A DNA stretch of 44,323 nucleotides from Steroidobacteraceae bacterium (GCA_049691655.1 JBAVOB010000061.1:1-44323), one strand, 5' to 3'. Shown: positions 1-44,323, counted from the first letter of the stretch. Numbers and translations are program-made. The notes: generated by a model not told the origin, from the letters alone.

Positions 1-36
1 GCGACCAGCCCGCCGTCGAGTCCCAAGTCGAGCTCG

Positions 37-948
37 GTGAAGGGTCCTTCCGGCACCGCCGTCGGATACGTCGTCGTAAGCGTGGCGGATCTCGACGCGG
101 CGCTCGATTTCTGGGTAAACCGGCTCGGGATGGAGATCGAGACGCGCCGCACCGGGGAGGATGCGCAGCTCGCCGCCGCCTGGGGTCTCCCGCACGATGG
201 CATCGTGGATCAGGCGCTGCTGCACACGCCCGGCATGTTCGACGGTGGCGTGCACCTGGTGCAGTTCAGGACTCCCGGGCCGCCGGTGCGGCGCGATGCC
301 GCGAACATCGATCTTCTGCCGAGCGCCATGGAGGTCGCCGTCCGCGACTTGCCCGCGCGCTACGCGGAGCTGCTCGCAGCGGGATTCAAGTTCGGCTCCA
401 CGATCCAGCGCACCACCGCCTCGGACGGCAGGACCATGCGCGAGGCGCACCTGCTCGCAGCCGAAGACATGGACCTGATCCTGGTCGAACCCGGCGGCGC
501 GCCGGAGCCGGTCAGCCCGCAAGGGTTCGGTGCGACGCCGCGCATCGTGCTGACTACTTCGGACATCGCGCGCGAGAGGGAATTCTTCCGGTACGTCTTC
601 CGGCTCGAGCCCCTTGCCACGTATCGGCTCGGCGGCGCCGCTGCAAGCACGCTGGTAAGCACCGGGCGTGACGTGACCGTACTCGGCAACGGTCTCAGTC
701 GGTACGGGCAACTCGAGCTGGTGCGCTATGACCAGGGGCCCGGTCGCAATCTCTACGCCCGCGCCCGGCCGCCGGCACGTGGCATGTTGAGCATTACCTT
801 CGTCGTGCCGGATCTCACGCCGATTCTGGAGCGTGGCCGCAGCTTCGGCCTGCGCGAACTCGGCCGGGTGCGCTCGATCCTCGGCGAGGGCCGCATGGCA
901 CAGATTACAAGTCCGGCGGGGCTGCGGATCGATGTCGTCGAGCTCTGA
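37..948 (+). CDS. Two-domain VOC (glyoxalase/bleomycin-resistance/dioxygenase) family protein
   Basis: 303-aa ORF with a GTG start. The N-terminus (VGYVVVSVADLDAALDFWVNRLGM) and a second half (IVLTTSDIAREREFFRYVF) both look like VOC beta-alpha-beta-beta-beta modules. Confidence 0.8.
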   Translation: MKGPSGTAVGYVVVSVADLDAALDFWVNRLGMEIETRRTGEDAQLAAAWGLPHDGIVDQALLHTPGMFDGGVHLVQFRTPGPPVRRDAANIDLLPSAMEVAVRDLPARYAELLAAGFKFGSTIQRTTASDGRTMREAHLLAAEDMDLILVEPGGAPEPVSPQGFGATPRIVLTTSDIAREREFFRYVFRLEPLATYRLGGAAASTLVSTGRDVTVLGNGLSRYGQLELVRYDQGPGRNLYARARPPARGMLSITFVVPDLTPILERGRSFGLRELGRVRSILGEGRMAQITSPAGLRIDVVEL

Positions 949-968
949 TCGATACGGGGAGCGCAGTC

Positions 969-1583
969 ATGCTCAGGCTGTACGACTATCTTGATTCCGG
1001 CAACGGTTACAAGGCGCGCCTGCTGCTCGCGCAGCTCGGTACGCCCTATCGCTGGGTCGAGCTCGACATCATGCGGGGCGCGACCCGCACGCCCGAGTTC
1101 CTGGCCAAGAACCCGAACGGACGCATCCCGACGCTCGAGCTCGACGACGGGACCTGCATTGCCGAGTCGAACGCAATCCTGTGGTATCTCGCCGAAGGCA
1201 CGCGCTTCGTGCCGGACAACCGACTCGGGCGCGCACAGGTGCTGCAGTGGATGTTCTTCGAGCAATACAGCCACGAACCCTACGTCGCAACGCCGCGCTT
1301 CATCCTCAAGCACCTGCCACCCGACAGCGAGCGACGCGCCGAGTTGCCGGGTAGACTCGAGAAGGGACGGGCGGCGCTGGCAGTGATGGAGCGGCATCTG
1401 GCGCGGACGCCGTTTTTCGTCGGCGCCAGGTATTCCATCGCGGACATCGCGCTGTACGCCTACACGCACGTGGCCCACGAGGCGACGCTCGACCTAGAGC
1501 CGTACGCCGGCGTGCGCGCGTGGATCGAACGGGTGGCCGCGCAGCCTGGCTACATACCGATAACGCGGCGCCCGGCGGCCTGA
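969..1583 (+). CDS. Glutathione S-transferase
   Basis: 204 aa. The N-terminal thioredoxin-like GST signature is present (SGNGYKARLLLAQLG ... NPNGRIPTLELDDGTCIAESNAILWYLAEG), followed by a helical C-terminal domain. Confidence 0.9.
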   Translation: MLRLYDYLDSGNGYKARLLLAQLGTPYRWVELDIMRGATRTPEFLAKNPNGRIPTLELDDGTCIAESNAILWYLAEGTRFVPDNRLGRAQVLQWMFFEQYSHEPYVATPRFILKHLPPDSERRAELPGRLEKGRAALAVMERHLARTPFFVGARYSIADIALYAYTHVAHEATLDLEPYAGVRAWIERVAAQPGYIPITRRPAA

Positions 1584-1608
1584 GCATCGACGGGAGCGCT
1601 GCATTCCC

Positions 1609-2184
1609 ATGACGACGACGCGACTCGAAGCGTTCAGCGACGGCGTCATCGCCATCCTGATCACGATCATGGTGCTCGAGCTGAGGGTCCCGCAAGGCGA
1701 TGACTGGGCCGCGCTCGTACCGGTCGTGCCCAAGCTGCTGACTTACGTGCTGAGTTTTGTATTTCTGGGAATCTACTGGAACAACCATCATCACATGCTG
1801 CACGCCACCGAGCGCGTGACCGGCGGCGTGCTCTGGGCGAATCTGCACCTGTTGTTCTGGCTGTCCCTCATACCGCTTACGACGGGGTGGGTGGGGGAAT
1901 CGCATCTTGCGGCGGTGCCGACGGCGGCCTACGGCGCGGTCTTCCTCTGTGCCGGTATCGCCTACACGATCCTGCAGTTGACGATTCTGCGCAGCGAAGG
2001 CCCGGATTCGCGCCTGGCGCGCGCAGTCGGGAGCGACGCGAAGGGCAAGCTTTCGCTGGCCTTGTACGCGATCGCCATACCCACGGCGTTCGCGGCGCCC
2101 TGGCTCTCGGCCGCGCTCTACGTGACGGTCTCGCTGATCTGGCTCGCTCCGGATCCGCGCATCGAACGGACGTTGCACGACTAG
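1609..2184 (+). CDS. TMEM175/DUF1211 family potassium-channel-like membrane protein
   Basis: It has the hallmark N-terminal motif RLEAFSDGVIAILITIMVLEL and six hydrophobic segments. Confidence 0.85.
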   Translation: MTTTRLEAFSDGVIAILITIMVLELRVPQGDDWAALVPVVPKLLTYVLSFVFLGIYWNNHHHMLHATERVTGGVLWANLHLLFWLSLIPLTTGWVGESHLAAVPTAAYGAVFLCAGIAYTILQLTILRSEGPDSRLARAVGSDAKGKLSLALYAIAIPTAFAAPWLSAALYVTVSLIWLAPDPRIERTLHD

Positions 2185-2210
2185 TCCCGCGATCCACGCG
2201 AGCTTCGCGC

Positions 2211-2843
2211 ATGATGTCCCTGCACAGCTACCTGCTATTCGTCGTTGCCTGCATCGTGCTCGTGATCGTGCCGGGGCCGGACATGGCGTACATGCTGGGG
2301 CGCTGCATCGCGCAGGGCCGGCGCGCCGGGATCATGGCGGCCGTCGGGTTCAGCCTGGGTGGTTACGTGCACCTCACCGCCGCCGCGCTCGGGTTGTCGG
2401 CGATCCTCGCGACCTCGTCCGCGGCGTTCGCCGCGGTCAAATGGCTGGGCGCCGCGTATCTCGTGTATCTCGGTGTCATGATGTTGCGCGCGAGCAGCGG
2501 GTCCCTTGCACTGAATACCGCGGGTTCCATGAGCCGCGATGATCGAACCATCCTGTGGCAGGCGTTCCTGAACGATGTGCTCAACCCCAAGGTCGCGATG
2601 TTCTTTCTTGCGCTGTTGCCGCAGTTCGTCGATGCGCGAGCCGCGCATCCGACGCTGCAGATTCTGCTGCTCGGTATTACCGTCATCGCCATCGCGCTGC
2701 CGCTCAATATCGTCGTGGTCTTGTTCTCGGCAAGACTGACGGAGTCGCTGCGCCGTAACACGAGTATGGCCGGCTGGCTGCAGAAGGCGTTGGGCGCGTT
2801 GTTCGTGGCGCTCGGCCTGCGGCTCGCCGTCGAAAAAATCTAG
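2211..2843 (+). CDS. LysE/RhtB family amino-acid exporter
   Basis: This is the internal ATG of ORF 1887..2843. The protein begins MMSLHSYLLFVVACIVLVIVPGPDMAYM, a typical LysE N-terminus, and is about 210 aa and polytopic. The part of the long ORF upstream of this ATG is Arg/Gly-rich shadow frame. Confidence 0.85.
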   Translation: MMSLHSYLLFVVACIVLVIVPGPDMAYMLGRCIAQGRRAGIMAAVGFSLGGYVHLTAAALGLSAILATSSAAFAAVKWLGAAYLVYLGVMMLRASSGSLALNTAGSMSRDDRTILWQAFLNDVLNPKVAMFFLALLPQFVDARAAHPTLQILLLGITVIAIALPLNIVVVLFSARLTESLRRNTSMAGWLQKALGALFVALGLRLAVEKI

Positions 2844-3102
2844 CGGCGACGCGCCCGTCTACTTGCGGTTGAACCCCGCGAGCCGGCGACCAGCGCGCGT
2901 CCACGCCTTGTCGCAGGCCGTCGATCCAGCCAAAACAGAGCGCGACGTCGACGGATTCTGGCCAGGTGAGACTCGGCCTGCCCAAGCTCTTGCGCCAGAA
3001 ACCCACCCACAGCAGCGACTCGGTTGAATGATGTTCCGCGAGCCAGCGGCGGAAGGCCGCCGCCGAACGAAAGAAGCGCGGTTGCGCCGCCTTCGCCGGC
3101 AT
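2704..3102 (-). pseudogene. YdeI/OmpD-associated family protein, apparent 5' remnant
   Basis: The first ~65 aa (FRSAAAFRRWLAEHHSTESLLWVGFWRKSLGRPSLTWPESVDVALCFGWIDGLRQ) match the YdeI N-terminal domain. After that the ORF turns into low-complexity Arg/Ala/Pro sequence and overlaps the 3' end of the LysE gene. Confidence 0.4.
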
Positions 3103-3105
3103 TGC

Positions 3106-3480
3106 TCAGCGCTTCTCTTCCATGAGCCCGATCAGGTTACCGTCGGGATCGCGCAGATGGCCGATCCACAATTCGTGGTCGGGCATGCGTGCGGTCAGCT
3201 CCGGCGCGCGTTCCCCGATTGCGCCCCGGGCGAGGAGCGCGGCATAGGTCGCGGCGATACCCGTCGCCCTGAAATAGAGGATCGAATTCGCGCCGACCTG
3301 ACCCGCACCCTGCGGAGTCGTGAGCATGATGCGGACCGGGCCAGCGGCGAGAAACGCAAGATTGGGGCCAGCATTGAACAGCCATTGCAGGCCGAGGACG
3401 TCGCGGTAGTAGGCGAGCGAAGTCGCCACATCTTTGACGGTAATCGCGATCTGTCCGATTTCGCTCAAGCCACGGTTCAT
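3106..3480 (-). CDS. VOC family protein (glyoxalase-like)
   Basis: 124 aa. It begins IGQIAITVKDVATSLAYYRDVLGL and ends LRDPDGNLIGLME, both typical VOC motifs. Confidence 0.85.
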   Translation of the reverse strand: MNRGLSEIGQIAITVKDVATSLAYYRDVLGLQWLFNAGPNLAFLAAGPVRIMLTTPQGAGQVGANSILYFRATGIAATYAALLARGAIGERAPELTARMPDHELWIGHLRDPDGNLIGLMEEKR

Positions 3481-3806
3481 CGGAATCTATCGGGCCGCAG
3501 CGCCGGCGTGCCTGGCGGCAGGATTACCCACGGTTGCTTGGCCGAGGTAAAGATGTGTATGTCGGGCGGCAGCCGGTCCGGTTCATCGAGCGTGCCGACC
3601 CGGACGAAACGCATGAGAGATCCGGCGCCGAGCGAGGTAACGCGATCAACCTCGAGCATGGCATTCAATGCGAAGGATGCGCCGCTCTCGCGCTGGCACC
3701 AGCGACAGTGACAGCGGTGCACGATGAGCGGCGCAGTCTCCATTCGATACCGGACGGACCGGCAGTCGCAACCGCCGCCGACCGGATGATCGCTCGACGA
3801 GGGCAT
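3477..3806 (-). CDS. GFA (CENP-V/glutathione-dependent formaldehyde-activating) family protein, unusually short
   Basis: The CDC ... CHCRWCQ zinc motifs are present, but the downstream CxxCG motif found in the other three GFA paralogs in this window is absent. Its stop overlaps the start of the VOC gene by 4 nt. Confidence 0.7.
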   Translation of the reverse strand: MPSSSDHPVGGGCDCRSVRYRMETAPLIVHRCHCRWCQRESGASFALNAMLEVDRVTSLGAGSLMRFVRVGTLDEPDRLPPDIHIFTSAKQPWVILPPGTPALRPDRFR

Positions 3807-3860
3807 CGCGGCGACCGATGTCGCGAACCGGTGCGGCCTCGTATCACGCGCGGTTTCGCA

Positions 3861-4262
3861 TCAGCTCGCGCGCACGGCCAGGATCTGCCACGCGATGACG
3901 GCCTGCGCGAGGAAACCGGCGGTGAAGGCCAGCGTTCGCACCCACGGCACGGCGAAAGTGTAGGCCACCGCGTGCACGACACGGGCCCAGAAATACACCA
4001 CGGCGGCCGTGGCGATCGCGGAGCTCGTGAGCCCGAGCACGTGGGCGAGCAGGATCAGCGTCGCGAAGACGACCAGGTTCTCGACTGCGTTGGCGTGCGC
4101 CTTCATCAGGCGTTGCGCCCAGGCGGATTGCGGTTTCGGGTTGTCCGGGTAGCCCACCGCGTCCAGCAGGCCGCGGACAGCGAGCCGATTGAGGATGTAG
4201 GGCACCCACAGCAGGCCGGTAAACGCAGTTACCGCGGCCAGGTAACACAGCTCGGTTTTCAC
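3861..4262 (-). CDS. MAPEG family membrane protein
   Basis: 133 aa with four hydrophobic helices and the motif AHANAVENLVVFA typical of bacterial MAPEG proteins. Confidence 0.85.
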   Translation of the reverse strand: MKTELCYLAAVTAFTGLLWVPYILNRLAVRGLLDAVGYPDNPKPQSAWAQRLMKAHANAVENLVVFATLILLAHVLGLTSSAIATAAVVYFWARVVHAVAYTFAVPWVRTLAFTAGFLAQAVIAWQILAVRAS

Positions 4263-4304
4263 TCGTTATTTCTCCGTTCGATGGGGAGCGGCACGACGCG
4301 CGCA

Positions 4305-4625
4305 CTAGCCGCCAGGTGGTCGATACGCCAGGGTCTTTTTCGCGGCGGCATCCATGTCCTCGGGCGTGAACAGCATCGTCGACCTCAGACTGACCGCACC
4401 GGTGCTGTTCACGGCAAGGCTGGCCGCCGCCGCGGTGACGGCGTCGGGGAACTCGACGATGCCGACGACGTCGGCGTCGCCGAAGGCGTAATAGAAGGCG
4501 TGCAGCTTTCCGCCTGCTTTTTCGGCCATTTGCTGCACAGCAGCACGGCGTTTCGATCCGCCTTCTTTGATCAGGCCCTTGGCGCCTTCCGCCGTGTAAG
4601 AGGCACTCCAGAGGTAGATAGGCAT
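4305..4625 (-). CDS. GYD domain-containing protein
   Basis: MPIYLWSASYTAEGAKGL ... AFGDADVVGIVEFPD matches the GYD family. I chose the internal ATG at 4625 because GGGAGA lies 6 nt upstream of it. Confidence 0.85.
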   Translation of the reverse strand: MPIYLWSASYTAEGAKGLIKEGGSKRRAAVQQMAEKAGGKLHAFYYAFGDADVVGIVEFPDAVTAAAASLAVNSTGAVSLRSTMLFTPEDMDAAAKKTLAYRPPGG

Positions 4626-4716
4626 GACATTCTCCCGATTGGATTGGGACACTGTTGTAGGGGCAGGCTACTCCCGTGCCCCGCCGATGGCAAAAGGCCG
4701 GGGCCGCGCACCGGCG

Positions 4717-5073
4717 TCAGGCGCCACCGCCGGCAGTCGGCTTCCCGCTGCGATACAGGCGCACGTCGACCTTCTCCATCGTGGCAAGCCCTTCGGTAAC
4801 GTTGTCATCGATCGAGGCGAGAAACGCCTCCAGCTTTTCGCGCGCGTCGACCACTTCGACGATCATCGGCAAGTCGAGCGACAGGCGCTCGATCTTGAAC
4901 GTATGCAGGCGGCTGTGCGCCCCAAAACCCATCATACCGCGCACCACTGTCGCACCCGCGAGTCCCTGTTCGCGCGCTTTCTGCACGATCCATTCGTAGA
5001 GCGGCCTACCTTCGTGCTTGTCGCTCTCGCCGACGAAGATCCGCAGCAGGTAACCTTCACGCGGAATCACCAT
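4717..5073 (-). CDS. DUF190 domain-containing protein (CrcB-associated)
   Basis: MVIPREGYLLRIFVGESDKHEGRPLYEWIV is a typical DUF190 sequence. The gene starts 5 nt after the crcB stop. Confidence 0.85.
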   Translation of the reverse strand: MVIPREGYLLRIFVGESDKHEGRPLYEWIVQKAREQGLAGATVVRGMMGFGAHSRLHTFKIERLSLDLPMIVEVVDAREKLEAFLASIDDNVTEGLATMEKVDVRLYRSGKPTAGGGA

Positions 5074-5077
5074 GAGG

Positions 5078-5476
5078 TCATCTCCAGATGAGTTGCGCGG
5101 TGAGCCGCCCCAGCCACACGGCGGACAGCGCAAGGACGAGCTGTCCGCCGACGTTCAGCCCGGCGGCGAGTCGCTGGCCGTCCCGCACCAGGTTGACCGT
5201 CTCGTTGCCGAACGCCGAGAAGGTGGTATAGCCGCCGAGGACGCCTACGACGATGAAGGCCCGCGCTGCGGGCCCGAGCGTCCCCTGGGTCTCGACGAGC
5301 TGTGACACCAGTCCGATGACGAAGCAGCCCGTGGCATTCACGAACATCGTTCCGTAGGGAAATACCGTAGCCGGAAAGCTCGACTGGACCCAGCCGCCGA
5401 TGAGAAACCGGAGCACGGAACCGAGGAATCCGCCCGCGCCTACCCACAGTACCTTAGCCAATTCGTGCGCCTCCAT
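5078..5476 (-). CDS. crcB: Fluoride ion channel CrcB/FluC
   Basis: 132 aa with GGFLGSVLRF ... FPYGTMFVNATGCFVIG ... GGYTTFSAF, the canonical CrcB motifs. Confidence 0.92.
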   Translation of the reverse strand: MEAHELAKVLWVGAGGFLGSVLRFLIGGWVQSSFPATVFPYGTMFVNATGCFVIGLVSQLVETQGTLGPAARAFIVVGVLGGYTTFSAFGNETVNLVRDGQRLAAGLNVGGQLVLALSAVWLGRLTAQLIWR

Positions 5477-5512
5477 CCATCGCCCCGGCCCGCCGATTCA
5501 GGGTGATTCGAC

Positions 5513-5851
5513 TCACACCGATGGATAGATCTCGTCGGCGATCCAATAGTAGGTGATGATGAGAGCGAACAGCGTTCCCGACCACCACAACATCCAGCGT
5601 TGGCGCTGCCAGATCGCACTGCAGGCTGCCCGCTGCAACGGAATATCGACCAGGTACGCCGCCGAGTAGCACAGGTTCGCCAGTGCCACGAGCACCAGGA
5701 GTTCGAGCGAGTGCCCAAGGGTCAGCGCGTGACGGAAGTGCGGCCACGTCCCGATAACCCACGCGACGCCCAACGCGGCCAGCAGCAGGTTGTACCAGAG
5801 TCGCCGGGGTTCCCAGTACCGCACGGCTTCGCGCACGGACTCCCGCGTCAT
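5513..5851 (-). CDS. Hypothetical integral membrane protein
   Basis: This is the internal ATG (MTRESVREAVRYWEPRRLWYNLLLAALG...). The protein is 112 aa with three hydrophobic helices. The start overlaps the upstream hydrolase stop as ATGA. Confidence 0.65.
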   Translation of the reverse strand: MTRESVREAVRYWEPRRLWYNLLLAALGVAWVIGTWPHFRHALTLGHSLELLVLVALANLCYSAAYLVDIPLQRAACSAIWQRQRWMLWWSGTLFALIITYYWIADEIYPSV

Positions 5852-6855
5852 CGTGCAGCTTCCTCGGGGACAGCTCCGGCACCGCCGCTTTGGGCCGAGG
5901 CGCCTCGCGGCAGCCCCAGGAAACTCTCGACGGCGGCCGCCGTGGCGACCGGATCCTCTTCGTGCGGCACATGACCGAGCTGTGCGAATTCGACCAACTG
6001 GCTCCCGGCAATCTCCGCGTGAAAACGCCGCCCGTACTGCGGCGGAATCAGGCGATCGCGGCCGCCCCAGAGGATCAGCGTGGGCAACCGCAGCTCGGGG
6101 ATGCGCCGCGCGAGCGTACCAGGGGCCAGCTGCCGCAACCGCTCGATCAGCGCCTGGCGATTCCCGGCGCGGGTAGTCAGGTCGTAATATCGATCCACGA
6201 GCTCCGGCGTCACCCGCGACGGATCTCCATAGACCTCGCGTACGCTGCTCGCGATGACGCTGCGCGGCAAAATGTACGTGAGGAATCGCCCCAGGATGGG
6301 CAGGCGCGCCAGGCGAAAACCGATCGGCACCGAAACCGGCCGGAAATCGTATCCGGCCGCGTCGACGAGAATGAGTCGCTGCACGCGTTGCGGGTGAGTC
6401 ACGGCGGCGGCCCAAGCGACCTCGCCACCGAGCGAGTTGCCCGCCGCCACGCACTCCTCAACGCCGAGCTTGTCGAGCACGGCCATGAACGCGCGTACGT
6501 AACTGTCCAGAGAGTAGTCACCATCGGGCGCGGGACCCGTAAGCCCGAAGCCGGGCATGTCGTAGCGGATGACGCGCCGGTGCCGGCCGAGGACTCGGGT
6601 CCACCCATCCCAGGTGTGAAGGGACGACGAGGTGCCGTGGAGCAGGACGAGGGGCACCGGGTCTTCGCGCGGCCCTTCGTCGCGCAGGTGGACCTGCATG
6701 CCCGAGATGGTCACGAATTGCGACGGAGCCGGCGCCCAGCGACCGCGCAGCTCCTCGACCGGGCGGTCGGGAGTCCAGTAGAGCGTGCCCGCGACCAGGA
6801 TGCAGGCGAGCGCCGCCGCCAGCGCGCCCACGAGGATTTTCACGATCCGTTGCAC
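5848..6855 (-). CDS. Alpha/beta fold hydrolase with N-terminal membrane anchor
   Basis: It has the HG oxyanion motif (LVLLHGTSSS), the nucleophile elbow GNSLGG, a C-terminal GHVPHEE histidine motif, and a hydrophobic N-terminus. Confidence 0.88.
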   Translation of the reverse strand: MQRIVKILVGALAAALACILVAGTLYWTPDRPVEELRGRWAPAPSQFVTISGMQVHLRDEGPREDPVPLVLLHGTSSSLHTWDGWTRVLGRHRRVIRYDMPGFGLTGPAPDGDYSLDSYVRAFMAVLDKLGVEECVAAGNSLGGEVAWAAAVTHPQRVQRLILVDAAGYDFRPVSVPIGFRLARLPILGRFLTYILPRSVIASSVREVYGDPSRVTPELVDRYYDLTTRAGNRQALIERLRQLAPGTLARRIPELRLPTLILWGGRDRLIPPQYGRRFHAEIAGSQLVEFAQLGHVPHEEDPVATAAAVESFLGLPRGASAQSGGAGAVPEEAAR

Positions 6856-6885
6856 TGCAAGTTGCCTTAGCTCCGCGCTATTGGA

Positions 6886-7344
6886 CTAGCGTAGCGTCCG
6901 CCGCATGCAGACGCTGCGCGCGCTGCCGATGAAAGGGCCGTAAGGCTCTGTCACCTGGTATCCGCAACGCCGGTACAGGGCAATTGCCTCCGGCATCCGC
7001 TGCGCCGTCTCGAGGATACTCTCGGCATAACCTCGGTGCATGGCCTCGGCCTCGAGCGCCCGCAGAACGATCCTGCCGATGCCACATCCGCGCAAGCCGC
7101 GGCGGACGAACATGCGCTTGATCTCGACGGTGGACGGGCCGTACGGCCTGAAGGCGCCGCAGCCGGCGAGTTCGGCCTGCGCGTGCGCCAGCACGAAGTA
7201 ACCGTCTGCTCGCCGAAACTCCTCCGGATCTATGCCGTTGACAGGTTCGCCGGGGTAACGACTCAACAGCTCGGCGTCGAGTTCGGCCAGCAGGCCCGAA
7301 GCCACGACCCGGTCGACGTCCGCAGGACTCACAACGATGTCCAT
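6886..7344 (-). CDS. GNAT family N-acetyltransferase
   Basis: The acetyl-CoA motif is present (VEIKRMFVRRGLRGCGIGRIVLRALE ... ALYRRCGY). The start could instead be 7353. Confidence 0.85.
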   Translation of the reverse strand: MDIVVSPADVDRVVASGLLAELDAELLSRYPGEPVNGIDPEEFRRADGYFVLAHAQAELAGCGAFRPYGPSTVEIKRMFVRRGLRGCGIGRIVLRALEAEAMHRGYAESILETAQRMPEAIALYRRCGYQVTEPYGPFIGSARSVCMRRTLR

Positions 7345-7401
7345 CGCGTGCATTAACCCCGGCCGCAGGCAGCGCGTAGCGCCTCCCGGCATCTGCCAGC
7401 G

Positions 7402-8028
7402 CTACCCGGGATCCACGTCATCGAAGAAATCGACGACGCCCGTATCAAGCGAATACTCGGCGCCGACCACGACCAGGCCATCGTTGCGGATGAGTTGCTC
7501 GAGGATCTCGGACCCGTGCCGCAGATGGTCCGCCGACAGGCTGATGTTGCTGCGCACGGCCTGGCGCACCAATGCATCCAGATCGTGCCTGAGCTCGGTC
7601 TGCAGCAATCCGGCAACCGAAGGGCGGATGCGATCGACGATCGACCGCAGATTGCGCGACTGGTTTTCCGCTGGTCGCCGCAACTCCTGCAGCGTCGCCA
7701 GGATCGCTCCACATTGGGTGTGGCCCAGCACGACCACCAGCCGGGTGCCGAACTGGGACGCTGCAAATTCGACGCTTCCGACCTGCGAGGGAGCGACGAT
7801 GTTACCGGCCACGCGGATGACGAACAGGTCGCCCAGGCCCTGGTCGAACACGATCTCGGCCGGCACGCGGGAGTCCGAGCAGCCGAGCACGATCGCGATG
7901 GGTTCCTGCTGCTTCGCCAGATTCGCGCGCTGTGCATGGCGCGCGACCACGTTGCGCCCCCCGGTATCGGACGCAAAGCGCCGGTTGCCTTCCCGCAGTC
8001 GCTGCAGTGCTTCTCGCGCCGAGATCAT
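7402..8028 (-). CDS. Beta-class carbonic anhydrase
   Basis: LREGNRRF ... LGCSDSRVPAEIVFDQGLGDLFVIRVAGN ... VLGHTQCGA are the canonical beta-CA zinc-site motifs (CxDxR, HxxC). Confidence 0.9.
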   Translation of the reverse strand: MISAREALQRLREGNRRFASDTGGRNVVARHAQRANLAKQQEPIAIVLGCSDSRVPAEIVFDQGLGDLFVIRVAGNIVAPSQVGSVEFAASQFGTRLVVVLGHTQCGAILATLQELRRPAENQSRNLRSIVDRIRPSVAGLLQTELRHDLDALVRQAVRSNISLSADHLRHGSEILEQLIRNDGLVVVGAEYSLDTGVVDFFDDVDPG

Positions 8029-8066
8029 CCTGGCTGTGTTTCCGTGGCGGGCAAGGGCGTCCTGGA

Positions 8067-8228
8067 CTACTTGTCCCTCTTGCGGTCACCCTGCGCGCTC
8101 TGCGTGTCCCGGCCGGCCGATTTGGCGTTCGGGGGTTGGTAGTCGCCGATCACGCCTTTCACGGGACAGACGCTGAATATCGGACAGTTCCTGCACCCGG
8201 CAACGAGTGCGATCGGGCATAAGGTCAT
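8067..8228 (-). CDS. Small cysteine-rich protein (53 aa), function unknown
   Basis: MTLCPIALVAGCRNCPIFSVCPVKGVIGDYQ has four Cys in the first 21 residues and a basic tail. AGGAG lies 7 nt upstream of the ATG at 8228. The longer ORF in the track is an Arg/Pro-rich shadow extension. Confidence 0.55.
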   Translation of the reverse strand: MTLCPIALVAGCRNCPIFSVCPVKGVIGDYQPPNAKSAGRDTQSAQGDRKRDK

Positions 8229-8265
8229 TGCATTACTCCTGGTGGTTGGTGTCGGGCGTCGGTGG

Positions 8266-8646
8266 CTAGGGCCACTGCCTGGCCTCGGAATCGAACGTTG
8301 CCGTGGCGCATCGCACCACGCAGAAGCGCTGGCCGGTGGGCGCCTGCATGACCCACCAGGCGTTGACCTGCTCGACGCGCCTCGCGCCCAGCGCCTCGAG
8401 CCGGCGGACCTCGGCATCGACGTCGTCGGTCTCGATATCGAGATGCACTCTGCTCTCGTGCTGGACCGCCTGCACTTCCACGTGCAGGCGATGGCCGGGG
8501 TCGAGCAGCTCCACGTATTTCTCCGCCTCGCCGGGCGGCAGCTGGCGCACCTGCATCCCGAGCGCGCCGCCCCAGAACCGCGCGCTAGCCTGCAGATCCT
8601 GCGTCCGGCAATCGATGATGAAACCCGCCAGTTTGCTCTTGTGCAT
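8266..8646 (-). CDS. VOC/glyoxalase-like domain protein
   Basis: This is the internal ATG (MHKSKLAGFIIDCRTQDLQASARFWGGALGM ... HLDIETDDVDAEVRRLEALGA), a typical glyoxalase-like fold. Confidence 0.8.
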   Translation of the reverse strand: MHKSKLAGFIIDCRTQDLQASARFWGGALGMQVRQLPPGEAEKYVELLDPGHRLHVEVQAVQHESRVHLDIETDDVDAEVRRLEALGARRVEQVNAWWVMQAPTGQRFCVVRCATATFDSEARQWP

Positions 8647-8665
8647 GCTGCGCCCGGTCGTCAGT

Positions 8666-9088
8666 CTATTCGTTCCAGTGGGCACCTGGCCGATACGATC
8701 CAAAATACCACTGATGGCCTTCGGGATCGCGCACCATGTAGCCGCGGCCTCCATACTCCTCGTCCCTGAGTTCGCGCAGCACGACGGCACCGGCGGCTTT
8801 CGCCCGCGCGAAATGCGCATCGGGATTCTCCACGTGCAAACTCAGCGCGCTGCTGATGGCGGGCAAGCCCCTCGGGCTGGCCCAACCCATCTCCGGTTTC
8901 GCCGAGGCCACCATGATCACGGCTGGGCCGAATGTCAGCTCGGAATGCATCACCGTGTCGCCGGCCCCTGGCACCACGAGGCGCTTCCGGAAACCAAAGG
9001 CCCGGCACAGCCAGTCGATGGCGACCACGGCATCGTCATAGAACAGGCTTGGATACAGGATCGTCGGCGTCGAATCTGGTTTGGTCAC
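8666..9088 (-). CDS. VOC family protein
   Basis: 140 aa with a GTG start. LFYDDAVVAIDWLCRAFGF ... YMVRDPEGHQWYFGSY is a common VOC subfamily signature. Confidence 0.85.
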   Translation of the reverse strand: MTKPDSTPTILYPSLFYDDAVVAIDWLCRAFGFRKRLVVPGAGDTVMHSELTFGPAVIMVASAKPEMGWASPRGLPAISSALSLHVENPDAHFARAKAAGAVVLRELRDEEYGGRGYMVRDPEGHQWYFGSYRPGAHWNE

Positions 9089-9224
9089 AGTGCGCCCTTT
9101 CGCCGCGATCCGCGGGCGCTGTCCTGCGGTGACACCTTGGCCGGCCAGGCAGACAGTTCACACGACGCCTGCAGCCAGCGCCTCAATTCAGCGTCGATCT
9201 GCCGAGGTGCAGCGCGCGTGGTCA

Positions 9225-9590
9225 TCACCCGAGAATCTCGACCTGCTCGGGAACGCTGACCAAGACGATGCACCCGCCCTGCGAACGTACCGCGTGCTTG
9301 TGGTTTGGCGCAGTGAACAGGTAGTCACCGGTGCGTAGGTGGTGCTTGCCGAGCTTGATGTCGCCCTCGAGCACGAAGAGTTCCTCGCCGCCGGGATGAT
9401 TGTGCGCGGGGTACGTCGACCCAGGCTCGAACTTCAGCAGGATCGTCGGAGCGCGCCCGGTCGCCGCGTCAAATCGCAGAATCTTGACGGACACGCCGGT
9501 GACGCCCGGTTCATCCAGCGGGCACCAGTCAAGCTGGCCGCCGCGCACCAGCTGATTCGAGTCAGGCGCGCACTTCGAGGGTATCGTCAT
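9225..9590 (-). CDS. Cupin domain protein (ChrR-like C-terminal cupin)
   Basis: FEPGSTYPAHNHPGGEELFVLEGD ... YLFTAPNHKHAV is the cupin metal motif. I chose the internal ATG at 9590. Confidence 0.8.
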   Translation of the reverse strand: MTIPSKCAPDSNQLVRGGQLDWCPLDEPGVTGVSVKILRFDAATGRAPTILLKFEPGSTYPAHNHPGGEELFVLEGDIKLGKHHLRTGDYLFTAPNHKHAVRSQGGCIVLVSVPEQVEILG

Positions 9591-9734
9591 GACTTGATGC
9601 CTCCGGTCGGGGGATGGGTGCACTGCGCTTGCGGGTCGAAGCAGCCGTCTGTCCTCGTCACGGCTGCCTGACGACCCTCGGCCGCTGACTCGCCCGTCGT
9701 TCCAAATCGTTAGCGCGTCGGCAGTCTTTGTGAC

Positions 9735-10148
9735 TCAGCGGCTTTCCTGCAGCAGGGCGGCCATCTTCTGCTGGACCAGGTTGATCGCCTTCAGCGGCCG
9801 AATCAACACCTTGAACTCGATGATCCTGCCTGCCTCGTTCCAGCGCAGCATGTCGATGCCGTTGACCTGGATGCCGTCGATTTCGACCTGGAATTCCAGC
9901 ACCGCATCGCGCGGGCCGGCAAGCTCGCGGACGTATCGGAATGTTTCGTTGGCGAACACCCGGAGCGCGGCGGCGAGGTATCGGGTCGTCACTCCCTTGC
10001 CGGCCTGGGGCGTATGCACCACCGGTGAGTGGAAGACGACATCGTCGGCGAGCAGGGCGTCCAGATCCTTCGGGTTTCGCGAGCGCACCACCGCGTGCCA
10101 TCCAGCGACGGCGTCAGGCGGTGCCGGATGTGTCGAGTCGGGCATCAC
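9735..10148 (-). CDS. NTF2-like (SnoaL/DUF4440-type) protein
   Basis: 137 aa with LDALLADDVVFHSPVVHTPQAGK ... GIDMLRWNEAGRIIEFKVLIRP. The start overlaps the upstream MDR stop. Confidence 0.8.
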   Translation of the reverse strand: MMPDSTHPAPPDAVAGWHAVVRSRNPKDLDALLADDVVFHSPVVHTPQAGKGVTTRYLAAALRVFANETFRYVRELAGPRDAVLEFQVEIDGIQVNGIDMLRWNEAGRIIEFKVLIRPLKAINLVQQKMAALLQESR

Positions 10149-11158
10149 TGCTTCGAAATCTCTATGACGACCTTGCCCTTCGCGCGACCCGCCGCGAGGT
10201 ACTCAAGCGCTTCGACCGCCCGGTCGAACGGAAACACCCGATCGACGACCGGCTTTACCTTGCCGCTCGCCACGACCTCGGCGACATGACGCAGCTGCCA
10301 CCCATCGGACTCCGTCAGGAAGCGGAAGTACCGTCCGCGCACCGAGAGCGCCCGCAGCTCCATCGGCAATCCCGCCAATCGCATGGCGGCCGATAGCCAA
10401 ATTCCCGCCCCGACCTGTGTCGGGAAGCGCCTGTCGGGCGGCCCGGCGACGCTGACCACTACGCCGCCGCGCTTCAGGACCGAGAACGAATCGCCCGTCA
10501 CCCGGCCGCCCAGGGTGTCGAAAACAATATCGTAGCGCGCAGGCGCGGCGCGATAATCCTCGCGGTCGTAGGCGATTACGACATCGGCGCCGAGGCCGCG
10601 CACCCATTCGGCGTTGCGGCTGCTCGTCGTCGTAGTCACGTGCAGGCCCAGCTCGCGCTTCGCATACTGGATCGCGAAGCACCCGAGGCCGCCGGATCCG
10701 GCGTGGATCAGCACGTATTGGCCGGGCTGCGCGTGTGCACGGTCGACCAGCGCCTGCATGGTCGTTAGGCCTACCAGCGGGAGCGACGCACAGTCGGCCG
10801 CGGACAGGGTGGGCGGCGCCTTCGCGACGTACCTGGCCTCGACGACCGCGTAGTCGGCCAGACTCCCCATTCGCTGGCGCGGTAGCCGGGCGAAGACGCG
10901 CTCGCCGCTCGCCAGGCCGCTGACGCCGGGTCCGCTGGCTTCGATCGTGCCGCAGCAGTCGAAGCCGCACGGCGCCGGCAGCTTGAGCGCCTGCAACCGC
11001 CGCAGCGCGCCGGCAGCCATCTTGTAGTCGATCGGATTGAGGGCGGCGGCCAGAACTTTCACGACCACGTCGCGTTCGGCGGGCACCGGCACGGCAACGT
11101 CCGCGAACCGCAGCGCCGTGCGCGGCGGACCGTACGATTGAATTTGCAGCTGCCGCAC
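10145..11158 (-). CDS. MDR-family NAD(P)H:quinone oxidoreductase / zinc-type alcohol dehydrogenase-like protein
   Basis: 337 aa with the LNPIDYK motif, the Rossmann motif HAGSGGLGCFAIQYAK, and a GKVVI C-terminus. Confidence 0.9.
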   Translation of the reverse strand: MRQLQIQSYGPPRTALRFADVAVPVPAERDVVVKVLAAALNPIDYKMAAGALRRLQALKLPAPCGFDCCGTIEASGPGVSGLASGERVFARLPRQRMGSLADYAVVEARYVAKAPPTLSAADCASLPLVGLTTMQALVDRAHAQPGQYVLIHAGSGGLGCFAIQYAKRELGLHVTTTTSSRNAEWVRGLGADVVIAYDREDYRAAPARYDIVFDTLGGRVTGDSFSVLKRGGVVVSVAGPPDRRFPTQVGAGIWLSAAMRLAGLPMELRALSVRGRYFRFLTESDGWQLRHVAEVVASGKVKPVVDRVFPFDRAVEALEYLAAGRAKGKVVIEISKQ

Positions 11159-11643
11159 TATTTCTCCGTCGCCGATCTTCTGGCCCCCAACCCCGCTACG
11201 CCTGTTCCTGTGGCGCGACGGCGCCGTACTCGCGCAAGGATGAGCGGCATCAGCGCAAACAAGATGAGCATCGCGATGTAGACCGAACCGGACACTGGAT
11301 CGCGGCTCGCCACGTAATCGCCCACGGACTCATTTTGAAGCATCGCTGCCAGCGCGAGCTCGGCGAGGACGAGGAACGCCAGCGCCACCAGTCCGACGAA
11401 CAACCGCACAGGCGTCGTTTCCGGCAGGTCAGACCGGCGCGCGACAATCCTGGCCGCCAGCATGATCGCCACCAGCATGAAAGGCATCTCGAGCAGCTCC
11501 GCGACGCGTACGCCGAGGCGTGGCACGAGAAACGGGATGCGTATCGTGCCGAGGACGAAACCGGTACCGAAGACGAGCGCGAAGTACAGCGCGCCGGCCG
11601 CGAGGCAGCGAATCACCGGCATCGGAGCGGTCGATCGCATCAC
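11158..11643 (-). CDS. Hypothetical membrane protein
   Basis: 161 aa with four hydrophobic segments. Its stop overlaps the downstream MDR start by 1 nt. Confidence 0.6.
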   Translation of the reverse strand: MMRSTAPMPVIRCLAAGALYFALVFGTGFVLGTIRIPFLVPRLGVRVAELLEMPFMLVAIMLAARIVARRSDLPETTPVRLFVGLVALAFLVLAELALAAMLQNESVGDYVASRDPVSGSVYIAMLILFALMPLILARVRRRRATGTGVAGLGARRSATEK

Positions 11644-11682
11644 CGTTCGTCACCCTGGCCAGCGCCGCTTCGAGCCTTGTTG

Positions 11683-12789
11683 TCACTCGACCGTAATGAC
11701 TACTTTGCCTCGGGCGTGCCCCTGCTCCACATACCTGATTGCGTCGGCCGTCTCGCCCAACTTGTAACGCCGGTCGATCACCGGAGTTACTTTCCCGGCC
11801 TGCATGAGATCGTGCAGAACGCTGAGGTCCGCATTGTTGAGATCCGCCATGAAAGGGACGAATTTCTGGCTCACGAACGGTGACATCGCGAGCGTCTTGA
11901 GCAGGCCGCTCAGGGGTCCTATCCAATTGCCATCGTCCGGCCCTCCGCCACCGATCGGGATGTAGATCCCCTTCGGTTTCAGGGCTCGCGTGATGTCTGA
12001 CAACGCACGGTTCCCGACATTGTCGAGAATCACGTCGTAGCGTTGCGCGCCTTTCGCAAAATCCTCCCGCGTGTAATCAATGACGTGATCCGCGCCGATC
12101 GATCGCACCAATTCCAGGTTTCTCGTGCTGCTGACCCCGGTGACCTCTGCGCCGAGTGACTTGGCGATCTGCACGGCGAACGTGCCCACGCCGCCCGAGG
12201 CGCCGTTGATCAGCACTTTCTGCCCCGGCTGAACCTTTCCCTTGTCGCGCATGGCCTGCAACGCGGTGATCCCGGCGATCGGTACGGATGCCGCTTGCTC
12301 AAACGTGACGTTGGTTGGTTTCAGCGCCACGGCTCGATCTTCGCGCACGACGACGTATTCGGCGAAGGCGCCGGTCTTCCCGCCGAACACCTCGTCGCCA
12401 GGCTTGAACCGTTTGATGTTCTTGCCGACCGCTTCGACCGTCCCCGCGTAGTCGACGCCGAGCCGGATCACCTTGGGCCTGCGTAGCCCGCCGTCCAGGC
12501 GCATGATGTAAGGCGTGCCGCGCATGTAATGCCAGTCGAGCGGATTGACGGAGGCCGCGCGGACTCTCACCAGCATCTGGTCGTCCTCCGGTGTCGGGCG
12601 TTCGATCTCCTCGACCTTGAGCACGTCAGCGGTACCATAGTCGCAATGGACGACGGCTTTCATCAGGATTCCGCGAGCGGGAGTGGGGCGACTACAGGTA
12701 TTGTCGGACCGCCAGTAGGCGATGGCGAACACCAACAAGGCGAGCGCAACGACGCCCGCGCTCCACCCAAAGACGCGTTTCAGTCTCAT
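11683..12789 (-). CDS. MDR-family NAD(P)-dependent oxidoreductase with N-terminal transmembrane anchor
   Basis: 368 aa. A hydrophobic N-terminus is followed by VRVRAASVNPLDWH, INGASGGVGTFAVQIAK and HARGKVVITV. AGGAG lies upstream of the ATG. Confidence 0.9.
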   Translation of the reverse strand: MRLKRVFGWSAGVVALALLVFAIAYWRSDNTCSRPTPARGILMKAVVHCDYGTADVLKVEEIERPTPEDDQMLVRVRAASVNPLDWHYMRGTPYIMRLDGGLRRPKVIRLGVDYAGTVEAVGKNIKRFKPGDEVFGGKTGAFAEYVVVREDRAVALKPTNVTFEQAASVPIAGITALQAMRDKGKVQPGQKVLINGASGGVGTFAVQIAKSLGAEVTGVSSTRNLELVRSIGADHVIDYTREDFAKGAQRYDVILDNVGNRALSDITRALKPKGIYIPIGGGGPDDGNWIGPLSGLLKTLAMSPFVSQKFVPFMADLNNADLSVLHDLMQAGKVTPVIDRRYKLGETADAIRYVEQGHARGKVVITVE

Positions 12790-12861
12790 ATGCCTACTCC
12801 TGAATTGACCGGCGCAGCGAGGTGGCCAGGCCAGCGGTCATCATAGCGAGGAGCGCAAGGG

Positions 12862-13221
12862 TCAGTCGAAGTACTTCCACGTGCGGGCGCCATCGAGGTA
12901 CCGCACGCGAATGCCGGCGCACACTTCGGGCTCGAAGTTGCGGGCGTTCACGCCCATCCGGCCGTCCTGCTTCGCCTTGACCGGTTTCCAGTGCATGACG
13001 CATCCGCAGGTGGCGCAACGGACGAACTCGAGATTCCTGTGACCCCAGGAATAGCTCGTGACGGCCCTTCGCCCCGCAGACACCTTGACGTCGCGCGCCT
13101 TGTAATACGCCCAGAGTGCTCCATAGCGACGACAGATCGAGCAGTTGCAACCTGTAAGCTGGCGCGGCTTTCGTGGCAGATCCACGTGCACGGCTCCGCA
13201 ATGGCAGGTTGCGGTGATCAC
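12862..13221 (-). CDS. GFA family protein
   Basis: The Cys pattern typical of the CENP-V/GFA domain is present: CHCGAV ... CNCSICRR ... CATCGC. Confidence 0.85.
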   Translation of the reverse strand: MITATCHCGAVHVDLPRKPRQLTGCNCSICRRYGALWAYYKARDVKVSAGRRAVTSYSWGHRNLEFVRCATCGCVMHWKPVKAKQDGRMGVNARNFEPEVCAGIRVRYLDGARTWKYFD

Positions 13222-13239
13222 GGCACTGATGGTTGATAG

Positions 13240-13647
13240 TTAGCGCCCTGCACTGCGCACTCCCTCGAGGCGCGCCCCGTGCTCGCGCAGCAGGTCCCGG
13301 AGCACCGTGCGGTGACAGCGCGCTTCTTCCTCGCAGTAACAACCGACTGACAAGTTCGTCCCGCGCGAGAGCGCAGCCAGCAGGGCGAGGAGTCGCGATG
13401 CCTCGGGTCGTTTCATCTCAGCTCGGTAGCGTTGCGCGAACGATCGCCAGGACTCTGGGTCGGTGGCGCGCAGCGCCTGCTTGACCAGGGCTTCCGAAGG
13501 CGCAAGTTCCGGCAGCCACACATCGTAGAAACCGCGCGTCGCGAACTCACTCTTTGGTACTCCGCGAGGCGGTCGCCGCACGGTGCCGAGGCGCAGGCCC
13601 TCGCCGCGGATCCTCGGGCTCCCCAGCCGTATCACGCGGATCGACAT
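13240..13647 (-). CDS. DUF488 domain-containing protein
   Basis: RGVPKSEF ... DVWLPELAPSEAL ... LSVGCYCEEEARCHRTVL is the DUF488 signature. Confidence 0.85.
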   Translation of the reverse strand: MSIRVIRLGSPRIRGEGLRLGTVRRPPRGVPKSEFATRGFYDVWLPELAPSEALVKQALRATDPESWRSFAQRYRAEMKRPEASRLLALLAALSRGTNLSVGCYCEEEARCHRTVLRDLLREHGARLEGVRSAGR

Positions 13648-13651
13648 TCGC

Positions 13652-13855
13652 TCAGATCCTGACGAAGTAGGGGATTGCGATCAACAGCACCCCGATCGTC
13701 ACTAACAGGGAAGTATTCGACACGAAATACGGAAAGCCCATCAGGGCCAGGCCGCAGACGAGTGGCACCACGCGCCTCTGCTTCCTGCCGTATATAAAGA
13801 ATCCGAGGCCGATCGAGCCGAACAGCAGTCCCCAGAGCAGCACCGCTTCGTTCAT
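13652..13855 (-). CDS. Small membrane protein (67 aa)
   Basis: The internal ATG gives MNEAVLLWGLLFGSIGLGFFIYGRKQRR..., with two or three hydrophobic helices. It overlaps the upstream gene as ATGA. Confidence 0.6.
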   Translation of the reverse strand: MNEAVLLWGLLFGSIGLGFFIYGRKQRRVVPLVCGLALMGFPYFVSNTSLLVTIGVLLIAIPYFVRI

Positions 13856-14385
13856 CGTTTGACCTCGTACCGGGCGAAGTGCTTCCACTCCCCCGCTCGC
13901 TCGGAGGATTCGAGCAGAAATGACCAGGTGTGCCTGGTCGGATCGAAGCTGAAGGTATCGCGGAACGGACCATCGGCGTACGCGAACTGGAACTGGATCG
14001 TGTTGCCCGTGAGCGTCCCGATTGCATGCGGAATGGAGTACCTGGCACCGAATTTATCGAGCCAATGCACGATGACCTGGCCCGATTCCTTGTCGTAGCC
14101 GATGAAGACGCGCGCTTCGTACTGGGCCGGAACTTTCACGTCCTTCATGTGAAGCTCGGTAAATGCGCTGCCGAGCACAGGTCTGCCTACTAACCGGTAG
14201 GTGACCGGTTTGCCCAGCACGTCGCCGGTCATGACCCAACGGCCGTCGAGACTTGCGAGGAGTGCGGGCCGTGGATCCACCGGGGGAACGGTGGAACCGG
14301 GGTGAGACGCGCAGGCCGCCAGACTGGACATCATGAGGATCGCCGGCGCGAGCTTTCGCCGAAGAGAGTCAGACTTTGTCGCCAT
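13852..14385 (-). CDS. Putative lipoprotein, DUF1579-like
   Basis: The internal ATG gives a signal peptide with a lipobox (MATKSDSLRRKLAPAILMMSSLAAC). The mature part resembles the lipocalin-like DUF1579 style (LDGRWVMTG...). Confidence 0.7.
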   Translation of the reverse strand: MATKSDSLRRKLAPAILMMSSLAACASHPGSTVPPVDPRPALLASLDGRWVMTGDVLGKPVTYRLVGRPVLGSAFTELHMKDVKVPAQYEARVFIGYDKESGQVIVHWLDKFGARYSIPHAIGTLTGNTIQFQFAYADGPFRDTFSFDPTRHTWSFLLESSERAGEWKHFARYEVKR

Positions 14386-14710
14386 CTCGCGGCCCCCAGA
14401 ATACTGCCCAGGTAACAAGGTCCTGAGAGAACTTTTCGAACCGATGTACCTGGTTGGCCGCGACAAAAAGCGCGTCACCCGCTTCGAACGGATGGCGAAC
14501 GCCCTCGACGAGCAGCACGCCACTGCCCTTCAGGACGATGTACAGCTCGTCCTGCTGGTGTGATATCTGGTAGTCCCTGTCGCGCGGCGTAAACAGCTCG
14601 ACGGTCATGCTGCCGTGCCCAAAGCCCAGGGTGTGCCATACGCCCTCGGGCCACTCCTTGGTCGCGGGGAACGGTAGTTTCGCCTGTGCCTCTTTGAGGG
14701 AAATACGCAT
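14369..14710 (-). CDS. Cupin domain protein
   Basis: 113 aa with HQQDELYIVLKGSGVLLVEG ... GDALFVAANQVHRF. Confidence 0.8.
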   Translation of the reverse strand: MRISLKEAQAKLPFPATKEWPEGVWHTLGFGHGSMTVELFTPRDRDYQISHQQDELYIVLKGSGVLLVEGVRHPFEAGDALFVAANQVHRFEKFSQDLVTWAVFWGPRDGDKV

Positions 14711-14746
14711 CTGAAATAACCTAGCGCCGCAGCCTGGCCAGCGGAC

Positions 14747-15024
14747 TCATCGAAGCTTCAGCTCGAGAAACGCTGTTCCCGGGACCGCGTTAAATCTATA
14801 CGGCGCGGTCGGCTTGAATCCCAGCGAGATGTGCAACGAAGCGCCGCTTCCATAGAAGGCAATGTATCGAGCAACAGGCGAGCGTACCCGAGATGCTCGG
14901 CGTCGGCCACGATTGCCCGTGCGAGGAGCCGTCCGACTCCGCGCCCCCGAGCGGCCGGCACGACATGCAGGCGCTTCACTTCGCCGACGCCCCTCAGTGC
15001 CGCATTCGCTCTTTGTTCCGTCAT
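14747..15024 (-). pseudogene. GNAT acetyltransferase remnant (N-terminally truncated and frameshifted)
   Basis: The ORF starts inside the acetyl-CoA motif ([25 protein letters not shown]). After LPSMEAAL the canonical C-terminus ([25 protein letters not shown]) is readable only in the +1 frame, which ends at the TGA at 14747. Confidence 0.7.
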
Positions 15025-15481
15025 GCTACCTCGGGGTGCACCGATCAGGTTCCGTTAACTAACAACCATCGCGCGAATCGAAAGTCCGGGGAGACGGCTC
15101 ACGGCCCTGAGCCATCTTACCCTTGGCTATGTTACGGCCGCTGCGATCGCCGAGCGCGCCGTCGCCCTGCACCCAGGATCCGCGAGCGTGGGGTTCAGCA
15201 GCGGCACCGTGCGGCTGGTGGCCGCAGACCCGTCCTCGCCATCGAGCAGGTCAAGACTGCAGTGCGACCCGACGCCACGGGACCCGACTCACAGCGGAAG
15301 TTCAGCGACCCGAAATCGCTGCCGCATCGCGGCCGCTCAGGAGGCAACCGGGAGTCGAAACGGCCCGCCGGGGGACAAGCAAATCAAATACGGGCGCTGC
15401 TGGAGGCGATTGCGGCTTGTGCGGATACGAATCGTCAGGTTCCGGTGCTTAGACTGCCAAAAGGTCTGGAGGATTTTCATC

Positions 15482-15823
15482 ATGATTACCTGGAAGTTGG
15501 CACTTTCGACGGGCGTCGCCGCCCTGCTTCTGTCGCTCGGCGCCACGTCGCCGGCTGTTGCGCAGGCCGCCAGCGCCGCACCGGCCGAGGATCACGCCGC
15601 TCTGGCACTGTCCTACACTAGAGAGGCGGCGGAGCTCAAACAGAAGTCGGATGAGCATCGCAATCAGGCGAAACTGCATCGCACGACCGTTGGCAAGAGC
15701 GATGCGGCGCATCAATCGATGGCTATCCACTGCAACCGATTGGCTGACAGTCTCGCGGCAGCCGCGAAGGAGAGCGAGAAGCTGGCGGCTCTGCACACGA
15801 AGCTCGCGAACGCGGCGCACTGA
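15482..15823 (+). CDS. Small secreted helical protein, function unknown
   Basis: GGAGG lies 8 nt upstream of the ATG. The signal peptide MITWKLALSTGVAALLLSLGATSPAVAQA is followed by an Ala/Lys/His-rich helical region. Confidence 0.6.
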   Translation: MITWKLALSTGVAALLLSLGATSPAVAQAASAAPAEDHAALALSYTREAAELKQKSDEHRNQAKLHRTTVGKSDAAHQSMAIHCNRLADSLAAAAKESEKLAALHTKLANAAH

Positions 15824-16075
15824 TCCCGGCCTCGCGACCGATAGTCTCGGTCAGGAGCAGGCCTACAGCTCAAGGCGCGCATCGAGCGTCGGTGACCAGT
15901 CAGAATCGCTCCTGAGGGCCTGCGGAATCCCGGCCGCATCCGCGGACGGTGCCGCAACCCCGGACTCGTGCCGCAGAACGCTTGCCAGCGTGACGCCGGT
16001 GCGCGATCCTGAAGTTGGGTGCGGGCAACGCCTCTAGAGTGACTCGCCTTGAAGACTTTTGTCCTGGATCAGCCC

Positions 16076-17248
16076 ATGACCGGGCGCATCGCGTACCGGG
16101 ACCGCAAGCGCTATTTCTGGCTGGCGTCCTTGCTCTACCCACTAGTATCTCTGAGTGGAATCGGCCTATATCTGATCACCGGGAGCGAATGGCTGCTGCT
16201 CGCCCCACTGGCGAGTGTCTATGGTGGCGTGAGCCTCCTGGACTGGCTTCTGGGCGAAGATCGCAGCAATCCGCCAGAAGAACTCGTACCGCAGCTTGAG
16301 GAGGATACTTATTACCGCTGGTTGCCGATCCTGACGGTACCGATGCACTTCATCGTGCTGATCGCCATCGCCGCCTTTGCGGCGACGCAGCCGCTCTCTA
16401 TGCCGGGCGTGCTGGTGCTGGCCCTGACCGCCGGCCTGTACAGCGGGCTGGGTATCAACACGGCGCACGAACTCGGGCACAAGAGGACCGAACTGGAGCG
16501 GCGCATGGCGCGCATCGTCCTGGCGGTACCCGTCTACGGACATTTTTGCGTCGAGCACAACCGCGGCCATCACCGCCACGTGGCGACGCCGATCGATCCG
16601 GCCAGTGCAAGAATGGGCGAGAGCATCTACCGCTTCGCGTGCCGCGAGATCCCGGGCGGGTTTCGCCGCGGCTGGCGGGCCGAACAGGAGCGGCTCGCGC
16701 GCATGGGCAAGCCGGTCTGGAGTGCCGATAACGAAATCCTGCAGTCCTACGCGCTCTCTGCAGCGTTGCAGCTTCTGCTGATCGCGGCCTGCGGCGCGAT
16801 CATGATTCCGTTCCTCGCCATCCACAACTTCTTTGCCTGGTGGCAGCTGACCAGCGCTAACTACGTCGAGCACTACGGCCTGCTGCGGCAGCGGGAAGCC
16901 GACGGCCGGCTCGAGCGCTGCCAGCCGCATCACAGCTGGAATGCCGACTATGTCGTCTCTAACGTGCTGCTCTATCACCTGGAACGCCATTCCGACCACC
17001 ACGCGCACCCGACGCGGCGGTACCAGAGCCTGCGCAGCTTTCCGGGTCTGCCGACGTTGCCCAACGGCTATTTCGGCATGTTCCTGGTCGCCCTGATCCC
17101 GCCCCTTTGGTATCGGCTCATGGACCGGCGGCTGCTCGCCTTGCCCCACATCCGCGGCGATTTCTCACGCATCAATGTCGAACCCGGCTTGCGCGCCCGC
17201 CTCCAGGCCCGCTACGCCGGGACCCTGCCGGCTGACGCGACGGCATAG
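16076..17248 (+). CDS. alkB: Alkane 1-monooxygenase (integral-membrane di-iron hydroxylase)
   Basis: The histidine boxes HELGHK, EHNRGHH and LERHSDHHAHP are present, plus NYVEHYGL. The ORF opens at a TTG at 16049. I chose the ATG at 16076. Confidence 0.92.
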   Translation: MTGRIAYRDRKRYFWLASLLYPLVSLSGIGLYLITGSEWLLLAPLASVYGGVSLLDWLLGEDRSNPPEELVPQLEEDTYYRWLPILTVPMHFIVLIAIAAFAATQPLSMPGVLVLALTAGLYSGLGINTAHELGHKRTELERRMARIVLAVPVYGHFCVEHNRGHHRHVATPIDPASARMGESIYRFACREIPGGFRRGWRAEQERLARMGKPVWSADNEILQSYALSAALQLLLIAACGAIMIPFLAIHNFFAWWQLTSANYVEHYGLLRQREADGRLERCQPHHSWNADYVVSNVLLYHLERHSDHHAHPTRRYQSLRSFPGLPTLPNGYFGMFLVALIPPLWYRLMDRRLLALPHIRGDFSRINVEPGLRARLQARYAGTLPADATA

Positions 17249-17256
17249 GTAGGTCT

Positions 17257-17424
17257 ATGGCCAGGTATGCGTGTCCCGATTGCGGCTACGTCTACGACGA
17301 GGCGCAAGGGGATGCGCACGAGGGTTACCCGCCGGGCACCGCGTTCGCGCAACTGCCGGACGATTTCGTTTGTCCGGACTGCACCGTGCGCGCCAAGGAA
17401 GACTTCCTAAAGCTGGAGACCTGA
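17257..17424 (+). CDS. rubA: Rubredoxin
   Basis: This gene is not in the ORF track because it is 55 aa. My own translation is MARYACPDCGYVYDEAQGDAHEGYPPGTAFAQLPDDFVCPDCTVRAKEDFLKLET, with CxxCG ... CPxC iron ligands. It starts 8 nt after the alkB stop. Confidence 0.9.
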   Translation: MARYACPDCGYVYDEAQGDAHEGYPPGTAFAQLPDDFVCPDCTVRAKEDFLKLET

Positions 17425-17600
17425 GCGTTTCGAGAAGCGTCTGCGCTGCTTAGAGCGCTGACCGCGGCAATGCGGCTCCTGCGCGGGAGCCATCGGCGAA
17501 GCAGAAGAGCTGATCGGGGTGCTCGGAAGCAGTCACTGGCGCAGGCCTGCCTCGGTTCCCTCAGGCGCCGAACTAAACGGATCAGCACCGCTGAAATACG

Positions 17601-19538
17601 TCAGCGCGGCAGGGAATACGCGATCACGTAGTCGCCCCGGGTGCTGTCCCCTTTGTAACCACCGGCCGAGATCACCAGGTACTGTCGCCCGCCGATGGCA
17701 TAGGTCATCGGCGTGGCCTGGCCACCCGCGGGGAGCTTCACCTCCCACAGGAGTTCGCCGGTGCCAGTGTCGAAGGCGCGCAGACGGTCATCGAGACTGG
17801 CGGCTATGAATATGAGGCCGCCCGCCGTGACGATCGGGCCGCCGATTCCGGGAATCCCGAGATTGACGTGAATGTACGGCGTGTCACCCAGCGGGATCTG
17901 CCACTTGATCGTGCCGTGCCGCATATCTACCGCGGTGAGCACGCCCCAGGGTGGTTTGACACAGGGGATGCCGAGAGGCGATTTGAAGGCCGTGCGCCTG
18001 ACCGCGTAGGGCGTGCCGTCCTGGCGGGCAAAATCAAAACCTTTGTATTTGCCCGACATGGACTGGCTATGTGCTTCCGCGCGCGGCACCAGGGCGACGA
18101 TGAACGGCAGGTTCATCGTGTTGACGACGGCTATCTGCCGCTGGGGATCGAAGGCAATACCCCCCCAGTTTGCTCCGCCCGCGTTTCCCGGCTGCATGAT
18201 CGAGTCACGCAGAGCGGGGGGCTGGAACATCCCTTCCGAGCGATAACTCTCGATCCGTTTCCTGCAGTCCCGCTTATCAAGCCAGGTGAGTCCCCAGGCA
18301 TCATCCGGCGTGACCCGCGCCTGGCGCGTGAGGGCCGGTGGCGCCACGGGGTACGGCTGCGTGGGGGAAGGGCGCTCCCCCGGGACCGCATCCTGCGGCA
18401 CGGGCTTCTCGACGATGGGGAAAACGGGAGTGCCGTCGTCGCGGTCGAACGTGTAGAGAAAACCGGTTTTCGTCGCCTGAATGACCGCCGCGACCTGTTT
18501 GCCGTCGTGCACGAGTTCCACCAGCGAAGGCTGGGCAGGAACGTCGTAGTCCCACAGATCGTGATGCACCAGCTGCTGGCCCCATTTCAGCCGGCCGGTG
18601 TCGCCGTCCAATGCGACGACTGAATTCGCCCAACGGTTGTCGCCAGGGCGCTCGCCGCCATAGAAATCGGGGCTGGCGGAACCAGTCGGGACGAACACCA
18701 GATGACGTGTCGCATCCACCGACAGCGGCGCCCAGGCATTGGCCGCGCTGGCGGACGGGACCCTCTGCGGATCCCACTCCCGGAAAACGGGGTTGGACGC
18801 ATCGCGCGGGATGGGATCCCAGCTCCATACAAGCCGGCCGCTGCGCGCATCGAAGGCCCGCACCGTTCCCAGTTCTTCAAGGACGGCACGGTTGTCGCCG
18901 ATTGAAGATCCGACGATTACCTTGTCGTCCAGAATCGCGGGCGGCGAGGTCACGAGATAGTCACGCCACTCGTTACCCTCCTTGAACTGGGAGCGCACGT
19001 CTTCGAGCAGATTCACGGCGCCCCGATCGCCGAAGTCCGCACAGGGTTTGCCGTTCGCGGCATCCAGCGCCAGCAGCCGGCCATCCAGCGTGGGTGCATA
19101 GATCCGCGCGCGACACGGAGCTGCTGGCGGTGCGGACTCATCTACCCAGATCGACACGCCGCGCGAGACGCCGTCCGAGTAGTGCAGGTCCTTCCGGCTT
19201 CCCGCGTTGTAACGCCAGCGCAGCTTGCCCGTTGCCGCATTCACGGCAACGACGTCCGTACTGCTGGTCGTTAGATAGAGCGTGTTGTCGTAGAGAATTG
19301 GCGTGGATTCGAACGCCGAGTGGTCCCAGTCTTTCACGCCCTGGCCAGTTTCGCCGGTTCTGAAAATCCAGGCGACCTGCAGGTCCTTGACGTTGGCTGG
19401 CGTGATCTGGCTGAGGCGCGTGTAGCGGCTCCCGCCCGCATCGCCGCCATAGCGGGACCAGCCGGCGTCGGGCGCAGGGTCCGCCTCGACGCACAGGACG
19501 GCGGCGGACGCACTCAGCGCAATCAATACTTGTCGCAC
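17601..19538 (-). CDS. Periplasmic PQQ-dependent dehydrogenase (glucose/quinate/shikimate-type beta-propeller)
   Basis: It has repeated W-motif propeller blades, YGGDAGGSRYTRLSQI, VHHDLWDYD and GGANWGG. I chose the GTG at 19538 because GGGGAG lies upstream and it gives the signal peptide VRQVLIALSASAAVLCVEA. There is no N-terminal five-helix membrane domain. Confidence 0.9.
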   Translation of the reverse strand: MRQVLIALSASAAVLCVEADPAPDAGWSRYGGDAGGSRYTRLSQITPANVKDLQVAWIFRTGETGQGVKDWDHSAFESTPILYDNTLYLTTSSTDVVAVNAATGKLRWRYNAGSRKDLHYSDGVSRGVSIWVDESAPPAAPCRARIYAPTLDGRLLALDAANGKPCADFGDRGAVNLLEDVRSQFKEGNEWRDYLVTSPPAILDDKVIVGSSIGDNRAVLEELGTVRAFDARSGRLVWSWDPIPRDASNPVFREWDPQRVPSASAANAWAPLSVDATRHLVFVPTGSASPDFYGGERPGDNRWANSVVALDGDTGRLKWGQQLVHHDLWDYDVPAQPSLVELVHDGKQVAAVIQATKTGFLYTFDRDDGTPVFPIVEKPVPQDAVPGERPSPTQPYPVAPPALTRQARVTPDDAWGLTWLDKRDCRKRIESYRSEGMFQPPALRDSIMQPGNAGGANWGGIAFDPQRQIAVVNTMNLPFIVALVPRAEAHSQSMSGKYKGFDFARQDGTPYAVRRTAFKSPLGIPCVKPPWGVLTAVDMRHGTIKWQIPLGDTPYIHVNLGIPGIGGPIVTAGGLIFIAASLDDRLRAFDTGTGELLWEVKLPAGGQATPMTYAIGGRQYLVISAGGYKGDSTRGDYVIAYSLPR

Positions 19539-19828
19539 AGTTCTCCCCGCATTTGATCCGTGCGGCGCGGTGCACAGCCAGCGTAGCGCAGATTCGGCAT
19601 AGAGGCGCACCGGAACTCTTGGCATACGGCTCTGTCGACCTGCCGGCATTTGCCTTCAATGCGTCCGCGAGGCTTGGGTCAAACAAACAGAATATCTTTA
19701 CAAGAACGGTCAGCGTACGATCTGCGGAGCCCGGACATCCATCCATCTCCTGGGACCGACGATGGTCTGCGGCCGGCCACGCGTCGCCTCGCATCCTAAT
19801 CAATTCAACACAATCAGGGGGCACCACC

Positions 19829-20374
19829 ATGTTGAGACGTGTATCAACCCTCATCGTCGGAATGTCGGCGTTCACGATGTCAGCGGCATTGGCCGTCAAC
19901 ATTCCCTGCAATCCACTGACGGTAGCGGGGTCTTATATTCGCGAGGTTACCGGCGGTTCCATCATTGATCAGCTCGAGTTGCATATTGATGGAACCGCTG
20001 CCTGGTATCAGAGCTCGGCGCCTCAACTTCTGGTGACCGGAGGTACGTTCATCCGTCAGATTGGTAGCTGGAAATGCGTCAGCGCCACTCGCCTGGTCGT
20101 GACGACCGTCGGAGAGAATTACACACCCACACAAGTGCCGGATCCCTTCAGCAGCAACTTGGTTCCGGACGAATTTTATGACTCGTTTTCGAGAATTACG
20201 CACCAATTAGACTTGGTAAACGTCAACACGCTGAACCGGTCTCGTCGAGTGACCAAGACCTTCGGTCTTACCCAGGACCCCTTGGATCCCAATGCGGTAC
20301 CTATTTTCAATCAGGACACCACTGTCCCGGCGTTGTTCCGGAGAGTTGTCCCCCTGACATCAGACCTGCCCTGA
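19829..20374 (+). CDS. Secreted hypothetical protein
   Basis: The internal ATG gives the signal peptide MLRRVSTLIVGMSAFTMSAALA. I recognise no family. Confidence 0.6.
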   Translation: MLRRVSTLIVGMSAFTMSAALAVNIPCNPLTVAGSYIREVTGGSIIDQLELHIDGTAAWYQSSAPQLLVTGGTFIRQIGSWKCVSATRLVVTTVGENYTPTQVPDPFSSNLVPDEFYDSFSRITHQLDLVNVNTLNRSRRVTKTFGLTQDPLDPNAVPIFNQDTTVPALFRRVVPLTSDLP

Positions 20375-20752
20375 GTCACGAAGCTGCGAATGGGGATCCG
20401 GACGCCCGAGTCGGCTCGGCATTCGCTGCCTGATGGGCACGAAGCTCCGGTCAGCACCGGGGCTTCGTGCTCTTGGCACGCCCTGTTGGCGCGGGAGTGA
20501 TCGACGGCAAGGTGAGACTTCTGTCCGCGGATGCACGGGTCGCGATGCGTGTCGATCCGGGATTTAAGAGAGCTACACCAGCCTTCCCGAAAGCGGCCTG
20601 TCGTGACCGACCGCTGCGACTCAACTCCCACCTAACAAGTCAGATTACCGGCACTTCGCGGACGAACGACAGAGTTCGGCCCATAACGGGCAGTGGCGAC
20701 CCTGCGTTGTCAGCCCGAAAGCGGACATTCGACCGCGCTATGATTCAGCGCT

Positions 20753-21250
20753 ATGGCAGTTTTACGTTCGATGGGCGCCGTCTGGCGAGTGCCGGAGGCA
20801 CTTGTCCTCGCACGGTTGGCGCCTGGCACGTTCACTGCCGAATGCACGATTATGCTCAGTCACTTCTCGAGCTACGCGATCGGTGACCCACAGGACTTCG
20901 ATCACGATGGAGTCTTTGATTCCGTCAAAGGAACAACGGATGGCTGTCCTGGCACGGCGGCGAACGCCCAGGTAAACCTGCATGGATGTTCCACCGCCCA
21001 GTTGCGCGGGCTGCTCGAGGCGCTACGCCTGCAGGTCGTGGGCGTCGGGGCTGGCACCAGCGTTCAAGACAAGGTCAAACCGGCGCAAACCTACTACGCC
21101 GCAGGCAACCTCGGCGCGACCTGCATCAAGCTGACCGACTTCGTCAATGAAGTGAAGGCGCAACTGGGCAAGAAGCAGATCTCCGCAGCACTCGCGAACC
21201 AGCTCGTGGCAAGCGCTCAGGCAATTATGACGCTCATGGGTTGTAGCTAG
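20753..21250 (+). CDS. Hypothetical protein with TSP3-like Ca-binding motif and helical C-terminus, possibly an N-terminally truncated fragment
   Basis: DFDHDGVFDSVKGTTDGCPGT resembles a thrombospondin type-3 repeat. The C-terminus is a helical hairpin-like region. There is no convincing signal peptide or RBS. A strong terminator follows. Confidence 0.4.
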   Translation: MAVLRSMGAVWRVPEALVLARLAPGTFTAECTIMLSHFSSYAIGDPQDFDHDGVFDSVKGTTDGCPGTAANAQVNLHGCSTAQLRGLLEALRLQVVGVGAGTSVQDKVKPAQTYYAAGNLGATCIKLTDFVNEVKAQLGKKQISAALANQLVASAQAIMTLMGCS

Positions 21251-21282
21251 CGCATCCTGATCGGCTGCTGTTCAGGCATTTA

Positions 21283-21317
21283 CACAAACCCCGGCACCGA
21301 GCCGGGGTTTGTGTTTC
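21283..21317 (+). terminator. Rho-independent terminator
   Basis: It forms a perfect 13-bp stem (CACAAACCCCGGC / GCCGGGGTTTGTG) with a 5-nt loop, followed by TTTCC. Confidence 0.7.
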
Positions 21318-21688
21318 CGGCCACCGCAACAGGAAACCCGCTGGCGCTGCGTCCGAACACTCCACTGGCTTGCCCTGAAGCGGATACTCACGACCGTCAA
21401 CTTGGGGTCACAACCCGCCTAACCACTGACGCCTCCGCCGTTCGTCGCGTCTCGCTACTGGTTGTTTTACATAACGGCCGATCGACCGCGGGAATGCCTG
21501 CAATGGTGCAGCGCAGCACACGCCGTACCCTGCAGCCGCTGAATAATTTTTCCTGTACTGATTCGCGAATGAGCGTATACGTACGATTCGCCCGCGGATT
21601 TTGGGCGCCTGCGCCGCCAGCACCGAGTTCGATCTGCCGTGCGTGTGCTTGAGCGTCACGACGAACAACGACCGACGTGGGGAACAAC

Positions 21689-23269
21689 ATGAAACTCGTA
21701 ACATCCGGGCGCCGCAGGGTGCCATCTCGCGCCCTTGCTACCGCGGTACTTCTCGGCACAACAGTCTGTGCACTGACGCTGCCGGCCGCGGCGACAGGTT
21801 CGGGCAGGGTACTGCAGGTGGGTACCTATCGCGGCCACGCGGGGACATACGCGACGATCCAGGCGGCGGTCGATGACGCAGCCCCGGGTGACTGGATCCT
21901 GATCGCCCCGGGTGACTACAAGGAGCAAAGCACCGTGGCAGAGGCTGGCGTGTTCGTCGCGAAGCCCGGGATCCATCTGCGTGGCATGGACCGCAACCGC
22001 GTGGTGATCGACGGGACACTGCCCGGCTTCGACACCTGCAGTGCCGATCCTGCCGCGCAGAGACTCGGCAGCGGCCGCAACGGGATCCTGGTCTCGGCGG
22101 TCGACGGCGTCAGCATCGAAAACCTGAGCGTCTGTAATTTCCTGAACGGCACCAAAGGCGGCGGCAACCAGGTCTGGTGGAACGGCGGCGATGGGAGCGG
22201 CGTGATTGGCATGGGCAGCTATCACGGTGCGTACCTGACCGCCAGTGCGACCTACTACTCCGATGCGAACAATGCCTCGTACGGAATCTTCGCGAGCAAC
22301 GCGCGCGGGCCGGGGCTCATCGAATGGTCCTACGCGAGCAACATGTCCGACTCGGACTTCTACGTCGGTGCGTGCCCCGACTGCAACGCGACCCTGCGCG
22401 GCGTGCATGCGCAGAACAGCCCGCAGGGCTTCTCGGGCACTAACGCCGGCGGTCATCTGGTGCTCGAGCTTTCCGAGTGGGATCACAACCGGGTCGGAAT
22501 CGCATCGACCACGCTGGCGAACGATGACCGGCCGTCGCCGCAGGACGGTGCGTGTCCTGGCGAGCCGGGCAGGTCCTGCACGCTGATTCAGTTCAACTAC
22601 GTGCACGATAACAACGTGGCCGATACGCCGGGTGAAGGCATCGCCGCCACCGTCCCCGTCGGCACCGGTATCATCATCTCGGGCGGGCGTAACGACACGG
22701 TACGGCGGAATCTGATCGCCGGAAACGGCGCCTGGGGCGTGCTCCTCAACGACTATCCCGACGGCAGCCTGGGCGCCTGCGACGGCGGCAACGCTTTCTT
22801 CAACCCGCCCCCACCGTTCGATCAGATTCTCGGCCCGGTGATTCCCTGTTACTTCCACGCGTTCGGCAACACGGTCACGGGCAACTTTTTCCTCCGCAAC
22901 GGGGCGTTTGGCAATGACACCAACGGTGACCTGGCGAACGCCGCGCTCGATTACCCGGTGCGTAACTGCTTCCGGGGCAACTTCAATCTTAAGAGCGGCG
23001 CGGTGAGCAGCTCGCCGGCGGACATCCAGGACCCGTCGGTGCTGGGCTCCTGCAGTGGCCCCTGGGCCGGCGACCCGACGCAGCAGGTCTCGATTTTTCT
23101 CGAGCTGCTCTGCGACGCCTTCGGCCCCGCGTCGGGCGCATGCGCGTCACCGAATCGGTATCCAACCCAGACCGTGGTCAAGCTCCTGCCGATCCCGGGC
23201 GAGCGGGGCATGCCGGACCCCTGCCAGGGAGTGCCGCCGAATAGCTGGTGTTCTGCCAGACGGGACTGA
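21689..23269 (+). CDS. Secreted right-handed parallel beta-helix repeat protein
   Basis: The signal peptide has an RRR run (MKLVTSGRRRVPSRALATAVLLGTTVCALTLPAAA). It also has the motif YATIQAAVDDAAPGDWILIAPGDY and repeated G/N-rich beta-helix turns. Confidence 0.8.
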   Translation: MKLVTSGRRRVPSRALATAVLLGTTVCALTLPAAATGSGRVLQVGTYRGHAGTYATIQAAVDDAAPGDWILIAPGDYKEQSTVAEAGVFVAKPGIHLRGMDRNRVVIDGTLPGFDTCSADPAAQRLGSGRNGILVSAVDGVSIENLSVCNFLNGTKGGGNQVWWNGGDGSGVIGMGSYHGAYLTASATYYSDANNASYGIFASNARGPGLIEWSYASNMSDSDFYVGACPDCNATLRGVHAQNSPQGFSGTNAGGHLVLELSEWDHNRVGIASTTLANDDRPSPQDGACPGEPGRSCTLIQFNYVHDNNVADTPGEGIAATVPVGTGIIISGGRNDTVRRNLIAGNGAWGVLLNDYPDGSLGACDGGNAFFNPPPPFDQILGPVIPCYFHAFGNTVTGNFFLRNGAFGNDTNGDLANAALDYPVRNCFRGNFNLKSGAVSSSPADIQDPSVLGSCSGPWAGDPTQQVSIFLELLCDAFGPASGACASPNRYPTQTVVKLLPIPGERGMPDPCQGVPPNSWCSARRD

Positions 23270-23367
23270 CCTCGCGAGCCGTGTCTTACGCTCGATCCCC
23301 ACACAGTGCCTCGGCCGCGCGCCGGGGTCTGCGTGCCGGGCGTTTCCGCATCGCCGCTAGAGTCGCG

Positions 23368-24228
23368 CTAACTGCGACGCGCGAGAAAGAACAGGCGACG
23401 AAACGGGAAGATGACGCCGGACGTGCTGGCCGGGTAGAGTCGCGTGAGGCCGGAGGCATACTCCGACAGGAACTCTGAGGCCAAGGCCTCGTGCCCGGAG
23501 AGCGCCGACAGGATGGGGCGCAGGCTCGTGCCTTTGAGCCATTCCACGATGGCGAGGGCATCGGGAAGCTGGTGATAGTAGATAGTTTCCCAGACATCGG
23601 TCTCGTGACCGAGCGCGCGCAGCTGCCCGACATACCACTCCGGCGCCTCGATCGCGGGCCTGCGCTTTCGGGCCGCGAGCGCGCCCGCCCACCGCGGCTG
23701 GGCGGTGAGTTCGGCGAGCAGCCGGTAGGCTGGCTCGCCGGCCGTGTTCGGCATCTGGACGGCGAGGATGCCGCCCGGCGCGAGCCAGGATGCGAGCTGC
23801 GCGAGCAATCCAGCGTGATCGGGAACCCAGTGCAGCGCAGCGTTGGAGACGATGCAGTCGAGCGCTTGCGGTGAACGCCACTGCCGAAGATCCGCCTCGA
23901 CGAAGACCAGGCGGTGATTCGGTTCGCCGCCGCGTGCCCGCTCCAGCATCTGGCCTGAGTTATCGACGCCCCAGATTTGCGCCGCCGGCCATTTGGCGAG
24001 CAGCTGCCGCGTCAGCTCCCCGGTTCCGCAACCGAGGTCCGCTGCGAAGCGGACAGGCCGGTCGGGAATCCGCGTCACCAGATCGAAAAAAGGCTGGGCG
24101 CGTTCGCGCTTGAACCGCTCGTACTGCCCGGGATCCCACGCCGCAGAGTGTGCAGCCGGACGCGCGCCTTCCTGTTGCTGTGAAATGATCGTCAAGGGCG
24201 AAGGGTTTGGACCGCCTGGTACAGGCAC
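23368..24228 (-). CDS. tam: Trans-aconitate 2-methyltransferase-like class I SAM methyltransferase
   Basis: WDPGQYERFKRERAQPFFDL ... DLGCGTGELT ... SNAALHWVPDH matches Tam. An alternative TTG start at 24195 overlaps the MAPEG stop as TTGA. Confidence 0.85.
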   Translation of the reverse strand: MPVPGGPNPSPLTIISQQQEGARPAAHSAAWDPGQYERFKRERAQPFFDLVTRIPDRPVRFAADLGCGTGELTRQLLAKWPAAQIWGVDNSGQMLERARGGEPNHRLVFVEADLRQWRSPQALDCIVSNAALHWVPDHAGLLAQLASWLAPGGILAVQMPNTAGEPAYRLLAELTAQPRWAGALAARKRRPAIEAPEWYVGQLRALGHETDVWETIYYHQLPDALAIVEWLKGTSLRPILSALSGHEALASEFLSEYASGLTRLYPASTSGVIFPFRRLFFLARRS

Positions 24229-24587
24229 AAGGCGCCGCTGACGACGAGCACCAGAAAGGTCAGCGCGGTTCCCCAGAACCGGCCGAACTTGAACGACTGC
24301 GTGAAGGACAGGGCATAGCCATGCAGCAGGCGTGCAATCAGCAGCGTGAGACCCAAGGCGTGCAACAGATAACCGGGAAAGTGCGTCAGCTCGAGCAGCC
24401 CGATCATCAGCAGGATGAACGGGACGTACTCGGCGAAGTTACCATGCGCCCGCATGCGGCGCAGGAGAGCCGGATTGCCGCCGTCCCCGAGGCTCGGGCC
24501 GCCCGGTCCGCGTAACTGTGTCACGCGGTAACTCAGGACGAAGTACCAGAGCGCCAACACTCCTGCGTAAAGGGGAGTCACGGACAT
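24192..24587 (-). CDS. MAPEG family inner-membrane protein (YecN-like)
   Basis: 131 aa with RAHGNFAEYVPFILLMIGLLE, typical of this family. Confidence 0.85.
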   Translation of the reverse strand: MSVTPLYAGVLALWYFVLSYRVTQLRGPGGPSLGDGGNPALLRRMRAHGNFAEYVPFILLMIGLLELTHFPGYLLHALGLTLLIARLLHGYALSFTQSFKFGRFWGTALTFLVLVVSGALCLYQAVQTLRP

Positions 24588-24605
24588 GGCTTGTTCTCCC
24601 GCCGG

Positions 24606-25136
24606 TTATTCTGGCGCCATGATCTTATAGAAGGCGTACTCATGCAAAACGCCGTCCTGTTCCTTCACGCCGACATGGGAAAGCTGGCCCCCGATTTTCT
24701 CCATGGCCCTGCGCGACCGCAGGTTCCCTGGCCCCACGTGGAACCAGACCGTCCTCGCCCAGCGAAAGGCGTGCTCGAGCATCAGTCGCTTCATCTCGAG
24801 GTTGGCTGATCCGCCCCAGTGTCTGCGGGCAAGGAATGTATAGCCGATCGCGACCTCGCGGGCTGGACTGTTCCAGTCGTAATAGCGCGACGAGCCGATT
24901 GCCTTCCCGGAGGCATTGTCCGTCACGAGCAGGGCTCCTTTTGAGGCGAGCGCCGTCGCGAAGAACCCCTCGAAGACCTTCCGCTGATAGCGAGTAGGCT
25001 CGGGATGCTGCTCCCAGATGAGCGGATCCGAAGCGACGGCGAACAAGGCTGCAAAATCTCCCGCAGCGAGAGACCGCAACGACAGCGTGTGTCCGACCAG
25101 CGTCGGCTGCAGGTCGAAGCGATCGTCGTGATACAC
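24606..25136 (-). CDS. GNAT family N-acetyltransferase (RimJ/RimL-like)
   Basis: 176 aa with LSLRSLAAGDFAALF ... IGYTFLARRHWGGSANLEMKRLMLEHAF. Confidence 0.85.
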   Translation of the reverse strand: MYHDDRFDLQPTLVGHTLSLRSLAAGDFAALFAVASDPLIWEQHPEPTRYQRKVFEGFFATALASKGALLVTDNASGKAIGSSRYYDWNSPAREVAIGYTFLARRHWGGSANLEMKRLMLEHAFRWARTVWFHVGPGNLRSRRAMEKIGGQLSHVGVKEQDGVLHEYAFYKIMAPE

Positions 25137-25142
25137 GCGTCT

Positions 25143-25832
25143 TCAGCTTTCTTCGCTGCCGATGAGTCGGTAGACAACGGCGCCCAGCAGCGCGCCCGCG
25201 ATGGGAGCGAGCCAGAACAGCCAGAGTTGACCCACGGCCCAGCCGCCGACGTAGACGGCGACACCGGTGCTGCGTGCGGGATTCACCGAAGTATTGGTCA
25301 CGGGGATGCTGATGAGGTGGATCAGCGTGAGCGCCAGCCCGATGGCGATAGGTGCGAAACCCGCGGGCGCCCGCTTGTCGGTCGCGCCAAGGATCACGAG
25401 CAGAAAGAACATCGTCATCACCACTTCGCTGACCAGTGCGGCGAGCAACGAATAGCCGCCCGGTGAATGCGCTCCGTAGCCATTCGAGGCGAAGCCGTTG
25501 GCGACATCGAACCCCGGGGCTCCGGTCGCGATGACAAACAGCGCGCCGCCCGCTGCAATGCCGCCGAGCACCTGTGCCAGCACGTACGGTACGAGCTTGT
25601 TTGTGGGAAAGCGGCCTCCTGCCCACAGGCCTATCGAGACGGCCGGGTTCAGATGACAACCGGAGATGTGGCCGATGGCGAACGCCATCGTGAGAACCGT
25701 CAGGCCGAACGCGAGCGAGACGCCGAGCAGGCCGATGCCGACGTGCGGAAACGCGGCGGCGAGCACCGCGCTGCCGCAGCCGCCGAGAACCAGCCAGAAC
25801 GTACCGATGAATTCCGCTCCATATTGTTTCAT
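25143..25832 (-). CDS. aqpZ: Aquaporin Z
   Basis: It has two NPA boxes (HLNPAVS, NPARS) and the motif [19 protein letters not shown] chose the ATG at 25832 because GGAGAG lies upstream. Confidence 0.93.
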
Positions 25833-25868
25833 GTGACTCTCCATGTGGTTTTGGACGACCTGTGAACC

Positions 25869-26288
25869 TCACGATTGCGCGAGGTTGCCCGGCTGCCGCG
25901 ACTCCGCGTAGCTCTTGAGGTCCCCGATGGACTCGACCCAAGGCAACTTGCTCGAGCAGTAGATGTTGGCTTTCGCGTGGATCGCCTGGTGATCCTGCAG
26001 CGCGCCCAGGTAGACCATGCATTTCTCCGGGTACAGGGTATTGGTATTGAAGAGTGGCGTGCCGCAGATTCCACACCAGTGCTTCTGCACACGCGGTGTC
26101 GCGGGAAACGTGACCAGCATCTCCCGACCCTTGGCGAAATGCAGTTCGGCGCTCGAGACTGGAACGTAGGTCGAAAATGCCCCACCGTTCATGCCGCGGC
26201 ACAGGTTGCAATGACAGTTGACCGCAGCCACGGTGGGCGCGGAGATCCGCAACTCAATTCCGCCGCACTTGCACTTTGCAGTGATCAT
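25869..26288 (-). CDS. GFA family protein
   Basis: The GFA Cys pattern is present: CKCGGI ... CHCNLCRG ... CGICGT. Confidence 0.85.
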   Translation of the reverse strand: MITAKCKCGGIELRISAPTVAAVNCHCNLCRGMNGGAFSTYVPVSSAELHFAKGREMLVTFPATPRVQKHWCGICGTPLFNTNTLYPEKCMVYLGALQDHQAIHAKANIYCSSKLPWVESIGDLKSYAESRQPGNLAQS

Positions 26289-26323
26289 CGACGTCTCTCC
26301 CGGCGAAGGCGTTGCCTCGCGGC

Positions 26324-26788
26324 TCAGGGTTTCACGCGCTGGTACTTCGTTTCCACGCCCTTCGCTTCCTGCCCATCCGGTGTGATGTTATAGGCCGTGA
26401 TCGTCAGATAATCGCGATCGCTCAGTTCGAAGACGGTCTTCCAGCCCCAGGGTGGATCGGTCGGGCCAACGTCATATTTTCCTTTCACGGCGAAGCCCGT
26501 AGCGGTCGCGTCGCCTTCCGAGAACAGGATCGCGTAGTTCATGTGGAAGTCATCGAACCACGAGATCTCAAACTTTTTCGTCACCGAATTGAACGCGAGG
26601 GTCTCCTCGCCGTGCCGCGGCTTCCCCTGGATCGTGGACCGATACTCGTGGCGGAACAATCGCCCAGCCAATATCGGGCGAATCTCTCCGGCGACTTTGG
26701 ACTCGTCTGCCAGCGTGCCGGGTTCGAACCAGGTGCGACACGTACCTGTCCACGAGCCGACGAGTACCTCCAGGAACTCTTTGCCCAT
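26324..26788 (-). CDS. DUF1579 domain-containing protein
   Basis: LVGSWTGTCRTWFEPG ... AFNSVTKKFEISWFDDFHMN is the DUF1579 signature. Confidence 0.85.
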   Translation of the reverse strand: MGKEFLEVLVGSWTGTCRTWFEPGTLADESKVAGEIRPILAGRLFRHEYRSTIQGKPRHGEETLAFNSVTKKFEISWFDDFHMNYAILFSEGDATATGFAVKGKYDVGPTDPPWGWKTVFELSDRDYLTITAYNITPDGQEAKGVETKYQRVKP

Positions 26789-26898
26789 TGTTCATTTTCC
26801 TTGCGCGGGTTGCGTCAGATTCCTGCCTGGTTCCTGCGCGGATGCCACGGCAGCCAGTGCCAGCATGCCGCCCGCTACGAACATTCATTCAATCGTTT

Positions 26899-27327
26899 TC
26901 AGGATTTGCCCTTCGTAACGACCGCAAGCGTGACGAGCGCTTTGGCCACCAGGACCGCCGCCGCTCCCTCGCCCGCGAACACTTCGGATTCCGCGACGAT
27001 CAGCGTACGCCCGGGCTTGAGAACGCGGGCGTGACAGGTGAGTTGATCTCCGAATGCGGCGCGGAGCAGGTTGATGCTGAATTCTACCGTGAGCGGGTAC
27101 GAGCCGGGGTCGAGCACCGAACCGGCCGCTGCCCCGGCCGTGTGATCGGCGACGGTGGCGATGACCCCCGCGTGAACGATACCGTTTTGCTGCAGATGGC
27201 TGGGCTTGAGACGCAGCGTCGTGCGGCACTGCCCTGCGGACACCGACTCGAGTTCGACCCCGAGGCTCGCGATGAACGGCGCGGCCCGGAACATCTCGCG
27301 CAGCGCCTCAAGTGATGGCTCGGTCAT
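26899..27327 (-). CDS. PaaI family (hotdog-fold) thioesterase
   Basis: FIASLGVELESVSAGQC ... LQQNGIVHAGVIATVADHTAG is the canonical PaaI motif. The start overlaps the upstream stop as ATGA. Confidence 0.88.
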   Translation of the reverse strand: MTEPSLEALREMFRAAPFIASLGVELESVSAGQCRTTLRLKPSHLQQNGIVHAGVIATVADHTAGAAAGSVLDPGSYPLTVEFSINLLRAAFGDQLTCHARVLKPGRTLIVAESEVFAGEGAAAVLVAKALVTLAVVTKGKS

Positions 27328-28300
27328 GTCTGGTTCCCGGAAGGAGCTTGCACCGCGGTGATGATCACTTTCCCATGGGTTTCATCCTCGATGAAATGCC
27401 GGAGCGCGTCGCGGGCCGCACTCAGCGGGTAGGTACGGTCGATCACCGGCGTAATCTTGCCGGCTGCCAGAAGCTCGCTGAGGATCGTCATCGCCTCGCT
27501 TCGGGTGGGTCGCGGGACACGCGGGCCTCGCAGCTGCTTCACGAAACGTGAGAGGAAAATCAACCCGAGAAAGTGCGGGATGAGCCCAAGAACTCGCTTT
27601 CCCGATGCTCGGAACTTCTCGTGCCCGATGAGCACATAGCGCCCCTCAGGCTGGAGCGCGCGCCGCCGCGGGTGAAATCCTCCTGCGTGTAATCCATGAC
27701 TTCATCTGCCCCGAGCGCGCGCAGCATGCTCAGTTTGCTCGTGCCGTCCACGGCTGTCACGTGCGCGCCATAGGCCTTGGCGATCTGCAAGGCGAGGGCG
27801 CCCGCGCCGCCCCCGGCGCCATTCACCAGCACTTTCCGTCCCGAGAGCTCGGCCCCTTCCCGCAGGTTCTGCAGCACGATGAACCCGGAGGTGGGGACGG
27901 AAGCGGCTTGTTCGAATGTGACGTTCTCGGGCTTGAGCGCGAGCAAATCCTGCGGAACCGACACGTATTCGGCAAAGGCGCCGCCGTGGGTCCAGACATT
28001 CGTAACGGCGGTTTCGCCGAATACCGCGTCACGCGGCCAGAAGCGGGTCACGCCGGCGCCCACCGACTCGACGATTCCCGCCATGTCGGTGCCTGGAATG
28101 GGGTTGCGAGGCCTGGAAAGTCCCGCTCCCATCAGGCGCAGGATCAAGGGCCGCCCGGCCACGACATGCCAGACGTCCGGATGGACCGACGCCGCATGGA
28201 CCCGCACCAGAACCTGATCGTCGCCGACCGCAGGCTTCTCGACCTCGCGCCGCTCGAGATCATCGGGAGAACCATACCTTGTCTGGACGATCGCCTTCAT
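27324..28300 (-). pseudogene. MDR-family NAD(P)-dependent oxidoreductase disrupted by an out-of-frame internal deletion
   Basis: ORF 27560..28300 carries the N-terminal two thirds (VNGAGGGAGALALQIAK ... DYTQEDFTRGG). ORF 27324..27635 carries the C-terminal part in another frame (RALQPEGRYVLIGHEKF ... HGKVIITA). About 20 codons seen in the paralog at 11683..12789 (QRYDVILDNVGN...) are missing at the junction near 27655. Confidence 0.8.
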
Positions 28301-28333
28301 CGCCTCTTCAGGTCCTCAGGCGTGCGGGAGTCG

Positions 28334-29038
28334 TCACCGTCTGGCGCCTGCGCTCGCGGCTTTGCGCAGCGCCGCCCGCGCGAGCAGGCGAGTGGAATCG
28401 AGTGTCGGGAGCGGTGAGTTCTCGTCATTCAGGATCAGCGGCAGCTCGGTACACCCGAGCACCACGGCCTCGCAGCCCTGCTCACGGAAGCATTGAATCA
28501 CCGTCTGCAGATAGGCGACGCTGGTGGGCTTGAAGATCCCGCGCACGAGCTCTTCCATGATGATGCGACCGGTTTCCTCCCGCTCGGGCGCACCGGGTCT
28601 CACACACTCGATGCCGCGCGCCTGCAGCTTCTCGGGGTAGACCTCGCTCCCGACGAGCCAGTGCGTGCCCGTCAGGCCGACGCGCCGGTAGCCACGCGCG
28701 GCGGCTTCCGTCGCGACGACTTCCGCGATGTGCAGCCAGGGGAGCGGCGACCGGGGCTCGACGTACGCGAACGCCTGGTGGATGGTGTTGTCCGGACAGA
28801 TGAGAAAATCCGCGCCGATGCCGGCCAGCTTCCTCGCGGAAGCCAGCATCAGCCCGCCCACTCCCGCCCAGTCGCCCCGATCGAGGCAGCTCACGTACTC
28901 CGCGAACGACGGAGTGTGCATCGATACCTCGGGGTGGGCATGCGGCCCGAGCAGCGCCGCCCCGTCCGCGCAGATCGTTCGATAGCAGAGCGCCGCGCCC
29001 TCCGCGGAACAGCCCACGATCCCGATATGTTGTGTCAT
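28334..29038 (-). CDS. Aspartate/glutamate/hydantoin racemase family protein
   Basis: IGIVGCSAEGAALCYR ... ADFLICPDNTIH ... VVLGCTELPLI contains both catalytic Cys motifs. I chose the internal ATG at 29038. Confidence 0.85.
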   Translation of the reverse strand: MTQHIGIVGCSAEGAALCYRTICADGAALLGPHAHPEVSMHTPSFAEYVSCLDRGDWAGVGGLMLASARKLAGIGADFLICPDNTIHQAFAYVEPRSPLPWLHIAEVVATEAAARGYRRVGLTGTHWLVGSEVYPEKLQARGIECVRPGAPEREETGRIIMEELVRGIFKPTSVAYLQTVIQCFREQGCEAVVLGCTELPLILNDENSPLPTLDSTRLLARAALRKAASAGARR

Positions 29039-29088
29039 GGGCGGTGTGACAGGTGGCGCCGGCATCTAGCGTTCGCGCGAGCGCGTCG

Positions 29089-29343
29089 TCAGTTCACCCG
29101 CGAGACAGGGCCGCGGTCGCCACGAGGATCGCGCTCGAAGCGCGCCGCTTCGACAAAGCTGCCGAGCAGTCGAACGTTCGGTGCGGGCACGCAGCGCCCG
29201 GCTGCATCGATTGCCTGCGCGATAGTGAGCGATGGCGCACCGATCGGTCCCGGTTCGCGCGCCCGCACAAAGAAGCTGTCAGCGGTGGCGACGACAAGCC
29301 ACGCGACCATACCGACGATAACGGTCACCACCGTGCGAATCAT
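29089..29343 (-). CDS. Hypothetical small membrane-anchored protein
   Basis: 84 aa with the N-terminal helix MIRTVVTVIVGMVAWLVVA. GAGG lies 9 nt upstream. I recognise no family. Confidence 0.4.
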   Translation of the reverse strand: MIRTVVTVIVGMVAWLVVATADSFFVRAREPGPIGAPSLTIAQAIDAAGRCVPAPNVRLLGSFVEAARFERDPRGDRGPVSRVN

Positions 29344-29500
29344 GAGTCGTTACCTCGGCGTTCCATCCACGTCGGGCTCGAAATGGACGGTCGCTCATCT
29401 GGGGCTCCCTCGGAGGCCGATTGGTACGACACCTCCGACACGTGAAGGACACGCAAGACATCAAATAAAGAATCGACGCGGCTGGCGCTGGATGCAACGG

Positions 29501-31339
29501 CTAAATCGACTCGGGATCCTCCATGACTGTAATCCCTGTGATCGCGGAAATCTCGTTCAGCCGCTCCCGCAGTTCGGCTCGCCATCGATCATTGATGCCC
29601 TGCGCCGCGAGTAGCGCCTGGAAGCCCCGGTGCTGCTCCATGCGGGCAACCAGGGATCCTGGCAACCGTGCCCGTGCCAAGACACGCATGGGACCGAAGT
29701 CGATAAAGCTGACCGACTGCGCGCTCGTCGCTTTCGCGTACTGCTCGATCGCCGCATCCATCTCGCCCAGCATGCAGTTCGTGAGCACGAGATACGAGGG
29801 ATGAATATTCGAGAGCGCGCGCAGCCGCGCGTGATACTCCGCGATCCGGTCGGTCTGCTCCCGCCAGAAGTAGTAAAGCGCCTTCGAGATATACAGGAAC
29901 TGACCGTCATCCAGCGCATCGATATCGCGTTCCGCGTACTGGAACTGGCCCGTGCGCGAGTAAAGCGCCGATCTGGAGTAACGGAACATCGGGCGCCTCG
30001 GGTCCTTCTGTATTTCTGCCGACCACAAGCGGATGGCCTCGTCGAACTCACTCATGGCTGCGTAATACTCCGGCAATTCCTCATCGGCATCCGAGTCCTC
30101 GAAATTGTGCGAGGGCGAGTCGAACATGTGTTTCGCGAAATCCCGCGTCGCCACGAAGAAACCCGATGCTGACAGCACCCAGGTGAGTTGCTCGTAGCCA
30201 AAACTTCCCCATTCCGGATCATGGCTTCGGATCTTGTCGATCGCCTCGAGCGCTAGCGCCCGGAGGCCGGGTACGGAGTCCCGGTACAGCCGGCGATGAA
30301 TATGGATCCACGGAACCGGCGGCCGAAAACCGTACTTCTGCGCGTTGGCGCCGGCAACCCGTTCCTTCTCGAGCGTCTCGGGACCTCCACCGAAGTACCT
30401 GCACTTCATGTGGCAGGCCAGATAGAGTCGGTAATGAGCGCGGCCGAACGTCGGATCGACCGAAACCGCCCGTTCGAAACACCGGATCGCATCGTCGAAA
30501 TTCTGCCGGGTCGATTCCGAAAGCGCGTACCTGCCTAGCAGAAACGCGTTCAGCGCCTCGAGGCTCTTGGTGCCGGCATGTTCCAGCACGGGCGGCTCGG
30601 ACCCGCTGATCCCCAACGCCGGGCATATGGCAAGCACGACCTGCGCGGCGACTGCGTCCTGCACCTCGAATACGTTGGCCATCGACTGGTCGTATCGGTC
30701 GGTCCATAACGTCTCTCCGCTTGCGACGTTCTCCAGCCTGAACGCGAGTCGCAGTCTGTTTTCCGATGCCTGCAGGCGCCCCGTCAGGACCGTCTGAGCA
30801 GCGAACCGCAGGCCGACGACGCGCGGATCCAGTTTCTCTCCCTTGAGCGTCGCGGCGGAGATGACTCGCAGCCCTTCGATTCGCGACAGCCGATGCAACA
30901 CTTCCTCGGCGATCCCGTCGCACAGATACTCGATCTGCGGGTCGCCGCTGCGGTTGAAGAGCGGCAGGACGGCGACCGAGGCGCCGCCTCTTGCGCCGCT
31001 CGGGGGCACGGGCATCGCGACCACCGGAGCCGCGAGCCGGTAGCCGGCCTTCGGGATCGTCTCGATGTATTCGAAATCCTTGCCATCCTGCGACAGCGCC
31101 TGGCGTAGGTCGGCAATGCAGTTGTAGATCGTGCCGCTCGAGACGACCTTGCCGCGCCAGAGGTCATCATGCAGGGAGTCGAGGGTCGCGACCTTCCCTT
31201 GCAGCTCGGCGAGGTGGACCAGCACCTCCATCAACTGCTTGCGCAGATAAACCGACTGGCTGGTCGTGCTGATCCGATTGAGATCAGGCTCGACCAGCCA
31301 GTCCCCTACCGCAAACGGAGTCCGATTTTGCACCGACAA
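29501..31339 (-). CDS. CadC/OmpR-type winged-helix transcriptional regulator with TolB-like and TPR-like C-terminal regions
   Basis: The N-terminus (FAVGDWLVEPDLNRIS ... LMEVLVHLAE ... IETIPKAGYRL) is a trans_reg_C DNA-binding domain with no receiver domain. It is followed by SVAVLPLFNRSGDPQIEYLCDGIAEEV, a TolB_N-like region, and then helical repeats. The ORF has a TTG start. Confidence 0.85.
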   Translation of the reverse strand: MSVQNRTPFAVGDWLVEPDLNRISTTSQSVYLRKQLMEVLVHLAELQGKVATLDSLHDDLWRGKVVSSGTIYNCIADLRQALSQDGKDFEYIETIPKAGYRLAAPVVAMPVPPSGARGGASVAVLPLFNRSGDPQIEYLCDGIAEEVLHRLSRIEGLRVISAATLKGEKLDPRVVGLRFAAQTVLTGRLQASENRLRLAFRLENVASGETLWTDRYDQSMANVFEVQDAVAAQVVLAICPALGISGSEPPVLEHAGTKSLEALNAFLLGRYALSESTRQNFDDAIRCFERAVSVDPTFGRAHYRLYLACHMKCRYFGGGPETLEKERVAGANAQKYGFRPPVPWIHIHRRLYRDSVPGLRALALEAIDKIRSHDPEWGSFGYEQLTWVLSASGFFVATRDFAKHMFDSPSHNFEDSDADEELPEYYAAMSEFDEAIRLWSAEIQKDPRRPMFRYSRSALYSRTGQFQYAERDIDALDDGQFLYISKALYYFWREQTDRIAEYHARLRALSNIHPSYLVLTNCMLGEMDAAIEQYAKATSAQSVSFIDFGPMRVLARARLPGSLVARMEQHRGFQALLAAQGINDRWRAELRERLNEISAITGITVMEDPESI

Positions 31340-31555
31340 GACCTGGCGTTGCCTTCACATGCGTCCAGGAAGCCATTGATATTGCCCCAAAAAATGATAC
31401 GCCGGTCGGCGCCTCATGCATAGGAAAGCAGGGCCCGGGAGCGGCCGGTGAGAAAAATCCGATGAAAGTCTGAAGAAACCTTGCGAGTCCTCGGCGCGAG
31501 CGCGCGCTAGCTTCGTTCTCGGCACCACGAATCGCGCTAACAGAGGAGAGACCCA

Positions 31556-31828
31556 ATGCCCGAATTTGTCATCGAGCGAGAGATTCCCGGCGCGGGCAAG
31601 TTCTCACGCGAGGACCTCAAGGCCATTTCGCAAAAATCCTGCTCGGTCCTCGGTCAGCTCGGGACCGGCATCCAATGGATTCACAGCCATGTCACGGACG
31701 ACAAGATTTATTGCATCTACCGCGCTGCCAGCGCGGACCTGATCCGCCGGCACGCGGCCCAAGGCGGCTTCCCGAGCAATTCCATCGCGCAGATCAGGGC
31801 CACCATCGACCCGACGACCGCTGAATAG
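31556..31828 (+). CDS. DUF4242 domain-containing protein (cytoplasmic form)
   Basis: MPEFVIEREIPGAGKFSREDLKAISQKSCSVL ... WIHSHVTDDKIYCIY ... IDPTTAE is a typical DUF4242 sequence. Confidence 0.85.
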   Translation: MPEFVIEREIPGAGKFSREDLKAISQKSCSVLGQLGTGIQWIHSHVTDDKIYCIYRAASADLIRRHAAQGGFPSNSIAQIRATIDPTTAE

Positions 31829-31876
31829 ATCGCCCGTTACATCACATCGCGTAATACATCCACAGGAGAACCAGCG

Positions 31877-32425
31877 ATGAACAAATTGCTTCCGAGTCTA
31901 TTTCTTGCCGCGCTTCCGGTACTCGCATCGTCTGTCGCGATCGCCGACGACGGGAGAGACAGAGACGATTCCCGAAGCGACCACTCGCCTTTGGTCGAAA
32001 AGGTCCGCAACGCGACCGCGAAATATCTAGATATCAATCGGGCGCTTGCCGATAAATACGTTGCCGCCACGCCGTGCGTTAGTGGCCCCAATTACGGGGC
32101 CATGGGCGTGCACTTCGTCCGGCTGGACTTGTTGCAGGACGACGGGGCGGTGAACGCGGAGACACCGGAGGCGCTCATCTACGAGCCGACGGCAGACGGA
32201 CGAATGCGTCTGGTCGGAGTCGAGTTCATTTCCCTTGCGTCCAACTGGACGAATGGCAAGGTACCAGTGCTCGACGGTCACTTGCTCAACTACGTTGGCG
32301 CGCCGAACCGCTACGGTTTGCCGGCGTTCTATGAAATGCACGTCTGGGCCTGGCGCGACAATTCGGAAGGAAGCTTCTCCGACTGGAATCGCCGCGTGTC
32401 CTGCGAACAGCAGGCGGCTCACTAG
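31877..32425 (+). CDS. Secreted conserved hypothetical protein
   Basis: The signal peptide is MNKLLPSLFLAALPVLASSVAIA. The mature part contains PCVSGPNYGAMGVHF ... YEMHVWAWRDN ... VSC. Confidence 0.75.
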   Translation: MNKLLPSLFLAALPVLASSVAIADDGRDRDDSRSDHSPLVEKVRNATAKYLDINRALADKYVAATPCVSGPNYGAMGVHFVRLDLLQDDGAVNAETPEALIYEPTADGRMRLVGVEFISLASNWTNGKVPVLDGHLLNYVGAPNRYGLPAFYEMHVWAWRDNSEGSFSDWNRRVSCEQQAAH

Positions 32426-32447
32426 ATCCACTTGCATGGAGGGGATG

Positions 32448-32807
32448 ATGGTGAACAAACTAGTTGCAGTACTATCGTTGCTGGTGTGCGGGTATGCGCT
32501 CGCGGCGGAATCGCCTGCAGCATCGGGTGCGTCGGCGGTCAAGCCGGCGGTTCACCGCTTTCTCGTCGAGCGGAGTTTCGCTCCCGGGGCGCTCGCGGGC
32601 CTCGACGCCGCGACCAAGAGAAAGGTGAACCGCAACAACGCGTCGGTCGGCGTCCGCTGGGTCGAATCGTACGCCACCGCGGACAAGACCAAGACCTATT
32701 GCATCTACACAGGCCCGAGCGAGGAAGCCGTGCGCAAGGCCGCGGCGCTCAATTCGCTGCCGGTCGATCGGATCACGGAGGTGCCGGTAACCTTGCGACC
32801 GAAGTAA
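32448..32807 (+). CDS. DUF4242 domain-containing protein with signal peptide
   Basis: GGAGG lies just upstream. The signal peptide MVNKLVAVLSLLVCGYALAAE is followed by HRFLVERSF ... WVESYATADKTKTYCIY ... ITEV. The start could be anywhere in 32436-32451. Confidence 0.75.
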   Translation: MVNKLVAVLSLLVCGYALAAESPAASGASAVKPAVHRFLVERSFAPGALAGLDAATKRKVNRNNASVGVRWVESYATADKTKTYCIYTGPSEEAVRKAAALNSLPVDRITEVPVTLRPK

Positions 32808-32837
32808 CAAAGACGTCCCGGGTCTGGCCGGGCGTCT

Positions 32838-32929
32838 TGGCATCTCGCCGGGAAGATTCTGGTCGTCGCACCTGTCCGCGCAGCGCAGCCGCTCGCGTGG
32901 CGCGCGCAGAACGCGGTGAAGTCGGACGG
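32838..32929 (-). pseudogene. SRPBCC/AHSA1-family gene remnant (internally deleted paralog of 35770..36222)
   Basis: It encodes VRLHRVLRAPRERLRCADR-CDDQNLPGEM. The intact gene has IRLHRVLRAPPERVYRAF ... DRFDDPNLPGEM. There is a 25-nt identity between 32902..32926 and 36176..36200. Confidence 0.55.
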
Positions 32930-33257
32930 CGCCGAAGTCTTTTACTGGAAACACGCTCAGGCTTCGTGCAACCAGCTCCCGCCGGAACGTGCCGCAGGCA
33001 TACTTCTGCGTGTGGGCGAGGATGTCCTCACGCGTCCACGTCATGCCACCGGTGTCGTGATAGAACTCGACATCTGTCGCGAAGTAGCTCGCGTGCTTCT
33101 TGAGCTGATCCGGTGGGCTGCGGCGACCGAACGCGCCGACCACGGCGGAATCCGGTGCCGAGATCATGATGAACAAAGGGTCGAACAGGTGATTGGCTTG
33201 GGGCTGTGCGATCGAGCTGACGCCTGAGCAGGCGCTCAGCGGCAACAGCGTAGTCAA
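32930..33257 (-). pseudogene. NTF2-like (DUF4440-type) lipoprotein gene, 3'-truncated and fused in frame to the SRPBCC remnant
   Basis: A TTG start overlaps the upstream stop as TTGA. The lipobox LLPLSAC is present, then YFATDVEFYHDTGGMTWTREDI ... RRELVARSLSVFPVKDFGAV. The expected last ~45 aa of the fold are missing. Confidence 0.5.
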
Positions 33258-33817
33258 TGCAGTCGTGCAAACAGGATTGCGACGTACGCGCCCATCAGGA
33301 GTGCAGCCACGACCGCCAGGATTTCGTTGAAGCGCTCGCCCCGCACCAGCATCGCCGAGACGCACGAGATCGCGAAGAACGCATGAAACGCGAGGTTCTC
33401 CGGCGAGGCAAACCGACCGTAGAGGATCACGTCCTTTGCGACGCTCACGACCACGGCCGCGAGCAGGAAGCCGAAGAGCCAGCGTCTGTGTTTCTCGTAG
33501 TGGATTCGCAGATCCACCCCTGCCTCGTCGACTTTCTCCGGCAGGACGATCGCTGCCACCATGTAAAGCGCAATCGTCTGCAGCAGCACGATCGCAAACG
33601 CGGGAAAAGTCCAGGTGGTGTAATGGCGCAGCACGAACATCGCCCACCATGACTGGATGAATATCAGCAGCAGCACACCCGCCCAGAGCAGGGTCGGCCA
33701 GTGGAAACGCACCCGGTCCCTGTGCGTGATCAGACGACCGCTCGCCGTCAACAAATGACTGATGCCGAGGCCGATGATGATCGACAACAGGACTGAGAGG
33801 TAGGTGAACGCGTCCAT
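33254..33817 (-). CDS. Hypothetical integral membrane protein
   Basis: 187 aa with six hydrophobic helices. I recognise no family. Confidence 0.7.
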   Translation of the reverse strand: MDAFTYLSVLLSIIIGLGISHLLTASGRLITHRDRVRFHWPTLLWAGVLLLIFIQSWWAMFVLRHYTTWTFPAFAIVLLQTIALYMVAAIVLPEKVDEAGVDLRIHYEKHRRWLFGFLLAAVVVSVAKDVILYGRFASPENLAFHAFFAISCVSAMLVRGERFNEILAVVAALLMGAYVAILFARLH

Positions 33818-33955
33818 GTTGAGGCAGAGGTCAGGGGCACAAAGGTCAAACCGGTTAGGTGATCGACATTCCTGCGGCGCGATGCCATAGCTTCAGCGCG
33901 ATGCGAACGGTCGTCAAGACGCCTGGAGTCTGCTACACGTCGAAGCCGACATCGC

Positions 33956-34192
33956 TTACCCGTGGCCGGGCGATGACTTCATGCCTTTGAACGCACAGTA
34001 GCCGCAAACTGCCGCGGCCAGCCAGCTGAGAAAGGCAAGGACCCACTCGTGCCCCGCAAAGTACGGGCGATTCAGTGACAGGGGCACGATTCCACTGACG
34101 GCAATGCCGCCAAGAGTCGCGAACAGCAATGCCAGCACGGCGCTCGATCGGGGTCGCGCGACGAGGAATCCAAGGGAAGCACGGATAGACAT
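33956..34192 (-). CDS. Hypothetical small membrane protein
   Basis: 78 aa with two hydrophobic helices. Confidence 0.5.
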   Translation of the reverse strand: MSIRASLGFLVARPRSSAVLALLFATLGGIAVSGIVPLSLNRPYFAGHEWVLAFLSWLAAAVCGYCAFKGMKSSPGHG

Positions 34193-34240
34193 GACTTCTT
34201 TCTATCTTGTGCCCGAGAAACGCGACGCGCAGCGATGCAA

Positions 34241-34801
34241 CTAACCGGCGCGCCGCTTGCGCCGCGTCCCGCTTGGGCGGTTCGTTCGCCCATCCAATTC
34301 AGCGAGCAGCTTGCGGCCGCGAGCTTTCATGGCCGGTGTACCCCTGGCAGTGAGTGGTCGCAATCGCCGCAGAACGCTCGGCCGCAAGTGCGGCGCTTTC
34401 CGGGCAAGATCGGCAAGCGCCTGCATCGCGAACGTCCTCACGATGCTGCTGCGGTCGTTCAGGTACTCACGAAGTATGCGCAGCACCTGTCGCCGCTCGG
34501 TTGGACCCCACTCGACTCGAGGCAGCATTTGCGCGACATGCCATCGAACCTCCTGCTGATCGCTTTGCGCGACCTGATCGATGAGCTGGGACCTGAAGCC
34601 GCGCAGATATTCGGGATGGCACGCCGTGATTTTCTCAATGGCATCGGCCGAACGCATTCGGATCAACGGGTCGTCCGTCAACATCCCCGAAAAGACGACG
34701 TCGAACAATCGCGGATGGGCGAGCACTTCCGCCACGACTTCATTCGACCGGCCGATGGAACGTCGGTCGCCGCCGCCGAGCTTATCGAGAATCGGATGCA
34801 T
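34241..34801 (-). CDS. HEAT/ARM-like helical repeat protein (DNA-alkylation-repair-like fold)
   Basis: 186 aa of helical repeats (DDPLIRMRSADAIEKI ... QEVRWHVAQMLPRV ... DRSSIVRTFAMQALADL) with a basic tail. Confidence 0.65.
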   Translation of the reverse strand: MHPILDKLGGGDRRSIGRSNEVVAEVLAHPRLFDVVFSGMLTDDPLIRMRSADAIEKITACHPEYLRGFRSQLIDQVAQSDQQEVRWHVAQMLPRVEWGPTERRQVLRILREYLNDRSSIVRTFAMQALADLARKAPHLRPSVLRRLRPLTARGTPAMKARGRKLLAELDGRTNRPSGTRRKRRAG

Positions 34802-34853
34802 GAGCGGCGGCGGTCACGGGCTCGGACATGGGCGGCTCCGGTTGAGCGAGGGG

Positions 34854-35675
34854 TCAGGCAGCGCGGCCTTCAAGCCTGAACACTCGCGCGGCATTGCGTC
34901 CGAGGAACAGCGCCCGGGCCTCCGCATCCAGGCCGAGCGCGTCGAGGCCTGCCAGCGCCTTCTCCGGCAGGATCATCGGATAGTTACTCCCGAAGAGAAT
35001 CTTCGCGCGGCCGTGGCTGCGCATGAATTCGACGAGGCTCGCGGGATAGCGACGCGCGGTGTAGGCGGAAGTGTCGATGAATACGTTCTCGTGCTTGGTC
35101 GCCACCGCAAGCGCCTCGTCGGTCCAGGGATACCCGATGTGGCCGGCAACGATCCGAAGCTCGGGAAAGTCGAGCGCCACCTGATCGAGATAGATCGGTC
35201 GGCCCACTTCACTCGGCATGAGCGGGCCGGTATGCCCGATCTGCGTGCAGAACGGGACGCCGAGATCCGCGCACGCCGTATACACAGGATAGAAACGCCG
35301 GTCGGTGGGCGGGACCTCCCAAAGCCAGGGGAGTACCCGGATCGCCTTGAAGCCGAGCTCACTGATGCAGCGGCGTACCTCCCGCACGGCGACCATCGGG
35401 CGGGAGAGGTCCACGGACCCGACCCCTAGAAGGCGGCCCGGAGCCTGGGCGACGAACGCTGCGACTTCGTCGTTCGAGATCAGCGCTCGCCGTGGCGCCA
35501 CCCAGGCGCTGATGAACGCCCGCTCCACCCCTGCGCGATCCATCGCGGCGATCGTGGCCGAGACCGGCAGCTCCTCGGTCGGCGCGCGGGTCTTCGTCCA
35601 GTGCCGGAGTGGCTCAAACATGGGATCGGCCGCGAACCGCAGGGTGGGGTGCTGGCTCCACGCGTCGATGATCAT
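34854..35675 (-). CDS. Amidohydrolase-2 (ACMSD-like) family metal-dependent hydrolase
   Basis: MIIDAWSQHP ... FKAIRV ... CTQIGHTGP ... IVAGHIGYPW ... NVFIDTSAY ... ILFGSNYP is the typical pattern for this family. Confidence 0.88.
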   Translation of the reverse strand: MIIDAWSQHPTLRFAADPMFEPLRHWTKTRAPTEELPVSATIAAMDRAGVERAFISAWVAPRRALISNDEVAAFVAQAPGRLLGVGSVDLSRPMVAVREVRRCISELGFKAIRVLPWLWEVPPTDRRFYPVYTACADLGVPFCTQIGHTGPLMPSEVGRPIYLDQVALDFPELRIVAGHIGYPWTDEALAVATKHENVFIDTSAYTARRYPASLVEFMRSHGRAKILFGSNYPMILPEKALAGLDALGLDAEARALFLGRNAARVFRLEGRAA

Positions 35676-35769
35676 GACGGTTGTCCGGTAGTCTCAGGTC
35701 AGGAAGGTGGCGGCGGCATGGGTTGCGACGCATAACGTCCGCTCGGGCGAACGTTCATGCGTCGGCCCT

Positions 35770-36222
35770 TCACCCCGGAATCTCGGGCTCGACCAGCTTC
35801 GCAAGTTGCGCGAGCGACTCCTGCCAGCCGAGATAGCACATCTCGACCGGGATGGCTTCCGGCACGCCTTCCTGCAATACGCTCAGCTCGGTTCCGCACG
35901 ACACTCGCTTCAGGGTCACCGTTGCCTGCATCTCTCCCGGCAGGTTCGGATCGTCGAACCGGTCCGTATAGCAAATCTTCTCGAACGGCACGAGCTCGCG
36001 ATATTCGCCGCCAAAGGCGTGACCGCGGCCCGCCGAGAAGTTCGTGAACGTCATCCGGTAGGTGCCGCCGACCTTGGCATCCATGTGGTGAACCCTGCAG
36101 GTGTAACCGTAGGGTGGCAGCCACTTGGCCATGGCGTCCGCGTCCAGAAACGCCCGATAGACGCGCTCGGGAGGGGCGCGCAGAACGCGGTGAAGTCGGA
36201 TGGTGCCTGTGGGCATGATCAA
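35770..36222 (-). CDS. SRPBCC (AHSA1/Aha1-like) family protein
   Basis: IRLHRVLRAPPERVYRAFLDADAMAKWLPP ... GGTYRMTF ... DDPNLPGEM is the canonical AHSA1 bacterial family signature. Confidence 0.88.
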   Translation of the reverse strand: MIMPTGTIRLHRVLRAPPERVYRAFLDADAMAKWLPPYGYTCRVHHMDAKVGGTYRMTFTNFSAGRGHAFGGEYRELVPFEKICYTDRFDDPNLPGEMQATVTLKRVSCGTELSVLQEGVPEAIPVEMCYLGWQESLAQLAKLVEPEIPG

Positions 36223-36267
36223 TTCCCCTCTCGATTTGCTATACGGCGGAACGCGGCATCAGCCGTC

Positions 36268-36642
36268 CTAGCCCCATCTTTGGCGCCCAAGAACATACCA
36301 CGCAGCAGCTACCGCTCCGGCTAGCGTGATGCTGGCGATGCCTGTAAGACGGGAATCGGCCGCGCCTTTCCAGAGGCGTCGGTAGATGATCACGGCGGCG
36401 ATGGGCGCAAGCAGATACACGCCCAGCGTACCGCCGAAGTAGAGCAGCAGCACCAACCACCTGATTGGGTAAAGGAACCAATGTCCATCCAGGGCTCCGA
36501 CGCGGCGATCCAGGAAGTTGAAGGCACCGATCTGCATCAGCAGGGCGAAGTAGGACGGCAGGCACAGGGCAACGACGGTCGTGAACGGCCTCCGGACGCC
36601 GCGGCTTACGGAAGGGTTCGACGGCATGGTGTCTTGGTGCAT
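36268..36642 (-). CDS. Hypothetical membrane protein
   Basis: 124 aa with three or four hydrophobic helices. An alternative start is at 36627. Confidence 0.6.
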   Translation of the reverse strand: MHQDTMPSNPSVSRGVRRPFTTVVALCLPSYFALLMQIGAFNFLDRRVGALDGHWFLYPIRWLVLLLYFGGTLGVYLLAPIAAVIIYRRLWKGAADSRLTGIASITLAGAVAAAWYVLGRQRWG

Positions 36643-36668
36643 TTTCGGTTGTCGGATGTTGCGCTGTG

Positions 36669-36734
36669 CGCTAAAGACGCGGCCTCTTCCTTGAGCGCAA
36701 GCCGTTGGCGCCGCGCTTGAGCGAGAAGTTAGGC
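36669..36734 (-). repeat. Degenerate attC, R'' GCCTAAC, L' recognisable, R' absent
   Basis: L'' (ttctcgctcaagcgcggcgcc) pairs imperfectly with ggccgcgtctttagcg. Where GTTRRRY is expected the sequence reads cacagcgcaac. Confidence 0.4.
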
Positions 36735-36735
36735 A

Positions 36736-36984
36736 TCACTCGCCGCCCCAGCGCCACCGCGGCGGCTCGCCGGTCCGCAGGCAGACGACCACTAGCACTA
36801 AGGACAGCACCACGACATAGACCGAGAAGGCGCCAGCGCGCGTCCGTGGATCGATGACCACCATGCCGCCGAAGAGCAGGACGAGATAGCCGACGACCAC
36901 GACCCACCCCTGCCAGCGAATCGGCAGACCCCATCCCCACCCGTAGCGCTTGGCGGGAAACCAATATTCAGGATCTTCGGGCAT
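36736..36984 (-). CDS. Small membrane protein (cassette ORF)
   Basis: I chose the internal ATG at 36984 (MPEDPEYWFPAKRYGWGWGLPIRWQGW, then two helices) because the longer TTG-started ORF begins inside the upstream attC. The stop lies 1 nt before an R''-type GCCTAAC. Confidence 0.6.
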   Translation of the reverse strand: MPEDPEYWFPAKRYGWGWGLPIRWQGWVVVVGYLVLLFGGMVVIDPRTRAGAFSVYVVVLSLVLVVVCLRTGEPPRWRWGGE

Positions 36985-37013
36985 CGGCTTCGGGATCAGT
37001 GATGCGGATTGAA

Positions 37014-37085
37014 GCCTACCCTGCCAGAGCGCAGTCGGCAATCCGGGGCGCGCATGCGCGGTGCCGGCTGGAGCCGATTGTTAGA
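37014..37085 (-). repeat. Degenerate attC (72 nt), R'' ATCTAAC, R' position reads GGTAGGC
   Basis: R'' is canonical and overlaps a stop codon. There is a central gcgcatgcgc palindrome. The conserved GTT of R' reads GGT. Confidence 0.5.
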
Positions 37086-37485
37086 TCTCGGTGGCACGAA
37101 CTCTCGACCGCGACAGAAGCCAGGCAAGGTACGCAGCCGCCACGACATCGTATGCAAGGCAGAACGGCGGCCACCAAGCGGGTACCCCGGGGTTTGCGAT
37201 CAACCGGCCATGGATGAAATCAAACAATCCGTGTGCCGATAGCGCCGCGACGACTAACCATAGCGAAGTTCTGAACCCTGCAATGGATGCCGCTAGAAAC
37301 GCAGCGACAACGATGGATTCGACCATTAGCGCATGAACCGAGCCGCCCATGACCGCGAACAACGCGTAGTACGATGCAATGACGATCATCACAGTAGGAT
37401 AGAAAGCTCGATCTCGGTCCAAGCCAAGAAAAGTGGCTGAGAGCCCGACCGAAAGTGCCAAGACTGCTCCGACCAGGAACGCCAC
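37081..37485 (-). CDS. Hypothetical membrane protein (second gene of a two-gene cassette)
   Basis: 134 aa with four helices and a GTG start that has GGAG upstream. Its TAA stop is embedded in ATCTAAC, the R'' of the attC. Confidence 0.65.
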   Translation of the reverse strand: MAFLVGAVLALSVGLSATFLGLDRDRAFYPTVMIVIASYYALFAVMGGSVHALMVESIVVAAFLAASIAGFRTSLWLVVAALSAHGLFDFIHGRLIANPGVPAWWPPFCLAYDVVAAAYLAWLLSRSRVRATEI

Positions 37486-37505
37486 GGTGGTGCTCCAAAC
37501 TCGCG

Positions 37506-37868
37506 CTACACGCGCGGATCAGACGGAACGCCATCAACCAATTGCTGCAACTCCGGGGCAACAGCCATACGCGTGAACATGCTGACGTCGGTTCCTCCGG
37601 TATTCCCGACCGGAACTACCCCGACTGCCGAGCCAAGAATTCCCAATACGATGCGCGCGACTTGCCCGAGGGCGGCCACGGCCCGCCTTCTTCGCAATTC
37701 GACATTGAGCATCAGGCAGTGGGAATAGGCATGGGGTACAACAAAGGCCTGGCCAATGATGTGGGCGCGCTCAAGGTGACGAAAACCGGCCTCCAGTTCG
37801 CCTTTCGCGATGAGTTCTTTCGCCAGCGCGATTTCATTGTCGAACGCGACACGCTGAACAGAATTCAT
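37506..37868 (-). CDS. DUF3703 domain-containing protein
   Basis: FRHLERAHIIGQ ... HAYSHCLML ... GNTGGTDVS is the DUF3703 signature. GGAGAG lies upstream, and the gene starts 18 nt after the attC R'. Confidence 0.8.
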   Translation of the reverse strand: MNSVQRVAFDNEIALAKELIAKGELEAGFRHLERAHIIGQAFVVPHAYSHCLMLNVELRRRRAVAALGQVARIVLGILGSAVGVVPVGNTGGTDVSMFTRMAVAPELQQLVDGVPSDPRV

Positions 37869-37886
37869 GAACTTCTCTCCATCGCG

Positions 37887-37973
37887 ATCTAACGCACGCG
37901 CTCAGCCGTGCCAAGCGAAGCGAGGGAACCCCGAGGCCGCAGGCCGGGAGGCGTTGCGTGGAGCGCGTTGCTG
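37887..37973 (-). repeat. attC site (87 nt), R'' (C)AGCAAC, R' GTTAGAT
   Basis: L'' (acgcgctcca) pairs with L' (ggctgagcgcgt). R' is canonical. Confidence 0.7.
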
Positions 37974-38001
37974 GGCGGCATGTACGGATATGGGCCCACT
38001 C

Positions 38002-38439
38002 TTATAGATCCATTTGCCTGAACCCTAGCGCCCGCAGGAACCCCATTGAGTCGACGTAGACGTCCTTGCGGGCAACAAGGTTGCCGGCGAACGGAATCAC
38101 ATCGACGCCGTTCCAGGAGACCTTTGTTCCTGTTGGCTGCACCGTAGTGGAACCCTTCGTGTATGGCATGGACAGCGTGCCAGTCGCTGTCCATTCCTGC
38201 GTCACCACACCGTCTCGCACGTAGGTCCGACGTGCATCGAAGCGGATATCGGGAAACGCGGCGAAGATTCCCTTCAGGATCTCGCGTATGTCGTCCTTAC
38301 CGACACCCTTTCCGCCGCTCGTGTGGTTTTCGAAGACGGAATCCTCGGTGTGCATCGCGAGAATGGCCTCCACGTTGTGGTCATTCCACGCTGCTCCGTA
38401 AGCGGCAATCACCTTCTCAAGCGGATGCTCAGAGCTCAT
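38002..38439 (-). CDS. SnoaL-like ester cyclase / NTF2 family protein (cassette ORF)
   Basis: AAWNDHNVEAILAMHTEDSVFENH ... FPDIRFD ... NGVDVIPF. AGGGGGA lies upstream. Confidence 0.85.
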   Translation of the reverse strand: MSSEHPLEKVIAAYGAAWNDHNVEAILAMHTEDSVFENHTSGGKGVGKDDIREILKGIFAAFPDIRFDARRTYVRDGVVTQEWTATGTLSMPYTKGSTTVQPTGTKVSWNGVDVIPFAGNLVARKDVYVDSMGFLRALGFRQMDL

Positions 38440-38472
38440 CGTGTCCCCCTGGGCCAGAAGCGGAGCTACTCA

Positions 38473-38685
38473 TCAACTGAGTGACAATTTCAAGTGCCGC
38501 CCAACGTTCGTCACCACCGGCGCTGAGGCTGCGGAGCAGCCGAAGCAGCGCAAGCGAGCCGCGGGCGAGTGCAGCATCGACATATCCACATCATCGAGAT
38601 GCTTGAGGTATGAACATCCTTTGCCAAGGGAGTACTTGCCTAACTGCGCCAGTGACTCGTCATGTTGTTCCCAGCCAGCTAGCAT
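38473..38685 (-). pseudogene. DUF1801 (YdhG-like) family 3' remnant
   Basis: Only the C-terminal part of the family is present (TLYMLAGWEQHDESLAQLGKYSLGKGCSYLKHLDDVDM). The N-terminal ~70 aa are absent, the VOC gene ends at 38729, and the tail of the ORF runs into attC sequence. Confidence 0.55.
38507..38580 (-). repeat. attC 3' half (R' GTTGGGC at 38507-38513); R'' not recognisable
   Basis: R' is canonical and is preceded by structured sequence (gcgctg ... gctgc-tcc-gcagc ... cagcgc). The upstream boundary merges with the DUF1801 remnant. Confidence 0.45.
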
Positions 38686-38728
38686 GTAAAGGGTGAGGGT
38701 ATGTTTGCGCGGCGCTGGTCGTCCGCAT

Positions 38729-39097
38729 TCACCCCACACCGAACACGCTGAGCTTGTTGCCGTCCAGGTCGCGGAAATAGCCGGCGTAGAAATCTTCGCC
38801 GCGCGCGCCAACCGGGCCTTCGTCCTTACCACCGACTTCAAGCGCCTTCTTGTGCACACGGTCCACCGTCGCGCGCGAGTCGACACCCAGCGCCACCATC
38901 ACGCCGTTGCCGACCGTCGCCGGCTTCTGGTCAAATGGAATCACGATGCCGAGGCTCGGCTTGTCCATCGAGACGCCGTAGGTGTATCCGCGACCATAGT
39001 CCATCAAGCGCTTGGCACCGATTTCCGCGAGTAGGGCATCGTAGAAGGCCGCCGCACGCGGCAGGTCATTGGTGCCGAGGGTGACGTATCCAATCAT
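38729..39097 (-). CDS. VOC family protein (cassette ORF)
   Basis: MIGYVTLGTNDLPRAAAFYDALL ... GYFRDLDGNKLSVF. AAGGAG lies upstream. Confidence 0.88.
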   Translation of the reverse strand: MIGYVTLGTNDLPRAAAFYDALLAEIGAKRLMDYGRGYTYGVSMDKPSLGIVIPFDQKPATVGNGVMVALGVDSRATVDRVHKKALEVGGKDEGPVGARGEDFYAGYFRDLDGNKLSVFGVG

Positions 39098-39127
39098 TGT
39101 GAGTTCTCCTTGTCATTTGAAGAAATA

Positions 39128-39222
39128 GCGAAACGCATATTGGTCAAGCGGTAGCGTCACAGCACCCAGAAGGTGCGCCCGGATGTGGGTACGAAACCCG
39201 CCGCTGATTGCGAACGTTGGGC
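39128..39222 (-). repeat. attC-like site (95 nt), R'' GCCCAAC, non-canonical R' GTTTCGC
   Basis: R'' is canonical and lies 16 nt after the GFA stop. L'' (caatcagcgg) partially pairs with L' (ccgcttgacc). Only the GTT of R' is conserved. Confidence 0.5.
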
Positions 39223-39238
39223 GACGGCAAGCTGGCGC

Positions 39239-39646
39239 TCATTGTGTTTTCCGGGGCGGCCACGCATCGTATTGTGGAAGCGCGTCAGTGATGTCGTGCC
39301 AGGCAGCTTTCGACCCGACAAACATGTGAAAGCTGGGGCGAACTCCAGGATCCTTATCGAGTGCACCCAGAGCGAGAGCGCTGAGCTCCCCCCGGCTTGG
39401 GAGATCGAGACTGGATCCGCAGACGTGGCAGAAGGCCCAACCTATGCCCGGATAAGATTCATAGACCGTCAGAAGGTCTTGACCTTTGAGCCAACGGAAT
39501 TCCTCGGCACTTACGTTTGTGTACGAGGCAAATGCCGCTCCATGAAATCGCCTACACATCGAACAATGGCAGTTACCCACATCGGTAAGAGGGCCATCCA
39601 CCTCGTAACGCATTGCACCGCAAAGACAACCGCCCTGTATTGTCAC
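39239..39646 (-). CDS. GFA family protein (cassette ORF)
   Basis: The GFA Cys pattern is present: CLCGAMRY ... CHCSMCRR ... CHVCGS. The track start at 39673 (GTG) straddles the attC crossover point (GTG-TTAGCC), so I moved the start to the GTG at 39646 (VTIQGGCLCG). Confidence 0.85.
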   Translation of the reverse strand: MTIQGGCLCGAMRYEVDGPLTDVGNCHCSMCRRFHGAAFASYTNVSAEEFRWLKGQDLLTVYESYPGIGWAFCHVCGSSLDLPSRGELSALALGALDKDPGVRPSFHMFVGSKAAWHDITDALPQYDAWPPRKTQ

Positions 39647-39664
39647 GCTGCCGAATCCTCTGCC

Positions 39665-39734
39665 GGCTAACACCCCGGTTCAGCCGCAAAAAACGCCGCA
39701 GGCGTTTTGTGTTGGTTGCAACCGTTTGTTAGGC
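39665..39734 (-). repeat. attC site (70 nt), R'' GCCTAAC, R' GTTAGCC
   Basis: cggttgcaacc ... aaaacgcc-tgc-ggcgtttt ... gcggctgaacc. It is a sibling of attC 40182..40251. Confidence 0.85.
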
Positions 39735-39749
39735 CCGCCGCCTCTCGGA

Positions 39750-40136
39750 TCATTGGCCTGCCGGAGGTTGCCAGAAATCAACCTTGTTGCCCTCCGGGTC
39801 CAAGACCCACCCGAATTGTCCGTACTCGCAATCGTCGGTCTTGTCGAGCACGTTACATCTCTCTGCGCGCAAGGCTTTCAGGAGGCTTTGCAGGTCCACG
39901 ACTCGATAGTTGACCATAAAGGACGACGCACTCGGTGCAAACTGGTTGCCGTCAGCGCTACCCACGGACCAAACGGTCGTGCCCGCCGTGGGTTTACCGC
40001 TCTCGTCAGTCCAACGAAATGCGGTGCCTCCCCATTCCTGGACGTCAATGCCGAGATGCTTCTTGTACCAAGCCCCTAGTGCGGTAGGATCCTTTGCCTT
40101 GAAAAACATCCCGCCGACTCCTGTAACTCTTCTCAT
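39750..40136 (-). CDS. VOC/glyoxalase family protein (cassette ORF)
   Basis: VTGVGGMFFKAKDPTALGAWYKKHLGI ... GWVLDPEGNKVDFWQP. GGGAGGG lies upstream. Confidence 0.85.
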   Translation of the reverse strand: MRRVTGVGGMFFKAKDPTALGAWYKKHLGIDVQEWGGTAFRWTDESGKPTAGTTVWSVGSADGNQFAPSASSFMVNYRVVDLQSLLKALRAERCNVLDKTDDCEYGQFGWVLDPEGNKVDFWQPPAGQ

Positions 40137-40181
40137 CTGCCCTCCCGGAAGGTGATCAAAAAGCGATGCCTGGCGCAGCGG

Positions 40182-40251
40182 GCCTAACGTTCAGGTTCAG
40201 CCGCGGCAAACGCCGAAGGCGTTTGACCTCGGCTGGAACCGCTGGTTGGGC
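40182..40251 (-). repeat. attC site (70 nt), R'' GCCCAAC, R' GTTAGGC
   Basis: It has the same architecture as attC 39665..39734: cggttccagcc ... aaacgcc-ttc-ggcgttt ... gcggctgaacc. Confidence 0.88.
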
Positions 40252-40261
40252 GTCGCCACAG

Positions 40262-41002
40262 CTATGCTCTGCTAACTTGCCAAGCGTTCGCCCTGTCTTC
40301 CCACTTCGGCACGTTGACGCCCTTCACGGTGAGCCACAGGGCAAGGGACAGTTCCCCGATGAAGGCAGGCAACAGTACCCAGGGGAATAGCGCTCCTGCG
40401 ACCGGGGGAGAGAGGATCAGTGCAAAGCTGTTGATCAGATAGCACAGGCCGGCGATCGCCATCAGGATACCGAGGAGCTTGGGGAAGAAGCCCGACTTGA
40501 GGATGAGATATCCCAAGGCGAGGCAGGAAAAGCCGAAAAATATCAGAGCGACGCCAAAGCCGACAGAGTGCGCCTTCAGAGACAGCAAAGCCATCGCCTG
40601 CAGCTGCTGCGGACTAAAGACCTTCAGGTAATCCGCGCCTCCCAGCAGTTGCAAGGCCCTGTATGGATTCAGCCCGTTGATGCCTCCGATGGCATCCTGT
40701 ACCAGATTGAAGAACACCATGAGCAACGCCAGGTTCCTGTTCACCGGCTTAAGCAAGACATACAGGATCATCGTCAAGGCGATAGCGCACAAAAAAGTTG
40801 TCAGGTCGGCGGCGATGCCGAGGCGGAACAACGTCTCATGGGTCGTGATGTTGGCGGCCGTGGCCGCCGCATCGGCCGGCACGACCAGCCTGTCTCGGAC
40901 GAAGGCTTCGGCAAAGAGGCCGGCGGCGATGATGATGAGGTACAGCAGGCCCCCGATTCGGGCGTAGGCCTGCGGCGAGAATTGAGTGATTGGGTTTTTC
41001 AT
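40262..41002 (-). CDS. DUF4386 domain-containing membrane protein (cassette ORF)
   Basis: ARIGGLLYLIIIAAGLFAEAFVRDRLVVPADAAATAANI is the typical DUF4386 N-terminus. The protein has six or seven helices. Confidence 0.85.
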   Translation of the reverse strand: MKNPITQFSPQAYARIGGLLYLIIIAAGLFAEAFVRDRLVVPADAAATAANITTHETLFRLGIAADLTTFLCAIALTMILYVLLKPVNRNLALLMVFFNLVQDAIGGINGLNPYRALQLLGGADYLKVFSPQQLQAMALLSLKAHSVGFGVALIFFGFSCLALGYLILKSGFFPKLLGILMAIAGLCYLINSFALILSPPVAGALFPWVLLPAFIGELSLALWLTVKGVNVPKWEDRANAWQVSRA

Positions 41003-41046
41003 TTTGATTCCCCGATTACGAAGTTCGTCATGGCCCCTCTAGGGAC

Positions 41047-41125
41047 GCCCAACGCTCGAGTTGAGCGGCCGCACGCGGCGCGCACCTGACGAGGCTCCAC
41101 CGGCCACTCGAGCGCGTTGTTAGGC
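41047..41125 (-). repeat. attC site (79 nt), R'' GCCTAAC, R' GTTGGGC
   Basis: gcgctcgagtggccgg pairs with ccggccgctcaactcgagc, leaving extrahelical bases. Confidence 0.85.
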
Positions 41126-41147
41126 GTCACTGAGCAAGGCGCCTCGG

Positions 41148-41555
41148 TCAGTCGGCGACTCTGCGCCAGCCTACCGCCAAGCCATTCTCAACCTCCATGC
41201 CAACGCCTACCGCTTGAACCTTGCCATTGGTGATCCACGACACCTTGTAGACATCACCGATCTTGTCGATGACCAAGTCATACTCGTCGGAAAATTCTCC
41301 GTTGTCGTAAAAGTAGCGAACGTGGTAATTCCCGGCGAAACCTGCCTTCGGCCCCCCAGTGGCAATCCCGGGTCCGCTATACTTTGTTGAGTACATCCAT
41401 CTTGCGTTTAGGGTTCCCGGCGCCGGGCTCTTTGTGTACAGAACAAAGCCGATATTCGATACGTCGGAGGCCTCGGGAGCAGCGGCAACGGGCGTCCAGT
41501 GGGACGCGCACAGCAATCCTGTCAGTGATGCTGCGATGAAAATGGATCTAGCCAT
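41148..41555 (-). CDS. Secreted hypothetical protein (cassette ORF)
   Basis: The internal ATG gives the signal peptide MARSIFIAASLTGLLCASHWTPVAAAPEA. I recognise no family. Confidence 0.65.
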   Translation of the reverse strand: MARSIFIAASLTGLLCASHWTPVAAAPEASDVSNIGFVLYTKSPAPGTLNARWMYSTKYSGPGIATGGPKAGFAGNYHVRYFYDNGEFSDEYDLVIDKIGDVYKVSWITNGKVQAVGVGMEVENGLAVGWRRVAD

Positions 41556-41594
41556 GGCTCGCCCTCTCTCTGTTCCAAACATGCTTGTTGTGAC

Positions 41595-41657
41595 GCCTAA
41601 CGCGCCGCTTCAGGGGTGCGCCGCTTGCGGCGCGTCCGCTGCAGACGGATGTTAGAG
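41595..41657 (-). repeat. attC site (63 nt), R'' (C)TCTAAC, R' GTTAGGC
   Basis: R' is canonical. R'' has C at the R position. There is a central gcgccgc-aa-gcggcgc hairpin. Confidence 0.7.
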
Positions 41658-41681
41658 CGCAACACCTTCAGTTCGCGACTG

Positions 41682-42332
41682 TCAGTTCTCTATGGTGACA
41701 ATGTGGGCCGGGATCTTGGCGTCCACAGCCCCCCGACCGAACCGTTGGGCGAGCGCTTCGGCGGCGTCGTCGGTGGCTTCGCCGAGCAGCGCGGCGTTGC
41801 GCGTCTCGATCTCGTTTCGCAGCGGTGTCCCCTGGCAGTACGCGATCGCGGGGACCCGGGCAGATTCTGCCCGACTGCGCGCTGCAACCGTGGTGATCTG
41901 AGGTGATCCAGTGAGCCCGCCGTTTGCAAAATCTCGCTTGATGGTCAGAGGGTCCCAATAGCCGTGGGGTGTACGCGCGAGGAAGCGAGGCGGATCCTCA
42001 GGAAACAGCGGCTCGAGTGCCGTCGCGACGATGGACACACCTTCAGGTATCACGGATGCCAGAGCACGAGTCACGACACCCGTGCCGGCTGCAATTTCGA
42101 GCACGCGAGTAAAAGGCCTCGAAGCTAGCCGAGTCGCCAGGTCCGCAGCGTAGGGCTCGAAGATCAGCGGAACGAGATACGTTTCGTAGAACTTGGCAAT
42201 TGAGCCACTGAAGACTTTGTCGGTATCGGGACTACTCATAGTGTTGCCCGCATCCTCGGTGCCGTTGCCCCCAAACGCTGTGCCGCCGCCGAAGGCCGTC
42301 CGCTGCAGCGGCTTGTTAGACGGCATCGTCAT
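41682..42332 (-). CDS. Class I SAM-dependent methyltransferase-like protein, probably internally deleted
   Basis: Motif I is present (VLEIAAGTGVVTRAL) and so is the family C-terminus (PPRFLARTPHGYWDP ... CQGTPLRNEIE), but the intervening core of the fold appears to be missing. The start overlaps the upstream stop as ATGA. Confidence 0.7.
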   Translation of the reverse strand: MTMPSNKPLQRTAFGGGTAFGGNGTEDAGNTMSSPDTDKVFSGSIAKFYETYLVPLIFEPYAADLATRLASRPFTRVLEIAAGTGVVTRALASVIPEGVSIVATALEPLFPEDPPRFLARTPHGYWDPLTIKRDFANGGLTGSPQITTVAARSRAESARVPAIAYCQGTPLRNEIETRNAALLGEATDDAAEALAQRFGRGAVDAKIPAHIVTIEN

Positions 42333-42739
42333 TTGTCCCCGAAGCCGACCTTTAGTTGGCGCTGATACTCGGCCTCGTCAAAATGCCCCTTCGACTGGGC
42401 GATCAGACCGTCCGCGCCAATGGTCCACTCCTCAAACCCGCTGATACGCACGGCCTTGCCTGTACCTCCCGGGCCGGTGTTTGTCCCAGTCAGCGTCCAG
42501 CGGTAGACAGCATGGTCTCCATCGACGCTGACTCCATCTATCGTCACGACCATATCTGGGAAGGCGGTCATGAAGCCCTGCGCTGCCGCCGTGATCGCTA
42601 CCCTGCCGACAGAAGGGGCTCCGTCGTTGATCTTCAGTGACCCACGTTCCGCAAAGAACGCCGCGACGCTAGCGGCGTTCTGACTGCACCAAGCTGCGGT
42701 GTATTCTCTTCCAAATTCCCGCAACTTCGCCACATCCAT
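42329..42739 (-). CDS. SnoaL-like ester cyclase (cassette ORF)
   Basis: MDVAKLREFGREYTAAWCSQNAASVAAFFAERGSLKIN ... FPDMVVTIDGV. GAGGGAG lies 7 nt upstream of the ATG at 42739. The longer ORF in the track (to 42907) starts inside the attC. Confidence 0.8.
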   Translation of the reverse strand: MDVAKLREFGREYTAAWCSQNAASVAAFFAERGSLKINDGAPSVGRVAITAAAQGFMTAFPDMVVTIDGVSVDGDHAVYRWTLTGTNTGPGGTGKAVRISGFEEWTIGADGLIAQSKGHFDEAEYQRQLKVGFGDK

Positions 42740-42888
42740 TGCATTCTCCCTCGACGTGCAAGCGGTGAACGCAGCTAACCCTATTGCTGCGACCATGACC
42801 GCCCACCGGCCCCTACGGTCTCGTCGGTGATCTATCTTCAACAGGGCCCTCCACTCGATAGCTACTGGTGTCGTGCCCGCGCCCGTCC

Positions 42889-42977
42889 GCCTAACGTCCG
42901 AGCTCACCGGCGGCGCTTATGGCGTGAGCGATTGGCACTTTATGCCGATCGCCGTCCGGTGGAGCGATTAGTTAGAC
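42889..42977 (-). repeat. attC site (89 nt), R'' GTCTAAC, R' GTTAGGC
   Basis: Both core sites are canonical. cgctccaccggacggcg and cgccgccggtgagc form the imperfect stem. Confidence 0.85.
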
Positions 42978-43227
42978 CCCGCTTGACGACCCGTCGAAGG
43001 GCGCTATTGATCTGAGTCTGATACCCGCGGCCGTGGGCACGGAAGAACGCTAGGATGTCGGCATCGAGCCGAATGGTCGTTGAAACCTTGGTGGGGGCTC
43101 GCTGCGGGCCACGGCCCTTCTTGCGCATGGGAGGCCCGAGCATTTCCTCGGACCAGGGCGGGTTGACAGCATCACGGCCCCTAGCTGTAAAAGTTCTTGG
43201 CTTCTTCAACATAGTAGCGCGCTTCAT
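42940..43227 (-). CDS. brnA: BrnA antitoxin (type II TA)
   Basis: KVSTTIRLDADILAFFRAHGRGYQTQINSALRRVV is the BrnA C-terminal signature. The start overlaps the 3' end of brnT, and the ORF terminates inside the attC. Confidence 0.8.
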   Translation of the reverse strand: MKRATMLKKPRTFTARGRDAVNPPWSEEMLGPPMRKKGRGPQRAPTKVSTTIRLDADILAFFRAHGRGYQTQINSALRRVVKRGLTNRSTGRRSA

Positions 43228-43462
43228 ATTTCTCAGCCTTGCGTAGAGAGATGATATGGGGTCCTCTGCGACGTTCGGTATAGACCAAAACCACAACTTG
43301 GCGGTGGAGCCGCCCAAAGGTAACCCACCGCTGTTCACGGTACCGCTGCCGAATGTCCTCGCGCGTGACCGTGAAGTCGTCCCAAATGGCCTCGCACCCG
43401 ACGAAATCCAAGCCGTGCTTGCTGATATTGGCGCGGCGCTTTGGCTCGTCCCACGTGACCAC
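43181..43462 (-). CDS. brnT: BrnT toxin (DUF497 ribonuclease, type II TA)
   Basis: The GTG start gives VTWDEPKRRANISKHGLDF ... VVLVYTERRRGPHIISLRKAEKYE, the canonical BrnT sequence. Confidence 0.85.
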   Translation of the reverse strand: MVTWDEPKRRANISKHGLDFVGCEAIWDDFTVTREDIRQRYREQRWVTFGRLHRQVVVLVYTERRRGPHIISLRKAEKYEARYYVEEAKNFYS

Positions 43463-43468
43463 GAGCTG

Positions 43469-43497
43469 ATTGTAGTAACAAAATAATGAGAAAGCAA
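43469..43497 (-). promoter_or_regulatory. Putative brnTA cassette promoter
   Basis: On the minus strand it reads TTGCTT, a 17-nt spacer, TACAAT, then 6 nt before the GTG start of brnT. It sits in a locally A/T-rich stretch immediately after the attC R'. Confidence 0.55.
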
Positions 43498-43514
43498 ATC
43501 GAAATGAAAGCGGG

Positions 43515-43645
43515 GTCCAACGTCCGCGATCAGCGGCGGTGCGCGGTCGGCGCGTCGCTTGCTGATCGCAACCTGTCGTCGCCGGTGCCTGTCCGCGCAA
43601 GCGGCGTGCCGAGCGCGCGACGACCGCTGCATCGCATAGTTAGGC
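43515..43645 (-). repeat. attC site (131 nt), R'' GCCTAAC, R' GTTGGAC
   Basis: L'' (gcgatgcagcgg) pairs with L' (ccgctgatcgc). R'' overlaps the higA stop. Confidence 0.85.
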
Positions 43646-43933
43646 CGTGCTGACCTTGAGCGTCTCGATGCCCCGGAGATCGACCTTTCTCTTTGCCTGC
43701 CACAGATCGTGACTGTGCTGCATGGCAAGCCAACTCTCGGCGGAGCGACCGAGACACTTCGACAGACGCAGAGCCATCTCTGGAGTAACGCTGCTGGCAC
43801 CAGTCAAAACACGGTTGAGAGTGGACGGCGACACCCTGAGCTTGGCCGCCAGCTCGCGACCGCTGATGCCATTCGGCTCAAGATACACCGCAGCAATGAA
43901 CTCGCCCGGGTGAGGAGGGTTATGCATGGCCAT
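43640..43933 (-). CDS. higA: HigA family antitoxin (XRE-type HTH)
   Basis: PPHPGEFIAAVYLEPNGISGRELAAKLRVSPSTLNRVLTG ... SPEMALRLSK is canonical HigA. The TAA stop is embedded in GCCTAAC, the R'' of the attC. Confidence 0.9.
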   Translation of the reverse strand: MAMHNPPHPGEFIAAVYLEPNGISGRELAAKLRVSPSTLNRVLTGASSVTPEMALRLSKCLGRSAESWLAMQHSHDLWQAKRKVDLRGIETLKVSTA

Positions 43934-44211
43934 CAGTGATAGTCCTCATAGTCCAACAAATAGGCCTGTCCGTCTCTGAACTCGAATGTCAGACGCCAAT
44001 TGCCATTGACCCAAACCGACCAACGGCCCCGTTCGGACCCTCTCAGCGGATGCAGCCTGAATCCTGGAATATCCATATCGCCAATGACTTGCGCAGTCTC
44101 CAGGGCTATCAACAGCATCCGCAGTCGTCTCGCATGCTTCGGCTGGATGCCTCCCAAACTGCCGGCTTCATAGAAGCGGCGCAGCCCCTTGTGCCGAATC
44201 GATTGGATCAC
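43933..44211 (-). CDS. higB: HigB-type toxin (RelE/ParE superfamily, plasmid maintenance system killer)
   Basis: IQSIRHKGLRRFYEAGSLGGIQPKHARRLRMLL ... RLHPLRGSERGRWSVWVNGNWRLTFEF ... DYEDYH. The toxin-first order with a 1-nt overlap (TGATG) is typical of higBA. Confidence 0.9.
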   Translation of the reverse strand: MIQSIRHKGLRRFYEAGSLGGIQPKHARRLRMLLIALETAQVIGDMDIPGFRLHPLRGSERGRWSVWVNGNWRLTFEFRDGQAYLLDYEDYH

Positions 44212-44217
44212 GCGCGG

Positions 44218-44246
44218 AGTGTAGCACGTTGCGCATCACGCAACAA
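44218..44246 (-). promoter_or_regulatory. Putative higBA cassette promoter with operator palindrome
   Basis: On the minus strand it reads TTGTTG, a 17-nt spacer, TACACT, then 6 nt before the GTG start. The inverted repeat GTTGCG-tgatg-CGCAAC (44228-44244) overlaps the -35 and the spacer. Confidence 0.5.
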
Positions 44247-44249
44247 GCG

Positions 44250-44323
44250 GCTTAACGCTCGCGTTGAGCGGCCGGGCACGCCGCCTGAACAGGCGCCGCG
44301 GGCGCAAACTGCCTTAGCGCCCG
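44250..44323 (-). repeat. attC site, partial (R' GTTAAGC at 44250-44256; R'' probably beyond window edge)
   Basis: The L'-R' half (cggccgctcaacgcgagcGTTAAGC) is nearly identical in design to attC 41047..41125 (cggccgctcaactcgagcGTTGGGC). Confidence 0.55.

Follow-up and report, generated by a model that had tools for sequence, protein, structure and literature searches.

An integron gene-cassette array at the end of a contig from an uncultured Steroidobacteraceae bacterium, probably the integrase-distal part of a chromosomal integron

Does the right-hand end of this contig belong to an integron, and if so, of which kind is it and how much of it is visible? The contig is 44,323 bp long and is referred to in its entirety as the window. 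A preliminary description, made by reading the sequence, had proposed a minus-strand cassette array whose intergenic gaps carry attC sites, and searches with two covariance models (R1 and R2) bear this out. The right-hand 7.6 kb is a genuine but ordinary integron cassette array; further, with a probability of about 0.9, we interpret 36.7-44.3 kb as the integrase-distal part of such an array, occupying a fixed locus on the chromosome of an uncultured, possibly gammaproteobacterial, organism. The array is read in the minus-strand direction, with each unit comprising one or two ORFs and a downstream attC. As initially described, the ORFs are co-oriented: in the ORF list all those of the array are on the minus strand, with their stop codons at or adjoining R''. 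The cassette sizes, given earlier as ~520-1300 bp, measure ~517-1294 bp.

For model R1 the training set consisted of 12 class 1 integron attCs of clinical plasmids, and its search, with filters off, covered both strands of the 44 kb. R2 was trained on 112 environmental attCs, none of them from the window; as both are home-made models with a short calibration, their E-values are rough. The top six R1 matches, with both strands searched, coincide with sites already proposed by eye; the minus strand carries all six, four of them with E<1e-4. With R2 the six complete attCs obtain 27.6-58.3 bits, where control DNA from unrelated genomic loci (1.44 Mb) reaches 18.4 bits at most, and the same six loci give 27-58 bits on the minus strand versus 8-18 bits on the plus strand. 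In 83 related loci R1 recovers 157 matches, without exception on the strand that encodes the HigB homologue. Strict RYYYAAC...GTTRRRY pairs spaced 50-160 nt apart occur only five times in the 44 kb by motif scan, all within 40182-43645.

The predicted structures point the same way. Across the six sites 91.6% of the model pairs are formed, a share that drops to 22-44% once the partners are shifted, in counts that derive from model-fitted alignments and are biased towards the model's own structure; compensatory changes are seen at five L-box pairs. The bottom strands, i.e. plus-strand DNA, fold into an R stem, a spacer and an L stem whose 3' arm has an extrahelical G or C, thereby displaying the R''/R' and L''/L' pairing, unpaired spacer and extrahelical base expected of attCs. 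Examples are the bulged hairpin of 43515-43645 (-46.3 kcal/mol), the extrahelical G of 42889-42977, and 40182-40251 with its canonical R stem, unpaired spacer and L stem with an extrahelical G.

About 12 sites had initially been listed. Seven of these are solid, six complete and one cut at the contig end, and the sites are increasingly decayed leftwards, towards the far end; the rest are marginal, decayed or, at 38507, unsupported (a doubtful GTTGGGC core near 38501-38507, right-half HMM E 5.6). Four or five of those listed fall below or barely at significance with R2 and with the left-half and right-half HMMs that were used for incomplete attCs. The edge half-site is matched by the right-half HMM at 44250-44271 (E 5e-4). 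The site at 37887-37976 (R1 18.5 bits, E 0.02; R2 16.2 bits, E 0.057; right-half HMM E 0.014) is, taken alone, in the background range. The relic at 37014-37086 has a mutated core, GGTAGGC, i.e. GGT for GTT, and the terminal relic at 36657-36734 is devoid of the GTT core, with GCGCAAC in its place. At 39128-39222 neither full model gives a match at E<=10 on either strand, and the sole matching half is in the opposite orientation (right-half HMM, 39201-39222, plus strand, E 0.0045). The relic at 42270-42321 was absent from the preliminary description.

Table 1. Sites and genes of the array, from the contig end leftwards (bit scores and E-values as obtained with R1, R2, half-site HMMs or Pfam)
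Feature	Coordinates	Strand	Evidence
attC edge half-site	44250..44323	-	3' part L'-spacer-R', GTTAAGC at 44256-44250; cut by contig end
Cassette 1, TA pair	higB 43933-44211; higA 43640-43933	-	Pfam HigB-like_toxin 75.7, HTH_3 40.3 bits
attC, 131 nt, GCCTAAC...GTTGGAC	43515..43645	-	R1 27.5, R2 53.1 bits
Cassette 2, TA pair	brnT 43181-43462; brnA 42940 to ~43228 (start uncertain)	-	Pfam BrnT_toxin 77.6, BrnA_antitoxin 65.2 bits
attC, 89 nt, GTCTAAC...GTTAGGC	42889..42977	-	R1 47.2 bits (E 6e-10), R2 58.3 bits
Cassette 3, SnoaL-like protein	42329..42907	-	Pfam SnoaL_2 64.3 bits
attC relic, short or decayed, GTCTAAC...GTTTGGG	42270..42321	-	left-half HMM E 4e-4; R2 14.8 bits, E 0.13
Cassette 4, ORF	41682..42238	-	methyltransferase remnant look by eye (GxGxG motif)
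attC, 63 nt	41595..41657	-	R2 31.2 bits, E 8e-6; R1 only 9.1 bits
Cassette 5, hypothetical protein	41148..41582	-	ORF list; hydrophobic N-terminus by eye
attC, 79 nt	41047..41125	-	R1 34.1, R2 51.2 bits
Cassette 6, DUF4386 membrane protein	40262..41002	-	Pfam DUF4386 200.8 bits
attC, 70 nt	40182..40251	-	R1 36.2, R2 45.1 bits
Cassette 7, VOC/glyoxalase-like protein	39750..40136	-	Pfam Glyoxalase_6 23.0 bits, E 1.3e-4
attC, 70 nt	39665..39734	-	R2 27.6 bits, E 6e-5; R1 14.4 bits
Cassette 8, GFA family	39239..39673	-	Pfam GFA 79.8 bits
Degenerate palindromic site, decayed relic	39128..39222	.	bulge and spacer geometry fits attC with plus strand as top strand
VOC gene	38729-39097 (region 38473..39097)	-	Pfam Glyoxalase 26.1 bits
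Probable DUF1801 gene fragment	within 38473..39097, after VOC gene	-	DUF1801 15.3 bits, E 0.026
SnoaL-like cassette gene	38002..38439	-	Pfam SnoaL_2 70.4 bits
Marginal attC	37887..37976	-	good L box, GTTAGAT core, degenerate R''
DUF3703 gene	37506-37868	-	Pfam DUF3703 110.3 bits
134-aa hydrophobic (membrane-like) ORF	37081-37485	-	same 37081..37868 stretch as DUF3703 gene
attC relic	37014..37086	-	5' half only, left-half HMM E 0.017; R2 9.4 bits, E 3.1
Last cassette gene, 101-aa hydrophobic (membrane-like) protein	36736..37041	-	homologue in L007
Terminal relic and array boundary	36657..36734	-	R'' GCCTAAC, complementary L''/L'; left-half HMM E 0.038

The gene content first read from the sequence (VOC, GFA, SnoaL, DUFs and two TA pairs) is confirmed by Pfam, which recovers HigBA, BrnTA, two SnoaL, two VOC, GFA, DUF4386 and DUF3703, i.e. 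cassette-typical families. Pfam gives no significant family for the cassette 4 ORF and none for the cassette 5 protein, and the true start of the cassette 3 gene is probably internal. Several of the genes recur in cassette arrays elsewhere. Of 80 metagenome loci, most have homologues of the cassette 1 HigBA within attC arrays, and the GFA protein of cassette 8 has a 69%-identical homologue in the array L005. The SnoaL-like protein at 38002-38439 belongs to a 90%-identity cluster of 78 members and has an 87%-identical copy in L007, an array of at least 20 cassettes; a second gene common to L007 and the window is that of the last-cassette membrane protein, whose homologue there (52% identical, 15467-15715) precedes an attC at 15720-15830.

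Two metagenome contigs, L176 (98% identity) and L178 (90%), share the left flank of the window. Both are collinear with it from ~36702 leftwards and have different cassettes and attCs rightwards from ~36.70 kb. Comparison with these relatives places the far end of the array at ~36.67-36.70 kb, and the common flank supports a chromosomal, fixed locus, which is occupied in three related populations. The difference between these contigs and the window shows cassette turnover at one chromosomal locus. L178 has a 95%-identical copy of the 41047 attC plus the DUF4386 gene, and its difference from the window could be the outcome of a microhomology deletion instead of an integrase event. In L176 as in the window the terminal site has no GTT core, an arrangement not foreseen by the canonical attI x attC model.

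Is the array complete on its other side? A tblastn search of the 44 kb with IntI1 returned zero matches, in agreement with the earlier statement that the window has no integrase. As the window comprises the contig in full and breaks off, on the integrase-proximal side, inside an attC, this is uninformative with regard to the replicon; the Logan contig L001 also stops within the edge attC, at 44269. A CALIN, as IntegronFinder defines it, has two or more attCs on the same strand at distances below 4 kb, in a sequence where no integrase is seen (Cury et al. 2016, PMC4889954). Here seven solid attCs on one strand are 517-1294 bp apart, with one or two co-oriented ORFs between them; on the contig alone, the element is a CALIN in IntegronFinder terms, a status that is possibly an artefact of where the contig stops.

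The most serious competitor, tentative as it is, is that this status is real, i.e. that the replicon is without an integrase, intI having been lost or split off by rearrangement, or the array having been seeded at a secondary site, so that it moves only with an integrase in trans. Such elements occur commonly, most of them with no intI pseudogene close by (PMC4889954), one related array (L025) has a truncated intI, and the zero tblastn result, the decayed distal sites and the coreless terminal site are all in keeping with it. Yet the relevant DNA lies past the point where the contig stops, the attCs closest to that point are the best preserved, and the presence of different cassettes beside a 98%-identical flank suggests recent recombination. 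Among the related HigB-homologue arrays, L082 has an intact integron integrase gene (TIGR02249, 483.8 bits) and partial ones occur in L025, L007 and L052, in all four cases upstream of the attCs and on the opposite strand, the geometry initially predicted for the present array. With 36.7-44.3 kb taken as the integrase-distal part of a chromosomal integron, intI, attI and the Pc promoter of the array head would lie beyond 44323; none of the three is visible in the 44 kb.

By established integron biology, the attC bottom strand, here the plus strand, folds into a bulged hairpin with an R-box stem, an unpaired spacer, an L-box stem and an extrahelical base, which the integron integrase would recognise, with cleavage at the G|TT core. 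Recombination of attC x attC would then excise a cassette as a circle, and attI x attC recombination would return the circle beside the promoter at the array head. Distal cassettes, as in the window, would constitute a mostly silent stock, and the HigBA and BrnTA cassettes, being self-expressed, would exact a penalty on array loss. Both present-day recombination of the array and expression of its cassettes are predictions of this scheme.

A further reading, which we consider rather improbable, is that the visible array is merely the recognisable tip of a larger fossilised cassette store, the attCs of which were lost and the genes of which are now ordinary chromosome. The coreless terminal site would in that case be an unusual end or the result of secondary-site seeding, in a lineage without a close sequenced relative. 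The remaining 36 kb has mostly small co-oriented genes of cassette-typical families, of which at least one (13852-14523) occurs as a genuine cassette in a different integron.

As to the type of integron, homogeneity of the attCs had been offered as the mark of a sedentary chromosomal integron. This argument fails: their mean pairwise identity is 54% (range 40-73%) with lengths of 63-131 nt, versus 81% identity for the 126-nt attC class of L005, a truly homogeneous array. The sites at 39665 and 40182, described as near-copies, are both 70 nt long and 73% identical, and the noted resemblance of the edge site to that at 41047 holds, their 3' parts being nearly identical. The criterion for sedentary chromosomal integrons is more than 19 attCs, or presence in all genomes of a species (PMC4889954); in the window seven solid and about five weak sites are visible, in an array cut by the contig end. 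As in the sedentary integrons of Vibrio cholerae (the superintegron) and Xanthomonadales, there is a fixed chromosomal locus with TA cassettes and co-oriented ORFs, and close relatives differ in their cassettes. The attC bottom strands may also lie on the template of the leading strand: in 32 of the 44 1-kb intervals the plus strand has a negative GC skew, consistent with this placement but a weak indication in 44 kb that comes with no origin map. The window departs from those integrons in showing only 7-12 sites as opposed to more than 19, in its heterogeneous attCs and in its unseen integrase. Its cassettes are for unknown or accessory functions rather than resistance, like those of CALINs and chromosomal arrays (PMC4889954), from which it differs in the decay of several distal sites and in its coreless terminal one.

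Attribution to a mobile integron of the class 1-5 type, or to an array on a plasmid or transposon, is very unlikely. The heterogeneity of the attCs is closer to that of mobile than of large sedentary integrons (PMC4889954), and the 42889 attC scores 47 bits with R1, a model dominated by aadA-type attCs, but among the genes annotated in the 44 kb there is none of transposase, Tn402/Tn7, plasmid or resistance type, and the left flank is kept in two independent metagenome contigs. Likewise, no mobility or resistance genes were found among the Pfam-scanned genes of the 44 kb. The class 1 attCs (e.g. aadA1, aadB, cmlA1 and blaVIM-2) have the same R''-spacer-L''(bulge)-variable loop-L'-spacer-R' organisation with G|TT as the sites of the window, which are detected by the model built on them; in contrast, the genomic platform is another one, without Tn402, qacEdelta1/sul1 or resistance genes, and the window's sites are higher in G+C.

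That the palindromes are of another repeat class (REP/BIME-like elements or intrinsic terminators with chance AAC/GTT ends), as GC-rich imperfect hairpins 3' of ORFs and the lack of matches in an Rfam search might suggest, is effectively refuted, given that an independent model of bona fide attCs matches them strand-specifically, that T-tracts are absent and terminator-like sites number 7 where 7.5 are expected, that the hairpin sites are confined to 7.6 kb of the contig, and that homologous cassettes elsewhere adjoin true integron integrases.

Further close counterparts of the array are environmental integrons with HigBA cassettes (L004-L083), in which HigB is 74-90% identical and the attC consensus is, as in the window, GCCTAAC..TGCAGCGGAC...CCGCTGAAC..GTTAGGC. 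They differ from the window in belonging to other organisms with no common flank and in that their arrays are partly homogeneous, with an attC class of 126-130 nt.

The array of gene cassettes proposed in the preliminary description, with attC sites in the minus-strand intergenic gaps, is real and was correctly interpreted: motif, fold and two covariance models all support it, the layout of ORFs and gaps matches the ORF list, and the array is a new case of a familiar type of element. All five strict RYYYAAC/GTTRRRY pairs with 50-160 nt spacing in the 44 kb lie inside 40182-43645. When folded as DNA, the plus strand, i.e. the attC bottom strand, takes the textbook shape at six sites across 39665-43645 (39665, 40182, 41047, 41595, 42889 and 43515): an R-box stem, an unpaired spacer, an L-box stem with a single extrahelical G or C on its 3' arm, and a variable terminal hairpin. 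The folding expected of all listed sites thus holds for these six, whereas 39128, 37887, 37014 and 36669 fold poorly.

Rfam searches of the window in both gathering and E-value modes returned no attC-like family and only chance snoRNA matches (archaeal C/D-box families sR47, sR28, sR1 and sR14 at 33770-33824 on the plus strand; 14-17 bits, E 1-9), and we therefore built our own attC model. For the first model, R1, class 1 integrons were located on plasmids by tblastn with IntI1, and the attCs of aadA1, aadA2, aadB, psp, qacL, orfF, cmlA1, blaVIM-2, aac(6')-Ib, dfrA12, arr-3 and aac(6')-29a were extracted; the L' boxes of dfrA27, estX, dfrA12 and arr-3, misplaced by the first MAFFT alignments, led to these being dropped or pruned before R1 was made with seven R-box pairs and nine L-box pairs around a one-base bulge. 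Run with filters off over the two strands of the entire window, R1 places its six best matches on the minus strand, each at a site that had been listed from the sequence. Applied to 83 loci fetched mainly from metagenomes using the HigB protein, R1 finds 157 sites at E<=0.01, each on the same strand as the HigB homologue; 112 of these, leaving out those from the window and from Logan contigs identical to it, served to train the broader R2. R2 scores the six complete sites at 58.3, 53.1, 51.2, 45.1, 31.2 and 27.6 bits and the plus strand of the same loci at just 8-18 bits, so attC polarity is minus; unrelated genomic loci totalling 1.44 Mb give R2 scores of at most 18.4 bits. In an alignment of the six sites, 91.6% of model pairs are formed versus 22-44% with the partners slid, and five L-box pairs are changed on both sides; being fitted to the model, this alignment is biased toward the structure. 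An identity of the repeats as REP elements or terminators is rejected, terminator-like sites in the array being at chance level; no promoter consensus was found in the array by the promoter/terminator scan.

attC sites and candidate sites of the array, with R1 scores and grading
Position	Strand	R1 (bits)	Further evidence	Grade
36657/36669-36734			5' half E 0.038; L boxes complementary; without GTT	relic
37014-37086			5' half retained, E 0.017; core GGT	relic
37887-37976	minus	18.5	R1 E 0.02; 16-18 bits over models, score alone within background	marginal
38507			E 5.6	unsupported
39128-39222			no full-model match; single half fits plus strand only, E 0.0045	decayed or inverted
39665-39734	minus	14.4		solid
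40182-40251	minus	36.2		solid
41047-41125	minus	34.1		solid
41595-41657	minus	9.1	R1 rank nine	solid
42270-42321			strong 5' half E 4e-4; 3' half defective; absent from preliminary description	relic
42889-42977	minus	47.2	R1 E 6e-10	solid
43515-43645	minus	27.5		solid
44250-44271			3' half good, E 5e-4; real attC cut by contig end	solid (edge half-site)

The weaker sites were graded using R1, R2 and half-site profile HMMs made from the R2 training alignment. This gives seven solid sites, one marginal site, four relics and one rejection, with site quality declining from right to left along the array: the initial list stands for the seven solid sites, but over-counted some decayed ones, and 38507 is discarded. 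The gap at ~38507 seems to contain a piece of a DUF1801 gene (15.3 bits, E 0.026). At 39128-39222 the asymmetry of spacer and bulge is that of an attC with a plus top strand, i.e. inverted relative to the neighboring sites.

Pfam bears out the gene content first read from the sequence (HigB/HigA, BrnT/BrnA, two SnoaL-like, two VOC/glyoxalase, GFA, DUF4386 and DUF3703), and several further ORFs of the array belong to no Pfam family. Measured G|TT to G|TT, the solid units are 735, 626, 1294, 548, 865 and 517 bp, that of 1294 bp resolving into 619 and 675 bp when the 42270 relic is counted. By what is established for integrons, each attC would fold on its plus strand, and an integron integrase would bind the bulged hairpin and cut at the core; recombination between attCs would release cassettes as circles, which would re-enter at attI, near a promoter. 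The distal cassettes would then constitute a silent stock, and the toxin-antitoxin cassettes would discourage large deletions, both being roles described previously (PMC11023631; PMC13108822). The present analysis shows the sites with their fold and polarity, the cassette structure and the turnover between relatives, whereas an integrase, present-day activity and expression are presumed for this array.

The window indeed lacks an integrase, as had been stated: tblastn with IntI1 finds none, and the window is the entire contig, cut inside an attC. Hence, the sequence fits a complete integron or a CALIN (an attC cluster without integrase) alike. The same search detects integrases in related loci on the opposite strand and upstream of the attCs, so the geometry predicted for an intI beyond the right edge is the normal one; among loci with HigB homologues, the integrase of L082 scores 483.8 bits on TIGR02249 (cut-off 265), and that of L025 is truncated. 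A Logan contig of 100% identity, assembled from a different run, stops in the same attC, at 44269, 54 bp from the window edge, and exact-protein look-ups with HigB and DUF4386 return only 100%-identical Logan contigs of <3.3 kb, likewise broken at attCs. The HigB metagenome scan gave 80 loci with identity of at most 89%. We infer that both edges reflect a repeated or variable junction at which assembly broke: the ending of both contigs inside the attC upstream of higB suggests branching of the assembly graph, with variable upstream cassettes in the population.

At the other end, two metagenome contigs, L176 and L178, were reached via cluster mates of the amidohydrolase (34854-35675). L176 is collinear with the window at 98% identity from 36702 to 26001, and to the right of 36702 its cassette differs, being a glyoxalase gene with an attC (26.6 bits) before it. 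L178 is 90% identical leftwards from 36702, where the DUF4386 cassette, together with the attC upstream of it, is joined straight to the flank and is 95% identical to window 40289-41132; further up lie transposases of the IS481 and IS110 families and a further attC (46.5 bits). Comparison of the three junctions places the far end of the array at ~36.67-36.70 kb, in agreement with the start proposed earlier at ~36.7 kb. The locus is fixed, with cassette turnover between close relatives. In the junction alignment the L'' and L' of each terminal site form a complementary pair particular to that site, and uniform high identity begins only at ~36669. The terminal site has R'', L'' and a complementary L', and the absence of its GTT core is conserved in two relatives, the position being occupied by GCGCAAC in the window (36657-36734) and CACAACA in L176 (~540-640). 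A canonical attI x attC product does not account for such a site. In L178, the arrangement could alternatively have arisen by deletion between short stretches of similarity. In L178 598-3750 the IS110- and IS481-family transposase genes lie between cassettes, and a GTTAGGC core just 3' of the IS110 element recalls the IS1111-attC elements, which target attC sites.

A mobile class 1-like integron is rejected, with no mobility or resistance genes in the annotated ORFs and a shared flank. The homogeneity of sites originally invoked for a sedentary integron does not hold up: the attCs are on average 54% identical in pairs (40-73%) and 63-131 nt long, whereas the 126-nt attC class of array L005, a HigB-homologue locus, averages 81% identity. 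A chromosomal, sedentary element is instead supported by the flank common to three populations, by the annotated ORFs without mobility or resistance genes and by the toxin-antitoxin cassettes. Plus-strand GC skew is mostly negative in the window, which might tentatively place the bottom strands of the attCs on the template of the leading strand, an arrangement reported for sedentary chromosomal integrons (PMC11023631). The operational criterion for these is >19 attC sites (PMC4889954), the present array being visible only to the contig end. It adds one further environmental chromosomal array, with neither a resistance gene nor a new mechanism, to a very large known pool; it also offers a locus comparable across three related populations, with turnover beside a conserved flank and attC decay toward the far end, and a modest illustration from nature of how cassettes may turn into fixed chromosomal genes.

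Left of 36.7 kb no attCs were found by eye in the intergenic gaps or by R1 and R2 with filters off (maximum 12.6 bits). Positions 1-36600 encode mostly small minus-strand accessory genes of cassette-typical families without attC sites: six glyoxalases, three GFA, SnoaL, two each of MAPEG, GNAT and cupin, and also DUF1579, DUF488, GYD, 4HBT and AHSA1. This region may be a fossilized array, although its portion next to the array is a stable flank that L176 shares at 98% identity. A zinc-dependent alcohol dehydrogenase/quinone reductase at 27324-28300 is split into overlapping ORFs (27324-27635 and 27560-28300), while the L176 version (8980-10014) is unbroken at 344 aa; in the window, a frameshift has probably made the gene a pseudogene. 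The 378 bp at 26518-26895, covering the gap upstream of the DUF1579 gene together with the gene's 5' part, are missing from L176 at 10441-10442, by deletion there or insertion in the window. The PQQ dehydrogenase (17601-19649) has a best match of 65% identity among 185,579 species genomes, the top matches being MAGs of Gammaproteobacteria, Lysobacteraceae and Steroidobacteraceae, and the species-representative genome scan found no synteny; the host belongs to an uncharacterized, poorly represented lineage, tentatively gammaproteobacterial. A related integron on a 110-kb metagenome contig (L007, 1-20276, and L008), with intI partly seen and at least 20 attCs, many of 126-130 nt, has HigBA (85%), SnoaL (87%) and three other gene homologues in common with the window. 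L007 also has the homologue of 13852-14523 as a true cassette, flanked by two attCs (14232-14280 and 14829-14906).
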